Assembly (NCBI GenBank): GCA_016209895.1
Contig: JACQVH010000109.1
Span: 8,732-72,731, forward strand
Source of the DNA: Candidatus Hydrogenedentota bacterium
GTDB taxonomy: Bacteria > Hydrogenedentota > Hydrogenedentia > Hydrogenedentales > SLHB01
Direction of reading: 5' to 3'
DNA: 64,000 nt
The notes beneath the pieces were generated by a model. That model was not told where the DNA came from. It worked only from the letters and a program-made list of their open reading frames with translations, and made no database searches. How positions within the stretch are numbered: position 1 is the first letter of the stretch; each line of letters begins with the position of its first letter. Below, piece after piece: positions 1-64,000 of the stretch. The position numbers and the translations under genes are program-made.

Positions 1-36
1 TGGGAACATGCGTCGCGACTCACGAAGCGGGGTGGC

Positions 37-1377
37 ATGACCTCGGAATGGGCCAACTTCGACAACGGCGTCTGGATCGGCTACACGACCCCGGACACGG
101 TCACCGCATTCCAGTGCGGAGAGTCCGAAGCGCCTTCCTCGGCGTATACCCAGGCATGCGCGGGTCGCCTGGCGGGGAACGATTCGGCCCTCGGGCAGAC
201 TAACTCCGCGCTGCAGTTTCAGCCGACCTCCGACGGCAACGCCACCGTATACGTCGCTTTCGGGGAAAGGCAGTCAGATGTGTCGGCGCTCCTCGATTAT
301 GCTCACGACCGCGGCTTTGGCAGCCTGCGCCACGAAACTGAGACGTACTGGCGGGAGTGGCTGGCGCGCGCCACGTTGCCAAATACCCAGGATAGCGAAT
401 TGCTTGATCTCTGCCGACAGTCGCTGATGGCGATGGCCATGGCGATGGACCGCTACTCTGGGGCGATGATTCGGGCTCCTTTTACGCAGCCGCCCCTAGC
501 CCTGGACTGGCCCCGCCACGGCGCGTGGATGACCTATGCCTGGGACATGGCCGGTTTTCACGATCTCGCCGAAAAACACGCCCTGTTCTACGTGGATTGC
601 TTCCGCAAAACGTCGCAACGCGGCAAGCCGCTCGGTTCGTTGCCGGCGGCACTCTTTGCGGATCGAACAGAAGCACTCCCGCATCTCGTTCTTGACCTCC
701 AGGCCGTGGCTTGGACCTTGTGGTCGTTTTGCCGCCATGCGGAATTTCTGGACCCGGAATCGCAGGAAGCCTTTCTTTCGAAAGTGTGGCCAGGTTTCGA
801 TTTGGGGGCCGAATTCCTTGTCGCGTGGAAGGATGATCGCTCAGGGTTGCCGCTTCATGCGTTCGATCCGACGGTATGGCGCGACGCGCAAACACCCAAC
901 GACTTACTTTGCGCCTATATGGGTATGGACTGTGCCGTCGCTATCGCGAAACGTCTTCGTTATGATCGGCCAAATTGGGAACAGCGAAGCCGGGAGTTGG
1001 AGAGTTTGGCTCGATACCACTGCTTCGATGCCGCAGGCCAGTGGCGTATCGAGAACCCGATCCGATTCTGGGCCACCGCCGTCGTGCCCCTCGATGACCC
1101 GCGCTGGGACGCACCGGCCGACAACGCCTTGCAGGAGTTGCCTTCGCTCGACGGTTACGCTGCCGCGCGAACCCTCTGCGACCTCGCCGCCCTCTGGCAG
1201 AACCGTCCCGACCGCCTGGCGCAACTGCGGCCGCATCTCGCGCCAACGCTCGGGCAGATACTTCCATTTCCATCGTTGCAAACAACTGGGTTTGCACCAA
1301 GCAGGGTGCCCGACACTGTAGACACAAGCCTCTGCTATATTTCGGCGCTCTTGGCCTTTCCAGCCTCAACGAGGTAA
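37..1377 (+). CDS. Six-hairpin glycoside hydrolase-like protein (GH15/glucoamylase-like fold suspected). The frame is open back to the window start, so the gene may be 5'-partial.
   Basis: A 446-aa ORF with GC-rich codon usage. A Trp/Asp-rich stretch (DWPRHGAWMTYAWDMAGF...) resembles (alpha/alpha)6 glycosidase catalytic domains. The family assignment is from memory of motifs only. Confidence 0.4.
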   Translation: MTSEWANFDNGVWIGYTTPDTVTAFQCGESEAPSSAYTQACAGRLAGNDSALGQTNSALQFQPTSDGNATVYVAFGERQSDVSALLDYAHDRGFGSLRHETETYWREWLARATLPNTQDSELLDLCRQSLMAMAMAMDRYSGAMIRAPFTQPPLALDWPRHGAWMTYAWDMAGFHDLAEKHALFYVDCFRKTSQRGKPLGSLPAALFADRTEALPHLVLDLQAVAWTLWSFCRHAEFLDPESQEAFLSKVWPGFDLGAEFLVAWKDDRSGLPLHAFDPTVWRDAQTPNDLLCAYMGMDCAVAIAKRLRYDRPNWEQRSRELESLARYHCFDAAGQWRIENPIRFWATAVVPLDDPRWDAPADNALQELPSLDGYAAARTLCDLAALWQNRPDRLAQLRPHLAPTLGQILPFPSLQTTGFAPSRVPDTVDTSLCYISALLAFPASTR

Positions 1378-1389
1378 TATCTTAGGGCA

Positions 1390-1602
1390 ATGAAAGAAAA
1401 AACCGAACGGACAGAACGTATTTCCGAAGGGTTGATCCAGGTGTGGGCGTGGAAAGACGCGATCCATCGTGAAGTTGCCCACCTACCTACCGAGGAAGCG
1501 CTCAGGGCCATTCAAGACAAGGCACAGGCCGTAGCCGCCAAGTACCCCCAGCTTCGCCGGACAAAACCCACAACACTTCATTCGGACGAATCGAGGAAGT
1601 AA
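1390..1602 (+). CDS. Small hypothetical protein (70 aa)
   Basis: ORF only; no recognisable domain. Confidence 0.2.
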   Translation: MKEKTERTERISEGLIQVWAWKDAIHREVAHLPTEEALRAIQDKAQAVAAKYPQLRRTKPTTLHSDESRK

Positions 1603-1889
1603 ATCGGCTCTACGGGGGAAGAGACGCCGTTCCTCGCCGTTCATCTTATCGTAGAAACGCTTCCAGGGTTCGGTAGAACGGTTAGAGTCGATCAATTCCC
1701 CAAGAAGGCCGCGGTGTCTCGGCCGCCGCAATTCAAGTCGCTTCGCGCGGTAACATGAACGATTGGCGAATTTTCCTGAACGTGTGGAAAAGTACGGCCT
1801 ATTTATGTTGGAATGGCTGAGGTTGCGGAAATGTTTGTGCATGGAAGTGCCGACAATTACCGGATGATCCTGGAGAAGAACTGGCGACG

Positions 1890-4880
1890 ATGCAGAAGAA
1901 ACTAATCGGAACCTTTGTCAAATTGACCGTGACGAGCGGTCTGTTCATCTTGCTTTTTCGGCCCCATACGTTCGGGCTGCGTCCAGACCTTTTCGGTGGC
2001 GTAACGCCCGCCAAGATGCTGGCCGAATTGGGCCAGGCGCAGGCGCACAATTTGGTACCCTGGCTGTTGTTTGCGACGCTGATCAAACTCTGCGGGATCA
2101 TGTGCGGCGTCTTCCGCTGGCGGCTGCTCTTGCAAGGACAAGGTCTGCGCATCCCGTTCTGGTATCTGGTGCAGAGTTGGTTTGTGGGGCGCTACATCGG
2201 CATTTTCCTACCGAGCACGATTGGTCTCGATGGATACCGTCTCTACGATTCCATTAAGTACACCGGCGACATCGTGCGACCGACCGTGGTAATTGCCGTG
2301 GAGAAACTGATCGGCGTGATCGCCCTGACGTTCCTGGTGTTCGTCACGTTTCCGCTCGGTTTCCGTCTCGTGCACATGAACGTGGTCATCCTGGTGGTCA
2401 GCCTCATGTTTTTGGGGACGCTGGTGATGACGGCATTTCTGCTGCTCTTGAATCCGCGGATCATCCAAGTATTGGTTGGGGTCTTCCCCACGCCCGCGCC
2501 GATTGCCTCCAAATTGAACAAGCTTGGGGCGGCGGTCACGGCGTACAGCGGGAACCGAGCCCTCTTGATGAAGGCGGTGTTCCTGGGCCTGATGGTCCAC
2601 GTCGCCTCCTGTCTCGTCTATTTCGGGACGATGATGGCCCTGCGCGCCGAGAACACGACGTTAACCGACATCCTCTTTGCCAGTCCGCTCATGATTTACG
2701 GCACGGTGCTGGGTCCGTCCATCGGCGGCGAAGGTATTCGCGAGATCGTGTTCGTGACCCTGCTCGGCGCGACGAGCGGGGCCGCGATGGCCGCGCTCAT
2801 TGGGCACCTCGGTTGGTGGACCGGCGACGTGGTTCCGTTTCTCATCGGCGCGCCCATCTTTATTTTCCGTTCCTCGAGCGCCCGCCGTGAAGACTTGGTT
2901 GACTCCGTCAAGACCGCCATGCGCCGTTTCGCGGAGGGAGAAGGCGAGCACCCGCAGTTGTCCCCCGAAACTCTGCTCGATTATCGTACGAAGCTGATTG
3001 ACTGCCTGATCGCCTGCGGCTTGGGCGGCCTGATCGCGGGGGCGCTGCTGGGACTTACCGAAGCGACATGGCTGGTGCGCTTCGTGGGTAATTTAACCGA
3101 ACTGGGCGCATTCTGGTGGGGACCGGCGGCATACGGTGTTCTGTTCGTGGCCGCCGGATTGGCGATCGCCGGCGTGCTGGCCTTCGCATTTCTGATCTTT
3201 GATCGCTTCTTCAAACCGACGACCACGTTCGCTCTGACTTTAGGCGCCTCGCTGGCCGCCGGGCTTCTTATCGTGGGGCGGTTTCGTTTCAATCGAGATA
3301 TCCTTCACGAGCACGGCCTTTCGCGGATGCAAGACGGGGCCGTACTCGGGATCTCATTGGTCGGGGGCATGGTTGTGGCCGCGATACTTTGGATCGTCAT
3401 TTCCCGTGTACGCACGGGACGCGCGAAAGCCGTGGGTATCGGCGTGGTGTGCTATCTCTGCCTCATCGGTGGCGGCGCGCTCTGGGCGTCCATCGTCAAG
3501 CCGAAAGATTCTGCCGCCGCATTCGTTCCCAAGACCGGCGCGTCCGGACCCAACGTCATCCTGATCGTGGCGGACACATTGCGCGCAGACGCGTTACGCC
3601 TTTACAGTGGTCGTGCGCGCGCCCGCACGCCGAGCCTCGAAGCATTGGCCGCTGACGGCGTCTTATTCCAGAATGGCTTCGCCCAAGCGTCGTGGACGAA
3701 GGCATCGTTCGCCACCATTTTTACGGGTCAATATCCCGAAGGACATACGGCGACCGGAAAACAATCTCAACTGCCGGCCGATAGGGACACCTTGGCTGAA
3801 CTCTTGTCCGAAAAGGGCTATTTCACGAAAGGATTCTCCAATAACGGCAACATTTCCAAGACATTCAATTTCCAGCAGGGGTTTGTGGACTACACCGACC
3901 TCGAGCCGAATCGGTACTTCGGGGCGACCCCTTCGTCGGCAAAGATGATCCTTTATGAAGTGCTGCGGCGGGTGCGCGGTAAAATCTTTAAGCGTATGGT
4001 GGTCACCGATTTTTATCAGCCGGCCGAGTCGGTATCGGAAGTCGCGCTGGGTTGGCTCGATAAGCGCGGCACCGCACCGAATAGTCCATTCTTCTTGTTC
4101 CTGCACTATATGGACCCGCACGATCCCTATATGGATCGGACGGAGCCGGGCATCGGCTATGCGCGGCGGGACATGGAGAATCCGGACCCGGGAAAATTCC
4201 TGGACAAGATGCGGGTCGCGTATGACGGTGAGATCGAATACATGGATCAGCACCTGGGCACACTCTTTGACGGCCTCCGACAGCGCGGTCTGTATGATGG
4301 TTCGATCATCGTGTTCACTTCGGACCACGGCGAGGAGTTTTTCGAGCACCACGGCTGGTGGCACGGGCAGACCCTGTATGACGAGCAAATCCACATTCCG
4401 CTCATCATCAAGCTTCCGGCAAACAATCAAGCGGGCGCGGTGAAGACCGGCTTTGCGCGTCACGTAGACATCGCCCCTACGTTACTGCAGCTCGCCGGTG
4501 TCTCGCCGAGTGCAAAGATGAACGGCAAGTCTCTCTTAGGGGCGGATAACGCGCCGGCCAACGCTGACATCCCGTTCGTTTACGCGGAAGAAGATTTCGA
4601 AGGCAACGTGCTGCAGGCCGCCCGCACAACCTCCGCCAAAGTGATCCAGGCCAATCCGGATAACCCCCGCAAATTGGCGCCGGTCGAGCTTTACGACGTC
4701 GAGGCTGATCCTGGTGAACAGAACAACCTGGCCGGAAAATCCGACCCGCGCGAGCCCGAACTGCTGGGCACGATCAGCGAAATGCAGGCCCTCATAAAGC
4801 AGGGCGCGGCCGAGTCGGTGGAGACGGATATTCCGCCGGAGTTGCAGGAGCAGATAAAAGGCATCGGCTATCTCCAGTAG
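1890..4880 (+). CDS. Polytopic membrane protein with an N-terminal flippase-like domain (UPF0104 / lysyl-phosphatidylglycerol-synthase TM type), then an LtaS-like 5-TM block and a C-terminal sulfatase/alkaline-phosphatase-superfamily domain
   Basis: A 996-aa ORF. The N-terminus has about 8 hydrophobic helices with the R..LL.G / GxxxxPxxxGxDxxR signature of MprF-type flippase domains. The middle region has further TM helices. The C-terminal part carries sulfatase-family motifs (ILIVADTLRAD with Thr as nucleophile, FTSDHGEEF, GKSLLG). Confidence 0.7.
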   Translation: MQKKLIGTFVKLTVTSGLFILLFRPHTFGLRPDLFGGVTPAKMLAELGQAQAHNLVPWLLFATLIKLCGIMCGVFRWRLLLQGQGLRIPFWYLVQSWFVGRYIGIFLPSTIGLDGYRLYDSIKYTGDIVRPTVVIAVEKLIGVIALTFLVFVTFPLGFRLVHMNVVILVVSLMFLGTLVMTAFLLLLNPRIIQVLVGVFPTPAPIASKLNKLGAAVTAYSGNRALLMKAVFLGLMVHVASCLVYFGTMMALRAENTTLTDILFASPLMIYGTVLGPSIGGEGIREIVFVTLLGATSGAAMAALIGHLGWWTGDVVPFLIGAPIFIFRSSSARREDLVDSVKTAMRRFAEGEGEHPQLSPETLLDYRTKLIDCLIACGLGGLIAGALLGLTEATWLVRFVGNLTELGAFWWGPAAYGVLFVAAGLAIAGVLAFAFLIFDRFFKPTTTFALTLGASLAAGLLIVGRFRFNRDILHEHGLSRMQDGAVLGISLVGGMVVAAILWIVISRVRTGRAKAVGIGVVCYLCLIGGGALWASIVKPKDSAAAFVPKTGASGPNVILIVADTLRADALRLYSGRARARTPSLEALAADGVLFQNGFAQASWTKASFATIFTGQYPEGHTATGKQSQLPADRDTLAELLSEKGYFTKGFSNNGNISKTFNFQQGFVDYTDLEPNRYFGATPSSAKMILYEVLRRVRGKIFKRMVVTDFYQPAESVSEVALGWLDKRGTAPNSPFFLFLHYMDPHDPYMDRTEPGIGYARRDMENPDPGKFLDKMRVAYDGEIEYMDQHLGTLFDGLRQRGLYDGSIIVFTSDHGEEFFEHHGWWHGQTLYDEQIHIPLIIKLPANNQAGAVKTGFARHVDIAPTLLQLAGVSPSAKMNGKSLLGADNAPANADIPFVYAEEDFEGNVLQAARTTSAKVIQANPDNPRKLAPVELYDVEADPGEQNNLAGKSDPREPELLGTISEMQALIKQGAAESVETDIPPELQEQIKGIGYLQ

Positions 4881-4924
4881 CGGGCAGTCCGTTAGATCAT
4901 GAGCTTGGAGGGGGAGTTTCCTGT

Positions 4925-7441
4925 GTGAAAAGACAGGCACAGATATGGCGTTCGGGAATAGTTGGTCTATTGCTCCAGACGACACTCTCGTCCATTTTCG
5001 CTGCACCTCCGGAGAGCGCAACTCAGAATGGGGTTTTGCGCTTTTCGTATTGGGCCAACCAGGAAGAGCACGTCAATATGTGGCGGCCCATCATCCGCGG
5101 ATTCGAAGCGGAGTATCCTGCCGTCGCGGTAAAACCGGAATGGTACCTCGGCGATTATGGCCGCAAGCTTCAGATGGTGTTCATCACCAACACCGCCACC
5201 GACGTCATCCTGATGGACGACGAGATTTATCCTTCTTACGGTGTCCGCGGTTATCTGGAAGACCTCCGGCCTTACATCGAGCGACGCAGCGACGAGATCG
5301 AACGTCTCCTGTCGGATGAACTGCATTACCTGGCCACGTCTCCGGCACAGCGCGATCCCGGATTCCGGAGGCGATTTATGCCCACGAGCTTGGAAAGCTT
5401 TGATTATCGCGGATTCCTGGGCGGACTGCCGTGGGCCGGCTTCGCCGTCATCATGTTCTACAACAAAGACCTGTTTGATCGGGACAGCATTCCGTACCCG
5501 CAAGACGGCTGGACTTGGGACGACTTCCGTCGAGTCGCCCGCCAACTTACCAAGGACCTCGATGGCGACGGTCGCACCGACCAGTTTGGCACCAACATAT
5601 TCTTCGAGTTCCTACCTTTGGAGCCGTTGGTCTGGAGTTACGGCGGCGATTTTCTCAACGCCGACAATACCCGAAGCTCCATCCAGGAACCAGCGGGCCT
5701 GCAAGCGGTCCGGTTCGTCTACGACATGAAGTACCAAGACCATTCAATTGCCTTATCGGGAGAGCTGGGCCTCTTCGCTCCCGAGATTCAATTGTTAACC
5801 GGACGCCTGGCGATGGTGCCCGGCGCCTCGTACGGGGTGCCCACCCTTAACCGCGTCACGGAGGGACTCCGCTGGGGCATTGCGCATATGCCCCGGGGTC
5901 CGGCTGGTAAACGTTACACGCGCGTCACGTGGAACGGCATTTCCATGTATCGGTATGCCGCACCCGACAAGAAGGAATGGGCCTGGAAGTTCATCAAACA
6001 AATGCTCAGCGACCGGGTTCAGACGTCGGTCGGCAAGGCGCAGCGGGGCATTCCGGTGCGCCGTGAATTGGCCTATGAGACGTATGCGAATCCCAATACG
6101 CCCGCGGAAGAAGAGACCGTATTGGAAGCGACCGAATATGGCAGGCTGACGCCGATCACACCGCGCTACATGGAACTGCGCGAAGCCATCACGAGCGAGT
6201 TTTCTGCTCTAAACGTGGCCGAGGTCACCGGTGTTACGCCCGAGGCCGCCGTGAAACGCGCTGCGCCCAAGATCGATCGCGTGCTGTCCAAGGATTTGGC
6301 CGAATGGGGACACGCCACTATCAATCGCACCCCGTCCGAAAGCGGCGCCTCCTCCGTGTTCAAAGCCCTGAGCATCGCCGTGCTCCTACTCGTGGGTGGC
6401 TTCAGCGGACTAATGGCGGTCCCGCCGGTACGCCGCGGATTTCGCAGGCAGTGGGACGAAGCGTGGGTCCTCGTGCGAAGTCGTCGGGGCCGCGGCCAAA
6501 CGCTGGAAGGAATCTGCTTCGCCTCGCCCTGGCTGGCCGGACTCTGCCTGTTTACGGCGTTTCCCATCTTGTTCAGCATCGTGCTCAGCTTCTGCGAATG
6601 GGACCCTTACAAACCCATGTCCGAGATAAAGTACATCGGCCTCGCCAATTTCCACCGGGCGTTTTCGAGCGACCCCATGTCCGGCGACCCCCTAGTCGGC
6701 AAGGCGCTGTACAACACGCTGTACTACGCCTTTTTCGCCGTGCCGCTGGGCGTCGGCATTTCACTTTTCCTGGCGGTCCTGCTCAACCAGAAGATTCGGG
6801 GCATTACCCTATTCCGCACCGTGTTCTATCTGCCGAGCATCGTGTCGGGGGTGGCCACGGTCATTCTGTGGACCTTCATTTTCGACCCCATCTTCGGACC
6901 CTTGAACGGCGCCATTCGATCTCTTAACGTACTACTCGACAAGTCACACCTGTTGGCCTTCATCAATCTTCCGGAACCCATGTGGCTTAACGATCCGCAT
7001 TGGGCCAAACCCTCGATGGTGCTCATGAGCCTGTGGGGCGCGGGCGGCGCGGGGATGCTCGTCTTCCTGGCGGGACTGCAGGGCGTGCCGGATCAACTTT
7101 ACGAAGCCGCCGAACTCGACGGCGCCGGACGGCTGCGCAAGTTCTGGAACATTACGCTACCGATGTTGACGCCCACCATCTATTTCAACTTGCTGATGGG
7201 CGTCATCGGCGCGCTCAACGTGTTCATGCAGGCCTTCATCCTCACCAACGGCACCGGCGGCGTAGACTACTCGTTGCTCTTCTACGTGCTCCATCTTTAC
7301 AACAAGGCGTTCGTCGAGTTCGAGATGGGCTACGCCTCCGCCCTGGCCTGGATTCTCTTCGCAATCATTATGGGCTTCACGCTGTTGATCATTCGCTCGA
7401 GTGCGCTCTGGGTCTACTACGAAGGAGAACGCCGACCATGA
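4925..7441 (+). CDS. Sugar ABC transporter: family-1 extracellular solute-binding protein fused in-frame to a MalF-like permease (GTG start)
   Basis: The N-terminal 470 aa or so look like a CUT1-type binding protein with a signal peptide (VLRFSYWANQEEH...). The C-terminal 350 aa form a 6-TM permease with the EAA motif (EAAELDGAGRLRKFWNITLP). There is no stop codon between the two parts. A GGAGGGGGAG ribosome-binding site sits upstream of the GTG start. Confidence 0.7.
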   Translation: MKRQAQIWRSGIVGLLLQTTLSSIFAAPPESATQNGVLRFSYWANQEEHVNMWRPIIRGFEAEYPAVAVKPEWYLGDYGRKLQMVFITNTATDVILMDDEIYPSYGVRGYLEDLRPYIERRSDEIERLLSDELHYLATSPAQRDPGFRRRFMPTSLESFDYRGFLGGLPWAGFAVIMFYNKDLFDRDSIPYPQDGWTWDDFRRVARQLTKDLDGDGRTDQFGTNIFFEFLPLEPLVWSYGGDFLNADNTRSSIQEPAGLQAVRFVYDMKYQDHSIALSGELGLFAPEIQLLTGRLAMVPGASYGVPTLNRVTEGLRWGIAHMPRGPAGKRYTRVTWNGISMYRYAAPDKKEWAWKFIKQMLSDRVQTSVGKAQRGIPVRRELAYETYANPNTPAEEETVLEATEYGRLTPITPRYMELREAITSEFSALNVAEVTGVTPEAAVKRAAPKIDRVLSKDLAEWGHATINRTPSESGASSVFKALSIAVLLLVGGFSGLMAVPPVRRGFRRQWDEAWVLVRSRRGRGQTLEGICFASPWLAGLCLFTAFPILFSIVLSFCEWDPYKPMSEIKYIGLANFHRAFSSDPMSGDPLVGKALYNTLYYAFFAVPLGVGISLFLAVLLNQKIRGITLFRTVFYLPSIVSGVATVILWTFIFDPIFGPLNGAIRSLNVLLDKSHLLAFINLPEPMWLNDPHWAKPSMVLMSLWGAGGAGMLVFLAGLQGVPDQLYEAAELDGAGRLRKFWNITLPMLTPTIYFNLLMGVIGALNVFMQAFILTNGTGGVDYSLLFYVLHLYNKAFVEFEMGYASALAWILFAIIMGFTLLIIRSSALWVYYEGERRP

Positions 7442-8301
7442 ATGCTGAGCGCATGGTCGGGCGCAGTCTGACTTCCGAACGGTGGTTTGGTCGCGCGTGG
7501 GGCCTCGCGCTTCTGGTGCTGTTGTCGGCGCTGTTCATCTTGCCGCTGCTCATCACTGCGAGCGACAGCATGAAAGACTTCATGGGCGTCTACGCGATGC
7601 CGCGCATCTGGATACCGCGTCCCCCCCACTTCGAGAATTTCCTGCATATCTTCACCATGATGCCGTTCCACCGGTTCTTCCTGAACACGCTGTGCATCAC
7701 CTCGTTGGCGCTCTTCGGCCAAGCCATTACCGCCAGCCTGGTCGGCTACAGTTTCGCGCGGTTGCGCTGGCCGTTCCGGGACGCGCTCTTTGTCGTGTTG
7801 CTCAGCACCATCATGCTGCCGCCCCAAGTCACATTGATCCCGGTCTTCATCATGTTCAACCAGATCGGTTGGGTGGATACGTGGCTGCCGCTGATCGTTC
7901 CGGCGTATTTCGGCGGCGGCGTTTTCAACATCTTCCTGATGCGTCAGTTCTTCAAGACCATCCCGCTTGACCTCGAAGAGGCCGCACAAATTGACGGATG
8001 CTCTACCCTGCGCATCTTCGCCACCATTATGGTGCCCCTCGCCAAGCCCGCCGTCGCTACCATCTGCGTGCTCGGATTCATCGGCCACTGGAACGACTTC
8101 CAAAACCCCCTCATCTACCTCTCTGACTACCTGAAGTACCCCATCTCCCTGGGCATCTGGATGTTCCGCAGCGCCGAAGTCATCTACGCCCATTACATTA
8201 TGGCCGCCAGCCTCGTAGCCGTACTCCCCGTCATCGTCCTCTTCTTCGCGGCACAACAATACTTCGTAAAAGGGATCGTGCTAACCGGGATCAAAGGATG
8301 A
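7438..8301 (+). CDS. Sugar ABC transporter permease, MalG-like
   Basis: The start ATG overlaps the upstream stop (ATGA). A 287-aa 6-TM protein with the EAA loop (EEAAQIDGCSTLRIFATIMVP). The ORF track start at 7000 is an upstream extension in this frame that overlaps the preceding gene. Confidence 0.8.
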   Translation: MNAERMVGRSLTSERWFGRAWGLALLVLLSALFILPLLITASDSMKDFMGVYAMPRIWIPRPPHFENFLHIFTMMPFHRFFLNTLCITSLALFGQAITASLVGYSFARLRWPFRDALFVVLLSTIMLPPQVTLIPVFIMFNQIGWVDTWLPLIVPAYFGGGVFNIFLMRQFFKTIPLDLEEAAQIDGCSTLRIFATIMVPLAKPAVATICVLGFIGHWNDFQNPLIYLSDYLKYPISLGIWMFRSAEVIYAHYIMAASLVAVLPVIVLFFAAQQYFVKGIVLTGIKG

Positions 8302-8392
8302 TTAGCAGAGTGCGAAGCGCAAAGGATGAAGTGTGAAGTCTGAAGGACGAAGCGTGCAGTCAGGACCGAGACGGGCGTGGACACGACGGCGA

Positions 8393-9412
8393 TTACGACG
8401 TAGTGCGAAGGAGGAGGCGGGCCTCGCCCAGCGTGAATGTGAAGATATCGGTGGCCACAGCCAAGTTGGTATGGTAGCCGGAGTTCTTGGTGGTTTGCTG
8501 GCGAATGACGGCGATGTCCACATCGTTTTCGCGCTTGGGTTCAACGACGATCCGGGCTCGGCCGGAAGCGCCTTTAGCGAGGGCTGTGAGCCAGTTTCCC
8601 TGAGGCGCGGGGGGAGGTTTGACAGGTAAGCCGCCAAATGCCGGCCGGGCCACAAGCACGCAGTAGAAGTAAGGATAATCCGTTCCCTGAACGCTGTTTA
8701 TTGAAATTTGCATCTGCAGCCCCAGAAAATCCGGCGGTCCTTCATGAAACATCAGGATGGCCTTCACGTCTGTGGGTATCTCGCCGGAACCGTCCCGGGC
8801 TTTGGCGGTCTGTAACTGGTACTGAAACACTTCGCCGCTCTTCGCGCCGGAGGCGTTGAAGGCACTTTCGATATTCAGAAGCATCTCGGATTTCACGACA
8901 AGCCGATCATTTTTCAGGATTGAGCGCACGCCGGTTATCCAGAATGGAATCAGCATCACCGGCGCATTAATGAAGAGAAATGCCGTTCGTTCCGCCGAGG
9001 GACCCGACTGCGTCAGAACGAAGACGACGAATGCGAGTGCGCAGAGCGCCGCCGTAGCCAGAATACCGACGCGTCCGATGCCATTCGTGACATCAACGAG
9101 GTCTTGGTCCCATTTCTTCTGCTCCTTGTTGATGGTGATGATGCGTTGGATCTCCTCGCTACGCGCCGGTCGCCATTCCCGGGAGGCCGCTTCCGGTTCT
9201 GCCTTATTCTCGTATCCTTTGGTAAGAAGGAGGAGCACACCGGCAAAAACAAGAAGCAGGCCGATTCCTCGCGGGGGGCCGTCCAACCCAATCTGAATCG
9301 CCAGTCCGATCGTCATCAACAAGAACGACAGCGCGAGACGCGGACCATAGGGAAGGGACTTCGCGAGGTAGAAATGAATCTCGGCTCGTCGCTCAGCTTG
9401 TGGCAACAACAT
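8393..9412 (-). CDS. Hypothetical membrane protein (two TM helices, then a soluble domain); last gene of the radical SAM operon
   Basis: The ORF 8393..9634 was trimmed to the internal Met (MLLPQAERR...) so that it no longer overlaps the upstream radical SAM gene. Two hydrophobic helices are present. No known domain was recognised. Confidence 0.45.
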   Translation of the reverse strand: MLLPQAERRAEIHFYLAKSLPYGPRLALSFLLMTIGLAIQIGLDGPPRGIGLLLVFAGVLLLLTKGYENKAEPEAASREWRPARSEEIQRIITINKEQKKWDQDLVDVTNGIGRVGILATAALCALAFVVFVLTQSGPSAERTAFLFINAPVMLIPFWITGVRSILKNDRLVVKSEMLLNIESAFNASGAKSGEVFQYQLQTAKARDGSGEIPTDVKAILMFHEGPPDFLGLQMQISINSVQGTDYPYFYCVLVARPAFGGLPVKPPPAPQGNWLTALAKGASGRARIVVEPKRENDVDIAVIRQQTTKNSGYHTNLAVATDIFTFTLGEARLLLRTTS

Positions 9413-10736
9413 GGGTCTCTCCCGAGCGGTCCAGTTCTTGGTAGCCGAAGTGCTCCCAGTATAGCGGACAGGCCCCCTGGCATAGGTCGAAATTCTCGCA
9501 TTCGTGGCATCGCGGCGGCGCACATTCCTTTTCCCGCAGTCGCCGCGCCCGCGCCGATTCCCATGTCTTCCGGAACCCGTCGCGCAACAGATTCCCAAGG
9601 GGTTCGGGCCAACTGGAACAAGGTAGCACGTCACCCCTGGGGGAAACGGAAAGTAGACCGTCGCACGCCGCGCAACCCTTGTTTCCCAGTTGGTGTTGGA
9701 TGGGGTTAAAGATGCAGACGGGTGTGGGCGAATACCACAGGAATTCCACGTTGTTCCGGCGGGCCTGGTCCTGAATGCGAAGAACGGCCTCAGACACGTC
9801 GCCGTATCGCAAGTTAATGTCCGGAAACATTGCGCGGCTCGTACCGGTAGGAATCACCAGGTTCATTGAAAACCGCTCGAGGCCCAGCGAGCGTACAAAC
9901 GCCGGCATCGCGTCTGCCGTTTCTATGTTCATTCGGTTAAGGGTAGTGTTGGTATGAACCCGGATGCCGTGGTCGCGGAGATGGCCGATACCGGCGATGG
10001 TTCGGCGAAACGAACCGTTCGCCCTCGTAAGCTCGTCGTGAATAGCCTCGTTATGCGACTCGAGGCTCACCTGCGCACTGGTCAGTCCGGCATCGCTCAG
10101 TTCTCCCGCCAGAACATCGTCTATGAGTGTTCCATTGGAAATCAGGTTCACTCGCAGACCGCATTCCTGGCGCGCGTAACGCGCCAATTCGGGAAGGTCT
10201 TTGCGCAGCGTCGGCTCGCCTCCGGTAAGACTGAGACTCGGCACCTGAGCCTCTTCCTGAATAATGCGAAGCACCCGGCGTATCTCACTGGTCGTCATTT
10301 CCGGTTCAGATTCGCGGCTTCGCGTGCATCCGCAACCCGCGTAGCAAAACCGGCAACGCAGATTGCAGCGATACGTCACGGCCACTTCGCTGAGGACCGG
10401 CAGCGAGCTAAACCGTCGCGAGAATGGTCGAGTCGTGACGGCTTCCGGCGGCCGGCGCTCATTTACGCACCCTTGAAGGACCTGTTTTAGGCCGACAAAG
10501 AAGAGGTATAGGTCGCGCTGAACTTGGGGAGAACGGCCGTGGGACTCCCACAGTTGCAGGATACCTTCACCGGCAAACAAGCGCTTCAGGATTCCTACGG
10601 CAGAGGCGTTGAGCTTGTGCGCTTCGTTCGGCACTTTGATGAGCAGGCTGTCTTCCTCCCGCACGACCACGAACCCGCGCAATCGCGCAACGTACTCGTC
10701 AATCCATTCGAGCGGGTACGGTCCGATGTCGTTCAT
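9393..10736 (-). CDS. Radical SAM / SPASM-domain enzyme with an N-terminal PqqD-like RiPP recognition element (RRE); putative peptide/protein-modifying maturase
   Basis: 447 aa. The N-terminal 90 aa or so match the PqqD/RRE pattern (SLLIKVPNEAHKLNASAVGILKRLFAGEG...). A CNLRCRFCYAG (Cx3Cx2C) radical SAM cluster motif is present. The C-terminus has a Cys-rich SPASM/twitch region (CAACDG...CSSW...CHECENFDLCQGACP). Confidence 0.85.
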   Translation of the reverse strand: MNDIGPYPLEWIDEYVARLRGFVVVREEDSLLIKVPNEAHKLNASAVGILKRLFAGEGILQLWESHGRSPQVQRDLYLFFVGLKQVLQGCVNERRPPEAVTTRPFSRRFSSLPVLSEVAVTYRCNLRCRFCYAGCGCTRSRESEPEMTTSEIRRVLRIIQEEAQVPSLSLTGGEPTLRKDLPELARYARQECGLRVNLISNGTLIDDVLAGELSDAGLTSAQVSLESHNEAIHDELTRANGSFRRTIAGIGHLRDHGIRVHTNTTLNRMNIETADAMPAFVRSLGLERFSMNLVIPTGTSRAMFPDINLRYGDVSEAVLRIQDQARRNNVEFLWYSPTPVCIFNPIQHQLGNKGCAACDGLLSVSPRGDVLPCSSWPEPLGNLLRDGFRKTWESARARRLREKECAPPRCHECENFDLCQGACPLYWEHFGYQELDRSGETHVVATS

Positions 10737-10737
10737 G

Positions 10738-12393
10738 CTAGTGCGAACCTCCGCTGACGCATGCCGAATGGCACGCCGAATGACAGGCCGAATGACAGGC
10801 GGAATGGCACGCCGAGTGACACGCCGAATGACAGGCGTCGTGGCAGGCCGAGTGCGTAAAGCACCCTTCGAAACAGTAGCTGGACTCGAGAAACTCCGAG
10901 TACGTCAACGTGTGAGCGGGCTGACGAAATTGGTCCCGGTATGTCGCCGGATCGCGGCTCCAGTAGTAATCACCATAGCGGTAAGGATAATCTTCGGCAA
11001 CCGGCTCCTCCAATACCTTTTTGGTGAATAGTTGGCTCACGATGGTCTGGTAGTGAGCGCGGGTCGCCTCCAGGTCACAGTCCCACGCGGCGCGCTGCAC
11101 GTTCGCACACAGCTTGCGGAATACCTCGTCCATTTCATTTTCATCGAGGCGATCGTCGTTCACGATATAACCGAAGACCATTTCCTCGTACGGGTTGTCG
11201 AGTCGAGGAAAGCCGGTCCGGGTGCGACAACGAAACGGGTTGGTTTGGGTAACTTCGATTACCCCCGACGTTTCGAGCCGTCCAACAATGGCGCTGAGGA
11301 TCGCCCCGAACGGTTGGTCGCATATCAAACAGGCCTCGTAAATATCGAGTTGCGCGACCTTGCCTTCTTTCCGAAAGGACGATAATTCGATCCGCGGCGG
11401 TATCCAATCTTCGCGTGACCACCGAATACTGCTCAATCCGTCGCGAGCCCGGAGCATCGAGCGGTGTTTCGCGCTGCTTACCAGCAAGACCAATCCAAGG
11501 AAGAGTGCTGCCACCAGGGCCGGGATGAAGTATGGTGTGCCTGCCTCGGCGACCGGGCGCGGCGGCATCCGCACAGCGGGGGCTCGAGGCAGGGACACCG
11601 GCGGCGGCGAGACCGCCTCCACCAGCGGCTCGTTGAAATACTTCGCCGCGATATACTGCTGAATTCGAAAGTGGTACATCTTATCCACGTTGTCGCGATG
11701 CAACCGCACCGCCAGCCAGTTGCCGCCTTCGTATTCCTGGCCGTAATAAGAGATACGGTAGTTCTCATTCATGAACGGCTCGGTTCGGAATCCGTACTGA
11801 TTCATTTCCTCGATGGTCATCGTTCCTCCCGGCAGGCTGCTCTGCGCCGGAGCCTCAACCGGATAGTAAACGCGGACCGTGTAGTGGCCTAGGGGCGCGT
11901 CCCACTGAACCGGCGCCCAATTGAAGTACACTAAGTCTCCAAATTCGGACATGGTCACACCCAAATGGCCGGACGCGAGCAGGTCGGCCGCGTAGGTGAA
12001 TTTGTAGATGACGTCCCCGGAATCAATCGCAGCGCCGCCCGCGAGCACGATATCCCATTTCCTGTCCCCCACTTTCTCGATGGAGAGCGGCAGGCTACTT
12101 CGGTTTTCGTCGTACCACGCCCGGGCATTCGCCGTGTCGAACACCGGCGTCTCCTCAACGCCCTCGAAATAGAACCCGTGAAGGTTGCCGCGAGACCGCC
12201 AACATACGCTATAGGTAACGCTGGCCTTGTAGTCGGAGCGAAGCGCTACGTCCACTTCCGCCCACTGGAGGACGCCGTCCGCGTGCGCGACCGACACGAC
12301 CAAGCAGAACAATGCGGCGGAAACGGCTAAACACAAGACCGCCCTCACCGGAGCAGTTCCCACGAAATCCATCTCGCCCTGCGTTCGGATCAC
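10738..12393 (-). CDS. Single-pass membrane protein with a secreted N-terminal domain and a cytoplasmic C-terminal domain ending in a Cys/His tetrapeptide-repeat tail (ACHS/ACHD)x7
   Basis: 551-aa ORF. It has a signal peptide ([21 protein letters not shown]), one TM helix ([21 protein letters not shown]) and a C-terminus [42 protein letters not shown]. Its stop codon is 1 nt from the radical SAM start codon. Confidence 0.6.
   Translation of the reverse strand: [551 protein letters not shown]
10759..10848 (-). repeat. Near-perfect 12-nt tandem repeat (7.5 units) encoding (Ala-Cys-His-Ser/Asp)n
   Basis: On the + strand the unit reads gcatgccgaatg / gcacgccgaatg / acaggccgaatg, repeated. The reverse complement encodes ACHS repeats in frame with the 551-aa ORF. 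Confidence 0.9.
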
Positions 12394-12555
12394 TCGAAAC
12401 TCCCCAAAACAAACCGAAACTTAGCGAAGGTACCCCTCAGAATTCAGTATGACTTTACCTCACCTTCCGGCTCAGTTCCAGTAACAACGCCCCCAGCTTG
12501 ACGTTCCACTTTGAGTAGTTTCTCGATGACACAGGTGTACCACCCCTTCCTCAAA

Positions 12556-13830
12556 TCAGTTGGACATCTTTGGGTGCGAACGCAGGCCGAGTATGAGTTT
12601 CTGTGTCCAATCCTGCAACTCAGCTTTCCACTCGGGTCGTTCTCGGATACGGGCACGACACTCTTGCTTGAGTACCGGTTCAATCTCTTTGCCCAGTGAA
12701 GCCAAGTCCCTAATCAGGCTCTTAATGCCCTCTTCCTCGGCTAGGACGTTTCGAGACTGCCATGCGTTTGGACGCCCTGACATGTAGCGATGATATAGAA
12801 ATCGTGCAAGTTGGGTTCGGTCATAGTCGTCTCTGGTCACGGAACGCGGATCAAAAGTAACTCTCTTATCCCCGCCGTCGAGCCACGCTTTCCACGTCTT
12901 GTAATCCTCGTTCAATAGCCATCCCCAATCCTTACCCGTAATTTCAGTAAGCGACTCTGACGCGGCATGCCGAACGACATAATAGAGACCTAAACGGGGC
13001 TTGTGCGATGGAGTCCAAACTTGCCACTGATTCTTATCAATTTCGATTGTGGTGTCATCCTTCATGGCTTCGACGAGGGCGGCGAGGGCTTTGTCGCCGC
13101 CAAATCTCGCCAAGGCGGTGGCGGCCTTGGGGCGCACTACGGATGCTGCTTTTCCCGGCGTGTGCAGGGCCTCGATGATGTAGTCAACCGCACGCGGGTC
13201 TCCTATCTCGGCGAGGGCCGGCACGATGAACTGCGTAAGCTCCGGATGCTTATACTCCGTTGCGTGTTCGACGGCCCCGCTGCCCGCGATCACGAGTTCG
13301 TTGGCCAAAAGGTGAGCCGACCAATACTTCAGCTTGGGAGGATCCAGAATTCCTTCCACAATGCGTTCTACCCGCTGTTTCATGGGTAATTTTCGAATTT
13401 CGTTAACAATCTTTTGATACTCCAATCGGAAAATGCAATCTTCGGAAGCCAGCCGGTTCGGGAACATGGTCCGGGGTGGCCCTTTGTCCATACCCCATGT
13501 CACGTACGCATCCGTCTCTTGAATTGTGGACAAATTCTTTTCGATGAGAGCAATCTGTTCGTCAGTGAATTCGTCCATATTCGAGCGTTCGAACAGTCGC
13601 AGGAACTCGTGTAATTCTTCTCCTGATTTTTCGCTCAGATTACTTAAGATAGCGTCGAACGCCAATATCGGCTTGGGCGGAAGCTCTTCGCCGTCACCCT
13701 TCGCCGCAATCAACAGTCCGAGCATTGTGAATATGATTGTGATATGACGGTACAATAGTGTGAAGCTGCAATACCACGGAGTTTGGACAATAATTCGTAG
13801 GACCGGTGACGGCACGCTCAAAGTGGTCAT
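12556..13830 (-). CDS. HEAT-repeat (PBS-lyase-like) protein with an N-terminal hydrophobic segment
   Basis: The ORF was trimmed to the Met preceded by GGGGAGAG. Repeated A..AL..IGD..A...L motifs are typical of HEAT repeats. GC content is lower than in neighbouring genes. Confidence 0.5.
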   Translation of the reverse strand: MTTLSVPSPVLRIIVQTPWYCSFTLLYRHITIIFTMLGLLIAAKGDGEELPPKPILAFDAILSNLSEKSGEELHEFLRLFERSNMDEFTDEQIALIEKNLSTIQETDAYVTWGMDKGPPRTMFPNRLASEDCIFRLEYQKIVNEIRKLPMKQRVERIVEGILDPPKLKYWSAHLLANELVIAGSGAVEHATEYKHPELTQFIVPALAEIGDPRAVDYIIEALHTPGKAASVVRPKAATALARFGGDKALAALVEAMKDDTTIEIDKNQWQVWTPSHKPRLGLYYVVRHAASESLTEITGKDWGWLLNEDYKTWKAWLDGGDKRVTFDPRSVTRDDYDRTQLARFLYHRYMSGRPNAWQSRNVLAEEEGIKSLIRDLASLGKEIEPVLKQECRARIRERPEWKAELQDWTQKLILGLRSHPKMSN

Positions 13831-13857
13831 AACCTGCTCTCCCCTTCTCATTCTCCG

Positions 13858-13975
13858 CCCGTCTGCGTCTCGGCGAGAGATTCGATCAACGCCGCGATGT
13901 GTTCGCGGGCGGTGAGGATGGTGTTGGGGTCTTCGGTGAAGGTTTTGTTGTCTAGGAAAACCGGGGGCCTATTGC
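13858..13975 (-). pseudogene. 3'-terminal gene fragment, paralogous to the C-terminus of the FG-GAP/DUF4091 gene at 19561..23010, truncated at an IS remnant
   Basis: The fragment translates to FLDNKTFTEDPNTILTAREHIAALIESLAETQTGGE* against VLVDNKIFTEDPKTILAARERIAALIETLEKKQGGGE* at the end of the large gene. DNA identity to 19578..19690 is about 80%. Upstream of the fragment the reading frame is interrupted. Confidence 0.6.
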
Positions 13976-14121
13976 GAGTCAGGCTTCGGCGCGGAGGCGG
14001 ATTAAATCGAGACACTGTTCAAAGAGTCCGTCACTCGCTTAAGTTCCAACTTTCCATGTCGGCGTTGAAGAATCGGGTATGGACATGCTCGGTTCCCAAC
14101 GTCAACAAGGAGGGTACTTCG

Positions 14122-14433
14122 ATGGTAAAGACCGCCCGTCTGTTTAGTCAACTTCTGGACCAGATTCCCCGCACGGACTTCGCCGGGATCGTCAAGAAAC
14201 ACCAGGGGGAACGCCACGCACGGGGATTCACTTGTTGGACGCAATTCGTCGGGATGCTGTTCTCCCAACTCGCGCACGCCGATTCGTTGCGCGAGATCTG
14301 CAATGGCCTCGCCTGTTGTTTGGGAAAGCTCGTGCATCTGGGCATCCCGAACGCGCCCAACCTTACTGTCAGTCGAACTATCCGGAATGAGGCCAGAAGT
14401 TTTCGGGGCCATGTAAGAATTACCCTCTTGTAG
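14122..14433 (+). mobile_element. IS4-family transposase, N-terminal fragment only (DUF4372-like), a remnant
   Basis: MVKTARLFSQLLDQIPRTDFAGIVKKHQGERHARGFTCWTQFVGMLFSQLAHADSLREICNGL matches the conserved N-terminus of IS4/IS1634-type transposases. A GGAGG ribosome-binding site is present. The ORF terminates after about 104 aa and there is no DDE catalytic domain. Confidence 0.55.
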
Positions 14434-14560
14434 CGACAAATATACGTAAGGACCGTGTCTCGGCATGGGTAATCTGAGACAAGCGTTGCCGTTTTGCTGT
14501 GGTCCTGGCTTGCAACGCCGAAGGGATGGGCCAGGCGAACGGAGTAAGGGGTGTCGAATC

Positions 14561-15304
14561 ATGAAGAGCATAAACATGTCAAGATCGTCTATTCGTCTAT
14601 CATTGGGGATTGCCCTCGGAGTATTTGCCGTCGGGTGCCCGCTCTTGCGGGGAGTCACCGTCACGCCCAAGAACCTCGCCATGTTGGAAGGAGAAATGGC
14701 GCAACTTTCCGCGTCAAGCCGCGATCCAAAAGATACATCATTTACGTGGTCTTCGGGCAACCCGGGTGTTGCGACGGTCGACAACACGGGCAAGGTAACC
14801 GCGGTTGCGGAAGGCACGGCAACAATCACGGCTACGGGAACAATCAGCCTTGCCGCCGGCAACGCGGAAGTAAGCGTTGCGCCCGCGCCGGAGCCGACCA
14901 TGGGTGAAACGCTTCTTGAGTTCATTACTAAGGAGGACCCCTACGACGAGTGGACTCAGTTCCCGGACGCTCAGGGGAGCTTCGACAGTTCCCCGCCCCA
15001 CGGCCCCAAGTCCCGTGTCTTCATCAATGGCGTGGTGAACGACGCTCTTGCCGCCAACTTCACCGGTTCGCTGCCGGACGGGTCCATCATTGTGAAAGAA
15101 AGCTTTGATGAAAACATGGTGGAATCCGGCGACTCCCTGACGGTCATGTGGAAAGTGGATGGATTCAACCCGGATGCTAACGATTGGTTCTGGTCTATGA
15201 ACAGTTCTGACGGCAAAGTCCTGGCGGAAGGCAAGATTCAGGGATGCATTAGCTGTCACGGCATCCGGCAAAACAACGATTTCATCTTTCTACACACGTT
15301 CTAA
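14561..15304 (+). CDS. Lipoprotein with an N-terminal bacterial Ig-like (Big_2) domain and a C-terminal cytochrome P460-like haem domain
   Basis: A lipobox-like signal (LGIALGVFAVGCP) is followed by a Big_2-like beta-rich segment (VTVTPKNLAMLEGE...TATITATG). The C-terminus (PDGSIIVKESF...LTVMWKVDGF...DWFWSMNSSDGKVLAEGKIQGCISCHG) matches the P460 pattern, including the terminal CxxCH. AAGGGG ribosome-binding site. Confidence 0.5.
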   Translation: MKSINMSRSSIRLSLGIALGVFAVGCPLLRGVTVTPKNLAMLEGEMAQLSASSRDPKDTSFTWSSGNPGVATVDNTGKVTAVAEGTATITATGTISLAAGNAEVSVAPAPEPTMGETLLEFITKEDPYDEWTQFPDAQGSFDSSPPHGPKSRVFINGVVNDALAANFTGSLPDGSIIVKESFDENMVESGDSLTVMWKVDGFNPDANDWFWSMNSSDGKVLAEGKIQGCISCHGIRQNNDFIFLHTF

Positions 15305-15340
15305 TCTACAATCTGCCGGTTACGCAGCTGGTTTGGAGGC

Positions 15341-15682
15341 ATGAGTACGCGCGAGGGACACCTGAATCCCCGCAGAGAAGCGGGATGCGATTCTATAAGA
15401 AGGGTGAGTTTATTCACCGTCTTGGTTGTCTGCGAGCTTGCCTGGACGACATTGACGGCGGAATCGGGCGCCTCGGAAACCGATCAGTTTATAGCCATGG
15501 ATGCTCAAATCAAGGATTCGGCCGAGGCGCTCAACCACTTCTTGAACGCGCAGGCCGCAGAGTTTCTCGATATTCAAAACGCGCATCGGTCTTCGATCCA
15601 GACCGTGGAAGCACTTACTGAGAAGTACTATTTTTATTTGTTCCCCGAGTTCCTGTTTGACACCAAGCGGACTTCGTGGTAG
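15341..15682 (+). CDS. Hypothetical protein (113 aa) with a possible signal/TM segment
   Basis: ORF only. Confidence 0.2.
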   Translation: MSTREGHLNPRREAGCDSIRRVSLFTVLVVCELAWTTLTAESGASETDQFIAMDAQIKDSAEALNHFLNAQAAEFLDIQNAHRSSIQTVEALTEKYYFYLFPEFLFDTKRTSW

Positions 15683-15719
15683 CATACCGACCGGTCGGTA
15701 TTTTACGGAGAGTTTGAAC

Positions 15720-16310
15720 ATGCCTCGTATGTGTGTCGCTCGAGACCAACTTATGAGTGTCGCGGAAAAACTCGTACATCAGCGTGGGTTTAGGGCCACG
15801 TCGGTGAACGATGTGCTCGCCGAAGCGGGAGTCACCAAGGGAGCTCTGTACCATTATTTCCCCGGCAAGGATGATCTGGAGATGGCGGTTCTCGAACGCG
15901 CCGGCGCGGCGTTTCTCAAGTGCCTGGACGAAGTGCTCGCCGGCCCCTCGCCGCGGGAGTGTCTGGAACATTTTTTCGCGTCCGCTCTCAAGCACCACCG
16001 GAAGGAACGATTCGTCGGCGGGTGTCTCTTCGGCAACACGGCGCTTGAAATGAGCGATACGAATCGCCGCCACGCCGTTTACGTCGAAGGAATCTTTGAC
16101 CAATGGACGAACAAAATCGAAGCGGTAACGCGCGCCGGACAGTCGGCTGGACAAATACGCAACGATATCGGAGCTCGCGATTTGGCCCAGACCGTCGTGG
16201 CCACGATCGAGGGAGGGATTATGTTGTCGCGGCTGGGGAAAAACGAGCGCCCACTCCGAACCTGTCTCGAATCCTTGAGGACTTTCTTGTGGACAAGGAG
16301 GATGTCATGA
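15720..16310 (+). CDS. TetR-family transcriptional regulator
   Basis: An N-terminal helix-turn-helix is present (AEKLVHQRGFRATSVNDVLAEAGVTKGALYHYFPGKDDL). The stop codon overlaps the next start (ATGA). Confidence 0.8.
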   Translation: MPRMCVARDQLMSVAEKLVHQRGFRATSVNDVLAEAGVTKGALYHYFPGKDDLEMAVLERAGAAFLKCLDEVLAGPSPRECLEHFFASALKHHRKERFVGGCLFGNTALEMSDTNRRHAVYVEGIFDQWTNKIEAVTRAGQSAGQIRNDIGARDLAQTVVATIEGGIMLSRLGKNERPLRTCLESLRTFLWTRRMS

Positions 16311-16990
16311 AAGTAATCGCGATTAGCGGGAGCCCGCGTCGAGGATCGAGCACCGACCAACTGGTGCGCGAGGTCCTCGAGGGGGTGGAAGAATGTGAAA
16401 AGGAATTCATATCGCTTGCCGGGAAATCGGTTGCACCGTGCCGCGCGTGCCTCGGTTGTGTTGAAACCAACGTTTGTGTGATCAACGATGATTTCGTGTC
16501 GTTGCGTGAAAAAGTCATTGCGGCTGACGGCTACATCATCGGGGGTCCCAACTACTTCAACATGCTAAATGGGCTGACCCACGCGTTCTTGGAGCGCTGG
16601 TACCAATTTCGCCATCGCGCCGCCATGCTGGTCGCCGGTCGCGTAGGTGTCGCGGTCGGGGTAGGCGGCGGCAGTGGGCAGCCTGCGGCTGACGCGATTT
16701 CCACGTTCTTCAAGTACAACGGCATCGAATGTATCGGCGATGTTACGGCTCAAGGCGCGGCGAGTTGTTTCACCTGCGGCCACGGCGAGACGTGCACGGT
16801 GGGCGCCATTCACGCCAGTTTTCCCCCGGGCACGAAGATAACTGACGACATTACGCCGTCACTGTGCAAGCAGCCTGCGGCGATCGCCAAGGCTCGCTCC
16901 CTCGGGAAACAATTAGGCGAGCGCCTGACGGGAAGCACCACGAGTCGCCAAGCGCGAACCGCACGGACGCATCCACGGGTTGCGCGCTGA
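16307..16990 (+). CDS. NADPH-dependent FMN reductase-like / iron-sulfur flavoprotein (flavodoxin fold)
   Basis: MKVIAISGSPRRGSSTDQLV... is the typical NADPH_dep_FMN_red N-terminus. A Cys cluster (CRACLGC) is present. GGAGGA ribosome-binding site. The gene is translationally coupled to the TetR gene. Confidence 0.7.
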   Translation: MKVIAISGSPRRGSSTDQLVREVLEGVEECEKEFISLAGKSVAPCRACLGCVETNVCVINDDFVSLREKVIAADGYIIGGPNYFNMLNGLTHAFLERWYQFRHRAAMLVAGRVGVAVGVGGGSGQPAADAISTFFKYNGIECIGDVTAQGAASCFTCGHGETCTVGAIHASFPPGTKITDDITPSLCKQPAAIAKARSLGKQLGERLTGSTTSRQARTARTHPRVAR

Positions 16991-17079
16991 CCGTAGCCTC
17001 CATTCGGGTCGGTTTGCATTGCATTGGCAAAAGCCAGAACGGAAACACCAGCCAAGAATTTATTGGGAGGAGTGTAACG

Positions 17080-18243
17080 ATGATGTGCGCATCATTCATG
17101 GCCACCGTCTTATGGTTTGTCTCGACGCAGGCACCAGCGTCCGGTTCGGACGACTCGGCCGGGAAGGAAGCAGCGTCTAATGTAGATCAGATCATGCAGC
17201 GAATCAAGGAGTTCCCGTTCAATCCGATTCGGGATGGGCGCACGCGAGAGCCGGCACTCGACCATGATGGGGTGGCCAATCTCGCCGACGGGGCGTGGCG
17301 GGTACGCGTATTGGCGATTCGCGACTTGGCTCGGCTGGGGGCCGCGGCCGTCCCCGAGGTTGTCGAGTATCTGAATGATGAGAATCCCCATGTGCGACAC
17401 GTAGCGGCGTTCGCGCTAGGATTCCATCCCGGAGAAGCATCCGATAAGGCATTGATAGACCTGCTCCGGCGCGACCCGGATTCGGTCGTTCGTTCGCAGG
17501 CGGTCATTTCGTTGAGCCAGTTGAAGAGTCAGGCGGCATTGACGTTGCTCGAGGACTTGGCGCAAAACGACGCCAGCCGGGACGTCCGGCACCAGTGCGA
17601 CCTCGCCGCCTACCGGATTACGAAATACCCAGGGCCCGAGACGGGTCTTGCGGCCGCCTATGCGCGACTGGACGAATCAAAATTTGAGCAAATCCGTGTG
17701 GGACAGCCCGCCCTTGATTTCGAACTGGCCGATACCGACGGGAACAACTGGCGTCTTACCGATTTCCGCGGGAAGAAGTCCGTGGTCCTCATCTGGATAT
17801 TTGCGGATTGGTGCCCGGTTTGTCACAACGAATTTCGCGAGCTCATTCAACTCAAGGAAGAATATGCGGCCCACAACGTGGAAGTGGTTACCATCGAATG
17901 CCACGATGCGTACCGTGGCCGCGTCATGGTCGGACGCGAGTTTCAACCTAAGTACTGGTTTACCAAAGAATCTCCGCAGGGGTTCTACCAGGGGAGAATC
18001 TGGTGGCGTCACCTGGTTGACCCGGCCGGATCGGTTGGCGCCACGTATGGCGTGCAACCGATGGAATTTGTCGTGCACTCCGAGTGGATAAACCGACCCG
18101 CCACGGTAATCGTGGACAAGGAAGGAATCGTGCAGTTCGCATACTACGGAACCTACTGGGGCGACCGACCCAGTATCGAACAAACTTTGGGAATGGTCCG
18201 TAGCGGCAACTTCGCTTTTGAACACCCGAAGCGTCTGAAGTAG
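17080..18243 (+). CDS. Secreted fusion protein: HEAT-repeat domain plus a thioredoxin-fold redoxin (AhpC/TSA / TlpA-like) domain
   Basis: A signal peptide is present. HEAT-like repeats follow (VRVLAIRDLARLG..VPEVVEYLNDENPHVRHVAAFAL.., VRSQAVISL). The C-terminal part carries the redoxin motif WCPVCHNEF. GGGAGGAG ribosome-binding site. Confidence 0.65.
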   Translation: MMCASFMATVLWFVSTQAPASGSDDSAGKEAASNVDQIMQRIKEFPFNPIRDGRTREPALDHDGVANLADGAWRVRVLAIRDLARLGAAAVPEVVEYLNDENPHVRHVAAFALGFHPGEASDKALIDLLRRDPDSVVRSQAVISLSQLKSQAALTLLEDLAQNDASRDVRHQCDLAAYRITKYPGPETGLAAAYARLDESKFEQIRVGQPALDFELADTDGNNWRLTDFRGKKSVVLIWIFADWCPVCHNEFRELIQLKEEYAAHNVEVVTIECHDAYRGRVMVGREFQPKYWFTKESPQGFYQGRIWWRHLVDPAGSVGATYGVQPMEFVVHSEWINRPATVIVDKEGIVQFAYYGTYWGDRPSIEQTLGMVRSGNFAFEHPKRLK

Positions 18244-19314
18244 GCGCGGGCGCCCGCCTTGCGGGACCAAAGGCTGGGATGCCGGCACTGCCGAAGTTGC
18301 CGTCGGGCATTCCGGCACTTGCAAAGCCGGACCGTCCCCAAGCCCCCGCAAAGAGACCAGCCCGCAGTCCGCAATTGCCAAACGTCCCTATGCTGCCATC
18401 GCCGCATGCGCCGGGGCGGTAGCGCGACGCGATGAAATCAGTTTCGCAGGCGTCACAAAACAAAACCCTTAACTTAGCGCCATTCAGTAGCGTCCCCATT
18501 TCTCAAGATACTTATCTTGGCCGTGCATCAGTATTGCTGCGTTGATTCGAAATCTGATAGTCAATCTCTAAATCGCCGTACGTGGACTCCGAATATAGGA
18601 CATCTTCAGGCAGACACGTTGGACATTGAATACGAACCACGTTCTCCGGGAACGACTAAATTGAGCACATCAACCAGTACGCCATACCATCCACGCATGA
18701 AAACGTACAACGTCACGCATAAAATGGCAACAATGATCGTTGCCTTGATCACGTTCTTCGACGATTTATTCATTTGGCCCCTGAAGTGACTGCCGCTGTT
18801 CCAGGGCGAAATCTGGGCGAAATTTGGAAATCTACCAGATTCAATGTCTAAGGGCAACGCACGGGGCTGTATATCCGGGGGACCTTTTGATCGTGGACTG
18901 CTGAAATTCGCACCCTGGCCCCGGATTCCCCGGATAACCGTCCGAGTTTGTCCGTGTCGGCCCCTTTGAGTTCTGCGCGCTTCGAGTTCCTTGCGATTAA
19001 ATCAGAAAAAAAGAACAGCCACGAAGAACCGCCTCTTCGTACCCTTCGCGGTTCCTCAAGACGTATTTCGCATCTTTCACTTTTTACATAGGTCGAGTGC
19101 AACGCCCGGGGCTATATATATAGAGGGATATTTGCAACCCAGAGGACCAGACCCAAACATGGAAACCACTTACGCCACGGGCAAAACTGAACCGACGCCC
19201 CACCACACCCACCATACCTTCTATGCCCCACTCCGCACTTGCGTGCCACTCGCACATTCCCAACGCTCTTGTCAATCGTGGTCATGGCCGCGCTCGGCCA
19301 ATTCCTACAAAAAT

Positions 19315-19412
19315 GTATCACGCTTTTGTACCGATTTTGATCTCTTTTGTGCCACTTTGTACCGATTTTCACAAAAAAAGTCCGCTTTTGTACCGATTTT
19401 GTACCGTTTTTT
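19315..19412. repeat. Four copies of the direct repeat TTTTGTACCGATTTT (tandem to closely spaced), within a 1 kb AT-rich intergenic region
   Basis: Copies: cgcttttgtaccgattttga, ccactttgtaccgattttca, cgcttttgtaccgattttgtaccgtttttt. Confidence 0.8.
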
Positions 19413-19560
19413 CGCGCCAAATTCCCTTCTCACCTCGGCTTCTCTCATTGCACGCCAAGGACTTACGCTTCAGCACCCCCGCCCGCCCCTGTCAAAAAGC
19501 GACCGGATCGCATGCGGAATGCGGAACGTCCCACGTACCGTGTTCATCGGACACTACAGC

Positions 19561-22500
19561 TCATTCTCCACCGCCTTGCTTCTTCTCGAGAGTTTCGATC
19601 AGTGCCGCGATGCGTTCACGGGCGGCGAGAATGGTTTTCGGGTCTTCGGTGAAGATCTTGTTGTCCACGAGGACCTGGGGATCGATCGCGAGTTCCGCTT
19701 GGGTGCGCGCACGCAGATCCGGCGGGATGCTGTCGCCCATAGACTCGAGGAGCGTCTTGAGCAGATGCAAGTATTCGTAGTCCTCGATGCCGTCGCGGAC
19801 CGCCTCGAAGCGGGTCGAGCCGAGGGGCGTGCCGTCCGGGCCGGGGTAGATCAGATAGCCGCAGCCGTTGTGGCCGGGCTGCTCGTTCCAGGGAATCCAG
19901 TCCACTTCCGGCCAGCGTTTATCGCTTGTGCAGTTCAGGTTCCAATGCGTGGTGCCCCAATAGAGGAAACCTTCCGCGCCGTATTTCCAGCATTCCCAGA
20001 ACATGAGCCGGTGGTCGGTGGCGGGAAACTCGATCATGATGCCGGGCCGGCCCCAGACCGTGTAGAACCAGAGGCGTTCGCCCTTCGCCTTCCGGTCTTC
20101 GAGCACTTGCGGGTCGAAATGGTCAATCACCGGGCACCAGATATCCACGGCGCCGAACAACGACGGTTCCGGCGCGCTGGTCTCGAGCCTGGGCCACCAG
20201 GACATGGTTGTCTTGAGCCAAGCATTGGTTTCGACAAACTGCGGAATGGCGTGGCGCGTCATCACGGCCACCTCGTCCCAACTATAAAAGAGCGCCATCT
20301 GGTCCCAGCCCTTTTGTTCGAGCAAGGCGCGCGTGGTCCGAACATTCTCCAGGAACTCGGTTCGCTCTTTCTCGGTGGCCAGCCCGGGAACGCCGATGAA
20401 GAAGTTGTTCTGGCCGTTCGCCATCAGATACTCGAAGTCTTCCATCATGCCCTCGCCGTTGAGCGGGAAATCCTTGATCGGCCCCGCGCGATGATCGAGA
20501 TGATACTGGTAGAAACGCTTGCGGACCTCGAGTGGCGTTCGGTCCGAGTATTTGTAAAACCGCTGCAGCCAGCTCTCATTCATCCAAAACGACGTTTTCA
20601 GGTGCGTTTCCTTCGGAAGCGCAAAGTCCCACACGTGCGCCTGGAAGGGAAGGTTTACCGGCGAGCAACCGTCCGCGACGATGTGGATTTCCCCGGCATA
20701 GTCGCCGGCGGGCGTGTCGTCACGGGTCCGCACGGTGACGAAGTACGGCTGGGCGTCCTGGTCGGCGGCAACGTCTATCGGCGAATCGGAAAACGTGATG
20801 TCCGGCCACCAACCCTGCTTCTCCACGCGGAAGTTGTATTCGGAGGGACCAATCTTCACGTAGCCGATCCGGTAAACGAGAATGTCTTCGCTGGGGATGC
20901 GGCTCGATCCGCCGATTTGGTTGAGATCGGTGACGGTTATGCGAAGATTCTTGAGGTCTTTCCAGAGTGGTACTACAACGATTTGAACGCCTTCCAGTTC
21001 ATTCGCTGCCAACGAAACCGAACTGGGCCAAGCCTCGGCATCCTTCCGGAGATACGGTTCATCCTTGAACACTTTTTTCAACTGCGTGTCCGATACGACC
21101 GCGAAATCCAGCTTTGTTCCGGGCGTACGCTCCGCAGCCCGAAGACGCGCCCCTTCGCGACGAGTCTCCCGCAACGCTTCATGAACTCGTTTGACCGCCG
21201 CTTCGCGCGCTCGCATGGAGGCGTTCTTATCTTGTCTCGCGTCCGTGATCTCTTTCCGCGCATGGTCCGCTGCCGCCCGCAACGCCGTTTGGCCTCGCTC
21301 TACGGCTTCGTTATCACTCAGTTTATTTACCAATCGCTGTCCTTCCGTCAGCAGGTCGTCCAGTTCTTCTTCCTCGAAGCCGTAACTGTGAAGATGATTC
21401 AGGCCTACTTTCTCGGCCAGCGTTTCTCCGGTTCCAATATCGAAGAGTCGCAGCCGGAGTTCGTATTCGCCTTCGAACAGCGCCGGAAAGTCCAGGTACG
21501 CGCGTGCGTTCTCATACGGCTCGAATCGTCCTGTTGTTACTTGGGCGATGGGCAAGCCTACCGGCGGCAGCGCTGCCGGCGGCAGCAGTTTCGCATGTAC
21601 TTCAAGACGGCGCGGTCGCTGCGAATTGTTTGTGAACGAGAACTCCACCCGGTTTGTGCCCATTTGCAACGGGCCGAACGACTTGAACTCGAGGTCCGCG
21701 AGCCGCTTCTCCGGAATTTCTACACCGCGTGGCAGAAATGGCACACCGGTGTAATTACCCGTAAGTTGCGCGTCATGCGAGATGCAGGGCCATGGAACGC
21801 GTTCCGGATGGTAGGCTCCGTCCACGGTCACGCAATAGACGAATCGGTCTTTGCTGGTGAATACAATCTCAGTCTGGCCGTCGCCGTCCACGTCCCCGAT
21901 AGCGGGAGTCGTCAGCGACCCGGCCTCGGACGGATACGTCCACGCCTCTTGACCGTCCGCCGTCAGGCAAGTGAGTCGGTTCCCGCGCGAGCAGACCAGG
22001 ACATCCAGTTTCCCGTCGCCATCCACGTCGCCAATGGAAGGCCCTTGCACCACGCCCCCGCCGACGTTCGCGGCCCAGAGGCTTTGGCCGTCCCGCAGCC
22101 GGTACACGTACCCCGAACTGTCTCCGCAAAGGATGTCCAGCTTGCCCGAACCGTCGAAATCCGCGAGCGCAAAGGTGCCGGTTTGATCAAGAGAACCTTT
22201 GCCTTTCCAGCGCCACCGCTCTTGACCAGTCGCGGCGTTCGACACCACCACCTGGAAATCTTCCGTGGCCCAGATGACTTCCGCCTGACCATCGTGATCG
22301 AGGTCGCCGACCGCCGGACCGGAGCGACGCTCGCCGCGTGCTCCCGGTTCGTTCTGCGACCACAGCATCTGAGGTCCTGCCTCGAGGCAGGCAGCCCTGC
22401 CTCGGCTGAAGACCGCGTACACGTGTGCCGTATGCGACAACGCGTTGTAAGCGACGGCTGGTATGCCGCGAACGGCGCCGTCGCCCTGATAATGCCAGCG

Positions 22501-23010
22501 TTCCATGCCGCAATCATCAAGGCAGTACAAGCTGCCGTCTTCTGCCCCGACGAGCACTTCAATGGCGCCATCGCCGTCCATATCGGCCAGTACCGGTCCG
22601 CTGTAGTTGACGCCGCTGCCGAGATACGTCCGCCAGAGGAGCCGGCCTTGGTAGTCCAGACAGCCCACGATCCCGTTCATGTCCGCGAAGTAGATTTCCA
22701 GCCTGCCGTCACCGTCGGCATCTACGGCGGAGGCGGTGGCCTGAATGCCGTCGTTATTGGCCCCGTCAACGCGGTAGGACCAGAGCAGTTCCCCCATGCC
22801 GCTCAAACAGAGGACGCGCTTGTCCCGCGAGGCACAGACGATGATCTCCGTGCGTCCGTCGCCATCCACGTCGGCCAAAATCGGCGACGCATATATTTTC
22901 CCTTCCGTTTCGAATGCCCACTCCAACCGCGGCGCCAACGCCAAAGCGGCAGATGGAAGTACGATCAGAATGACATAGAATCGAATCCCACGGATCATAT
23001 TGTTCGCCAT
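19561..23010 (-). CDS. Large secreted protein: N-terminal FG-GAP/PQQ-like beta-propeller repeats, a coiled-coil segment and a C-terminal DUF4091-type glycoside-hydrolase-like domain
   Basis: A signal peptide is present. There are at least seven DxDGDG repeats (LADVDGDGRTEIIV, AVDADGDGRLEIYF, LADMDGDGAIEVLV...). The C-terminal region has WFYTVWGRPG and related DUF4091-like motifs. AAGGGG ribosome-binding site before MANNM. Confidence 0.7.
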   Translation of the reverse strand: MANNMIRGIRFYVILIVLPSAALALAPRLEWAFETEGKIYASPILADVDGDGRTEIIVCASRDKRVLCLSGMGELLWSYRVDGANNDGIQATASAVDADGDGRLEIYFADMNGIVGCLDYQGRLLWRTYLGSGVNYSGPVLADMDGDGAIEVLVGAEDGSLYCLDDCGMERWHYQGDGAVRGIPAVAYNALSHTAHVYAVFSRGRAACLEAGPQMLWSQNEPGARGERRSGPAVGDLDHDGQAEVIWATEDFQVVVSNAATGQERWRWKGKGSLDQTGTFALADFDGSGKLDILCGDSSGYVYRLRDGQSLWAANVGGGVVQGPSIGDVDGDGKLDVLVCSRGNRLTCLTADGQEAWTYPSEAGSLTTPAIGDVDGDGQTEIVFTSKDRFVYCVTVDGAYHPERVPWPCISHDAQLTGNYTGVPFLPRGVEIPEKRLADLEFKSFGPLQMGTNRVEFSFTNNSQRPRRLEVHAKLLPPAALPPVGLPIAQVTTGRFEPYENARAYLDFPALFEGEYELRLRLFDIGTGETLAEKVGLNHLHSYGFEEEELDDLLTEGQRLVNKLSDNEAVERGQTALRAAADHARKEITDARQDKNASMRAREAAVKRVHEALRETRREGARLRAAERTPGTKLDFAVVSDTQLKKVFKDEPYLRKDAEAWPSSVSLAANELEGVQIVVVPLWKDLKNLRITVTDLNQIGGSSRIPSEDILVYRIGYVKIGPSEYNFRVEKQGWWPDITFSDSPIDVAADQDAQPYFVTVRTRDDTPAGDYAGEIHIVADGCSPVNLPFQAHVWDFALPKETHLKTSFWMNESWLQRFYKYSDRTPLEVRKRFYQYHLDHRAGPIKDFPLNGEGMMEDFEYLMANGQNNFFIGVPGLATEKERTEFLENVRTTRALLEQKGWDQMALFYSWDEVAVMTRHAIPQFVETNAWLKTTMSWWPRLETSAPEPSLFGAVDIWCPVIDHFDPQVLEDRKAKGERLWFYTVWGRPGIMIEFPATDHRLMFWECWKYGAEGFLYWGTTHWNLNCTSDKRWPEVDWIPWNEQPGHNGCGYLIYPGPDGTPLGSTRFEAVRDGIEDYEYLHLLKTLLESMGDSIPPDLRARTQAELAIDPQVLVDNKIFTEDPKTILAARERIAALIETLEKKQGGGE

Positions 23011-23262
23011 ACGAAGGCCCCTTGATTTGCTTCCCTCACCCAATCTCGAAATGCATCCTCGAACCCGTCCCTGCAACTATACACCTGCTCGTCGTCAGGC
23101 ACGAAGCGTAGTGAGGTGCCGTCCCGCGACCGGAATACGTACTTGTCGTTCCGATGTTCACGCTTGCAGGGCTACGGTTCGGGGTCGGAATGGCGGCCTC
23201 GACTTTATTTCCGCGTTGGTTAACGCAGCGGAAGACTTCTGAATCGTTGGGAGCGAACCACC

Positions 23263-24222
23263 ATGGAACTCGAGCGCAGGACTTTTTTGAAGATGACGGC
23301 GGCCACCGCCGTGGGCTTCGCATGGCCCGCCATCGCCGCCGAGATGGAAAAACGCAACGACATGCCCTATCGCGTATTGGGTAAGACCGGCGAGAAAGTG
23401 TCGCTCTTGTGCTTGGGCGGCTATCACGTCGGCAGCGGTGCGTTGACGGATGATGAGGCCGTGCGGATCATCCGCACGGCGATTGACGAAGGTGTGAACT
23501 TTCTCGATAACGCCTGGCAGTACAACGGCGGACGGAGCGAGGAACGTGTCGGCCTAGCGCTCAAGGACGGATATCGCGAGAAGGTCTTCCTGATGACCAA
23601 GCATAAAGGGCGCGACCGCCAGACCGCGCAACAGCATCTTGAAACGAGTCTGCGCCGCTTCCAAGTGGACTGCATAGACTTGTGGCAATTCCACGAGGTG
23701 GTCCATGCGGGCGAACCTGAACGCATCTACACGCAGGGCGCGATTGAATTCGCGCTCGAAGCGAAAACCCAGGGCAAGATTCGCTACATCGGATTCACCG
23801 GCCACGCCGTCCCGGAACTCTTGAACGAAATGATTGACCGCGGTTTCAACTGGGACACGGTGCAGATGCCGCTCAACTGTTTCGACCCGCATTACACCAG
23901 TTTCGAAAAAGGGGTCATGCCGAAAGCATTGGAGAAGAAGATTGGCGTGATTGCCATGAAGACGTTGGGTGGCACGCCGGGACAAATCCCGGGAACGAAA
24001 ATCGCCAGCATACCCGAATGTTTGCACTATGCGATGAACTTACCGGTTTCCACTGTGTGCTCAGGCATAGATTCGATGGACAAACTGCGCGAGAACCTCG
24101 CCGCGGCCAAATCTTTCAAGCCCTTGACTGCCGAAAAAGTCGCCGAGCTCCTGGAACGGACTCGAACGGCCGCGCTCGAGGGCCGCTATGAACCGTACAA
24201 ATCGTCCTGGCACCGCGCCTAA
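23263..24222 (+). CDS. Aldo/keto reductase with a twin-arginine (Tat) signal peptide
   Basis: A Tat motif (MELERRTFLKMTAATAVGFAWPAIAA) is followed by AKR motifs (FLDNAWQYNGGRSEE, IDLWQFHEV). Confidence 0.8.
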   Translation: MELERRTFLKMTAATAVGFAWPAIAAEMEKRNDMPYRVLGKTGEKVSLLCLGGYHVGSGALTDDEAVRIIRTAIDEGVNFLDNAWQYNGGRSEERVGLALKDGYREKVFLMTKHKGRDRQTAQQHLETSLRRFQVDCIDLWQFHEVVHAGEPERIYTQGAIEFALEAKTQGKIRYIGFTGHAVPELLNEMIDRGFNWDTVQMPLNCFDPHYTSFEKGVMPKALEKKIGVIAMKTLGGTPGQIPGTKIASIPECLHYAMNLPVSTVCSGIDSMDKLRENLAAAKSFKPLTAEKVAELLERTRTAALEGRYEPYKSSWHRA

Positions 24223-24881
24223 ATTAGCTTCAGTCAATCGCTGGGCTTGGTACCGGACCCCGGGTTGTCAACTTTTCCTTCGTCGCGCGCGTTGAATTCT
24301 TGGATTGTCTTAGTGTATCGTGTCGTTTCGATGACCATTTCCCCACGCATGCTTCCGGGCGCCAAGTCTTTGCATTGGGCCTGACGGGCGGGAAAGAGCT
24401 TGCTTCTCGAGGAAGCGGCTCCCGCTCGGCAAGGGGAGAGTTTCCCTATTTGACAATGGCTGACGAAGGTGTCAGAATTACGTTTTGTGTAACATCCCCG
24501 TCGAACGAGGGTATTCTTCGTCGAAGGAGTACGAGTTTCCCTGGCGCGGGTGGATTGCGCAAACATGGGGAAAACAGACGCGGTCGTTAGCTGCACGTGC
24601 AACCCAACATGAGGCAGCAATGAACGTGGAAGGTGCGCGACGTACGGGTGAAGGGATAGCCGCCTCTATCTCGTATGCCAGATTTCGGGCGTAACCTATC
24701 GATCGGATGGCGAGTCTATCCGGTATCGCGTTTCCCAAGCGGAAGGTGGGTTCAAGACGACCCCGTGCAGGTACGAGTTAGAGAGGACTGGGAGCGACCT
24801 CCAATAAAGTTGTACGGTGTTCGGTTCAGTGTCTCCCAGCAAAGAGTTTGATGATAGTTTAGTTGTATGGAGGAGGCTTAA

Positions 24882-25865
24882 ATGCCATATTCGTATGCCA
24901 ACATTCCAGCGCGCGTCGTCGGGACAGGTTCGTATCTGCCCGAAAAGATCGTGCATAACCACGACATTCCCGGCTTGGAGCGCACCAACGGCGCGGTCGA
25001 GCGTCTTCTCGGTGCGGTGGAGCGTCGCGCTGCGCACGAGGACCAGATTTGCTCGGACATAATCGTCGCGGCCGCCCGCAAGATTCTCGAATCATCCGAG
25101 GTATTGCCGCAAGATCTCGACCGAATCATCGTCAGCGCTACACCGGGCGATTACTTCGAGCCGTGCACCGCGAGCGTCGTGCAGCACAAGCTCGGCGCGC
25201 ATTGTCCGGCGGTGGATGTTGGCATGTCGTGCGTCGGTTGGCTCGCGGGCGTGGATTATGCCTTGCGCTGCATTGCCACCGGCGAGCAACGCGTCCTGGT
25301 CTTGGCCGGAACGATCGTGTCCCGCGGCACGCCTTTCTACAACCCGATGCATCGCGCCATCTTCGGTGACGGGGCCGGCGGCGTTCTTTTGGAAGCGAAC
25401 GCCAAGCCGCATTTCCTTTCCGGCGCCTTGTGGACCGATGGGCAATATCACGATGTAATCACGATGCCCCACCGTTCCTCCGTGCATTCGCCCCGCATCC
25501 CGTCCGAGTATCGCGGCAGCTTCTTTATGGGCGAACGCCGCGTGATCAACCAGGCGCTGCGCGAGAACCTCGCGCACGGCGTCGAGGCCGTACTGCAGAC
25601 CGCCGGACTGACCCGCGACGACATTGACGTGGCCTTCATTCATCAACCGAGCAAGCCGCTCTATGAAGAGGCCGTCAAGGCCGTGGGGATGCCGCGGGAG
25701 AAACTGATCGAAGACTACGCGCGCTACGGCAACACTATCTCCGCTGAACTTCCGATCTCGCTCGATGAGAGTGTCCGCACTGGGCGGGTCAAACGGGGCG
25801 ACACGATCTTGAAGGTGACGTTTGGCGCCGGTTTCAGCGGCGGGTTGATGGTTTATCGCTATTGA
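24882..25865 (+). CDS. 3-oxoacyl-ACP synthase III (FabH-like KAS III) family protein
   Basis: 327 aa with a GGAGGAGG ribosome-binding site. An active-site Cys context (VDVGMSCVGWLAGVDYA) and a C-terminal FGAGFSGG motif are typical of FabH-type condensing enzymes. Confidence 0.75.
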   Translation: MPYSYANIPARVVGTGSYLPEKIVHNHDIPGLERTNGAVERLLGAVERRAAHEDQICSDIIVAAARKILESSEVLPQDLDRIIVSATPGDYFEPCTASVVQHKLGAHCPAVDVGMSCVGWLAGVDYALRCIATGEQRVLVLAGTIVSRGTPFYNPMHRAIFGDGAGGVLLEANAKPHFLSGALWTDGQYHDVITMPHRSSVHSPRIPSEYRGSFFMGERRVINQALRENLAHGVEAVLQTAGLTRDDIDVAFIHQPSKPLYEEAVKAVGMPREKLIEDYARYGNTISAELPISLDESVRTGRVKRGDTILKVTFGAGFSGGLMVYRY

Positions 25866-27178
25866 TCGGCGCAGTTTCTCATTCGAAAGAGCCTGCCTCT
25901 AAAGAGACTCCATCATCCCCGCACCAGTCGGATAAGGCGCGCATACTCTTCACGCCCGTCTCCGATTACCTCGCGCACGTGGGCCGTTCCGTGCTGCTGG
26001 CGCGCGAACTAAAGGCGCGTGGTCATGAGATTGCGTTCGGCGGCGCGCCCCGTTATCTGTGCGATCCCAACGTGGTATCCCCCGGGGAATTCCCCGTGTT
26101 CCCCTTGCCGGATTTCGAGCAAGCCGAAGGACTCGAGGTTCTGCGCAACCTATGCAAAGTGCCATCGATCCACGTGCTGCGAACGCATCTTGACCACGAA
26201 TTTCGACTGCTCGACGAGTTCCGACCCGACCTCATCGTCTGCGACTTCCGCCTCACCATGTTCATTTCGGCTCGAGTTCGAAACATCCCCGTCGTTTCGC
26301 TGCTCGGGGGTCGGTGGCTCCATCAGTATGCCGACAAGCCCTTCCGAGGCCCGCGGACGAATCCGGTCTATCCGTGGCTGGTCTGGATGCTCGGCGAACC
26401 GCTAACGAGCCACGTGGTCATGCCGCTCCAGAAATGGGTCATGCGATACAAGATACGACCCCATTTCCGGCTGTCGCGCCAAAACGGTCTCACGCTCTCA
26501 CCGGACGTGTGGGAGTTTTTTGTCGGCGACTTTAATTTGATCCTTGATACCAATCTCGTCGGTGCCAGCGGCCCTTTGCCCGCTCACTTCCGGCGGGTCG
26601 GGCCCATCGCCTGGACGCCCCACATTCCCCTGCCCGATTGGGTGAATTTACTCGACCGGGACCGTCCCATTATTTACGTTACGATGGGTAGTACCGGTCA
26701 CCCGGACCTGTTCCAGAGTCTCATCACGCTCTTGGCCGACAAGCCGTACACGGTCATCATCAGCACGGGCGGTCAATTCGAAATCGCACCCGCTTCGGTC
26801 CCGTCCAATTTCCGGGTGGTCAAGTATCTTCCCGGAGAGAAAATCATGGCGTTGTCCGACTTGGTGATTTTTCACGGCGGAGCGGGCACGGGATATCAGG
26901 CCATCCAGACCGGGACGCCGGGCATCGCAATCGCGACGCATCTGGAGCAGGAATTCATCGCCGAAGTACTCGAAGAACACCGCGCCGGCGTTTTCCTGAC
27001 GATGCGAGAAGTTTTACGTCGCCCTAGCGTGGTCCTGCGCGCTATCGAAGAAATGCTCGCCGATTTGGAAACGTTCCGCGCCCACATGCAGGTTCTACGT
27101 AACGAGTTCCACCAATACCGACCGCTACCCGACTCCGCCGACGCCATCGAACAGTTCCTCCGAACGTATCATCAATGA
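25862..27178 (+). CDS. GT1-family glycosyltransferase (UDP-glycosyltransferase / MGT-like)
   Basis: A C-terminal nucleotide-sugar-binding signature (HGGAGTGYQAIQTGTPGIAIATHLEQEFIAEV) is present. The start is uncertain: the ORF track uses TTG at 25862, which overlaps the FabH-like stop. Confidence 0.65.
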   Translation: MIGAVSHSKEPASKETPSSPHQSDKARILFTPVSDYLAHVGRSVLLARELKARGHEIAFGGAPRYLCDPNVVSPGEFPVFPLPDFEQAEGLEVLRNLCKVPSIHVLRTHLDHEFRLLDEFRPDLIVCDFRLTMFISARVRNIPVVSLLGGRWLHQYADKPFRGPRTNPVYPWLVWMLGEPLTSHVVMPLQKWVMRYKIRPHFRLSRQNGLTLSPDVWEFFVGDFNLILDTNLVGASGPLPAHFRRVGPIAWTPHIPLPDWVNLLDRDRPIIYVTMGSTGHPDLFQSLITLLADKPYTVIISTGGQFEIAPASVPSNFRVVKYLPGEKIMALSDLVIFHGGAGTGYQAIQTGTPGIAIATHLEQEFIAEVLEEHRAGVFLTMREVLRRPSVVLRAIEEMLADLETFRAHMQVLRNEFHQYRPLPDSADAIEQFLRTYHQ

Positions 27179-27226
27179 GCGCCGCGTTCGGTGCTACCAC
27201 GGCTACCATCGGTAAATCGAAAATCC

Positions 27227-27916
27227 CTACTCCTCTTTCTTCTTTTCTTTCACGCTCGGCGCTGCGGCCGCGCTCGGCGCCTTTCCTTTGGCGCTCTCAT
27301 CCAGCATGCTCAGGTACTTGGCGGGGTCCTTCTTGAATTGCTTCGGGCAGCCGGGGCAGCAGAAGCGGACCAAGCGATTCCCGCTGACCATGTCCACCGA
27401 CGTTTCCAGCTTCTTCCCGGATACCAGACACGTATCCAGCGGGTAGTCCGCTTTTTGCTTTTCGGTAGCCGCCGCGTCCAGTTTGCTCAGGACTTTCGCC
27501 GGGTCCTTTTTGAACTCCTCGATACAGTCCGAGCAGCAAAACCTTACCAGCCGATTGTTGTAGATGTAGTTGGTTGGCTTTTCGCCCAGCGCTTCTCCGG
27601 AAACCGCGCATGTCGCCAAGGGATAGTAGGGCATCTGTTCCTGTACCATCGCCGCATCGACGTCTTTCAGATACTTCGCCGGTTCGGCTTGGAATTTCGG
27701 TTCGCAACTCTTACAGCAGAATCGAATCTCGCGTCCTTCGTGACTGTAGACTACCGGGTCACCCATCGAACCCAGTTTCTCCCCCGACACCGGACAGGTG
27801 GCCAGCGCAAACACGTCGCCCTCGGACTGTGCCTGCGCAACGGCTATCCCCGAACCCCACCAACCACCTACCAGGACTCCCACCGTCAACGTCAAAAACA
27901 ATCCTCGCGTACGCAT
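27227..27916 (-). CDS. Secreted protein with three tandem YHS/TRASH-like putative metal-binding domains
   Basis: A signal peptide is followed by three repeats of about 65 aa, each of the form YPLxTCxVSGExLG...RLVRFCCxxCxxxFKKDPAKYL, and a Lys-rich C-terminal tail. GGAGAG ribosome-binding site. Confidence 0.55.
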   Translation of the reverse strand: MRTRGLFLTLTVGVLVGGWWGSGIAVAQAQSEGDVFALATCPVSGEKLGSMGDPVVYSHEGREIRFCCKSCEPKFQAEPAKYLKDVDAAMVQEQMPYYPLATCAVSGEALGEKPTNYIYNNRLVRFCCSDCIEEFKKDPAKVLSKLDAAATEKQKADYPLDTCLVSGKKLETSVDMVSGNRLVRFCCPGCPKQFKKDPAKYLSMLDESAKGKAPSAAAAPSVKEKKKEE

Positions 27917-28069
27917 AATGGACTCTCCTTTCACCGTTGCCATTGGTTAGCTGAACATTGCGGGTTTACCAATAAATTCCGCCGAGACCGCGGCCCGTGT
28001 CACCTCCAAAGCGGCTTACGCAGACCACGTTTAGGGCAAGGTTCGTGTTTGCCAGTTCCAAATCGAAGA

Positions 28070-29092
28070 TTAGATGAATCGCTTGAAAAAGGCCACTATC
28101 TCTTCTCTGGCCTCCGCAGTTTCCAGGTGCCCGACATCATATCGCAGCAATTTCCAGCGGTCCGAGGCCCCGAGTCCCGCGTAGACACGTTGGAGTTCCT
28201 TTTCGATAACATCCAGTCCCGCCAGCGGAGTCAAGCCATCCTGTAGGCCCGCCACTGCCAGGTGCGCCCGGGGCGCGATCAGCGCGTTGATGTCGGCGGT
28301 CGTAAAATGTTTCAACAAGCTCGGAACGTAGTAATAGATGCCATGCCGCCCCAGTCCGCCCTCCCGCAACAGCGTATGGAAATCGGTCAGGCAACAGATG
28401 TCCACCGTAACTTTGACCCGCTCGTCCAACGCCGCCAACCACCAGGCCATCGTGCTTCCCATGGAAATACCCAACGTACCCAGTCGCTGTGCGTCCGCCT
28501 CCGGACGTGACGCCAGGTAGTCCAGAGCGCGCAGACTGTCATAGACCATCATGCCCCACATTACCCGGCCCTGCCACAGCATTGCCTTGAACATGTCCAT
28601 CTCAGACGTATGGCTCCGCGCGCCAAAAACCCAATGGTCAATGCAGAGCCCGACCCAGCCCAGATCGGTTAGTACTTTGGCGTAGGGCGGTGTGTAGAGA
28701 TACTCCCGGCCCTCGATGAACTCCTTTTTACCGATCTGGTAGCCGCCCCCGTGAGAGTGATTGAATAAGATGGCCGGAACGCGACCCGCTAACTGTTTTG
28801 GCCGCGCCAAGTACGCCGGTACCGACTCGATACCATTCAGGTCAAGTTCGAGCTTTTCGAGGACGTATCCGTCGCGCTCGGTTTCCTCGACTTTTCGTGT
28901 CCCTATCGGCCGTTCTCGGTCCGGCAAGTCGCCCAACAATTCATACAGCTTTTGCCGCCGTGCGGCCGGATTACGGTCCAACGTTGGGGCCGGCTCCACG
29001 TCTTCTGCGCCCAATAACAGACTGTCGCCCATCACACCTCCACCAGTCAGCAGACCCAGCGCTGACAATATCTCCCGCCGCGTCCATTTCAT
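28070..29092 (-). CDS. Alpha/beta hydrolase (acetyl-xylan-esterase / dienelactone-hydrolase-like) with a Tat signal
   Basis: Tat motif [21 protein letters not shown] GxSxG nucleophile elbow is present (GISMGS), with an HSHGGG oxyanion-type motif. Confidence 0.6.
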
Positions 29093-29186
29093 CCCAACTA
29101 CCTCGCCGCCGAAACAAGCCACAAGAAACGATGCCGAAAGTGTTACCTTCGATTACGGACACCCTACCGATCGTATCTCCGGAATA

Positions 29187-29774
29187 CTAAGTGCGTTTGT
29201 CGAGCTTCAACGCCGTGTACTTTTGGCGCGTTAGCATCATATCGTACTCGTAGCGGGCCTTTGCCCCGGGCGGTTGCCGCACCACGGCGTCTACTTCGAA
29301 TCCCGCTCGCAGGAAGGCCCGAAAACTGCGCACGTTGAAATCCATCACACCGGCGCCAAGAATTCGGTCCGCCTGCTCCTGCTCAAAGCCGAAGCGCACG
29401 AGCAGTCGAATCACTTCCGTGCCCAGACCTTGTCCCCACAAATCTTTCTCGCCAATCGCCAAGTCAATTCGTCGGAGGTCCTCTCGCGGATATCGTTCGA
29501 GAATCCGCGGCAGATTCATGCGCTGCAGCCAACACTCTCCGACCGGCTTCTGTTCGAACTCCGCGATGAAACAGTAGGCATTTTGGGAGGTGCTCCGGAA
29601 AATGCTCTGTACGTCTTCCAGCGTCCGCGAAGCCACGCGGTCTCCTTCCGAGTAATGGAGCACTTCCGGGTCGTTCTGCCACGGGAGCAAGATGTACCAG
29701 TCGGCTTCCGTCATGGGCCGCAACGTGACCCGCTTCCCTCGGAGCGTCACATCGTGCGCGTGCAACTCGTTCAT
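29187..29774 (-). CDS. GNAT-family N-acetyltransferase (RimJ/RimL-like)
   Basis: Acetyl-CoA-binding motif (GEKDLWGQGLGTEVIRLLVRFGFE). The start was set at the MNELHAH Met. Confidence 0.6.
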   Translation of the reverse strand: MNELHAHDVTLRGKRVTLRPMTEADWYILLPWQNDPEVLHYSEGDRVASRTLEDVQSIFRSTSQNAYCFIAEFEQKPVGECWLQRMNLPRILERYPREDLRRIDLAIGEKDLWGQGLGTEVIRLLVRFGFEQEQADRILGAGVMDFNVRSFRAFLRAGFEVDAVVRQPPGAKARYEYDMMLTRQKYTALKLDKRT

Positions 29775-29861
29775 AGGAGATTCCCAGGCGGCAAACGACG
29801 AAACGGAATATGGCTGACACCCAGTCGCCAACGACGTCAACACATCACACGGAGGGCATTA

Positions 29862-29948
29862 TGGTGCCGGAGAAGGGACTTGAACCCCCACGGGCTTGCG
29901 CCCACATGGCCCTGAACCATGCGTGTCTGCCAATTTCACCACTCCGGC
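29862..29948 (-). tRNA. tRNA-Leu (anticodon CAG), 87 nt, with a long variable arm and encoded CCA
   Basis: Reverse complement: GCCGGAG-TG-GTGAAATTGGCAGACAC-G-CATGG-TTCAGGG-CCATG-TGGGCGCAAGCCCGT-GGGGGTTCAAGTCCCTT-CTCCGGC-ACCA. The acceptor stem is 7/7 paired and the anticodon stem 5/5, with loop uuCAGgg. Confidence 0.85.
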
Positions 29949-30235
29949 ACCGAAACACGGTACGCTAATCTTAACCGACGCCGAGATAAGGTGTCAATGG
30001 GTAGCATTGACGTGAAGGGCAAATCGGGGAAGGACAAATTACAAAGGACGAATGGATTCAGGCAGCTAACCTTACCTGCCACTTTGCGCTTTGCACCTTG
30101 CACTTTACACTTCATACTTCACACTTCATACTTCTTCACATTTGCCTAACGGCTGTGGCATTGGTTACAATTGGTGTTGACCGCCCGCCTGAGGATTTTG
30201 CCCCTCTTTTCCCGGTAGAAGCGTGGGAGCAACAC

Positions 30236-30961
30236 GTGCCGCAGGAACGAACAGAAGCGATCGTTTTACGGGGTGTGGACTTCAGTGAAACCAGCCGCGT
30301 GGTGACTTTTTTGAGTCCGCACCGCGGCCGGATGGCGTGTCTCGCGGCCGGGGCGAAACGCGCCAAGGCCGGCATGGCCGCGTCATTGGACACGTTCAAT
30401 CGGGTCGAACTGGTGTATTATTGGAAAGATAGCCGGACGATGCAGAAGTTGGGCGAGGTGGCGTTGATTGACGGATATCCCGGAATCAAGAACGATCTCG
30501 CGAAGGCGGTTTACGGGGCGCTGCCGTTAGAATTGGCGTACAAGATCGCGCATGAGAACGAACCGTCGCCGCCGCTTTACGCCACGATGGTGACGGGCCT
30601 CGAGAGCTTTGCGAAGTGGTCCGCCGGACCCGACGTGCACGCCACGTGGCAAGGCTTGCAGTTGCTTTCGGCAGCGGGGTTTGCCCCGGCGCTGGACCAC
30701 TGTGCGAGGTGTGGACGCAAGGTGGACACGCCCACGGGCTTTGCTTTCGATGGCGGAGCGACGTGTTCAAACTGTCCGACGGACCGCCGACTGACGCCCA
30801 CGGGCTTTGCGGCGCTCTTGGCGCTGAGCGGTAGTCGGGAGTTCTGTCCGCCGCTCGAGCAGACCGGCGATATATTTGAACTGTTTTGTGGATTTGCGGC
30901 GCGACAGCTTGATAGCGACCTGCGTAGCGTGCGGGTTATCAGACAAATATACGGCCAGTGA
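30236..30961 (+). CDS. recO: DNA repair protein RecO (GTG start)
   Basis: An N-terminal OB-fold (EAIVLRGVDFSETSRVVTFLS) and a C-terminal Zn-finger (CARCGRK...CSNC) are present. GGGAG ribosome-binding site before the GTG start. Confidence 0.7.
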   Translation: MPQERTEAIVLRGVDFSETSRVVTFLSPHRGRMACLAAGAKRAKAGMAASLDTFNRVELVYYWKDSRTMQKLGEVALIDGYPGIKNDLAKAVYGALPLELAYKIAHENEPSPPLYATMVTGLESFAKWSAGPDVHATWQGLQLLSAAGFAPALDHCARCGRKVDTPTGFAFDGGATCSNCPTDRRLTPTGFAALLALSGSREFCPPLEQTGDIFELFCGFAARQLDSDLRSVRVIRQIYGQ

Positions 30962-31015
30962 GTGGAGAATTGCCGGCGCGATGGTACCGTGTCCGGCGAA
31001 ATTGAATAGGATTTC

Positions 31016-32833
31016 ATGTCAGCACCGAATGAACGTATCCGCACGTTCTGCATCATCGCGCATGTAGACCACGGGAAGTCCACGCTGGCCGACCGGATTC
31101 TGCAAGTCACGGGCGCGGTGGAAGAGCGGAAATTACGCGAGCAGACGCTCGATACCATGGATATCGAGCGGGAGCGCGGCATTACGATCAAGGCCGTCGC
31201 CGTCCGGCTGCACTACCGGGCCGAGAACGGCGGCGACTACGTGCTAAACCTGATTGACACTCCGGGGCACGTGGACTTCTCTTACGAGGTATCGCGCAGC
31301 CTGGCGGCTTGCGAAGGGGCGCTCCTGTTGGTGGACGCCGCGCAAGGCGTAGAAGCGCAGACGCTGGCCAATGCGTACAAGGCCATTGATCAAGACCTCG
31401 AGATTATCCCGGTCATCAATAAGATTGACCTCCCCAGCGCCGACGTTGAATCGGCGCGTCGCCAAATCCACGACTTGGTTGGCCTGAATGCGCAGGAAGC
31501 CATCCTGGCCAGCGCCAAGGAAGGCATCGGCACGCAGACCATTCTCGAAGCCATCATCCGCCGGATACCGCCGCCGAAAGGCGACCGTGAAGCGCCGCTG
31601 CGCGCGCTGATCTTCGACGCCGTGTACGATTCCTATCGCGGCGTAATCGTCTACGTGCGGATTGTGGATGGTCGCGTGACCAAAGGGATGAAGGTTCTGA
31701 TGATGTTCAACGGACTGCGATACGAGGTGGACGAAGTCGGTGTGTTTTCCCCCGAGATTACCGCGACGGACATCCTGGAAGCCGGCGAAGTGGGGTACGT
31801 AATCTGCAACATCAAAACCCTCCGAAGCACCAAGGTCGGGGACACGATTACCGATGCACTAAAGCCGGCGGCGGAGCCGCTGCCCGGTTACGAGGAAGTG
31901 CAGCCCGTCGTATTCTGCGGGATGTATCCGGCGGTCGCGAACGACTATGAGGAGTTGCGCAACGCCCTCGAAAAGCTGCAGCTTAACGACGCCTCATTTC
32001 AGTACCAGGCCGACAAATCCGACGCGTTGGGACTCGGATTCCGGCTCGGATTCCTGGGTCTGCTACACATGGAAATTATCCAGGAGCGGCTCGAACGGGA
32101 ATTCGATTTGACGCTGGTGACCACGGTGCCCAACGTCGCCTATCAGATACGGCTGAAGAGCGGCGAGCGCCTCACCATCGAGAACGCTTCCAAGATGCCG
32201 CCTTCCAACTTGATCGAGGAAGTTGCCGAGCCCTATATCGAGGCCGAGATCATCTGTCCCACCGAATATATGAGCGGCGTCATCGAACTCTGCAAGAAGA
32301 AGCGCGGCGTGCACGTTCGCGTGGATTACATAGACAGCAAGCGATGCCTGGCCATTTACCAGATGCCGCTGGCCGAGATCGTGCTGGATTTCTACGACCG
32401 ACTGAAGTCGTGCACCCGGGGATATGGCTCGCTCGAATATCGGCTGATTGGCTACCGGCCCGGAGAGCTGGTTAAGTTGGATATTCTGCTGAACGGCGAA
32501 GCCGTAGACGCCTTGTCCTCGATTGTCCATCGTGACCGCGCAGAATGGGTGGGCCGCACGCTGGCCTCGAAGTTGCGCACGCTCATCCCACGGCAGCAGT
32601 ACGAGATTGCCATCCAGGCGGCGATCGGCAACCGGATCCTGGTGCGCGAGACCATTAAGGCGCTCCGCAAGAACGTCACGGCGAAATGCTACGGCGGCGA
32701 TATTACGCGCAAGCGCAAACTGCTCGAGAAACAGAAAGAAGGCAAGAAACGGATGAAGCAGATTGGCGCCGTAGAGGTGCCGCAGGAAGCGTTTATGGCG
32801 TTGCTACGCGTCAACGATGGAGCCGAGCGGTAG
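31016..32833 (+). CDS. lepA: Elongation factor 4 (LepA)
   Basis: [29 protein letters not shown]..., with GTPase G1-G4 motifs and a LepA-specific C-terminal domain. Confidence 0.95.
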
Positions 32834-32834
32834 C

Positions 32835-34370
32835 ATGCGTAAGCATCCGGTACAGCCGCGCGTGGCCGCCGAGTGGAACCCGTCGCCGGCAGGTATTCTG
32901 CTTGCGCCGTTTCACGCCGTGATCGGGCCATTGACACGCGAGAACGGCATGATGTGGATCAAAATCATCTTGATTGTTTTGGTCCTCCGTTGGGCGATTG
33001 TGGAGCCGTTTTCGATCCCTTCGGGATCAATGGAGCCGACGTTGCACGGCGACGCGCGCTGGTTTCGCGGAGATCATGTCTTCGTCAACAAGTGGATTTA
33101 CGGCCTGCGCTTTCCATTCGAGGGCTCGCGTGTTCCCTTCACAAAAAAGCGCATCTCCTATGCCGGGCGGCGCATCTGGCAAGGCACCGCACCGAAACGC
33201 TGGGACATCGTCGTGTTCAAAGCCGTGCCGGCGAATGCCCCGCATAACACGTTGATCAAACGTATAGTCGGGCTTCCCGGGGAACGCATCCACATTTCCA
33301 ATGGCCGGATTTACGTGAACGGGGCGCCGGCAGAGCCCCCGGCGGAATTACGCAGCGTACTCAATTACAACACACGTTTTGATCCGTCGGACGACGACGT
33401 GCGGAAGCTCATCCTGGAGTGCGCCCGCCGCGGACAGCCGCCGGCCGCGCTGAACCTGCGAAACAACAATGTGCAGCGCTTCGTCCGCGACATTCAACGG
33501 TTGCATCCGCTCGTGAAAGGACGCGTGGTTTCACAGATTCCGGAACAAGAAGCTAAGCGAATTCTCCAGGACATTGATCCGATTACGTGGAACGTAGCCC
33601 GTGATTTCGGGGTTCGGGACGTGAACGAAGCGAATCCTTGTCTCTATGGTGTTCTTCCCGAGGATGAGTATTCGGTCGTGCCGGCGGACCATTATCTCGT
33701 ACTCGGCGACAATAGCGCCTCGAGCGTGGACGGGCGGGTCTTTGGCTGGTTGCCGGGCGAGAACATCGTGGGTCGCGCCTTCTGTGTCTGGTGGCCGCTG
33801 ACCCGCCTCCGCGATTTCACCGGATTCTCCCAAACGTGGTGGGGTCGGCTGTTGCTCTTCGGCATCCCGGCAATGATCGTCCTGTATGAGGTCGTCATTC
33901 GGTTCTTCTGGCGTTCATTGCGCATTCCCCACGATATTGCCGGGGGCGGCATCGCGCGGGGCGAGCACGTCCTTGTCAATCGGATTGTTTTCGGTTTGCG
34001 TTACCCGTTCAGCGCGCGAAGGCTGCTGCCGGGTCGCACGCCGTTGCCGGGCGAGATCGTGCTGTACCGCGTCGTGGCCACAGAGGACGGCGGCCATGAG
34101 TTTAAGATTGGACGAGTCGCTCAGGTCGCACATGACGCTTCCAAACCGGAGAGTGGCGGGAAGAGCAACGAGATTCCCGATGCATATCATATCGTCAACC
34201 TGGTTCCGTGCGGCGACTCGAAGGATTCTCCGCCCGACGTTGTTAACATGGCATCCATTTTCGGGAGCGTGCAGTGGGTATGGCGGCCGCTTCATCGCAT
34301 CCGTCGCATTCCGATTGATGTTTCCGTGGTAGGTAGCAGCGCGCCCACCGAGAAAACAGAATCCGATTAA
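32835..34370 (+). CDS. lepB: Signal peptidase I (S26) with a second, degenerate S26-like repeat
   Basis: Box B (SIPSGSMEPTL) and the Lys box (LIKRIVGLPGERIH) are present, with a GDNSASSVDGR motif. After an extra TM helix, a second copy (GEHVLVNRIVFGLRYPF...GEIVLYRVVA) lacks the Ser nucleophile. Confidence 0.8.
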   Translation: MRKHPVQPRVAAEWNPSPAGILLAPFHAVIGPLTRENGMMWIKIILIVLVLRWAIVEPFSIPSGSMEPTLHGDARWFRGDHVFVNKWIYGLRFPFEGSRVPFTKKRISYAGRRIWQGTAPKRWDIVVFKAVPANAPHNTLIKRIVGLPGERIHISNGRIYVNGAPAEPPAELRSVLNYNTRFDPSDDDVRKLILECARRGQPPAALNLRNNNVQRFVRDIQRLHPLVKGRVVSQIPEQEAKRILQDIDPITWNVARDFGVRDVNEANPCLYGVLPEDEYSVVPADHYLVLGDNSASSVDGRVFGWLPGENIVGRAFCVWWPLTRLRDFTGFSQTWWGRLLLFGIPAMIVLYEVVIRFFWRSLRIPHDIAGGGIARGEHVLVNRIVFGLRYPFSARRLLPGRTPLPGEIVLYRVVATEDGGHEFKIGRVAQVAHDASKPESGGKSNEIPDAYHIVNLVPCGDSKDSPPDVVNMASIFGSVQWVWRPLHRIRRIPIDVSVVGSSAPTEKTESD

Positions 34371-34377
34371 CATCCCC

Positions 34378-35727
34378 ATGGCCAAGAAGAACAAGAAACC
34401 GTCGAAATCTACCAACGTGGCGCGCTCGACCCGGGACTCATCGGCGGGGAAGATCGGGCCTTGGGCGTTGGTTGTCGGCGCGTTGGTCGCCGTGGTCGGC
34501 GGACTTACCCGCGAGAATGGTCTCGAATGGATCAAGAGCATATTCATCGCGGTGGCGCTGGCCCTGGCGATCCGGTGGTCCTTGGCGGAACCGTTCAAGA
34601 TTCCGTCCGATTCCATGAAGCCTACTTTCGAGGGGGATGAGCGCTTCATGCGCGGCGACCGGGTCTTCGTCAACAAATGGATATACGGGCTTCGATTCCC
34701 ATTTAACGGGTCGCGCCTTCCGTTTACGCAGACTCGGGTGTGGTACGCCCAGCATCGCATCTGGCGCGGCGCGTTGCCGCAGCGAGGCGACATCGCGGTC
34801 TTCCGGGCGGTCGGAGAAAAGCCCCGGCATGACATCCTGGTCAAACGCGTCGTCGGCCTGCCGGGCGAGCGCATCCATATCGCCGGCGGCAAGGTTTACG
34901 TGAACGGAGCACCGCTCGACGCACCGAAGTCCATTGCGAACAACTTCTACACGTCCGACGGCGAGTTCGGCGTGTTGCAGGATGACGCCCACGCGGTGGT
35001 GCCGGAGAACTGTTACCTCTTGCTGGGTGACAACAGCCGGGCCAGCAGCGATGGCCGCTTTTTCGGCTGGGTACCGGAAGTACACATCCTGGGTCGCGTT
35101 GCTTGCATTTGGTGGCCGATCAGCCGCTGGCGCGATTTCACCGGTTTCACCAAGACGTGGTGGTGGCGTTCCACGATAGCGTTGTTGAGCGTGTTGCTAG
35201 TAGTACGATTACTATTTGGGCGTTCCTGGCGCGTCCGGTTCGAGACGCTGGGAAACACGCTTCGTCCAGACGAGCACGTGTTTGTGAATCGTTTCATTTA
35301 CGGCCTTCCCCTGCCGTTTACGCGCGTACGCATCCTCCCCGGACGTCGCCCGTGTCGCGGCGAAATCGTGCTCTATCATAGCCCCGGCGGCGAGGGTCAC
35401 TTGAGCCTCGGACGCGTCGCGGGTTTACCCAAAGAGCAGGTGTATCTGGATGAAGGCAGATTGACCGTGGACGGCGCCGCCGTGACCGACCCGCCTTCTC
35501 TGGCGCAAGGTGTCTTCACTTCGGGTGACGGAGTGGGGCCCTTCGGGAGATCGAAAGGCAAAGAGTTTTCACTGGTACCGGAAGATCATTACTTCATTCT
35601 ATGCGATACGGTGCAAGACGGCGAAGACAGCCGCAGCCTGGGTTGGATTCCACACCGGAACCTCGTCGGCCCGGTAAGGGCCGTCTGGTGGCCGCCACGT
35701 CGCTGGCGGCGGGTGAGAATAGGCTGA
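34378..35727 (+). CDS. lepB: Signal peptidase I paralog with the same duplicated architecture
   Basis: KIPSDSMKPTF, VKRVVGLPGERIH and GDNSRASSDGR motifs are present. The second, degenerate repeat is DEHVFVNRFIYGLPLPF...GEIVLYHSPG. Confidence 0.8.
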   Translation: MAKKNKKPSKSTNVARSTRDSSAGKIGPWALVVGALVAVVGGLTRENGLEWIKSIFIAVALALAIRWSLAEPFKIPSDSMKPTFEGDERFMRGDRVFVNKWIYGLRFPFNGSRLPFTQTRVWYAQHRIWRGALPQRGDIAVFRAVGEKPRHDILVKRVVGLPGERIHIAGGKVYVNGAPLDAPKSIANNFYTSDGEFGVLQDDAHAVVPENCYLLLGDNSRASSDGRFFGWVPEVHILGRVACIWWPISRWRDFTGFTKTWWWRSTIALLSVLLVVRLLFGRSWRVRFETLGNTLRPDEHVFVNRFIYGLPLPFTRVRILPGRRPCRGEIVLYHSPGGEGHLSLGRVAGLPKEQVYLDEGRLTVDGAAVTDPPSLAQGVFTSGDGVGPFGRSKGKEFSLVPEDHYFILCDTVQDGEDSRSLGWIPHRNLVGPVRAVWWPPRRWRRVRIG

Positions 35728-35838
35728 AAGCTGAAGGCTGTAGGCTGAAGACTATCGGCTCGAGGGGCGGTGCCGTCCGTCCTTAGTTTAGGAGTGCGTA
35801 GTGCGCGACACTGCGAAGTTATGCCAAGTTCGTAGACT

Positions 35839-36954
35839 ATGATGCAGTCAGTTGGTATTTACATTCACATTCCGTATTGCCGGACGATCTGCCCGTATTG
35901 TGATTTTGTGCGGCGAGGCATTCCCGGCGAAGTCCCAGAAGTCTTCATCGAAGCCCTTTGCAGGGAAATCACGGCGTTCGAGGGTCCGGACCGTGCGGAG
36001 TCGGTCTTTTTCGGCGGCGGCACGCCATCGCTGCTTGCGCCGTCCGCGCTGAGAGTAGTGATGGAAGCGCTTCGTCAACGATTTCAAATAAACAGTCCTG
36101 AAATCACGCTCGAAGCGAATCCCGACGACGTGACGCCGGAACTGGCCGACACCTGGCAAGACCTCGGTGTCAATCGGATGAGTCTCGGCGTCCAGAGTTT
36201 TGACGATGATACGCTGCGGTACCTGGGTCGCCGGCACGACGACGCTGTGGCGCGCCGCGCCTGCGAAGTGGTGCGCGAACGATTCGCCAATTGGTCCATG
36301 GACCTGATTTTCGGTGCGCCGCCAGTGGAATCCTGGGTGGACACGCTGGAGACCTGTCGCAGGTTCAACCCGCTGCACGTATCGGCCTACGGCCTGACCT
36401 ATGAGGATCGCACGCCGTTTGCCCGCCGTAAAGACGAATCGGTAGACGATGAGACCTATTTGCGCCTATTCTGGCAAACGGAAGAAGTTCTGTCGGAATT
36501 CGTGCACTACGAGGTCTCAAATCTTGCCCGGCCCGGATACGCCTGCCGTCACAACCTGATTTATTGGCAGAATCTCGAATACGCGGGTTTTGGTCCGGCC
36601 GCATACTCCTTTCTGGACGGCGTGCGCTCACGCAACCTGGTCAACACGGACGCCTACTTGCGAAATCCGGGAGCGAAAGCGGAAGCGCTCCGGCTGAGCG
36701 ACGAGGAAATCCGCGTAGAAACGGTCATTCAACACCTGCGCCTCCGCGATGGCCTGTTTTTGGAGGACTACGCGCAACGCTTCGGCCGGAGCGTCTACGC
36801 GGATTTTAGCGCGGAGACCGCCGAACTGGTTGAACGTGGGCTCGTCGAAGAACATGTGGGCGCGCTCCGCCCAACGCGCAGAGGTTTTGAAATGAACAAC
36901 GAAATCGGCCTCGCCCTCGTGCATCCACAGCGAGTCAGCGCCGCGAAACGTTGA
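35839..36954 (+). CDS. hemW: Radical SAM haem chaperone HemW (HemN-like, oxygen-independent coproporphyrinogen oxidase family)
   Basis: YIHIPYCRTICPYCDF cluster motif and a GGGTPS motif. It occupies the conserved position downstream of lepA/lepB. Confidence 0.85.
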   Translation: MMQSVGIYIHIPYCRTICPYCDFVRRGIPGEVPEVFIEALCREITAFEGPDRAESVFFGGGTPSLLAPSALRVVMEALRQRFQINSPEITLEANPDDVTPELADTWQDLGVNRMSLGVQSFDDDTLRYLGRRHDDAVARRACEVVRERFANWSMDLIFGAPPVESWVDTLETCRRFNPLHVSAYGLTYEDRTPFARRKDESVDDETYLRLFWQTEEVLSEFVHYEVSNLARPGYACRHNLIYWQNLEYAGFGPAAYSFLDGVRSRNLVNTDAYLRNPGAKAEALRLSDEEIRVETVIQHLRLRDGLFLEDYAQRFGRSVYADFSAETAELVERGLVEEHVGALRPTRRGFEMNNEIGLALVHPQRVSAAKR

Positions 36955-36967
36955 AAAAGGGGCTCTG

Positions 36968-37357
36968 TTAGGAGGTCGGCTGCTCCTGCGCGGGGAGATG
37001 GCGTTGGATTTGGGCGACGAGTTCGGCAGAGGTAAAAGGTTTCAGCACCAGGGTCACCGCGCCGACCTGTAGGCTTCGTGCGCGGGCGTCGGCGGTATGC
37101 GCGGAGGACAGACAGACGACGGGGATGCCTTTGGTGTTGGGGTTCGTCTTGAGTTGCTCGCAGACCTCGTACCCGCTCATCATGGGCATCATGATGTCGA
37201 GCAGGATCAGGTCCGGTCGTTCGGTCTCGGCAAGGTCCAGCGCGCTGATGCCGTCATAGGCGCTGAGTACCTCGAACTGCTCGGCGGTCAAGGCGCGTTC
37301 GATGAGAGTAACTACATCCGGCTCGTCGTCCACCACCAGAATCCTAGACTTGGGCAC
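36968..37357 (-). CDS. Single-domain response regulator (CheY-like receiver), GTG start
   Basis: ILVVDDEPDVV...DLILLDIMMPMMSGYEV...LKPF. The phospho-acceptor Asp context is conserved. The GTG start is preceded by GGGGAGGA. Confidence 0.7.
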   Translation of the reverse strand: MPKSRILVVDDEPDVVTLIERALTAEQFEVLSAYDGISALDLAETERPDLILLDIMMPMMSGYEVCEQLKTNPNTKGIPVVCLSSAHTADARARSLQVGAVTLVLKPFTSAELVAQIQRHLPAQEQPTS

Positions 37358-37358
37358 G

Positions 37359-37826
37359 CTATCGTCCTCCCCTGCGCGATCCGCGATCTCCGACCGTGAT
37401 ATCGAGCGTGTGCATCCGGGTGCGGCGGCTGGGTAGCGGCCGTCGCGTGCGTATCTCGACCGGCCTTGATTCGGTTCGTTCAATTTCTTTCTGAACCAGG
37501 CGTATCCCGTGGTCTACGAAACCGTTCGGTTGCGGTGTCGTCCGCACGACCCGTCCATTGACCGGAGGCGCCATCGGCTCTGAGAAACCTTCATCCCGCA
37601 TCAATTGGATGCTGATCTCCGTTCCCGCGGGCACGGCGTCCAGCGCACGCACGCAAAGGCCGTAGGCGTTCATATCCATTACCACGCCTTGCAGCTTGAT
37701 ATCCGGCGCGTCCTGCGGCCACAGGACGCAAGGTCGGCACGTCTGCGTGCGTCGCTCCGCGCGCTTGCCGCGTCGCAACGACCTTCCTTCTAACGTGAAG
37801 AACATTTCATCAGGCATGGCACTCAA
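37359..37826 (-). CDS. PilZ-like domain protein (putative c-di-GMP binding)
   Basis: An RRxxR-like basic patch (RRGKRAERR) and a DMNAYG motif resemble the PilZ RxxxR / DxSxxG signatures. The gene lies immediately upstream of the receiver gene. Confidence 0.35.
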   Translation of the reverse strand: MSAMPDEMFFTLEGRSLRRGKRAERRTQTCRPCVLWPQDAPDIKLQGVVMDMNAYGLCVRALDAVPAGTEISIQLMRDEGFSEPMAPPVNGRVVRTTPQPNGFVDHGIRLVQKEIERTESRPVEIRTRRPLPSRRTRMHTLDITVGDRGSRRGGR

Positions 37827-37982
37827 CCCATTTCGCGAACCCGGACTTCATCGCGACTCCATTGCTTGCACTTCATAATCTACAGAACTGGGCACGAATT
37901 ATCCAATCCGCCTTGCAAAGGGGAGCCGGAGTGTTGCACGCTCCTACCCGTGATTGTGGAAAACGATTTACGGGCAACTCGA

Positions 37983-40900
37983 ATGGCAGGAAACTTACGG
38001 CGTCTATTGGGGCTGCTCTTGTTGGCAGCCTACCCGGTGTTTGCCGAAGGGGTCGAGCGCGCGCCGGAGACGACGACCCCAGTCTTAACGCGACCTATCG
38101 TGCATGATCCGTGGGGGAAGCCCTTGGTTCGCGGTCCGATCAGGACGCTGATCCTCGGACCCCGGCGCGCCGTGGGCGACTTGGTCACACTGGACCAGCA
38201 GTTGGACCTCGATTACAACAGCGTGTTGTTCGGGGATAGCGGCGACGTTGGCCAGGTACCGGTGAGTTCGGCGGACGTCTCTTCCGAGCGGATCTCGAAG
38301 CTCATCGAGCGCGAATACAACTTGATCATTGCCGGAGGATTCGATTCTTCGTTGCTGTCGGACGAAACTTGGAAACAGATCGAGGACAAAGTCGCTCAAG
38401 GCACCGGCTTGGTCTTGGTCCATTATCACGAGGGGCCTTCTCTCGCGCTTCGGAACTTCTTTAGTCAATTGTCGCAGCCGCAGGCCGTCCCGTTCATCAC
38501 TACGGGGATTGGAGAGCCCGTTATGCCGGAAGGCGAGATGGGTCTCGATTTCGTGAAGGCTTACACGTATCAGCAAGGCCGTGTCGTGTCGCTGGATTAT
38601 CCGGGCGAGCGGCCTCGGTCTCATTTCCTGTTGCCGGCCTTTGCAAAACCGCTCCTGGCCGATTCCGAATTGCTGCCGACGTATTTTTCGCTGGTGTGCC
38701 GGGCGGCGCGCTGGGCCGCGGACCGCGAACCGGAAATCCGTATCCAAAGTATCGAAGAGTCCGGAGCGCCGAAACCGGAGGAATTGGAGATTCCACCGGA
38801 ACTTCCGCCCGCCTACGTGCAGGTCATGCGCGACGCGGCGGTCCAATTGCCATTTCATACGTTTACGGTTCGGCTCTCGGCGGCGAGCGAGGAACGATAT
38901 CGCGTAAAAGCGCGGGTGCGCGAACTGGGCCGGGATCGCGAGATGACGTATTCGCCGATTGCACCGCTTTCCAAGGGAAGCGACTCCTACCCACTCACGG
39001 TCTGGGCCGGTCCAGGACGATATCTCCTGGACGTGTGGCTCTTGGATAAGGAGCGGGTCGTAGACTGGCATACGAGCGTTATCCAGATTCAGGGTTGGCC
39101 ACAATTTTCCGATCTTCAATTCAAGAAACGGCTGCTACTCGCCCACGATTCTCTGGAAATCTCGCTGAACGTGTCGCCGACATTGCATGAATCCCGGCCG
39201 TGTTCCATTTACGCGCGCGCCGTGGATAGCTGGGGCCGGTTGGTGGCCGAGACGATGCGAGAGGTTGCGTCCGAGGCCGGCGCGGTCGAGTTCACGCTTA
39301 ATCTTTCGGACCTGTTGGCGCCGCGCGTCAAGGTCGAAGTGTTCGCGGTGGACCACGTCAAATTCGGCCTTAATCCCACGAAGGGAAGTTACTCTGAAGC
39401 GGAACTGCAGTCGGCCTTCTGCGGCTATGCGTACTTTCCGGTGCGGATGCCGTTGAAAAGGGACGCGCCGAGTTTCTGCGTCTGCACCGAGTCCGGGGCG
39501 GAGTACAACGTGCGCGACGAACTCCGCGCCTTTCAGCGACTGGGCGTGGATACCGTTTGTACGCGCGGCAGTGACGCGGCGGGCTTTTTCGTCATCGAGA
39601 ATGGACTACGGGCGATACCCGTCCTGACCGAATATCGGCCGGAGCGCGTGGTGAATGGCAATGTGCGCGAGCCGTGTCTCAGCGCGCCTTCGTTTCGTGA
39701 AACGGAGATGAAGAAACTTCAGGGGGAAGCGTCAGCCCTGTGGGGTGCCGGCTCGACCCTGTACTCATTAGGAGACGCTAACACGCTGACCGACAGCGAA
39801 GAAAACGTGTGTCAGTCGCCTTCTTGTCTGGCGGGATTCCGGTCGTACCTGGAAAAGACCTACGGCTCGCTGGCGGCTCTGAATTCGAGTTGGCGCAGTT
39901 CGTATTCCACCTGGGATGCGGTGTTACCGTTGACGTTTGAAGCCGCGCGAGAGACCGGGAACTTTCCGCCGTGGGTGGATTTTCGGACGTACATGGACGG
40001 CGCTTTTACGGATGTCCATCTTTTCGCGTCGGAGGTCGTGCATTCGGTGGACGCGCCCGCGCAGGTCGGGTTCAGCTCCACGGCGCCTTCGTCTCCTTAC
40101 CGGGGATACGATTGGTGGCAACTCGCTTCGCAATTGGAACTGCTGGCGGTGCCGTGCGAAGAGGTAGCCGTCGAACAGCTTCGGTCTTTTTCGAGTCCCA
40201 CGAGTTTTACCGGAATTCGATGTGCAGCGCCATCCGGCGACGCGGCGCTGGAGCAAGCGCGTTGGATTCCGTGGTTCGCCGTGTTCCATGGCATGGACAG
40301 CGTGTGGTGCGAGGACGACGGGTATTTGCTTCAGGCTTCGTGGTCAGACGACTCATCAAACTACGACGTGCAGCCGGGTTTCGCGGAGTTGGCCCGCCAA
40401 TTGGAAGTGTTGAAGTCCGGTCCGGGGGAGTTGCTGCGACTCGCCGAGCGCAAGAAAGCGGACATCGCCATATATACGAGTCAACCGAGCTTCTACGTGA
40501 ATTGTCTGGACGCATCGTTCGGAGCCGGCTCCGAGGACGCGGAACGGGACTGGACGCGTATTCTGAAGCAACTCGGTTACGCCTTTGATTTTGTCGCGCC
40601 GGAAACCGTTCGCGCCGGGCGGCTGAAGGAGTACAAGGCGTTGGCGCTGCCGCTCACCCGCGCGTTGAGTAATGACGAGGTGGACGCGATTCGCGCATTT
40701 GCGCAGGCGGGCGGTCATCTAATAGCCGACGTGGCACCCGGTCAGTTCGATGAACACGGAGCGCCGCGGTCCGCGCCGGCCTTGGACGATCTTTTCGGAA
40801 TCGAACGAACCGGTGCCGTCACCGCCGGGACGCCCACCGAAGCACATATCACGGTCTCCTCGGAAGAAACCTCCAAGGAATTTGCGCTTTCCGGTGTCCT

Positions 40901-41666
40901 TGCCGATACCTCGGTGAAGGCCGCGGGCGCGAATCCCGCGGGAACAGCAAACGGGACTCCCATCTGGATTTCGTATCATGATCGTGACCGTTGCGCCTTG
41001 CTCGTCAATCATGCTTTGGCCAGTTCGGACATTGCCGAGAATGCGAATGAACCGATTTGCCAAGGCGTGGTGGGAGAGTTTCTCAAAACGTGCGGGATCG
41101 ATCCCATCGTGGATGTAGCCCGTGGCAAGGATTCCGTCTTGGAAGGAGAGCAATTCCGCTTTCAATTCGGCAAGGGCGAAATCATCGGCGTGGTGGTGGA
41201 CCCGGACGCCGAAGCCCGCACGCAGAAGTTGACCGTGCGTTTGCCGAAAGAGCAGTATACGTTCGACCTGTTGCAGGGAATGCCCGTGCACGGCTCGCGA
41301 GTGACGCTGCGGCTGGCGCGCGGCGAAGCCGCCCTCATCGGTACCTTGCCCTACCAGATCGAAAACCTGCTGTGCGTTGTCCCGAAGATTATCGAGGCCG
41401 GAAAGCGGCTGTCGATCCACGTAGCCATCCGCGCACGCGAGTCGCTACCCGGAGACCACGTCGTACACGTCAAGCTGCTCGGCCCCACCGGCCAATCGCT
41501 CCGCCACTACGAACACAACCTGCTTTGCAAGAACGGCGAAGGCGACACCTACCTCCCCCTCGCCCTCAACGAACGCCCCGGCTTCTACAAAGTCCGCGCG
41601 CGGGAGGTAATAACCGGCATGATGTCAGAGATGCCAGTGCGGGTCGTCGAGAAATCGGCCCAGTGA
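37983..41666 (+). CDS. Large secreted protein (1228 aa), function unknown; contains a region resembling the GH42 beta-galactosidase middle (ThuA / class I glutamine-amidotransferase-like) domain
   Basis: A signal peptide is present (MAGNLRRLLGLLLLAAYPVFA). The segment AIYTSQPSF...EYKALALPLTRALSNDEVDAIRAFAQAGGHLIADVAPG resembles Glyco_hydro_42M. The rest is unassigned. Confidence 0.45.
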   Translation: MAGNLRRLLGLLLLAAYPVFAEGVERAPETTTPVLTRPIVHDPWGKPLVRGPIRTLILGPRRAVGDLVTLDQQLDLDYNSVLFGDSGDVGQVPVSSADVSSERISKLIEREYNLIIAGGFDSSLLSDETWKQIEDKVAQGTGLVLVHYHEGPSLALRNFFSQLSQPQAVPFITTGIGEPVMPEGEMGLDFVKAYTYQQGRVVSLDYPGERPRSHFLLPAFAKPLLADSELLPTYFSLVCRAARWAADREPEIRIQSIEESGAPKPEELEIPPELPPAYVQVMRDAAVQLPFHTFTVRLSAASEERYRVKARVRELGRDREMTYSPIAPLSKGSDSYPLTVWAGPGRYLLDVWLLDKERVVDWHTSVIQIQGWPQFSDLQFKKRLLLAHDSLEISLNVSPTLHESRPCSIYARAVDSWGRLVAETMREVASEAGAVEFTLNLSDLLAPRVKVEVFAVDHVKFGLNPTKGSYSEAELQSAFCGYAYFPVRMPLKRDAPSFCVCTESGAEYNVRDELRAFQRLGVDTVCTRGSDAAGFFVIENGLRAIPVLTEYRPERVVNGNVREPCLSAPSFRETEMKKLQGEASALWGAGSTLYSLGDANTLTDSEENVCQSPSCLAGFRSYLEKTYGSLAALNSSWRSSYSTWDAVLPLTFEAARETGNFPPWVDFRTYMDGAFTDVHLFASEVVHSVDAPAQVGFSSTAPSSPYRGYDWWQLASQLELLAVPCEEVAVEQLRSFSSPTSFTGIRCAAPSGDAALEQARWIPWFAVFHGMDSVWCEDDGYLLQASWSDDSSNYDVQPGFAELARQLEVLKSGPGELLRLAERKKADIAIYTSQPSFYVNCLDASFGAGSEDAERDWTRILKQLGYAFDFVAPETVRAGRLKEYKALALPLTRALSNDEVDAIRAFAQAGGHLIADVAPGQFDEHGAPRSAPALDDLFGIERTGAVTAGTPTEAHITVSSEETSKEFALSGVLADTSVKAAGANPAGTANGTPIWISYHDRDRCALLVNHALASSDIAENANEPICQGVVGEFLKTCGIDPIVDVARGKDSVLEGEQFRFQFGKGEIIGVVVDPDAEARTQKLTVRLPKEQYTFDLLQGMPVHGSRVTLRLARGEAALIGTLPYQIENLLCVVPKIIEAGKRLSIHVAIRARESLPGDHVVHVKLLGPTGQSLRHYEHNLLCKNGEGDTYLPLALNERPGFYKVRAREVITGMMSEMPVRVVEKSAQ

Positions 41667-41954
41667 CTCGAGTGCCCACCAGGGCACAGCCTATACCCCA
41701 CTTCTCTATATGGGGTGTGGCGGCTGTGGTCCTCCGCGGCGGACTCTTACTCGGAGCGGAGCGCCCTCACTCAATCTTTTCCCAACTTCCGCAAAGTCAT
41801 TAGTCCTGGCGTGTCCAAGGCAATCCATCCGACCAACGATTTGCTCTTTTTAGAACTATATATTGTGTTATTTCATGGAATTACGCTTTAGGTATACAAA
41901 GTGTAGTGGTGTCAGCGCAATCAGCGTAACTCATTGCAGGACAAGGAGAAAGGG

Positions 41955-42020
41955 CTTGACATTTGCGCTGCTTGGTGGTAAATTGGTGGTTGTTACGTGG
42001 TATAAAGTGGGGCTACGTGG
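41955..42020 (+). promoter_or_regulatory. Candidate Pmra promoter (TTGACA-17-TAAATT) overlapping five GTGG direct repeats at a 10-11 bp period, consistent with an MraZ operator
   Basis: TTGACA at 41955-41960, TAAATT at 41978-41983. GTGG boxes at 41974, 41985, 41996, 42007 and 42017. These lie immediately upstream of the mraZ GTG start at 42039. Confidence 0.4.
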
Positions 42021-42038
42021 CGCGGAAGGAAGACTTGA

Positions 42039-42527
42039 GTGTATCTCGGCGAACATTCTACCAGTCTTGATGACAAAGGACGGATCACTGTCCCGCGCCG
42101 ATTCCGTGAAGCCATGGACGTCTACGGGCATCAGGTCTGGTACCTGACGCGGGGGTTTGACGGCTGCATTTTTCTGTTTCATCGCGACGAGTGGAACCGT
42201 ATCCGCGCCCATATCGGGCGGCGTGTTTCGATTGACGGGAAGGCGCTCGATTTCCGGCGATTGTTTTTTGGGAGCGTCGCGGAGGCGAAGCCGGACCCGC
42301 AGGGGCGACTGGGAGTGCCGTCGCACCTTCGCGAATACGCGGGGTTGGAAAAGGAAGCAGTGCTCCTGGGGATAGACGATCACCTGGAGCTGTGGAGCCG
42401 GGACGCGTGGCGCGCGTTCCAGGAGGGAAAACAAGCGGAGTACAAGGAGATGGCCTCGTTGCTGTTCGGGGGAGCCGAACCGCAACCGGCCGCAACGGAG
42501 AAAGGCGGGCTGGAGCATGACCATTAA
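42039..42527 (+). CDS. mraZ: Transcriptional regulator MraZ (GTG start)
   Basis: Two SpoVT/AbrB-like repeats: LDDKGRITVPRRFRE and DPQGRLGVPSHLREYAGL. Confidence 0.9.
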   Translation: MYLGEHSTSLDDKGRITVPRRFREAMDVYGHQVWYLTRGFDGCIFLFHRDEWNRIRAHIGRRVSIDGKALDFRRLFFGSVAEAKPDPQGRLGVPSHLREYAGLEKEAVLLGIDDHLELWSRDAWRAFQEGKQAEYKEMASLLFGGAEPQPAATEKGGLEHDH

Positions 42528-42861
42528 GCGGAAGGAAGTGGGAAACGTCACGGTGTTGCGGATGGAAGGGAATCTCGATGAAAGCGGCGTAGACACGTTG
42601 CGGGACGCGCTGCTGATCTGTCTGGACTCCGGGCGGTGTAACATCGTCATGAACCTTGGCGGCGTGGGCCAAATCAGTTTCATGGGCCTGGGTGTTATCG
42701 TGGAGCGTCTGCGCAAGATACGCGCGCGGGGCGGCGATATCAAGCTGGTGGGCGTGAATCTCCATGCGGAACGGCTGTTCCGCATGGCGGGCATCACCTC
42801 CCTGTTTGAGACGTACGCCAGCGAACCACTGGCGCTACGCGCCTATCAGGAGGCGGCGTAA
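42517..42861 (+). CDS. STAS-domain protein (anti-sigma-factor antagonist, SpoIIAA-like), inserted between mraZ and rsmH
   Basis: 114 aa. The sequence VTVLRMEGNLDESGVDTLRDAL...NIVMNLGGVGQISFMGLGVIVERL is typical of STAS. The phosphorylatable Ser context (QISFMG) is present. Confidence 0.7.
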   Translation: MTIKRKEVGNVTVLRMEGNLDESGVDTLRDALLICLDSGRCNIVMNLGGVGQISFMGLGVIVERLRKIRARGGDIKLVGVNLHAERLFRMAGITSLFETYASEPLALRAYQEAA

Positions 42862-42864
42862 CCG

Positions 42865-43788
42865 GTGCACGTGCCCGTTCTCGCGGGACCGGCCCTGGAA
42901 TGGCTGCGGATTCGCGAGGATGGAACGTACGTGGACTGTACCGCTGGGGCGGGCGGTCACATGGCGCTGATCGTCGAATGGTTGAAACGCGGGCGACTGA
43001 TTGCCCTCGACCGGGACCCGGCAGCCGTCGAACTCACTCGCCGCCGGGTCGCGGACTGGCCCCAGGCAACCGTACTACATCGCAATTATGCGGAATTGGC
43101 GGAAACACTGGCGGAACTTCGAATCAAGGCCGTGGATGGCGTTCTATTCGACGTAGGAATCTCGAGCATGCAACTGGATGACCCGCAGCGAGGATTCTCC
43201 TTCCAAGAAGAAGGTCCGTTGGATATGCGCATGGACCCGACGCGCGGGACTACGGCGGCGGAATGGCTGGCAGACGTGGACGAAGTGGAACTGTCACGCG
43301 TCCTGCGCGACTACGGCGACATTCGACCGGCGAGGCGGATTGCGCGGGCCTTGCTCGAACGGCGCGCTAGCGGAGAACTTAGCACCACGCGAGACGTGGT
43401 CGAAGTGGTGCGCGCGGCTTTGGGTATCCAGCGTGAGTTTCCAGAGGAAGTGCGAACGGTCTTCCAAGCAATACGTATGGCGGTAAACGACGAGCTAAAT
43501 AACCTGCGTGCCGGGCTCACACAGGCGGTGAACGCTTTAGCGCCGGAAGGACGCGTTGTGGCCATTTCTTTTCATTCTGGAGAAGATCGGGTCGTCAAGA
43601 ATACCTTCCGTGAATATGCGATCAGCCGGAAGGAGTTGCGGCCGGACGGCCGGATTCTGTACCGCTTTCCGCCGCAATTACGCATTCTCACGCGGAAGCC
43701 GATTGGTCCCAATGCGGACGAAGTTCGGGCTAATCCACGAGCCCACAGCGCGAAGCTGCGGGTGGCAGAACGCTTACCGGTGGCCTGA
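42865..43788 (+). CDS. rsmH: 16S rRNA (cytosine1402-N4)-methyltransferase RsmH (MraW)
   Basis: HVPVL...YVDCTAGAGGH SAM-binding N-terminus and a DLGVSS-like motif (FDVGISSMQLD). Confidence 0.9.
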   Translation: MHVPVLAGPALEWLRIREDGTYVDCTAGAGGHMALIVEWLKRGRLIALDRDPAAVELTRRRVADWPQATVLHRNYAELAETLAELRIKAVDGVLFDVGISSMQLDDPQRGFSFQEEGPLDMRMDPTRGTTAAEWLADVDEVELSRVLRDYGDIRPARRIARALLERRASGELSTTRDVVEVVRAALGIQREFPEEVRTVFQAIRMAVNDELNNLRAGLTQAVNALAPEGRVVAISFHSGEDRVVKNTFREYAISRKELRPDGRILYRFPPQLRILTRKPIGPNADEVRANPRAHSAKLRVAERLPVA

Positions 43789-43801
43789 GGAAAGGGAGAT
43801 C

Positions 43802-44176
43802 ATGACCCGGGCACGGCCACAACGAGTTCGCATCAGCGGCTGGGCGAAATGGCTCCCCGTGCTGCTGCTGCCGTTTTCGGTCCTTTTCCTGGAAACCTGG
43901 CTCACGACACAGTCGCTGGAAGCCGATTACGAGGTCGGCCGTCTCAACAAGCGGGTGCGGGAATTGCGCGAGGAATTGGACGCGCTGCGCGCAGAGATTG
44001 CCAAGTTAGAGGCGATGGATCGGGTGCACGCTAAGGCGCCCGACTTGGGTTTGGTGGAACCGGAACCGAATCAGATCGAAATTATCTACGCGCCGCCGGA
44101 CTCGACGGCGCCTTCCCGCGAGCCGCACTACACCGTGGCGCAGCTTCCGCTCACGAATGGAGGTGGCGACCCATGA
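43802..44176 (+). CDS. ftsL: Cell-division protein FtsL-like (small bitopic coiled-coil protein)
   Basis: 124 aa with one TM helix (WLPVLLLPFSVLFLETWL) and a coiled-coil segment (VRELREELDALRAEIAKLEA). Both the position between rsmH and ftsI and the AAGGGAG ribosome-binding site support the call. Confidence 0.55.
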   Translation: MTRARPQRVRISGWAKWLPVLLLPFSVLFLETWLTTQSLEADYEVGRLNKRVRELREELDALRAEIAKLEAMDRVHAKAPDLGLVEPEPNQIEIIYAPPDSTAPSREPHYTVAQLPLTNGGGDP

Positions 44177-44326
44177 GGCGTGGGGCACGTTCAAACATCC
44201 CCCTACACCCCTTTCAAAGGGGAACTTCTCGCGGGCCTTCGAGCACGAGGCTCGATTACGAGGCTCGATTACGACTCTGCCAAGGGCGGACAAGCCTCGA
44301 TTACGAAGTGATAGGTCGCATCAGCT

Positions 44327-46459
44327 ATGAGTCATTACAGTAAACCGCGAGGTTCCGGAGAAGTTCTGGCCGCCCGGCGGCGGCGACGTTCCCGCGTCGT
44401 GCTTTGGGCTTTCCTCGCAGCCTACGCGGGGATCGTGGGCCGCTTGCTGCAATTGCAGCTCGATCCCGATTTGAAGTTCACCAAGGAAGATCTGCGGCAC
44501 ATTAGCTGGATAAACATTGACGTGCCCCGCGGTGAAATTCTCGATCGAAATGAGCGCCTGCTCGCCACGGATCGTCGCGTGGTTTCGCTATGGGGCGACC
44601 CGCGACACATTTCCGATCCGTATCTTCTCGCCTTGCAACTGAGTGCGCGACTCGGGATGAACGAAGACGAGGTTCTCGCGCGGTTGGCCAAGCGAACCGA
44701 ACGGGGAGAACCGCTCAAGTTCGTTTGGATCAAGCGTCGGCTATCTGAAGACGAAGTACAGTTGCTGGGAGATGTACTGGCCCAATATCCGCGGGGTTTA
44801 CTATTGAGAGAAGAGCCCGGCCGATTCTATCCGGAAGGTCAACTGGCCGCGCACGTGCTCGGATTCGCGAGCCTGGACGGCATAGGCTCTGAGGGCCTCG
44901 AACTTACCTACGACCGTTACCTCCGGAGTATCCCCGGAAGGCGCGTGTCGCGCGTAGATGCGAAACGGAATTTTCTGGCGTCGCTCACCCTCGAATATGA
45001 ACCGCCGACCGGCGGCGACAATTTATATCTGACGTTGGACTCGGTGATGCAGCACTCGCTGGAGCGGGAGTTGGATGCCGTGCTGGCAAAGGTGCAGGCG
45101 GTGCGGGCCATGGGAATCCTACTGGATCCGCAGACCGGCGCAGTCATGGCGCTGGCGTGCCGACCGGCTTTTGATCCGAACGAATACTGGAAATACCCGC
45201 CGGAAGAGCGCAAGAACCGGGCATTAGTGGAGGTGTTCGAGCCGGGCTCCTCCTTTAAGATTGTGACGGCATCAGGAGCTCTCGAACACGACCTGCTTGT
45301 ACCCGAGACCATGATCAATTGCGAAGGCGTCGGCTTCAACCCGTACGGCCACTTGATTCGGAACTATCACCCTCTGGGCACGGAGCCGTTTGAGACCTGC
45401 TTTGCTGAATCCAGCAACGTGGCCATCGTGAAGGTGGCAGCCATGTTGGGTAAGGAACGTCTGGAGCTTTGGATTACCAAATTCGGTTTCGGTTCGACTA
45501 CCGGTATAGATCTTCCGGGCGAAGACCGCGGCATCTTCCGCCCGTTAAAGGATTGGTCGGGCTATTCCATGGGTTCATTGCCGATGGGCCAGGAAATTGC
45601 CGTAACGATGCCGCAACTGGCGCGGGCCTTCAGCGTGATTGCCAATGGTGGTTATCTGATCGAGCCTTACCTCGTGGAAAAAGCGGTGAGTCGAGACGGA
45701 ATGGTGACCTACCAACATGAGTTCGATGCGCCGCAGCGCATACTGTCTCCCGAGACGGCCGCGACTATGAAGGAGCTTTGCCATCTGGTGGTGACTCACG
45801 GCACGGGACGCTACGCCAACATCACCGAGTATCGCGTCGGGGGCAAGACCGGTACGGCGCAAATGGCGCGCATTGGCGGCGGCGGCTACGACCCCGGCCG
45901 GTACACGGTGATTTTCGCCGGTTTTGCGCCCTTGGACCGTCCTCGGATTTGCGCCGTGATCGTGGTCCAGGAGCCGCACTGCGACCGGCCTACGGGGGGC
46001 GTTGTCTGTGGGCCGGTCTTCAAGCGGATCGTACGCGAAGCCCTAATTCAGATGAATTGTCCGGAAGACCCCGTGAGTAAAGACTTGCCCGCCGGGCCGA
46101 TGGACACCGGGGACGCCGACCTCGTGATGGCGCGGACCGTCGGGGCTCTAGCGGAGAGCACGCCGGAGGAATTGTTGCAACCGCTCGATGGTCTCGATTT
46201 GACTTCCTACAGCGCGGATGCGCCTTTTGATGAGCCGTGTCTCCCGGACTTTACCGGCCGGACCAAGCGCCAAGCCCAGCGGGAAGTCACGACGCTCGGA
46301 TTAACCTGGGACCCGCAAGGAGCCGGCCGAGTGATATACCAATATCCCCCTCCCGGAACGCCGCTCGACGAAATTGTTGTGTGCCGGCTATGGTTTGCAC
46401 CGGCGCCGGATGGACCCGATCATGAAACTCTGCGAGCTGCCTTCTCTATTGGGATGTGA
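44327..46459 (+). CDS. ftsI: Peptidoglycan D,D-transpeptidase FtsI (class B PBP) with a C-terminal PASTA domain
   Basis: SSFK (SxxK), SSN and KTGT motifs are present. A C-terminal PASTA-like segment (FTGRTKRQAQREVTTLGLTWDPQGAGRVIYQYPPPGTPL) follows. Confidence 0.9.
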   Translation: MSHYSKPRGSGEVLAARRRRRSRVVLWAFLAAYAGIVGRLLQLQLDPDLKFTKEDLRHISWINIDVPRGEILDRNERLLATDRRVVSLWGDPRHISDPYLLALQLSARLGMNEDEVLARLAKRTERGEPLKFVWIKRRLSEDEVQLLGDVLAQYPRGLLLREEPGRFYPEGQLAAHVLGFASLDGIGSEGLELTYDRYLRSIPGRRVSRVDAKRNFLASLTLEYEPPTGGDNLYLTLDSVMQHSLERELDAVLAKVQAVRAMGILLDPQTGAVMALACRPAFDPNEYWKYPPEERKNRALVEVFEPGSSFKIVTASGALEHDLLVPETMINCEGVGFNPYGHLIRNYHPLGTEPFETCFAESSNVAIVKVAAMLGKERLELWITKFGFGSTTGIDLPGEDRGIFRPLKDWSGYSMGSLPMGQEIAVTMPQLARAFSVIANGGYLIEPYLVEKAVSRDGMVTYQHEFDAPQRILSPETAATMKELCHLVVTHGTGRYANITEYRVGGKTGTAQMARIGGGGYDPGRYTVIFAGFAPLDRPRICAVIVVQEPHCDRPTGGVVCGPVFKRIVREALIQMNCPEDPVSKDLPAGPMDTGDADLVMARTVGALAESTPEELLQPLDGLDLTSYSADAPFDEPCLPDFTGRTKRQAQREVTTLGLTWDPQGAGRVIYQYPPPGTPLDEIVVCRLWFAPAPDGPDHETLRAAFSIGM

Positions 46460-47888
46460 CCCATCCCGTGCGTTGCCTGCGACCGAGATTGCGGTGGTTA
46501 CGGAAGATTCGCGACGCGTGGTTCCCGGATCAGTGTTTGTAGCAGCGCGCGGTATTCACGCCGATGGGCATGACTATGCCGCGGCCGCGGCACGAGCGGG
46601 CGCCGTCGCGGTGATCGGTGAACGTCCGGGCATCGCCAGTCTCGACGGTCTGCCTTATCTTTGCGTGCCTCATGCCCGAAAAGCGCTGGGCACGCTGGCT
46701 CACGCTTTGGCCGGAAATCCGACGGAGCGCATGACGGTCATCGGCGTCACCGGAACCAACGGAAAGTCCAGCACCGTCATCCTCGTCCACCACATCCTGA
46801 ACGCCTGCGGTCATTCCACGGCTTGTCTGGGCACCTTGGGCTATCGTATTGGGAGCGAACTGCTCGCCGCGCCTCATACGACGCCGTTCGGGGAGGACCT
46901 CGCAACTCTGTTTCGCCGGGCGGCCGATGCGCGCCACAGCCACGCCGTCATGGAAGTGAGCTCGCATGCCTTGGACCAGGAGCGCGTGGCGGGAATCGTG
47001 TTCAAGGTGGGTGCGTTCACGAACTTGACACAAGACCACCTGGACTACCACCAAAACATGGACGCGTATCGGCGCGCGAAGTTGCGCTTGTTCGAGGAAA
47101 TCGTCGGGCCGGAGCGATTCACCGTAGTGAATCGCGATGATGCGAGCGCAGACGCATTCATCAGCGCGTCGCAGGTGCCGTGCGTCACCTTCGGCGCGAA
47201 AGGCGACTGTCGCGCCACGCAAGTCCGCACCTCGACGCGCGGCGCCGAATTTCGGGCTGCCACGCCCTGGGGCGCCGCGGAAATCGCGTTGCCGCTCCTG
47301 GGGCGCCACAACGTTTCCAATGCGCTTTGCGCGATCGCGACTTGTGGAGGCCTGCGGGTATCGCTGGACGGTATTGCGGAGTCTCTCCGTTGCGCGCCGC
47401 CCGCGCCGGGCCGGTTTGAACATGTGGATACGGGACAGCCGTTCCAAGTCGTCGTAGACTATGCGCACACGGAAGACGGTCTTCGCAACGTGCTCCAGGC
47501 GGCGCGGGAGATTTGCAAAGGCCGCATCATCTGTGTCTTTGGCTGTGGCGGTGACCGCGATCGCTCCAAGCGTCCCAAAATGGCGGCGGTAGCGGCGGCT
47601 CTGGCCGATTTGAGCATTCTGACGTCGGACAATCCGCGCACGGAGGACCCGGAGCGAATTCTGCTCGACATCGAGACCGGAATGCAGCGCGTAGGCAAGA
47701 AGAAGAACATAGACTACCTAGTCTTTGTGAATCGCGCGGAAGCGATCCGGCGCGCGATTGACACCGCTCAGGCCGGCGACTTCGTGATGATTGCCGGAAA
47801 GGGCCACGAGGACTACCAAATTCTCGGAACGCAACGCATTCACTTTGATGACCGGGAGGTCGCGCGCGACGTTCTGGAGGGTCGCTAG
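46410..47888 (+). CDS. murE: UDP-N-acetylmuramoyl-L-alanyl-D-glutamate--2,6-diaminopimelate ligase MurE
   Basis: VIGVTGTNGKSST P-loop and a C-terminal DNPR motif (DNPRTEDP), indicating a meso-DAP-type enzyme. The start is ambiguous between 46374, 46410 and 46422. Confidence 0.9.
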   Translation: MDPIMKLCELPSLLGCDPSRALPATEIAVVTEDSRRVVPGSVFVAARGIHADGHDYAAAAARAGAVAVIGERPGIASLDGLPYLCVPHARKALGTLAHALAGNPTERMTVIGVTGTNGKSSTVILVHHILNACGHSTACLGTLGYRIGSELLAAPHTTPFGEDLATLFRRAADARHSHAVMEVSSHALDQERVAGIVFKVGAFTNLTQDHLDYHQNMDAYRRAKLRLFEEIVGPERFTVVNRDDASADAFISASQVPCVTFGAKGDCRATQVRTSTRGAEFRAATPWGAAEIALPLLGRHNVSNALCAIATCGGLRVSLDGIAESLRCAPPAPGRFEHVDTGQPFQVVVDYAHTEDGLRNVLQAAREICKGRIICVFGCGGDRDRSKRPKMAAVAAALADLSILTSDNPRTEDPERILLDIETGMQRVGKKKNIDYLVFVNRAEAIRRAIDTAQAGDFVMIAGKGHEDYQILGTQRIHFDDREVARDVLEGR

Positions 47889-47894
47889 GCCATT

Positions 47895-49241
47895 ATGAAC
47901 TGGAGTTACAGTCTGGCCGACTTAGCCAAGATTATCGGCGCCGAGCCCCCCGCGAAGTCCGTAGTGTTTCAGTCGATCTCTACCGATACTCGAACATTGT
48001 GCCCCGGCGATCTCTTCTTCGCCTTGAGCGGCGCACGATTCGACGGCGCGTCCTTTGTACCGGATGCGTTTGCAAAGGGTGCCTGCGCCGCGGTTTCGTC
48101 GCGACCATCGGAGAACGGCCCCGTCTTGGTAGTATCGGAGCCGTTGCGCGCGCTTCAGGTCTTTGCCGCACACCACCGGCGTCGGTGGAAGATACCGGTC
48201 CTCGCGATTACGGGATCGTGCGGGAAAACTATGAGCAAGGATTTAGTCGCCGCGGTCCTGAGTTCGAAGTACCGTGTTGTCAAGACACAGGGCAATCTCA
48301 ACAACGAGATCGGTTGTCCGCTCTCGTTGTTGCAATTGAATGGCGAAAGCCAGTTTGCCGTAATCGAAATGGGCGCCAATCACCTCGGCGAAGTGGCACG
48401 GCTCTGCGCCTTGGCGCGCCCCACGGAATCCGCGATAACGATGATTGCGCCGGCCCACCTTGAAGGGTTTGGCACGCTGGCGAATGTCGCCCGCGCAAAA
48501 GCTGAAATTGTCGAGAGCCTACCAGTTGACGGGACATTCTACGTCAATGCAGACGACCCTCGTTGCGTCGCGATCGGCCAGCGGTTCTCCGGCAAGAAGG
48601 TCCGGTTTGGTCATTCCGGCGAGGTCGTGCTCGAGGCGTGCGAATTTGTCTCGGCGGAGGAACTGCGACTACACGTGGCCCCGGTGGGCGAACTCCGATT
48701 ACCGCTTCAATCGCGAGCGCACGCTACCAATGTGCTCCTCGCGGTCGCGGTGGGGGTGAACCATGGTATCACGGAGTTTGAAGGTCCCCTGCGCGCGGCC
48801 GGCGCCGCCTCGACGCGGATGAAAGTGTTGCGCGTGGGGCCTCTGGAGATTCTTGACGATACCTACAATGCAAATCCCGCGAGCATGGCTGCCGCCCTGC
48901 ATGCGCTGATGGAACGTCCGGGTCACGGCACGCGAATCGCCGTGCTCGGTGACATGTGGGAACTCGGTGCCGCGGCCGGGGATTTACATCGGGACTTGGG
49001 TCGCCTTGCGGGCAAGCTGGGCGTTCAGCATCTGTTTGCGACGGGTCGCTACGCATGTGATACCATCGCCGGCGCCGGAGAGGTCTCTCTGGACCACGCC
49101 GAGATCGTATCGGACCATCAGACCGCCGCGAACGCCGTGCGCGCTGTGGCTCAGCCGGGGGATGTACTCCTGGTTAAAGGATCGCGGATCGCGCGCATGG
49201 AACAGGTCATCGCACAACTCAGAGAACTATACAGAGAATAA
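47895..49241 (+). CDS. murF: UDP-N-acetylmuramoyl-tripeptide--D-alanyl-D-alanine ligase MurF
   Basis: LAITGSCGKTMSKD P-loop and Mur ligase middle and C-terminal domains. Confidence 0.9.
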   Translation: MNWSYSLADLAKIIGAEPPAKSVVFQSISTDTRTLCPGDLFFALSGARFDGASFVPDAFAKGACAAVSSRPSENGPVLVVSEPLRALQVFAAHHRRRWKIPVLAITGSCGKTMSKDLVAAVLSSKYRVVKTQGNLNNEIGCPLSLLQLNGESQFAVIEMGANHLGEVARLCALARPTESAITMIAPAHLEGFGTLANVARAKAEIVESLPVDGTFYVNADDPRCVAIGQRFSGKKVRFGHSGEVVLEACEFVSAEELRLHVAPVGELRLPLQSRAHATNVLLAVAVGVNHGITEFEGPLRAAGAASTRMKVLRVGPLEILDDTYNANPASMAAALHALMERPGHGTRIAVLGDMWELGAAAGDLHRDLGRLAGKLGVQHLFATGRYACDTIAGAGEVSLDHAEIVSDHQTAANAVRAVAQPGDVLLVKGSRIARMEQVIAQLRELYRE

Positions 49242-50725
49242 TGCTCTATTACCTGGCAATAGTGTTGAAACCGCATATCAGCGCGTTCAACGTCTTTACT
49301 TATCATACGGTTCGCGCCGGCGGCGCGGCGTTTACCGCATTCTTGCTCTGCCTCATCATCGGCCCCGCTCTCATTCGCGGGTTGCAGCGGCTCAAGGTGG
49401 GACAATACATCCGCAAAGAATACGTCGAGGACTTGCATGCGCTGCATCAAGGGAAGAGCGGCACGCCGACCATGGGTGGAACGCTGATCCTATTGGCCAC
49501 GGTATTCAGCCTCCTATTGTGGGGCCGATTGAGCAATTCGTTGCTGGGGGTCGCGCTGCTGGTGCTCTGCGCGTTGGGCGCGGTCGGCTTTCTGGACGAC
49601 TACACGAAGCTCCGGCGAAAACACAATCGGGGTCTCAGCGCGAAAGCCAAGGTCATCGGACAAATGGTGGTCGGCTTGTGTCTGGGTCTGTATCTCCTGA
49701 ACGACCCGATCACGGTCGGCGCTCGCGAGTTTGGAACGGGCGACGTCGTGAACTGGTCAGCGTTCACAGACTCCCTGAAGCGTGCCGCGAGTTCCGAGAC
49801 CTCGGAACCGGATCAAATATTTTGGAAAGCGTTGCCGGGAAACGTCCAGGAACAGGTTCTGGTCGCCTCGACAGGTAACGACTTGGATGTCGCCGTGCGG
49901 GCGGAGCTTATCGAGTCCATTAACGAAGTGCTGAAGCTGCGCGATATCTTTGGCGAGAAAGTTTGGCGGGAAGCGAATCTCAACGGTGAGGCGCATAGCC
50001 TTTTGGCGAATGGCGTGTCCGGTCTTAAGGCGCGCGAAATTGTGCGGCTGAATCGTCTGGTGCTCGAAACTGCATTCCCCGACGCCATCGTGCGGAGCGC
50101 CCGCAACGTGCACACAAAATTGGAGGTGCCCGGGCTTAAGAACGTGCTCATCCCGCTGGGCGGGTTCTACGTCGTCTTCGTGATGCTTATCATTGTGGCC
50201 TCGTCGAACGCTGTGAACCTGACCGATGGTTTGGACGGACTGGCGATTGGGGCCTCCGTGATATCGCTGGTGGCCTACACCGGCATCGCCTATGTAGTCA
50301 GTCGGGCCGACTGGTCGCAATATCTCTTCCTGATCTATGTGCCGGAGGCGAGCGAATTGACCGTGTTCGGCGCGGCGTTGCTCGGCGCCGGACTCGGATT
50401 CCTGTGGTACAACTCGCATCCGGCGGAGGTCTTCATGGGGGACACCGGTTCCCTGGCCCTCGGCGGCGCGATCGGCGCCATGGCGATCCTTACCAAGCAG
50501 GAACTGCTGCTCGTGCTGGTGGGCGGATTGTTCGTGCTCGAAGCCGGCAGCGTGCTTCTCCAGGTAGCCTCGTTCAAGCTTCTGGGCAAGCGGGTCTTTC
50601 GCATGGCGCCGCTGCATCACCACTTTGAACTCCTGGGATGGTCCGAGAGCAAGGTCACGATCCGCTTCTGGATTCTGGCCATTCTATTCGCATTGATGAG
50701 TCTGGCTACCTTGAAATTGAGATGA
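49241..50725 (+). CDS. mraY: Phospho-N-acetylmuramoyl-pentapeptide transferase MraY, carrying a soluble insertion of about 130 aa in an inter-helix loop
   Basis: Conserved blocks are present (GTPTMGG, FLDDYTKL, NAVNLTDGLDGLA, FMGDTGSLALGG, HHHFEL). The protein is 494 aa against about 360 aa for typical MraY. The extra segment lies between LYLLNDPI and GGFYVVFV. Confidence 0.9.
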   Translation: MLYYLAIVLKPHISAFNVFTYHTVRAGGAAFTAFLLCLIIGPALIRGLQRLKVGQYIRKEYVEDLHALHQGKSGTPTMGGTLILLATVFSLLLWGRLSNSLLGVALLVLCALGAVGFLDDYTKLRRKHNRGLSAKAKVIGQMVVGLCLGLYLLNDPITVGAREFGTGDVVNWSAFTDSLKRAASSETSEPDQIFWKALPGNVQEQVLVASTGNDLDVAVRAELIESINEVLKLRDIFGEKVWREANLNGEAHSLLANGVSGLKAREIVRLNRLVLETAFPDAIVRSARNVHTKLEVPGLKNVLIPLGGFYVVFVMLIIVASSNAVNLTDGLDGLAIGASVISLVAYTGIAYVVSRADWSQYLFLIYVPEASELTVFGAALLGAGLGFLWYNSHPAEVFMGDTGSLALGGAIGAMAILTKQELLLVLVGGLFVLEAGSVLLQVASFKLLGKRVFRMAPLHHHFELLGWSESKVTIRFWILAILFALMSLATLKLR

Positions 50726-50742
50726 TTGATTTGGCGACGAGC

Positions 50743-52110
50743 ATGAAGACCGGTTCTATGATTGACCTACGCGGAAAAGCAGTCGCCGTAGTCGGATTAG
50801 GTCGCACCGCCTTGGCGCTGGTGCGATTGCTGTTGCGGGAGGGGGCGCGTCCGTTTGTGACGGATTGTGCGCCGCGGGAAAAGTTGGAAATTGGTTGTCG
50901 GGAACTGGAATTGCTCGGGGTGCCGTTCGAATGCGGAGGCCACACGGAACGGGCGTTCGATGGCGCGTCATTGATCATTCCGAGTCCGGGCGTGCCACTC
51001 GACCTGGCGCCGATTCGTCGCGCGCAGGAGCGAGGCGCCGAGGTGCTGGGCGAGATGGAGTACGCGTTCCGTTTCTGCCGGAGTCGTATTCTGGCCGTAA
51101 CGGGCACTAACGGCAAGACCACCACTACCGAGTTGCTCCGCGTCCTGATCGCGTCGTGCGGTCACAGTGTGCTCCTGGCCGGCAACAACGCGTTCCCATT
51201 CTCGGCCGCCGTACAAGCGAGTCCCGCGCCGGAATTCATCGTCCTCGAAGTGAGCAGCTATCAACTCGAGACCGTTCAAACGTTTCGGCCGTGGATCGGC
51301 GTGGTTTTGAATGTGACGCCCGACCATCTCGCGCGACATGGCTCCGTCGCCAATTATACCGGAGTGAAAGCCCGGCTGTTTGAGAGTATGGAAGCAGGAG
51401 ACACGGCCGTGTTGAATTACGACGATCCGCTGGTGCGGGACATGCCCGCGCCGAAGGCGATTGGGAAGCGGTGGTTCAGTCTCGAAACGAGACTTTCCTC
51501 CGGTCTTTGGGCGGACGGCACGAAAATTTATGAGGGCGAGAATGCCGTGGCGTTGGTTGCCGATAGCCCGTTGCGTGGCCGCCACAATTTACAGAACGTG
51601 TTGGCGACTTTGAGCATGATCCGAGCCGGCGAATTCGACTGGGAAAAGTCGCTGGCGGGACTTCGCGCGTTCCGCGGTGTGGAACATCGGATCGAATTCG
51701 TCGCCGAGATTCGGGGAACAGCGTTCTACAACGATTCCAAGTCTACAAACATTGACAGTCTGAAGGTTGCCTTGGAAAGTTTTGAAGTTCCGGTCATTTT
51801 AATCGCAGGCGGACGGGGCAAAGGAGCCGATTACCGCGTACTTCGCGATTTGGTGCGGAGCCGCGTGAAGCGGCTCATCGTGATCGGCGAAGATGCACCG
51901 AAGTTGGAGGCCGCGTTCGGCGATCTCGTAAGGACTGCGCGCGCTGAGGATATGGACGAAGCCGTCCGCGTGGCGTTCGATGTGGCCGTACCCAACGACG
52001 TGGTCCTACTTTCGCCGGCTTGCGCCAGCTTTGACATGTACGAGAATTTTGAGCACCGCGGCCGCGTGTTCAAGGCGGCCGTGGCGCGACGCCGAAAGGA
52101 GATATCATGA
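50743..52110 (+). CDS. murD: UDP-N-acetylmuramoylalanine--D-glutamate ligase MurD
   Basis: N-terminal Rossmann GLGRTALA and AVTGTNGKTTT P-loop. Confidence 0.9.
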   Translation: MKTGSMIDLRGKAVAVVGLGRTALALVRLLLREGARPFVTDCAPREKLEIGCRELELLGVPFECGGHTERAFDGASLIIPSPGVPLDLAPIRRAQERGAEVLGEMEYAFRFCRSRILAVTGTNGKTTTTELLRVLIASCGHSVLLAGNNAFPFSAAVQASPAPEFIVLEVSSYQLETVQTFRPWIGVVLNVTPDHLARHGSVANYTGVKARLFESMEAGDTAVLNYDDPLVRDMPAPKAIGKRWFSLETRLSSGLWADGTKIYEGENAVALVADSPLRGRHNLQNVLATLSMIRAGEFDWEKSLAGLRAFRGVEHRIEFVAEIRGTAFYNDSKSTNIDSLKVALESFEVPVILIAGGRGKGADYRVLRDLVRSRVKRLIVIGEDAPKLEAAFGDLVRTARAEDMDEAVRVAFDVAVPNDVVLLSPACASFDMYENFEHRGRVFKAAVARRRKEIS

Positions 52111-53246
52111 AACGCGACACGGTTTTGCTCATTAATGTGGTGTTGACGCTGACGCTCGTCGGCATTCTCACCGTGTACAGCGCAAGTACCGTCGGTACGA
52201 TGGCTGCCAACCGACTTAAGAATCCCGACGTCTTTTACTACTTGCGGCATCAATGCTTGTACGCGCTGGTCGGGCTGGTGTGTATGTTCTTCGCGGCACG
52301 CTTCGATTATCACTATTTTCAGAAGCCGGGAGTGTATCGCCTGTTGGCGCTGACTAGCTTATCGCTGCTCGGATTGGTATTTGTTCCGGGCATTGGAGTG
52401 GAAGTCGGCGGCGCGTCACGCTGGATTCAGCTGGCCGGGTTCCGGTTTCAGCCTTCCGAGCTGGCCAAGCTGGCGGTGATCGTGCTGTTGGCCGCGAAGC
52501 TGACCGAAAACCAGGAACAGATTACCACGTTTTGGCGGGGGTTCATTCCGCCGATGGCAGTGGTCGCGGTCTTCTTGACGGCGATACTCATAGAGCCGGA
52601 CCTGGGTGTGCCGGTGGTGCTGTGTTTGGTGGCCATGGTGATGGTCTATGTAGCGGGCGCGCGCGCCGTCTATCTCGTCGGGATTGGTCTCGCTGCGGTG
52701 GGCGGTGTGCTTGCCATGATCGTGACGACGCCATACCGCTGGCAACGGCTGATCGCCTATTTGAATCCGTGGGACTACCACGACGACAAAGGATTTCAGT
52801 TGATCCAGTCCCTGGCCGCGTTCGCATACGGGGCGGTCTGGGGTCGAGGACCGGGGGCGGGCGAACAGAAGTTGAGCTATCTGCCGTTCGCGCACACGGA
52901 CTTCATTTTCGCGGTGTGGGCCGAAGAGATGGGTCTGATCGGGACGATTGCGTTGGTCGCAGCTTTTATCGTGCTACTGGTGGTCGCCACGCGGATTGCC
53001 GTTTGCGCGCCGGACCTGTTTGGCAGTTTGCTGGCGGTCGGAATACTGGCATTGCTTTCCATTCAGACGGTAATTAATATGGCCGTGACCACGGGACTGC
53101 TTCCGACCAAGGGTCTGCCGTTGCCCTTTATCAGCGCCGGCGGTAGCGCGCTCATCGTCAACTTCACATTGGTCGGAATCCTTCTGAGTATCGGGCTGCG
53201 GGCTCGAGAACCGGAACGGCGCGGGCAGCCCGTCTTGGCCACCTAG
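52107..53246 (+). CDS. ftsW: Peptidoglycan glycosyltransferase FtsW (SEDS family)
   Basis: A 10-TM SEDS protein with FQPSELAKL and HTDFIFA motifs. Its start overlaps the murD stop. Confidence 0.9.
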   Translation: MKRDTVLLINVVLTLTLVGILTVYSASTVGTMAANRLKNPDVFYYLRHQCLYALVGLVCMFFAARFDYHYFQKPGVYRLLALTSLSLLGLVFVPGIGVEVGGASRWIQLAGFRFQPSELAKLAVIVLLAAKLTENQEQITTFWRGFIPPMAVVAVFLTAILIEPDLGVPVVLCLVAMVMVYVAGARAVYLVGIGLAAVGGVLAMIVTTPYRWQRLIAYLNPWDYHDDKGFQLIQSLAAFAYGAVWGRGPGAGEQKLSYLPFAHTDFIFAVWAEEMGLIGTIALVAAFIVLLVVATRIAVCAPDLFGSLLAVGILALLSIQTVINMAVTTGLLPTKGLPLPFISAGGSALIVNFTLVGILLSIGLRAREPERRGQPVLAT

Positions 53247-53300
53247 CTGGCGCGGTCACGGTGCGATAGCCCATCCCGTCAGGGGTCAGGGAATCACCTC

Positions 53301-54404
53301 ATGCGAATTATGATTACCGGCGGCGGAACGGGAGGCCATACCTCGCCGGCCGTCGCCATCCTCGAGGAATTGCAGCGGCGCGACCCGCAACTCCACGTGC
53401 AGTGGGTAGGACGGCGCGGCGGCTTGGAAGAGCGGATCGCCACGGGCCTGGCCGTGCCCTTTCGTTCCGTACCTGTCGAAGGCTGGCCGCGGAAACGGGC
53501 GTGGCGGCGGCTTTGGGTCGGGGCGAAGCTGGCAGTGGCCATAGTACGGAGCGGGATTTATCTCTGGAAGTTTCGGCCGCAAATCGTGGTCGGTGTCGGA
53601 GGCTACGTCTCACTGCCGCTGGTTTGGACCGCGCAACAGCGGAAGATTCCAACGATTCTCCATGAACAGAACAAGCGGCTCGGAATGGCGAACCGCGTAC
53701 TCGCGCCTCGGGCCGCGCGAGTACTACTCAGTTACCGCGACACCATTGGAGAGTATCCCGTCGAGAAGGCGCGAGTCGTGGGAAATCCTGTCCGCGCCGG
53801 ATTCGCCCATCCACTTCCAACGCACGAAGCCCGGAAGCAATTGGGCCTGGAAGAAACCATCGCGGTCGTGCTCGTGAGCGGCGGGAGTCAAGGCGCACAT
53901 ACGCTCAACCGGGCGGTCCAGGAATGTCTCCCACAACTTCAGCCGGAAGAAGTGCAAATTATCTGGGTCACCGGGCAAGCGGATTTTGCGGAAGCCCGCC
54001 GTACCACCGAAAGCGCGGCCGTGCGCACTCGGGCGTACGCCTTCACCGATCAAATGGCCGTGGCATGCGCCGCAGCCGACCTGCTCGTCTGCCGAGCCGG
54101 CGCCTCGACGACCGCCGAGATCGCCATGCTCGGCAAGCCATCCGTCCTGATTCCGTATCCCTACGCCACCGACAATCACCAGGAACAAAACGCCCGCGCC
54201 TTCGAGCAAGCAGGCGCAGCGCTGGTACTGTCCGACCAGGAGTGCAGTGGCACGCGTCTCCTGGAGATCGTGCGAGAATTGCTCGGCGCTACTGACCGAC
54301 TACGGCGAATGGGAGAAGCCGCGAACACCCTTGCCTACCCCAACGCCGCCGAAGCCATTGTGGATGAAATTCTTGACGTCGTCTTCGAAGAGTCGTCTCG
54401 GTAG
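53301..54404 (+). CDS. murG: Undecaprenyldiphospho-muramoylpentapeptide beta-N-acetylglucosaminyltransferase MurG
   Basis: MRIMITGGGTGGHTSPAVAI, a GT28 N-terminus, and a C-terminal motif (VLIPYPYATDNHQEQNA). Confidence 0.9.
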   Translation: MRIMITGGGTGGHTSPAVAILEELQRRDPQLHVQWVGRRGGLEERIATGLAVPFRSVPVEGWPRKRAWRRLWVGAKLAVAIVRSGIYLWKFRPQIVVGVGGYVSLPLVWTAQQRKIPTILHEQNKRLGMANRVLAPRAARVLLSYRDTIGEYPVEKARVVGNPVRAGFAHPLPTHEARKQLGLEETIAVVLVSGGSQGAHTLNRAVQECLPQLQPEEVQIIWVTGQADFAEARRTTESAAVRTRAYAFTDQMAVACAAADLLVCRAGASTTAEIAMLGKPSVLIPYPYATDNHQEQNARAFEQAGAALVLSDQECSGTRLLEIVRELLGATDRLRRMGEAANTLAYPNAAEAIVDEILDVVFEESSR

Positions 54405-54550
54405 TGGACTGAATCATCATGATGGCATGTTATCGCGTCCGGTGTTTCCTCCAAGAAGCCCGTCCCCCCCTGTCATGCCGAGCGAAGCCGAAACATCTTT
54501 TCCACCCAAACCCCCGCCCCCCTGTCATGCTGAGCGAAGCCGAAGCATCT

Positions 54551-54578
54551 CTCACACCCGAGGCCTTGGGTGTGTGAG
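54551..54578 (+). terminator. Hairpin (ctcacaccc-gaggcctt-gggtgtgtgag) after murG, between convergent genes; candidate intrinsic terminator
   Basis: A 9-bp GC-rich stem followed by tcttctatcg. It is preceded by two imperfect direct repeats of about 33 bp at 54463-54552. Confidence 0.35.
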
Positions 54579-54637
54579 ACTCTTCTATCGCGCCGCCTTA
54601 CAAAGCCTTTCCTGATTTCCTGGTTTCCTGATTCAAT

Positions 54638-57589
54638 TCATTTCGGCGAGAACGGGAAATCGAGCGTGATTACATTATCCGAGGTGATCGTGGCCGGCTG
54701 CTCCATCATCGGCGGCGGCTCTTCGGAATCGGGATCGGGTGGCCGCAGGCGGACGCGAACGGTAACATCGCCAGGGGTCAGGTTCTCGATGAGGTAGCGC
54801 CCGTCAGCGTCGGTAAAGGCCAGTCCCCGGACTCCGTCCTGGGTACGCACGCTGACCGCCGTATGTTCGACTGGCTTCCCAGCGTCAGTCACGGTCCCTT
54901 CAAGGCTACCGCCAACGACCAAGACGATTTCCACTTGCTGCACGCTTTGCGCCTGCGGATCAAACTCTGCTGAACCGGTGGCGTAGCCTGGGGAGACCAC
55001 GAATAACCGAGTGCACTCCGGCGGAAGACTTTCGACCACGAACCGACCGGCATCATCCGTGTGGGCCGCCACGTCAGTGGCCATTGGCTGGGCGCCGCCC
55101 GGGACCGCAGTAAGGGCTGCCGGCGGTAGATTGCCCAAGATGATTCTCGCCCCAGGCACGGGGGAACCGTCGGCGCGGCGCACCAATCCTTCGACGCGCG
55201 ACTGGCCTGCCTCCAAAGGAATCACCACGTCACGGAGCGTTTGGCCCGGCTCGATCGGCTGTTCCGGTGTTTCCGTCGGACGATAATTCGAAGCCCGCAC
55301 CAGGAGCGTCCAGCGCCCCGGCTGCGTCTCCAGTGAAAATCGGCCTTCGGGATTTGCTACCTTCTGCATGGTTACGGCGCGCCCATAGGCCGGACCAATA
55401 CCGATTTCGTACTCAGGCACCGGTCTACCGGTCTTGGCATCCACGACTTGGCCTTCCATTCGCGGCCGCGCCTGGAGCACGAAATCAGCATTCTCAGTGC
55501 CAGCGCGCACGTCACGCAATATGGCCGAGCCATAGCGGTCGTGTCGGGCGCTGACGTCTCTCTCGATCTCGGCGACATTGTCTATCGTATATCGCCCGTT
55601 GCGGTCCGTCGAGGCGTGACGCCCGGAGCCGTCCTCGCCGGAAGCGAAGACTTCCGCAAGCTCGATAGGTTTACCTTCGGTATCCGTTACCCGCCCGGAG
55701 ATTCGGAGTATGTGACTGTCATCAAAAACGAGTCGCAAGCCCGACCGCACCTCGTGCGAACGCAGGGTCAGTGTCGTCGCAGTTAGAATTCCATGCACAT
55801 AGTGCCCGTACGGACCGAGTTGCACGTCATACGTAGCCGGTACCAGACCAGTCATCACAAATCGTCCTTCCGCGTCGGTACGAGCGGACATGCGCGCCTC
55901 CGCCAGCAGAAGACTTTTGTCTTCGGGCATGGCCAGCACCACGGCGGGCTTAGGGTACCCACGGTGGTCCACGACTACGCCCGATAGCGCGGCGTCGGCC
56001 TCCAGTTCCAGGACGATGCGAAGGTCTCGCAGACCGTCGGCTGGGATGGTAAAGGGCCCTTGCAGCCGACTTCGCAGATCCGGAGACGAAGCATACATCG
56101 TTACTTGTTGCTCCGGCACGAAACCCGCCAATTCAAAGCCGCCGGCCTCGTCGGCGGAACCGTTGTCCCGCTGCGTTGCTGGGGGAACCGCCACGGCGGC
56201 CACCTCGGCATAGGGAACGGGCCGTTCCTGCGCGTCTACCACAATACCTGTGATGACAATGCCCCGATGCAGGGGAAAGTCCACGCCCTCGATCAATTTT
56301 CCAGGTGTGACCGCAAGGGTTCGACGGCTTTCCGGTCCGACCGCATTCTGATAGCCGGCCGGCGGATTTACGGTGACGGCGTAGTTGGCTTTCGCCAGCC
56401 CGGACAGTTCGTAGCGCCCGTCCGCGTCGGTCAACGGCGACACCATCCAGTCCGGGGGCGCGTTCGGGTCCATGGCCCGGGCATCTACCTTTGACTCGGC
56501 CAGTCCTTTGCCGGAGTCCGCATCGAACACCCGGCCGCGGACGACACCGCCTTCCGTTACTTTCAAAATCACGTCACGGACGGTTTGGCCTTCCGCCACC
56601 GGAATCGTGCCGGGTCCTTCCGCGACTATCAGCCGTTTGTTCTTCGGCGTCACGGTATGGGGGCGTACCGCCAACCGCTCGAATGCAAAACGGCCGGTCT
56701 CGTCGGTCATCGTTACACACGGGTTTACCGTGAATCCTTCCAACCGGGCCAGCAACTCGAATTTGGGCATGGGCTCGCCGGTCTCGGCATGAACCACCGT
56801 ACCGACGATAGCCCCGCCTTGCGTCAGAATGAGTCGTGCATCGGACGTACCCGCCTCGATGGGTTCCCCGCATAGCGGCGCGTAATCGTCGGCAACCACG
56901 TAAAACGCCCACATCTTGGGTCCCAACGCCGCGACCAGGAAATGACCATCGGAATCGCTGTGCGCCAGATAGGACAAGCGGCGATTGGGGGAGACTTCTT
57001 CGCCGTCGTGCAACACCGGAGTAATTTCCGCATTGCTCACCGGACGATCTTCAGAGTCCACGATCTCGCCGCCGATACCGCTCACCCGGGATTTCAAGAT
57101 GAGCTTGATTCGATTGCCGACCAGCCTTGGATAGAGCATCGCCGACTCCACAGCCGTAGAGTTGCCGAGTCGGGCTTGCACGATGTACCGACCCCAAGGC
57201 AATTCGTGAAATTCGAAAAACCCTCGGTCATCAGCGTTCACGGAAACGGGGCCCGGCAATTCCTCGGCCATCGCTGTGGACTCCCATGCGCCCGTCCACT
57301 GGGCCGTGATCGCTGCGCCGGAAGCCGGTGCGGCTTCCATAGTGTAAGCGCGGCCGAAGATCGCGCCGCGGCCCTTTTCCAAGGGCTTCCTTTCAACTGC
57401 TTCAGCGACCGGTGAAACCACCGGCATCGGTGGAACCGCAGGCTGGTCTTTCACGGTAGGAACTGGCCGGCCGGGCGCCGCCGAAGGTGCCGCACGCTGC
57501 GATTCGGGCACATTACTAAACCACAACCACACAGCCAGGATAACAACTATCACTGCCAGCGCTGTGAAGATAGCCGCAAGTCGCCTCAT
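54638..57589 (-). CDS. Membrane-anchored protein (983 aa) built of repeated carboxypeptidase-regulatory-like (CarboxypepD_reg / Cna-B-type) beta-sandwich domains
   Basis: An N-terminal TM anchor is present (AAIFTALAVIVVILAVWLWF). At least eight repeats of about 80 aa carry the G.V.D...G.P...A.V pattern. Confidence 0.55.
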   Translation of the reverse strand: MRRLAAIFTALAVIVVILAVWLWFSNVPESQRAAPSAAPGRPVPTVKDQPAVPPMPVVSPVAEAVERKPLEKGRGAIFGRAYTMEAAPASGAAITAQWTGAWESTAMAEELPGPVSVNADDRGFFEFHELPWGRYIVQARLGNSTAVESAMLYPRLVGNRIKLILKSRVSGIGGEIVDSEDRPVSNAEITPVLHDGEEVSPNRRLSYLAHSDSDGHFLVAALGPKMWAFYVVADDYAPLCGEPIEAGTSDARLILTQGGAIVGTVVHAETGEPMPKFELLARLEGFTVNPCVTMTDETGRFAFERLAVRPHTVTPKNKRLIVAEGPGTIPVAEGQTVRDVILKVTEGGVVRGRVFDADSGKGLAESKVDARAMDPNAPPDWMVSPLTDADGRYELSGLAKANYAVTVNPPAGYQNAVGPESRRTLAVTPGKLIEGVDFPLHRGIVITGIVVDAQERPVPYAEVAAVAVPPATQRDNGSADEAGGFELAGFVPEQQVTMYASSPDLRSRLQGPFTIPADGLRDLRIVLELEADAALSGVVVDHRGYPKPAVVLAMPEDKSLLLAEARMSARTDAEGRFVMTGLVPATYDVQLGPYGHYVHGILTATTLTLRSHEVRSGLRLVFDDSHILRISGRVTDTEGKPIELAEVFASGEDGSGRHASTDRNGRYTIDNVAEIERDVSARHDRYGSAILRDVRAGTENADFVLQARPRMEGQVVDAKTGRPVPEYEIGIGPAYGRAVTMQKVANPEGRFSLETQPGRWTLLVRASNYRPTETPEQPIEPGQTLRDVVIPLEAGQSRVEGLVRRADGSPVPGARIILGNLPPAALTAVPGGAQPMATDVAAHTDDAGRFVVESLPPECTRLFVVSPGYATGSAEFDPQAQSVQQVEIVLVVGGSLEGTVTDAGKPVEHTAVSVRTQDGVRGLAFTDADGRYLIENLTPGDVTVRVRLRPPDPDSEEPPPMMEQPATITSDNVITLDFPFSPK

Positions 57590-57818
57590 GCTGTTACCTT
57601 CTTTCCCTTACGACCGCCGCGCACGCGCAAGTGCCTTGGAGTGCATCCCGCCCCAGCCGGATTTTGTGCACGGTGGAGCCGCTTCAGACCAACATCCGAG
57701 TTTTGGTGGCGTACCCGGTCTCCTTCGCGGAGGGCGCTCCGCACCATGTGAAAGCGGTGTCATGGCCACCGCCCTCCAAGAAACGGACCATCACCCGCAA
57801 GCGAAACTTAGCTTGGCG

Positions 57819-58940
57819 TTACGGTACTAGGCCATATAGTTCCACGCGGGTGCTGTGTTCCGCTCCAGCCGCCCGCGCGTGAAGTATCAATTCGCCTTTA
57901 ATGATGCCGCCCGACGCGTTTTGGTGAATTTGGCCGGTGGTGCGCACGCGCAATTGCACTTCATCCGGACGTTCGGTCGCTGACGCTTCCCAGGCGAACA
58001 CGTCCGGCTTCGAGTTCTCGACGTTTACAATCTCTAATGGTCCGCCGTAAGGAGCAGTAAGTTCCACCGATTCTTCTACGGGCTGATCAGGTTTAAGTTC
58101 GCCGAAGTAAATGGACTTCTTGGACAAGGCAAGTAGGGGTAGTACACGCCCTTTGACTCTTATTCTCTTCACGGGTACTTCGGTATCGTTGGTTTGCATC
58201 TCAATCGGAGTATTGAACGCACCGAACGGCACGTCGTCGCGTAAAGTGACCGTCGCCACCTGGATACCCGGGTCTGCTTCGGACGTATGAAAAGCCACGG
58301 TCATAAGTGACTCGTCGTACTTCGCTCCGGAGATGGACACCGGCGGCTGGCCTGGAAACGTACGCACTTCGAACGTCTTCGCGTTGCCCGGACCCCGTTT
58401 TACGTCTGCAAAATCCAGGGCCGTGGGACAGTCTTGTGCGATATTCCCCTTGAGCGTCAATACGACCGCCTCCGACTCGCCTTCAAGTTTGAGGTTTACA
58501 GTCGCCTCCACTTCCGCGCCCTTCGCCGTCAGGTCCAGTTGTACGGGAACCGGCAGCGTCTTACCGGGAGGGATTGGCGTGTCCGGTTTAACCTCGGCGA
58601 CGGTACACCCACAACTCGTGGATACTTCGGCGATTTTCAAGGGTTCGGAGAGCGGGTTGTGGACGTCAAACGTGTGCCGCACGACCTGTCCTTGCCGGGC
58701 CAATGGAAAGACGTAGGTCGTACTCAGTCGCTTCAAGGCTTCGGCGCGTTCTTCCGGAGTAAGCGGCGCCTTGCGGCAATCGGTTAACCATACGCTTTGC
58801 AACATGAGCACGACGATCACTATTGCCCGCCATGACCGGGAATTCTTCGACACACCACCGTGCGGTTGGCACGTCCAGCAGCCCTGATTTCCAAATCGGG
58901 AATCCGCTAGGACGGCGAGCCCCGCTTCACCGCGTCGCAT
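57819..58940 (-). CDS. DUF1573-domain protein with an N-terminal TM anchor
   Basis: A VSTSCGCTV motif preceded by FDVHNPLSEPLKIAEV is characteristic of DUF1573. The start was set at MRRGEAG so that the gene abuts the upstream gene's stop. Confidence 0.55.
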   Translation of the reverse strand: MRRGEAGLAVLADSRFGNQGCWTCQPHGGVSKNSRSWRAIVIVVLMLQSVWLTDCRKAPLTPEERAEALKRLSTTYVFPLARQGQVVRHTFDVHNPLSEPLKIAEVSTSCGCTVAEVKPDTPIPPGKTLPVPVQLDLTAKGAEVEATVNLKLEGESEAVVLTLKGNIAQDCPTALDFADVKRGPGNAKTFEVRTFPGQPPVSISGAKYDESLMTVAFHTSEADPGIQVATVTLRDDVPFGAFNTPIEMQTNDTEVPVKRIRVKGRVLPLLALSKKSIYFGELKPDQPVEESVELTAPYGGPLEIVNVENSKPDVFAWEASATERPDEVQLRVRTTGQIHQNASGGIIKGELILHARAAGAEHSTRVELYGLVP

Positions 58941-58941
58941 G

Positions 58942-60072
58942 TTAGCGCCCACCGCTGTCCCCACCCTTCCCCCCAGGTGGCGCCGTCCCGGGTTGCGTAC
59001 CCACCAAAGCCTTCGGGACCAGTTCGCCGTTGACCAGCAGCATCACCTCGAATTCGCCATCGGCATCGGTGCGGAATACCTCGATACCGGGCGGAATGCC
59101 CGCCGCTGTCCATTCAAACTGACCGTCGGGAACTTCAGGATTAACCTCGACCCGTGTAACCTCATACTCGTGGTAGGAATCAGGTTTCCTTGTATCTGCT
59201 CCTCCGAGCCCCTTCTCGAAGTGCTTTTCCTCGAACTTCATCGGAAACCAGATACCCGGCTCAATTTCCTTCAATTGCACGGACCATTCTTTCCAAACGA
59301 AGCCGGACTCCGGGTCACGATCGCGACCGCCAGTGGAGAAGTATCCCATGGTCGGTTCGATATTGAACTCTTCCACCGGATACTTATTCATGGAATCGTT
59401 GCGCCAAACCTTGATGCTGTAAGGAGATTGTGGCCCTGCAGCCTGGTCCCGGATTACCTCCGCCTTTACCTTGCCGTCCTCAACGGCATCGAGCACAATC
59501 TTGAGACCCTCGTTCCGACCATCGTCACGACCAGTGCCCAGCGCGAAAGTGAGATGCATCCACGGCGAGGGTAGCAAGATTTGTTCTGCGGCTACCTTCG
59601 ACATCGTTTCCGGCGAACGATACTCCCAAAGGTACCCTGCACCTGTCCCGAACGGGTAGCGGAGGACGCCTTGTTCATTCCACACGGTCCGCATTCGCGT
59701 TTCCGCTTGGGCACCGGGACGCGGGTTGATAAAGCGGTCATGCCTCTCGACCCAACCACACTTTCCGACCAGAATTGTTGTGTGGGTGGTGAATAGTTCT
59801 CGCGGCCTCGGCAGCCGCACATCACGGTCCCACGGGTTAAGCCCGTGACTTTTCGCCTCGACCCGAACATTGTTGATTTTGGCCAAGCTCTTCGATTGCT
59901 CGGCCATGATCAATCGTAGCACGTTCAGATCCGCGTCTGAGATACCCGGAGAAGCCTCGGCGTTCACAGCGTGGAAACCTAAAGCGACCAGTGATGCCAC
60001 TACTAGGCTCCATGTGCGTGCCCTATTCAAGGTCGGCACTGCCCACTCTGGAAGACACATTCGTGTCTGCAT
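58942..60072 (-). CDS. Hypothetical secreted protein (376 aa)
   Basis: A signal peptide is present (TWSLVVASLVALGFHAVNAEA) and there is a Gly-rich C-terminus. No known domain was recognised. Confidence 0.4.
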   Translation of the reverse strand: MQTRMCLPEWAVPTLNRARTWSLVVASLVALGFHAVNAEASPGISDADLNVLRLIMAEQSKSLAKINNVRVEAKSHGLNPWDRDVRLPRPRELFTTHTTILVGKCGWVERHDRFINPRPGAQAETRMRTVWNEQGVLRYPFGTGAGYLWEYRSPETMSKVAAEQILLPSPWMHLTFALGTGRDDGRNEGLKIVLDAVEDGKVKAEVIRDQAAGPQSPYSIKVWRNDSMNKYPVEEFNIEPTMGYFSTGGRDRDPESGFVWKEWSVQLKEIEPGIWFPMKFEEKHFEKGLGGADTRKPDSYHEYEVTRVEVNPEVPDGQFEWTAAGIPPGIEVFRTDADGEFEVMLLVNGELVPKALVGTQPGTAPPGGKGGDSGGR

Positions 60073-60176
60073 TTCAAGCGTCTCCGAATGAAGCCATTCC
60101 TTTCATCCATTCGATTCGACTGGCCTTTGCGAATACAAAGCGAGCTTTACCACGTGGAATTTGGCTAGGCAGTAAT

Positions 60177-60620
60177 TCAGCACGAAGGCGAGCTTGAATC
60201 CGGCATAGTCCCGAATTTGTATGTGGTGTCACAGAAATACTGACCGTTAAAACATGTGACTTTCGAACTTGGGGGTATGGTGCAGGTCGGGTCGTATGGG
60301 TTTCCATCACATTCTTTGAAATACCAGCACTCGTATTGGACCGGCGTGTTCACGTACTCTTGTCTGCCCGGGGAACCCACTTCCACCCACGGGAATCCTT
60401 GATTCTTGGAGTCAAAGCCGCAGTAATGACTACAATACGACGGAAGCTTGCAGTACAAGTCGCATGTCTCGTTCGTATCGTAGGGACACTCAATGTAGCC
60501 TTGCTTCCAACAGGCACTTGCTTTCAGGAGATACGGGCCGAAGAACAGGCCCAGTAGCGTCCCAAAGACAACAACGGCCCCGAACAGAACGACTCGTTTG
60601 GTTCTCAGCACCCTTTTCAT
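60177..60620 (-). CDS. Small Cys-rich secreted or membrane-anchored protein (147 aa, 14 Cys)
   Basis: An N-terminal hydrophobic anchor is present (VVLFGAVVVFGTLLGLFFG). The mature part is rich in Cys, Tyr and Pro (CWKQGYIECPYDTNETCDLYCKLPSYCSHYCGF...). It lies in a lower-GC segment. Confidence 0.4.
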   Translation of the reverse strand: MKRVLRTKRVVLFGAVVVFGTLLGLFFGPYLLKASACWKQGYIECPYDTNETCDLYCKLPSYCSHYCGFDSKNQGFPWVEVGSPGRQEYVNTPVQYECWYFKECDGNPYDPTCTIPPSSKVTCFNGQYFCDTTYKFGTMPDSSSPSC

Positions 60621-61378
60621 GACGTCCTCCTTTCTTCGTGATTACCCACCAACTTCCTATTATTCGTCGCGCGCCCTCCCGTTCACATTCGAGAAGGTGG
60701 GTTATCCAAAAGAATTCGAGGGATATCTTCGAAGGCAACGGTGTGAAAAGATACAGTGCGTAAGCTCATCCCCTGTTTGCCCCATGCGCTCTCTGGCGTT
60801 CCGGCTTCACCGAACAGCCCCCTGGTTGTCCACGCCCAATATTGTTTGCGCAAACTTCATCTTACCGTATCCGGAAACCTATGTCAAGAGAAATTTTGCG
60901 GCTGGGGGGGGGCGCTGTCCTGTGAATGATAAAAATGGATGAATGAGTCGTCTTTTGGTGTCTAATCTGGCTCCAATCTCTTCAATTTCGGAATTCCGTG
61001 CCATACTCTTTTGCAGGGGAATATTTCGAGGAAACCCTCGTGTCGCGTGCGTAATTGACGAGTGGGCAGGTCCCGAAGACTGCCCAGCAGAATTCGTAGA
61101 TCAAGATATTGCGTTTTGGGATGAGACGTGATACAATATGTAGTAAGCAGGTCAAAGAAAAGTGACAATCGAGGCAAAGTTGAATCGGATTTCAAAGTCT
61201 CCTGGGTCGGAAAATGGAGACTCGGAAGAATGCGAGAACGGGCTCGTGGCCACACATGAAATTCATGGTGGGTGAGCTCGTTGCGTACTGTCGTATTAGC
61301 GGGACACGACCCGTTGTCGTGATGACGACCGCTATAAACATCGAAGGCTAGGTCAGTATAAAAAGAAGGAGAAACTGC

Positions 61379-61447
61379 ATGGCCGCGAAGAAGAAAGCCG
61401 CCAAGAAAGCGACGAAGAAGAGCGCCAAGAAGAAAGCCAAAAAGTAG
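61379..61447 (+). CDS. Lys/Ala-rich micro-protein of 22 aa (MAAKKKAAKKATKKSAKKKAKK)
   Basis: An AAGGAG ribosome-binding site sits 7 nt upstream of the ATG, and TATAAA boxes lie further upstream. A large hairpin follows 75 nt downstream. Confidence 0.35.
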   Translation: MAAKKKAAKKATKKSAKKKAKK

Positions 61448-61521
61448 GGCAAGTATTCATTCGCTGAGCGCGATAAGCGCCCCGCGTCCGAAACGGATTT
61501 CCGGACGTGGGGCGTTTGGCT

Positions 61522-61582
61522 TTTAAATAGGGACAGTCACCTATTATTGGAAGCAAATAATAGGTGACTGTCCCTATTTAAA
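61522..61582. terminator. Perfect 27-bp inverted repeat with a 7-nt loop (tttaaatagggacagtcacctattatt-ggaagca-aataataggtgactgtccctatttaaa); candidate bidirectional intrinsic terminator
   Basis: It lies between the convergent micro-ORF (+) and the GH gene (-). The right arm overlaps the last three codons and the stop of the minus-strand gene. A/T runs flank both arms. Confidence 0.55.
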
Positions 61583-64000
61583 GAACGGTTGCACCTCGAT
61601 GAAGTTCACCGCGAGCTCGTGTCCGGCAACGGCCCCGTCGGATATCGTAAGCTCCGCTTCGCGGGCGGTTGGGCAGAATACGACGCGATAATAATTGAGC
61701 CAAGCAGGATGGTTGCGATTGTATGGGTCGAGTTCGTGGGCGTAATTGCTGGGATACTCCGTATGGAACGAGAGGTCCTCGCGGACGGTTGATCCCTCGA
61801 TCTCGACGGACAATGGCAAATGCTGCTTCTCGTCCAAGCGTTGGAGGTCCGCACAGATCAGTTTCAGCGAATACAGGCGACCGGGTTGGAGATTTCGGAG
61901 CGTCTGTCGCACCCGATTCGGAATGCCCGCGGCGCTTTTCATCCAAAGAAACTGATCGCCATCGGAGGTGCGCGGGTAGCGTCCCTGCAGCCAACTGAAA
62001 CCTTCCATCGTCTTCACCGCGATGGTCCCTTCGGCAGCGGGTTCGAGTCGCCACCCGTTCAGTCCGTCTTTGAAATCGGGGTTCTGCAAGTGCGATAGAA
62101 GATACGCATCGCGCGACAATCGTTCCGTATTCCCCTCGAGGCAATAATGGCGAAACAGGCGGTGTGACCAGCGGATAATCTCTTCGTCGGCGTAGCTGGC
62201 GCTGTATTCCATCACACCGTAGAGCCCCCAGAAGGTCGGGTCCGTCGCCAGGAGATGAAACTGCATGTCCATGAAGACCTTGTAATCCACGCCCGGATTC
62301 ACGTTGAGGCTTTCCGGCGGCGACGACATGTAGCCCAGGCAATAGACCGTATGCTGTTCGATGCCGGGAACTCTCTGAACCCACGTCTGGTGCGGATGCT
62401 GCAATTCCCGTAGCAGCATCTGCGCTGCGGACGCTTCGGTCGGCGCCTCGGCGAGATACCGTTCGAACGCGAAGCGATGGTTCCATTCTTTCAGGGTGCG
62501 CGCGAACGCCGCGCTGGGCGCATCGGGATCGTGCAAGAGGTCGCCGCAGAAGGCGTAGAATTTCTTGCCCGCGAATTTCGGGTCTGCGACGAGCCGCCGA
62601 ATGCCTTCCGTCCAGGCGCGATAATGGTCTTCGCCGGAGTTCAGGAATTCGTCCACAATGATCCCCGCGTAGCCGGATTCAGCCGCGCCGGGCACGCTGC
62701 TCCAGGCCGCGTATACTTCGTCCACCGTCGGCGCAGCGGCGCTACTCAAGCCGGGCAAGCTCGAATTACCCAACCAGTGACGCCCTTCGCGAATCCACTG
62801 CGCGAAGTCCGCAGGGTCCGGCGGCGAGCCGGGCGCGACCAGCGTGTTGACGTGGGAAAACACATGGAGGTCCATGAACGCGCGATCGAGTCGGCCTTGG
62901 GCGGTGATATGAAACGAAGCGGGATAATAGCAAAAGGCCAGTTCGGGCACGGCCCGCACCGATATCTTGCACGAAGCCGCGTCTCGAATCTTGAGTTCGT
63001 GTCGGCCCGCTTTGAGGAAACGCATCGCCTCCAGCGCGCCGCTATCCGGATTCGGCCGCCACACGATTGGCTCGGTCTCGTGGTCCAGCCAAGCCGAGGC
63101 ATCTGCGGCATCAGCGCCTTTACCTGACCGGGACACGGAAAGAAAGACCCATCCCTCACGCGGGTTTGGGAACGAATACGCGGATTCAGCGGCCCGCGAA
63201 ATGCGCGCGGACAACAGTTCCGTGACAAAGTTATTTCGAATTCGCAAAGCGCCATACTCTGCCGGCCATCCGGGACGAACCATAGGCTGAACGCTCACGG
63301 TGAACGGCTTGCCGATTGTGGTCCCATCTTTATCCTTCAACTCTGCCAGCACCTCGAACTCGACCGGCGTTTGGGCGCGCGGTAGTCGGAACGACGCCGC
63401 GGCCACCGTTTGTCCTTTGGCCATAGTCAGTCGTTGCTCCGCCATCGCGCGCACGGCGTGCGATGAGGCGAGGACCGGAGACAATGCAATCCTGACATCC
63501 TGCTCGCCGCCCTCGTTGCCAAGTCCGGAGCAGTCCACTTCGACTTGAACTTCTTTCCGTTCGTAACTGATCGCGCACGCGCATTGCGGCATGGCCGGCA
63601 GTTGCTCGCGGTCCACGGTCAGCTTGCAGGGAAGCCGCCACAATCCTCCACTCGCGCCCCAATCCAAGACCCGAACGGCTATAAGATTTGACGCGCCCGG
63701 TTTGAGATAAGAAGTGAGATCCGCTATGGAGGGCGTCTCGTACATCGAATGCTCGTTCCGGTCGCCGTAGGAATTCACGCGTTGCCCATTGCAGTAGAGG
63801 ACGTAAGAGTCGTTCACGCCACCGGTGGTGAACCAGATGGTCTTGCCGGCCCACGCGGCCGGCACGTCTACATGGCGGCGGTACCAAGCAACGCCATTCA
63901 CCTCCGGGAACCCTTGCTCTTCCCAGCGTTTCCCGGCCCGCAGTAGCGCCCAACTAGCGTCGTCAAATCCGGGCTCGTGCCATCGCTGCGGCTCTCCGCT
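61574..64000 (-). CDS. Glycoside hydrolase with a GH2-like N-terminal sugar-binding jelly-roll domain (5'-partial; the frame stays open to the window end)
   Basis: WYRRHVDVPAAWAGKTIWFTTGGVNDSYVLYCNGQRVNSYGD matches the GH2 N-terminal domain signature. The ORF track start (GTG at 63901) is internal: the same frame continues without a stop to position 64000. Confidence 0.55.
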   Translation of the reverse strand, partial: SGEPQRWHEPGFDDASWALLRAGKRWEEQGFPEVNGVAWYRRHVDVPAAWAGKTIWFTTGGVNDSYVLYCNGQRVNSYGDRNEHSMYETPSIADLTSYLKPGASNLIAVRVLDWGASGGLWRLPCKLTVDREQLPAMPQCACAISYERKEVQVEVDCSGLGNEGGEQDVRIALSPVLASSHAVRAMAEQRLTMAKGQTVAAASFRLPRAQTPVEFEVLAELKDKDGTTIGKPFTVSVQPMVRPGWPAEYGALRIRNNFVTELLSARISRAAESAYSFPNPREGWVFLSVSRSGKGADAADASAWLDHETEPIVWRPNPDSGALEAMRFLKAGRHELKIRDAASCKISVRAVPELAFCYYPASFHITAQGRLDRAFMDLHVFSHVNTLVAPGSPPDPADFAQWIREGRHWLGNSSLPGLSSAAAPTVDEVYAAWSSVPGAAESGYAGIIVDEFLNSGEDHYRAWTEGIRRLVADPKFAGKKFYAFCGDLLHDPDAPSAAFARTLKEWNHRFAFERYLAEAPTEASAAQMLLRELQHPHQTWVQRVPGIEQHTVYCLGYMSSPPESLNVNPGVDYKVFMDMQFHLLATDPTFWGLYGVMEYSASYADEEIIRWSHRLFRHYCLEGNTERLSRDAYLLSHLQNPDFKDGLNGWRLEPAAEGTIAVKTMEGFSWLQGRYPRTSDGDQFLWMKSAAGIPNRVRQTLRNLQPGRLYSLKLICADLQRLDEKQHLPLSVEIEGSTVREDLSFHTEYPSNYAHELDPYNRNHPAWLNYYRVVFCPTAREAELTISDGAVAGHELAVNFIEVQPFFK

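Follow-up and report, generated by a model that had tools for sequence, protein, structure and literature searches.

A three-gene cassette with a Cys-His repeat membrane protein and a radical SAM/SPASM enzyme, a putative system of protein modification

Background

Why should a large membrane protein end in a regular Cys-His repeat, and why should its gene be followed at once by that of a radical SAM/SPASM enzyme? The question is raised by a locus in a Candidatus Hydrogenedentota MAG, within a stretch of 64,000 nucleotides that is called the window here. The answer favoured here, with moderate confidence, is that the enzyme is a RiPP-like maturase that covalently modifies the cytoplasmic tail of its neighbour, probably by thioether cross-links, and that the product stays attached.

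Organisation of the locus

The locus consists of three tightly packed genes, all on the minus strand, as are the features given within them. Gene 1 (10738-12393) encodes a bitopic membrane protein of 551 aa, the presumed substrate, from a GTG start at 12393 or, alternatively, from the in-frame ATG at 12372. A single base separates the TAG stop of gene 1 from the ATG of gene 2 (9393-10736), whose 447 aa product is a radical SAM/SPASM enzyme by its Pfam matches and is 100% identical to NCBI MBI4557443.1. Gene 3 (8393-9412; 339 aa; ATG at 9412) overlaps gene 2 by 20 nt. ORF calling and the DNA itself agree here with an earlier note on this sequence, which had reported tight packing with a 1-nt gap and an overlap of about 20 nt.

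The earlier note had also given gene 1 a signal peptide, an extracytoplasmic domain, one transmembrane helix and a cytoplasmic domain, and both hydropathy and charge bias bear this out. The signal peptide or anchor, the first hydrophobic segment (aa 18-36; 12286..12342; hydropathy 2.71; AHA/DG), appears in the AF2 model as a helix at residues 15-35. It is followed by a DUF2207-N-like periplasmic beta-sandwich ectodomain (aa 39-255; 11629..12279), a transmembrane helix (aa 289-307, then KHRSMLRAR; 11473..11529; hydropathy 2.49), a cytoplasmic juxtamembrane motif with a helical, winged-helix-like domain (aa 321-456; 11026..11433; AF2 pLDDT 72-89), and a variable linker that leads to the tail. 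Four Lys/Arg follow the second hydrophobic segment, against two on its N-side, which places the last 240 residues, with the tail, in the cytoplasm. Invariant residues of the cytoplasmic domain are W325, W330, P333, R341, G344, K345, Y402, E403, W437, D438 and D440. A phmmer search with gene 1 returned 287 representatives from 1.84e9 proteins. No Pfam or NCBIfam model covers the protein and no paper describing it was found.

The gene 3 product has four transmembrane helices within aa 26-162 and, at aa 170-338, a cytoplasmic alpha/beta domain, as judged from hydropathy and an AF2 model with a pLDDT of 90. It matched no Pfam or NCBIfam family, nor was a paper found that describes it. Hydropathy finds no hydrophobic or transmembrane segment in gene 2, the product of which is soluble. 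The compartments agree, the tail and the gene 3 domain both being cytoplasmic.

The Cys-His tail

Read from the DNA, the tail has seven C-H-x-A units and a final Cys, then VSGGSH. The core repeat, CHDA-(CHSA)x6-C, runs from C517 to C545 (10759..10845) and the conserved C-terminal cap VSGGSH, with which gene 1 ends, lies at 10741..10758. The repeat had been recognised before, although the tail string then given is one ACHS unit short and the reported 10 Cys and 8 His in 40 residues have to be corrected: there are 8 Cys and 9 His in the last 40 residues, and 10 Cys and 9 His in the last 46. Before the repeat is a leader-like segment (aa 495-516; 10846..10911), a candidate docking site for the recognition element of gene 2. 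Four motif classes can be told apart in this segment, each specific to a clade, and they follow the radical SAM clades.

The register of the family is (Cys-His-x-Ala)7-Cys-Val-Ser-Gly-Gly-x-His. His and Ala are invariant in 572/572 repeat units, exactly seven units are present in 61 of 80 tails, and the core Cys count is fixed at 8, with 7-8 His. The third position is set by the unit, being Asp in unit 1 (50/51) and Ser in units 3-5. All 80 tail endings begin C-V-S; 75 fit C-V-S-[G/S]-[G/S]-x0-1-[H/R] and 69 end in His. Column conservation in the tail is 0.93, far higher than elsewhere in gene 1; the ectodomain reaches 0.53 and the cytoplasmic domain 0.48. The ACHS-coding 12-mers within one gene differ by a mean of 2.45 nt, all of it synonymous, which argues for selection on the peptide. 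The same tail was found once per source in 162 of 165 sources (164 related loci and the window), the other three being contigs cut short or without gene 1. There is exactly one tail per locus, and its recurrence is far beyond chance.

Distribution of the cassette

The cassette is found across approximately 400 species, mostly uncultured bacteria, with the radical SAM gene on 403 genome stretches. Of the best 80 of these 403, under about 20 phylum-level labels, 79 have the radical SAM gene flanked directly upstream by gene 1 and downstream by gene 3; at the exception, L081, the radical SAM gene and gene 3 are present but another gene takes the upstream position. Gene 3 lies downstream wherever the contig reaches. 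A reciprocal metagenome scan, seeded on the gene 1 ectodomain alone, found the tail at all 77 loci and, at the 76 with room for it, the radical SAM gene with gene 1 directly upstream. Genome and metagenome loci combined, the radical SAM gene has its partner in 155 of 156. The pairing of the enzyme with an adjoining Cys-repeat protein, on which the earlier note had built, thus holds across these loci, and no gene 1 ortholog was found that keeps the radical SAM gene and lacks the tail. The same three genes stand between unrelated flanks at L001-L003, and the distance matrices of the three proteins correlate pairwise (rho 0.59-0.67). It is clear that the three genes are inherited together.

Natural fusions of a gene 1-like protein with gene 3 (P0358 and P0339) support the two proteins being partners. 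Both fusions are tail-less, and therefore those two proteins also occur without the tail. The suggestion that tail-less homologs lack the enzyme holds for the one fusion with usable flanks, in which no radical SAM gene was found. Conserved neighbours were sought across 83 loci; no flanking family is present at more than 11 of the 83, and no protease or transporter recurs.

The radical SAM/SPASM enzyme

Gene 2 matches Radical_SAM (1.2e-28) and SPASM (1.4e-8; 35.3 bits against a cut-off of 21.5) in Pfam, both above cut-off. In an alignment of 19 sequences the cluster motif C124-x3-C128-x2-C131 (10344..10367) is invariant. So are eight Cys of the SPASM region (9468..9716), namely C341, C355, C358, C373, C410, C413, C419 and C423, and the further motifs C358x9Gx4C373 and C410x2Cx5Cx3C423. 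The Cx3Cx2C cluster and C-terminal SPASM domain were therefore correctly identified at the outset.

The PqqD-like RiPP recognition element (RRE) claimed for the N-terminus (aa 8-105; 10422..10715) stands on ortholog profile matches and not on the window copy, for which no PqqD model was reached in HMMER searches of Pfam and NCBIfam. Among 12 orthologous N-domains, Pfam PqqD matches 7 (best 3e-6) and, in NCBIfam, lasso-PqqD matches 9 and PqqD 6; PF05402 is precomputed on orthologs P0079 and P0124. Against the PDB, the N-domain has a match to TfuB1 (E 0.13). The PqqD/RRE families are the only ones that it matches consistently. Comparison between pre-tail motif classes lowers identity most in the RRE, where it goes from 0.58 to 0.39; for the core the values are 0.63 and 0.50. 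This co-variation could be plain phylogeny.

The closest solved relatives of gene 2 include the peptide maturases SkfB (5e-29), PqqE (4e-24), SuiB (7e-19) and CteB (3e-14). Its top NCBIfam scores, in contrast, are to tetrapyrrole enzymes: AhbD (145 bits) and NirJ2 (136), then AhbC and NirJ. Gene 2 might on this basis be an AhbD/NirJ-like haem-modifying enzyme, with the overlapping C-x3-C-H of the tail binding or covalently carrying haem; CX3CH, which can be read in C-H-S-A-C-H, is a rare variant of the haem c motif. This is very improbable. The scores are far under the NCBIfam cut-offs of 500-650 bits for models of this type (500 for AhbD), which rejects membership, and peptide maturase models score nearly as high. 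AhbD/NirJ enzymes lack the RRE that gene 2 has. No other haem gene is conserved nearby, the tail is cytoplasmic and so away from cytochrome c maturation, and the residue after the last Cys is Val, not His.

The window also encodes a sulfatase-domain protein (1890-4880; Sulfatase 4.4e-51) 3.5 kb away, and structures of anaerobic sulfatase-maturating enzymes (anSME) are among the solved relatives of gene 2 (2e-16). Maturation of this sulfatase by gene 2 is scarcely credible, and the gene neighbourhoods effectively refute it: the sulfatase is not a conserved neighbour of the cassette at other loci, while genes 1 and 3 accompany the radical SAM gene at 155 of 156. The 25 best NCBIfam matches listed for gene 2 include no anSME model, and anSMEs have no RRE. 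None of the known non-RiPP families against which gene 2 was tested, as the earlier note had advised, fits it. The three tests that the note had named as able to refute its idea thus all leave it standing.

A proposed modification system

Taken together, the three genes probably form a self-contained post-translational modification system, the chemistry and role of which we infer from sequence. The recognition domain of gene 2 would dock on the clade-specific segment that immediately precedes the repeat, after which the enzyme would proceed along the tail and carry out one radical modification per unit. A thioether would be the most likely product, joining each Cys sulfur to a carbon of the neighbouring invariant Ala or His with a change of -2 Da per link; the third-position side chain is unlikely to be the acceptor, since that position tolerates Gly. 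Gene 3 might hold or present the tail at the membrane. The modified tail should stay on gene 1, since the cassette has no protease or exporter, and could form a rigid cytoplasmic part of a membrane complex, studded with His and possibly metal-binding, rather than a secreted natural product. Because no published description was found, the cassette probably marks a protein modification new to the literature searched.

An RRE, a radical SAM/SPASM enzyme and a Cys-rich C-terminal core are also the standard layout of sactipeptide and ranthipeptide systems, and gene 1 could be an oversized precursor from which the modified tail is cut and released. This conventional RiPP is improbable, given that neither the cassette nor its surroundings include a conserved protease or exporter, that the 500-aa 'leader' is itself conserved, folded and membrane-inserted, that the tail is on the cytoplasmic side, and that tail-less gene 1-gene 3 fusions exist.

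A RiPP core would not usually show total invariance of His and Ala or so tightly held a number of units, and both features are explained at least equally well by a metal or cluster site. The tail may be a metal or Fe-S module, in which Cu(I), Zn, Ni or Fe-S, for instance, is bound by free thiols and imidazoles that form a Cys/His stripe on a helix or a bundle of helices. Gene 2 would then build, insert or repair a cofactor or cluster, or use the tail as a scaffold, without cross-linking. The invariance of Cys, His and Ala and the fixed 8 core Cys and 7-8 His suit this, and Csp copper-storage proteins line their cores through CxxxC spacing along helices. In the AF2 model the tail is helical, at an uninformative pLDDT below 50. 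NifU is found downstream at 8 loci and NifS at 6, all of them within a related minority. Such a module is unlikely, if the most substantial of the alternatives, as gene 2 carries a peptide-recognition domain of the PqqD type and has several peptide maturases among its closest solved relatives, and a metal site alone leaves the obligatory radical SAM partner unexplained.

Comparison with known systems

Covalent modification of the tail has its nearest parallels in SCIFF/ranthipeptide and sactipeptide maturases (CteB, PapB with its CX3D repeats, SkfB). Like gene 2, these combine an RRE at the N-terminus with a radical SAM core and a SPASM domain that has two auxiliary-cluster motifs, and their target is likewise C-terminal with Cys at every fourth residue; the SCIFF core also has C-x-S-A-C spacing. 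However, their substrates are peptides of 40-50 aa rather than the tail of a 551-aa membrane protein, and the cassette differs in its invariant His and Ala, its dedicated four-TM partner and its want of a protease or exporter; a thioether is predicted here. Gene 2 stays under the cut-offs of the SCIFF, PapB and sactipeptide models (PapB 70 against 340, StsB 85 against 625, SkfB 71 against 300).

The earlier note had likened the tail to the ACGX-repeat family. That family exists (TIGR04340), but gene 2 is not a member (87.5 bits against 400). The CXXX-repeat target (TIGR04117/PF27846), like ACGX one of the systems that Haft described in silico, is a nearer analogue, and is likewise rejected as a family for the tail, which has weak matches to TIGR04117 (E 0.025-0.07; 13-15 bits against a cut-off of 50); PF27846 is precomputed as 'weak' on P0001. 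Both systems have tetrapeptide periodicity, fixed Cys (Ala-Cys in ACGX) and an adjoining radical SAM/SPASM gene. Their targets are short peptides, whereas the C-H-x-A repeat is on a large membrane protein. To our knowledge, the CXXX-repeat and ACGX systems are themselves uncharacterised.

In quinohaemoprotein amine dehydrogenase, the radical SAM/SPASM enzyme QhpD puts Cys thioethers into a retained working subunit, QhpC, which resembles the product proposed here. QhpC is small, soluble and periplasmic, carries three Cys-Asp/Glu links and has no repeat, and the likeness is at the superfamily level only. For one radical SAM/SPASM reaction per four-residue repeat, the precedent is the poly-cyclopropylglycine pathway, in which TvgB acts once on each TVGG repeat of the C-terminal core of TvgA (PMC9062424). 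Its chemistry is a C-C bond on Val without Cys, on a small peptide precursor, and its cluster includes an oxidase, a peptidase and transporters.

Gene 1 itself resembles DUF2207 membrane proteins (PF09972) in its signal peptide, beta-sandwich ectodomain, transmembrane helix, cytoplasmic part and low-complexity C-terminal tail. PF09972 matches 9 of 12 family members weakly, below the gathering threshold, and not the window copy. The function of DUF2207 is uncharacterised, and the Cys-His repeat and radical SAM partner are features of the cassette and not of DUF2207. One gene 1 ortholog (L063) ends in a Gly-rich GGGGSSGGGGASGGW extension.

Organization of the cassette

The three genes of the cassette are tightly packed on the minus strand of the window. 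Gene 1 (10738-12393), which encodes the presumed substrate, is a 551-aa ORF. It is followed by gene 2 (9393-10736), the 447-aa radical SAM/SPASM enzyme, whose ATG lies 1 base after the gene 1 stop codon, and by gene 3 (339 aa; 8393 to an ATG at 9412), which starts 20 nt inside gene 2. Reading of the ORFs therefore confirms the spacing and the overlap described for this sequence in an earlier note. The window belongs to a Candidatus Hydrogenedentota MAG, and the proteins MBI4557443.1 and MBI4557442.1 are 100% identical to gene 2 and gene 3, respectively. A promoter and terminator scan of positions 8100-12800 identified nothing exceeding shuffled expectation.

Hydropathy and an AlphaFold model (mean pLDDT 72, about 90 in the ectodomain) divide the gene 1 protein into a signal or anchor segment (residues 18-36), a beta-sandwich ectodomain (41-249), a TM helix (289-307) followed by KHRSMLRAR, and a helical, winged-helix-like domain (351-455), bearing out the signal peptide, extracytoplasmic domain, single TM helix and cytoplasmic domain that the earlier note had proposed. 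The linker and the tail are poorly predicted in the model. This layout places the Cys-His tail at the C-terminus in the cytoplasm. No hydrophobic segment is seen in gene 2 by hydropathy. For gene 3, hydropathy and its AlphaFold model give four TM helices and locate the two termini and a 170-aa C-terminal domain in the cytoplasm.

The gene 1 ectodomain has an Ost1 / M1-N-domain-like beta-sandwich fold. The Pfam family DUF2207 (PF09972), for which the ectodomain would have to score 24.4 bits or more, does not match gene 1 of the window. Weak matches are given by 9 of 12 members of the gene 1 family (E 1.4e-4 to 1), and the two scores seen, 16.8 and 13.9 bits, are below the threshold.

The Cys-His tail

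Read from the DNA, gene 1 ends ...(CHSA)x6-C-VSGGSH, which amounts to seven C-H-x-A units and a terminal Cys, with 10 Cys and 9 His in the last 46 residues. The Cys/His repeat noticed earlier is thus real, and the string reported for it was one unit short, which is immaterial. The repeat takes the form C-H-[S/D/G/N]-A across 80 orthologs, and the His and Ala are invariant in all 572 units. There are seven units in 61 of these genes and eight in 14, within a range of 3 to 10. All of the tails begin their ending with C-V-S; 75 of the 80 fit C-V-S-[G/S]-[G/S]-x0-1-[H/R], and 69 have a final His. Even the variable position is specific to its register in the seven-unit tails, being Asp in unit 1 (50 of 51), Ser in units 3-5, and Ser or Gly in units 6-7. 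The tail has a column conservation of 0.93, compared with 0.53 for the ectodomain, 0.48 for the cytoplasmic domain and 0.31 for the linker.

Within one gene, the 12-mers encoding the same ACHS differ by a mean of 2.45 nt and the differences are all synonymous. The repeat is therefore kept by selection at the peptide level rather than by recent slippage, and recent DNA repeat expansion is ruled out. A motif scan of 164 fetched loci and the window found exactly one CHxA stretch in 162 of the 165 sources; no second stretch that could be an extra precursor was seen in any locus, nor elsewhere in the 64-kb window. It is clear that the tail is cytoplasmic, residue-exact and strongly selected. The invariance of its His and Ala and its fixed unit count would favour the main rival to modification by gene 2, in which the tail is an unmodified metal or cluster site and gene 2 acts on a cofactor, a reading that we consider unlikely overall.

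Gene 2 and its family

Gene 2 is, as had been proposed, a radical SAM enzyme with a SPASM domain, scoring 100.8 bits against the Radical SAM superfamily (PF04055; gathering threshold 29.5) and 35.3 bits against SPASM (PF13186; threshold 21.5). In an alignment of 19 relatives that are 49-71% identical, the CX3CX2C cluster cysteines C124, C128 and C131 and the GGEP motif at 172-175 are invariant, as are C358-x9-G368-x4-C373 and C410-x2-C413-x5-C419-x3-C423, which fit the C-terminal SPASM pattern CX9-15GX4C ... CX2CX5CX3C.

The first 110 residues of gene 2 are strongly conserved across the family. The earlier note had called this region a PqqD-like RiPP recognition element (RRE), an assignment that was judged by matches of the approximately 90-aa domain to the PqqD-type models PF05402, TIGR03859 and NF033530. 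The N-domain of the window's copy on its own matches none of these models. Among 12 orthologous N-domains (39-73% identical), Pfam PqqD is matched by 7 (best 3e-6), the NCBIfam lasso-peptide PqqD chaperone NF033530 by 9 and TIGR03859 (PqqD) by 6, and no family other than the PqqD type recurs. When a profile of the N-domain was searched against the PDB, it matched TfuB1, a lasso RRE protein, at E 0.13, and the alignment is sensible. Because of these ortholog matches and the TfuB1 alignment, the domain is accepted as a predicted RRE at the family level.

The approximately 20 residues ahead of the repeat, the pre-tail, fall into four clade-specific motif classes. Identity in the RRE region of gene 2 is 0.58 within these classes and 0.39 between them, the largest divergence in the protein, while that of the catalytic core goes from 0.63 to 0.50. 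This co-divergence is compatible with leader-like recognition of the pre-tail by the RRE, short of proof.

An NCBIfam scan of gene 2 placed no model near its cut-off, the top scores being AhbD at 145 bits (cut-off 500), NirJ2 at 136 (500) and GeoRSP at 130 (400). The tetrapyrrole enzymes AhbD, NirJ and AhbC, which are defined by equivalog scores of at least 500-650 bits and have no RRE, were rejected both on score (145, 136, 117 and 114 bits) and on the extra PqqD-like N-domain of the gene 2 family. The idea of a haem-related system is weak or refuted, given scores far under the cut-off, the predicted RRE of gene 2 and the cytoplasmic position of the tail. No anaerobic sulfatase-maturating enzyme (anSME) model is among the best 25 NCBIfam matches, and the genes flanking the cassette in 83 loci include no recurrent sulfatase; a role for gene 2 as a sulfatase maturase, which would call for a sulfatase conserved near the cassette, is likewise weak or refuted. 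Gene 2 thus falls into none of these known non-RiPP families. A PADLOC scan gave only generic radical SAM similarity to viperins.

The likeness to the ACGX system (TIGR04340) pointed out in the earlier note does not extend to membership, as gene 2 scores 87.5 bits where 400 are required and the repeat is A-C-H-x, not A-C-G-x. No ACGX peptide model matched at E up to 10. The CXXX-repeat radical SAM target family (TIGR04117 / PF27846) consists of short peptides with Cys at each fourth residue that score at least 50 bits; the tail scores 13-15 bits and belongs to a protein of 551 aa. The nearest solved structures to gene 2 include the peptide maturases SkfB, PqqE, SuiB and CteB, with GDGT-MAS, cytosylglucuronate decarboxylase, anSME and MoaA in the same similarity range.

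Distribution and conservation of the cassette

The order gene 1, radical SAM, gene 3 is kept between unrelated flanks at the loci of three gene 1 homologs retrieved by identity. A radical-SAM-specific motif scan with one genome per species identified 403 relatives, of which the best 80 were examined. The labels of these 80 span about 20 phylum-level groups and the sources are essentially all MAGs. Among the labels are Hydrogenedentota, Nitrospiraceae, Verrucomicrobiota, Planctomycetota, Gemmatimonadota, Omnitrophota, Elusimicrobiota, Armatimonadota, Calditrichia, Acidobacteriota, Aminicenantes, Dehalococcoidia, Clostridia, Actinomycetes and others. By tblastn, gene 1 is directly upstream of the radical SAM gene in 79 of the best 80 loci, so that the neighbourhood conservation that the earlier note had suggested looking for is seen, and gene 3 is downstream wherever the contig continues.

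A few loci vary. In one (L081), on a contig of only 3 kb, the ORF upstream of the radical SAM gene (32-763) is of another kind and encodes 243 aa, the sole fetched locus without gene 1 there; gene 3 is still downstream. In Bacterium UASB270 (L063) gene 3 is about 3 kb farther downstream than usual and the gene 1 ortholog (4150-5625) ends ...ACVSGGGGSSGGGGASGGW, a Gly-rich extension resembling the tails of DUF2207 proteins. The order is permuted to gene 1, gene 3, gene 2 in L163 (3304-5678), so the cassette tolerates rearrangement yet retains all three genes. A cassette in a MAG labelled Candidatus Bathyarchaeia archaeon (L017) is 59-60% identical to that of Hydrogenedentota, and its archaeal label reflects mis-binning or horizontal transfer.

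The reciprocal test used gene 1 ectodomain motifs only, on metagenome contigs. In the 80 loci obtained, the tail is present in 77/77 with a readable 3' end and the radical SAM gene in 76/76 with at least 1.5 kb of room. A word-indexed protein search gave an unreliable count of 13 gene 1 relatives, against more than 160 fetched loci that encode one; the repeat probably saturated the word index or the candidate list, and tblastn on the fetched loci corrected the undercount. The distance matrices of proteins 1, 2 and 3 correlate (rho 0.59-0.67), so the three genes travel together. The cassette is an obligatory three-gene unit.

In the flanks of 83 loci no other gene family occurs in more than 11, and no protease or transporter recurs. 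A released RiPP product made from the tail, for which a conserved protease or exporter was sought in these flanks and not found, is thus a weak or refuted explanation. ABC-F, NifU and NifS occur only in 6-11 related loci; NifU is just downstream of the cassette in 8 loci (L002, 14818-16969, and 7 others) and the cysteine desulfurase NifS in 6. This adjacency, probably lineage synteny, bears on an interpretation of the tail in terms of Fe-S or metal. A mobile-element origin was rejected, relatives being absent from the viral contigs and plasmids searched.

Fusions of gene 1 and gene 3

Gene 3 is physically linked to gene 1 in two natural fusions. In P0358 (L165, 4491-6359) an ectodomain and TM helix resembling those of gene 1 (BLASTP 4e-28) are joined to a module that resembles gene 3 (hhalign 96.9%, E 1.6e-10). 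In P0339 (L166, 124-1746) the C-terminal domain of gene 3 (hmmsearch 4.9e-16) is attached to a gene 1 part made up of the ectodomain, the TM helix and one half of the cytoplasmic domain. The CHxA tail is absent from both. Only P0358 has usable flanks, and no radical SAM gene is present in its 4.5 kb upstream and 350 nt downstream; the prediction that tail-less homologs would lack the enzyme is thus borne out at this single locus. The P0358 gene adjoins two rubrerythrin genes, a desulfoferrodoxin and OsmC.

Proposed function

The cassette is classified as a radical SAM/SPASM maturation system with an RRE. It would work like a sactipeptide, ranthipeptide or SCIFF system and its general logic is familiar; it shares its periodicity with the uncharacterised CXXX-repeat and ACGX-repeat systems of Haft, and each of the membership tests run at family level placed it outside the family in question. 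What is unusual is a membrane protein tail as the presumed substrate, the conservation of its register at residue level, and a dedicated membrane partner. Neither gene 1 nor gene 3 is covered by a model in curated libraries dated 2025-2026, and literature searches found no ACHSACHS motif in a relevant context, no CXXX-repeat or ACGX combined with radical SAM, and no membrane-anchored RRE/radical SAM target.

It is somewhat more likely than not that gene 2 modifies the tail covalently and that the modified tail is retained. Gene 2 would dock onto the pre-tail and modify each unit in turn of the repeat, and one reaction per tetrapeptide has a precedent in TvgB acting on TVGG repeats (PMC9062424). 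The most likely chemistry would be thioether formation, because the nearest characterised Cys-directed SPASM maturases make thioethers; as a specific claim, this is plausible but rather doubtful. In sactipeptides the Cys sulfur is linked to C-alpha, and in ranthipeptides to C-beta or C-gamma. The invariant Ala or His may be a likelier acceptor than the third position, because Gly is tolerated there. The modified tail is probably kept on gene 1, within a membrane complex of the gene 1 and gene 3 proteins; no release machinery for it is conserved beside the cassette in the flanks of 83 loci. A more speculative extension, and an improbable one, is a protein-derived cofactor of a new kind, in which a fixed ladder of 7-8 radical-SAM Cys cross-links would produce a rigid rod whose ordered row of His imidazoles binds a metal chain or senses redox or metal. 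Genes 1 and 3 would form a DUF2207-like receptor complex, with the rod on its cytoplasmic side. If true, this would be the first functional handle on DUF2207-type membrane proteins.

RRE-bearing radical SAM/SPASM enzymes are the chief source of novel peptide cross-link chemistry. To our knowledge, the cases studied come nearly all from cultured Firmicutes and Proteobacteria, where the enzymes act on small peptides that are secreted. The cassette differs in being strictly conserved, minimal and very widespread (about 400 genome matches with about 20 phylum-level labels, almost all uncultured), in the nature of its presumed substrate, a large membrane protein with the tail on the cytoplasmic side, in the residue-level conservation of the tail's register, and in its lack of release machinery. 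Such breadth and invariance would surprise a specialist. Modification of the tail by gene 2 would be a new post-translational modification of a membrane protein, probably with either a linkage of a new type, Cys-Ala or Cys-His, or a novel metal site, and a first clue to the role of DUF2207-like proteins. Three genes and a substrate fragment of 120 residues would suffice for a direct test.

Other genes of the window

A 1344-aa ORF on the plus strand (18991-23025) has no Pfam match; the 1171-aa ORF antisense to it (19561-23076) is probably a high-GC artefact. Several plus-strand genes encode fused domains. An LPG_synthase_TM region is fused to Sulfatase/SGSH_C (1890-4880; 996 aa), and an ABC solute-binding domain (SBP_bac_1) to a permease domain (BPD_transp_1) in a single 838-aa ORF (4925-7441) that is followed by a second permease (7435-8301). 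Big_2 is joined to a cytochrome P460-like domain (14465-15304), and a HEAT-repeat protein to an AhpC/TSA peroxiredoxin domain (16864-18243). A further HEAT protein is encoded on the minus strand directly upstream of the cassette (12556-13851).

Follow-up and report, generated by a model that had tools for sequence, protein, structure and literature searches.

The window (the whole 64-kb stretch of DNA that was analysed, from a fragmented metagenome-assembled genome, MAG) very probably carries a two-step genomic scar, in which an insertion sequence (IS) entered a functional paralog of a large FG-GAP/GH123 gene and a deletion followed. The locus contained the 3' end of such a paralog lying against the left end of an IS4-family element. 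The first homology broke off at 14002 and the second at 14367, and the parts missing from both were absent from the window. An earlier note on this DNA had proposed that an insertion and then a deletion destroyed a paralog, and this course is supported, as the IS terminus at 14013 abuts the end of the paralog homology at 14002 and the remaining parts are missing. The order of the events, a single deletion, a former operon with the adjacent HEAT-repeat gene and a full-length ancestral paralog are what we infer from these observations. The features of the locus and of the intact paralog, from left to right in the window, were the following:

12556..13830, minus strand: HEAT-repeat gene, 424 aa (P0121, exact NCBI protein), with Pfam HEAT_2 and HEAT_PBS
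13848..14002, minus strand: gene stump (pseudogene), the 3' remnant of a paralog of the large FG-GAP + GH123/DUF4091 gene
14004..14012, no strand: presumed left copy of a 9-bp target-site duplication, AAATCGAGA, proposed from relatives of the IS; the right copy is missing
14013..14030, plus strand: degenerate left terminal inverted repeat CACTGTTCAAAGAGTCCG (consensus CACTCTTGTCCWAAACAG)
14031..14121, plus strand: IS leader between the inverted repeat and the transposase start, with a Shine-Dalgarno sequence AAGGAGGG at 14107-14114
14122..14367, plus strand: codons 1-82 of an IS4-family transposase (DUF4372 domain), with no stop codon and no frameshift
14368..14433, plus strand: read-through tail of 21 codons and a stop codon (14431-14433), not transposase-derived
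14561..15304, plus strand: intact lipoprotein gene, the right-hand neighbour, with a Big_2 and a cytochrome P460-like domain and a lipobox in the translation
19561..22998, minus strand: large gene, the intact paralog, with an FG-GAP/VCBS beta-propeller and a GH123 (formerly DUF4091) catalytic domain

The gene stump and the intact large gene

The large gene encodes a protein that is annotated with 1145 aa (MBI4557453.1, 'VCBS repeat-containing protein'; an exact NCBI match), and its longest ORF extends to 23076 and comprises 1171 aa. The protein matched FG-GAP_3 (E 6e-29) and GH123_cat (E 6e-19) in Pfam. A blastn comparison of 13700-14600 with the whole window gave a single notable non-self match, between 13847-13993 and 19560-19707 (148 nt, 77% identity, E 1.8e-26), which was widened by gapped local alignment to 13847-14002 against 19560-19718, with a score of 80. 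The same alignment of 1000 dinucleotide-preserving shuffles scored 12.1 +/- 1.8 with a maximum of 21 (z = 37), which ruled out a chance or compositional origin of the similarity. The large protein also matched the window at 14000-13851 in tblastn with composition-based statistics on (E 7.8e-11). By all three measures (blastn, tblastn and z), the 3' fragment of a paralog that had been reported from the letters alone is real, and it remained highly significant once composition bias was accounted for, with a score of 80 against a shuffle maximum of 21.

The stump and the large gene have the stop codon in common (TGA, at 13848-13850 in the stump). The last 37 codons of the stump (13851-13961) were aligned to the large gene in frame and without gaps, with 26 of 37 amino acids (70%) and 87 of 111 nucleotides (78%) identical; the earlier estimates of about 75% and 80% were slightly high. 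Further upstream, the gapped local alignment contained an indel of 1 nt near 13963 and another of 2 nt near 13989. The 155-nt stump corresponds to approximately the last 51-55 codons of the 1171-codon ORF of the large gene. The span previously given for the fragment, 13858-13975 with some 35 codons, was therefore too narrow, as the stop codon lies at 13848-13850, the homology reaches approximately 14002, and about 51 codons with two indels are kept. Significant colinear homology in the same frame up to a shared stop codon identifies the stump and the large gene as paralogs. Past this stop codon no similarity between the two was found, and beyond 14002 there was no similarity to the large gene either, with local alignment scores below the shuffle mean. 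A MAFFT global alignment was suggestive of paralog homology in 14003-14121, and this candidate was rejected because the local scores were below those of the shuffles. A self-comparison of the 64-kb window gave two repeat families in all, the stump with the large gene and a pair of adjacent tandem paralogs on the plus strand, 32817-34370 and 34378-35727, with 68-70% DNA identity over 170-346 nt.

The nearest database homologues of the C-terminal 472 aa of the large protein were 57-68% identical in a word-seeded protein search, and the C-termini of the homologues shared the motif DNK-FTEDP--IL-AR--IAALIE. The tail ...Q(G/T)GGE* was found in the stump and the large gene only and was absent from six other family members (57-68% identical), indicating that the two are lineage-specific paralogs. 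By this tail, the stump is a lineage-specific paralog of the large gene and not kin of another family member.

According to the Nei-Gojobori method, the 37 aligned stump codons had 26.7 synonymous sites with 11.3 differences and 84.3 non-synonymous sites with 12.7 differences, which corresponds to a dS of 0.63, a dN of 0.17 and a dN/dS of 0.27 (Fisher p 0.006; 37 codons, a small sample). Had the copy been neutral since it arose, its comparison with a constrained gene would be expected to give a dN/dS of about 0.5 or more. The synonymous excess thus suggests that the lost paralog was once functional and under purifying selection over most of the divergence. These codons, 37 in number, favour a working gene in which selection would have acted for most of that time.

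The ATG of the HEAT-repeat gene (13830) was located 17 nt past the stop codon of the stump and had its own ribosome-binding site, GGGGAGAG. Judging from this spacing, the HEAT gene was probably once co-transcribed with the lost paralog as an operon. No relatives of the HEAT protein were detected in GTDB representative genomes, and the protein database contained only two homologues, with 44% identity, unrelated neighbours and no GH123 gene beside them. No HEAT gene followed P0124 or P0126, the database proteins most similar to the large protein, and the large gene itself had no HEAT counterpart beside it. Two degenerate-pattern scans of JGI metagenomes with a stump-specific peptide yielded only two matches, both by chance. 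A relative with an undisturbed locus was thus found neither among the GTDB representatives nor in the protein database or the JGI metagenomes. A sigma-70-like match (TTGACT-18-TACCAT) was observed at 14151-14122 on the minus strand, inside the IS stump and pointing to the gene stump and the HEAT gene. It is possible that this site serves as a replacement promoter for the HEAT gene; the 1.1-kb region contained four promoter-like sites against 0.5 expected, for a consensus that may not be that of the host. Rfam, tRNA and terminator scans around the locus returned nothing.

Other features were observed beside these genes. A 1344-aa ORF (18991-23025, plus strand) lay antisense to the whole large gene and is most likely a by-product of the codon usage and GC of the large gene and not a gene. 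Downstream of the large gene, the stretch 18400-19560 (approximately 1.1 kb) was ORF-poor, lower in GC and without an annotated gene, and it matched nothing in Rfam; it included about four copies of TTTGTACCGATTTT-like motifs at 19300-19420, for which TRF gave a consensus unit of CCGATTTTGTA at 19382-19411. To the left of the HEAT gene, the minus strand of 9393-12393 encoded a 551-aa protein with no Pfam match and a cysteine-rich C-terminal repeat (ACHS, about eight times; ...CFTHSACHDACHSACHSACHS...ACVSGGSH). A gene for a radical SAM/SPASM enzyme (9393-10736) was located immediately downstream, and the two resemble a peptide-maturase pair, of which the presumed 'precursor' would be unusually large.

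The insertion sequence remnant

GenBank lists the ORF at 14122-14433 (103 aa) as a DUF4372 domain-containing protein, and the ORF matched Pfam DUF4372 with 97 bits (E 5.6e-28). Against the NCBIfam model of the IS4 family, NF033592, it scored 24.5 bits (cut-off 115), with only model positions 1-55 present. Homology to transposases was confined to residues 1-82, and residues 83-103 were unrelated read-through. The ORF had been described as the N-terminal 104 aa of a transposase; the DUF4372 match (E 5.6e-28) bears out an N-terminal transposase piece, of which only 82 residues are transposase-derived. A scan of GTDB representative genomes returned 348 confirmed loci of this transposase family, and the ORF of the relatives typically comprised 391-402 aa (80 of the 348 loci). 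Two full-length relatives, 74-76% identical over the stump, contained DUF4372 and DDE_Tnp_1 domains and scored 240-264 bits against NF033592 (cut-off 115), whereas their scores against the IS1634 model NF033559 were 28-36 bits, below its cut-off of 100. The type named in the earlier note, IS4/IS1634, therefore holds for IS4 (264 bits, cut-off 115) and fails for IS1634 (36 bits, cut-off 100). Its statement that neither piece is intact was correct, because the gene stump lacks the 5' part and the transposase is cut after codon 82 of approximately 391.

The transposase stump shared 88-92% amino acid identity with copies in other Hydrogenedentota MAGs, and 14062-14343 was 83% identical in DNA to the nearest relative (L001). 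The changes relative to L001 were nearly all synonymous, with a dN of 0.045 and a dN/dS of 0.05; the very few non-synonymous changes indicate that the stump has spent little time decaying. Independent copies of the element occurred in other metagenomes at L001:419-855 and L002:4600-5950, each broken by IS3-family elements, and an IS21-type element (IstB) lay just upstream of the latter, forming a nest of insertion sequences.

Forty intact copies from other genomes set the limits of the IS; most of them were 1.41-1.51 kb long and a few up to 1.63 kb. These copies began with CACTCTTGTCC... on the left (left-end consensus CACTCTTGTCCWAAACAG) and ended with ...GGACAGCAGTG on the right, and in 21 of the 40 the CACT...AGTG element was directly flanked by perfect 9-bp direct repeats. 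The distance between the left end and the ATG was 98-129 nt in most relatives. In the window, CACTGTT at 14013 lies 109 nt before the transposase ATG and thus inside the family range. The motif CACTSYT occurred only five times on the plus strand of the 64-kb window, once at 14013, and by our own arithmetic the probability of a chance occurrence in a 32-nt interval is about 0.0025. The inverted repeat at this position seemed to be approximately 3 nt short in its TGTCC core. A search of 13976-14121 for terminal inverted repeats, as had been suggested, thus found a left terminus, which was degenerate and had no right partner in the window. An nhmmer search with a profile of the 5' leaders of the relatives was significant for 14059-14124 (E 3.3e-7) and gave no significant alignment for 14013-14058, which suggests that approximately the first 50 positions of the IS are decayed. 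The gap between the end of the paralog homology at 14002 and the IS terminus at 14013 amounted to 10 nt, including the presumed target copy; the 9-10 nt between the two are as expected for a target copy. No second copy of AAATCGAGA was found nearby on the plus strand.

The close contact between the two stumps could alternatively reflect a partial duplication that was dead on arrival, with only about 155 nt ever copied, for instance as flanking DNA carried along with the IS. The piece is indeed short and lies directly against the IS end, and the full-length ancestral copy was not observed. However, a neutral copy should give a dN/dS of about 0.5 or more and not the 0.27 found here with its synonymous excess (p 0.006), and the gene stump, with a dS of about 0.63, goes back much further than the IS stump, which has hardly decayed (dN 0.045). 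The similarity also ends exactly at the stop codon, with the next gene following at operon spacing with a ribosome-binding site of its own, and transduction of flanking DNA is not known from IS4-family elements, which also counts against such a copy. We consider this explanation very improbable, and the destruction of a once functional paralog remains the preferred reading.

The two ORFs of the locus could also be real small genes, as annotated. On the minus strand, 13848-14015 is a 55-aa hypothetical protein in GenBank (MBI4557446.1, HY706_07680), and the DUF4372 protein might have been kept to bind DNA and regulate or inhibit related transposases. Both frames are open, and the DUF4372 ORF retains its ATG behind a strong Shine-Dalgarno sequence, with no disabling change across 82 codons; solo DUF4372 stumps elsewhere also break repeatedly at residues 81-94. 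On the other hand, the 55-aa ORF takes its GTG start from the complement of the terminal CAC of the IS (14013-15), no ribosome-binding site precedes it, and its N-terminal third is frameshifted paralog sequence. The 55-aa ORF is, from its composition, an accidental fusion of the IS end, the target copy and the gene stump. The DUF4372 ORF for its part ends in 21 codons of unrelated sequence, and it diverged while still within an active IS, which accounts for the low dN/dS. There is little likelihood, in our judgement, that either ORF is a genuine small gene.

Short DUF4372 proteins were nevertheless frequent in the databases. The best 120 matches of the ORF in a word-seeded protein search were all of 177 aa or shorter, and an exhaustive search of representatives returned 3718 relatives, of which most among the matches listed were short and a few had 359-402 aa. 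Nearly all representative matches ended at query residue 81-83 in their alignment to the window ORF. P0016 is the front half of a transposase into which an IS3-family element is nested, with the DDE_Tnp_1 half following 1.4 kb further, and in P0002 the transposase is cut at residue 74 by a nested IS. The many short entries were attributed to fragments that form clusters of their own, contig ends and nested insertions, which can also account for them without recourse to real small genes. A complete small DUF4372 protein, the outcome that could have overturned the reading as a transposase fragment, was therefore rejected: the relatives are DUF4372 + DDE_Tnp_1 transposases of 391-402 aa, and the short ones are cut by nested IS or contig ends.

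Solo N-terminal transposase stumps with no DDE part nearby were present in the window and, in unrelated genomes, at L023, L067, L069, L084, L093 and L003, the last with P0008. The breaks of this set fell at residues 81, 82, about 88 (twice), about 90, 93 and 94. All of these stumps were open reading frames, and each had a different downstream sequence. The transposase of L001 contained a nested IS at residue 74, and other truncations were scattered at 158, 175, 254, 279 and 304. There might be a preference for keeping truncated DUF4372 DNA-binding domains, which could for instance inhibit transposition in trans, a proposal drawn from the positions of the breaks that we regard as highly unlikely. 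The clustering of breaks after DUF4372 could instead reflect a position that is structurally prone to breakage or to nested insertion, or sampling or database bias. The six P0008 loci were identical in the ORF and gave no power to detect selection on the DUF4372 stump.

The probable deletion junction and course of events

In a residue-by-residue comparison, the window ORF departed from the family consensus after ...HLGIPNAPN, at 14367/14368, which is the probable deletion junction. The adjoining 14368-14560 had no match to IS sequence. The DDE domain was found nowhere in the 64-kb window, and neither was a right inverted repeat beyond chance or the 5' part of the paralog. The right-hand neighbour matched Big_2 (E 3.5e-15) and Cytochrome_P460 (E 7e-7). 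A MITE-like, internally deleted IS with both ends was considered and rejected, because 14368-14700 contained no right inverted repeat and no IS-like sequence. Chimeric assembly joins normally fall in shared repeat sequence. The junction at 14367/14368 does not lie inside a shared repeat, and an assembly error there, like a rearrangement that took the missing parts to another locus, is judged unlikely.

A rearrangement, that is, an inversion or translocation, for example via another IS copy, would have carried off the 5' part of the paralog, together with the remainder of the IS, to a different site in the genome. The search for these parts covered one 64-kb window of a fragmented MAG, and the 5' part could survive in another place; moreover, the IS family is multi-copy in many genomes and often the site of nested insertions. 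Homologous recombination between IS copies, however, leaves an intact IS at the junction. Here, the similarity to the IS breaks off sharply at codon 82, and no IS sequence was matched in the next 193 nt. No second close paralog was detected with the C-terminal 472 aa of the large gene (best 57-68%), which is a weak argument because the search missed the query's own protein, and each database homologue examined has its own C-terminus, unlike that of the stump. On balance, a rearrangement is an unlikely explanation, and we retain insertion followed by deletion as the better account.

According to this account, a second functional FG-GAP + GH123/DUF4091 copy would have been located on the minus strand directly upstream of the HEAT gene. 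An IS4-family element of about 1.4 kb would then have inserted approximately 55 codons before the paralog stop codon, with its left end facing the 3' end of the paralog and with a 9-bp target duplication. An illegitimate deletion that started at transposase codon 83 and ran rightwards would have removed the remainder of the IS, with its DDE domain and right inverted repeat, together with the entire 5' part of the paralog (approximately 3.3 kb), and would have ended 193 nt upstream of the Big_2/P460 lipoprotein gene. The leftover, non-functional on this reading, is the 155-nt gene stump, the decayed inverted repeat, the leader and an 82-codon transposase stump with 21 random codons. The difference between the dS of the gene stump (0.63) and the dN of the transposase stump (0.045) suggests that insertion and deletion were recent relative to the paralog duplication. 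The insertion of an IS followed by an adjacent deletion is a textbook route of gene loss.

Significance and comparison with known systems

The scar indicates recent activity of an IS4-family element in this Hydrogenedentota lineage and, of two FG-GAP/GH123 paralogs, the loss of one. This loss may have left the downstream HEAT gene dependent on a new promoter. As a matter of annotation hygiene, MBI4557446.1 and the DUF4372 protein of 103 aa would better be labelled as remnants of pseudogenes. As a by-product, the ends, the size and the 9-bp target duplication of a DUF4372-bearing IS group were defined from the 40 intact copies. The locus itself is an ordinary genomic fossil without special functional interest.

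Among GH123/DUF4091 proteins, the stump has its homologue in the large protein of the window, whose C-terminal tail it matches, and it has the C-terminal motif of the family. Of the 1171 residues of the large protein, the Pfam GH123 catalytic domain (PF13320) occupies 900-1106, and the stump aligns only to 1118-1171. The stump thus lies wholly past the catalytic domain and contains no catalytic or propeller sequence. The 55-aa stump ORF matched no family in Pfam.

The likeness to the IS4 family lies in the N-terminal DUF4372 domain of the stump and in the relatives, which are above the NF033592 cut-off and have DDE_Tnp_1. Marks of this family are a DDE_Tnp_1 catalytic domain with DDE and YREK motifs, inverted repeats with a 5'-CA start at either end and target-site duplications of about 8-13 bp. 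The copy in the window differs in that it is a 355-bp left stump (14013-14367) with a decayed repeat and without the DDE domain or the right end, and it therefore cannot transpose. IS1634 elements have a DDE transposase that is distantly related to that of IS4, and the matches of the relatives to NF033559 were weak and sub-threshold. As judged from its domain and its relatives, the window stump is a remnant of an IS4-family element and not of IS1634, nor is it a functional member. IS4Sa elements are listed with a length of 1150-1750 bp, the ends CA------T and direct repeats of 8-10 bp, and IS1634 elements with direct repeats of 5-6 bp and a length of 1.5-2.0 kb (De Palmenaer et al., 2008, PMC2266710). 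The relatives of the window copy, with 1.41-1.51 kb, termini that start with CA and have T at position 9, and 9-bp duplications, fit IS4Sa, and they differ from IS1634 in direct repeats (9-bp vs. 5-6-bp) and in size (approximately 1.4 kb vs. 1.5-2.0 kb). By end signature and size alone, the IS group appears most like IS4Sa.

Other IS-associated pseudogenes and deletion scars have followed the same course, in which a gene is interrupted and adjacent DNA is lost together with part of the IS, and their residual ORFs are likewise called small proteins by annotation pipelines. Nothing distinguishes the locus described here from these, and it represents an unremarkable example of such scars from a poorly sampled phylum.
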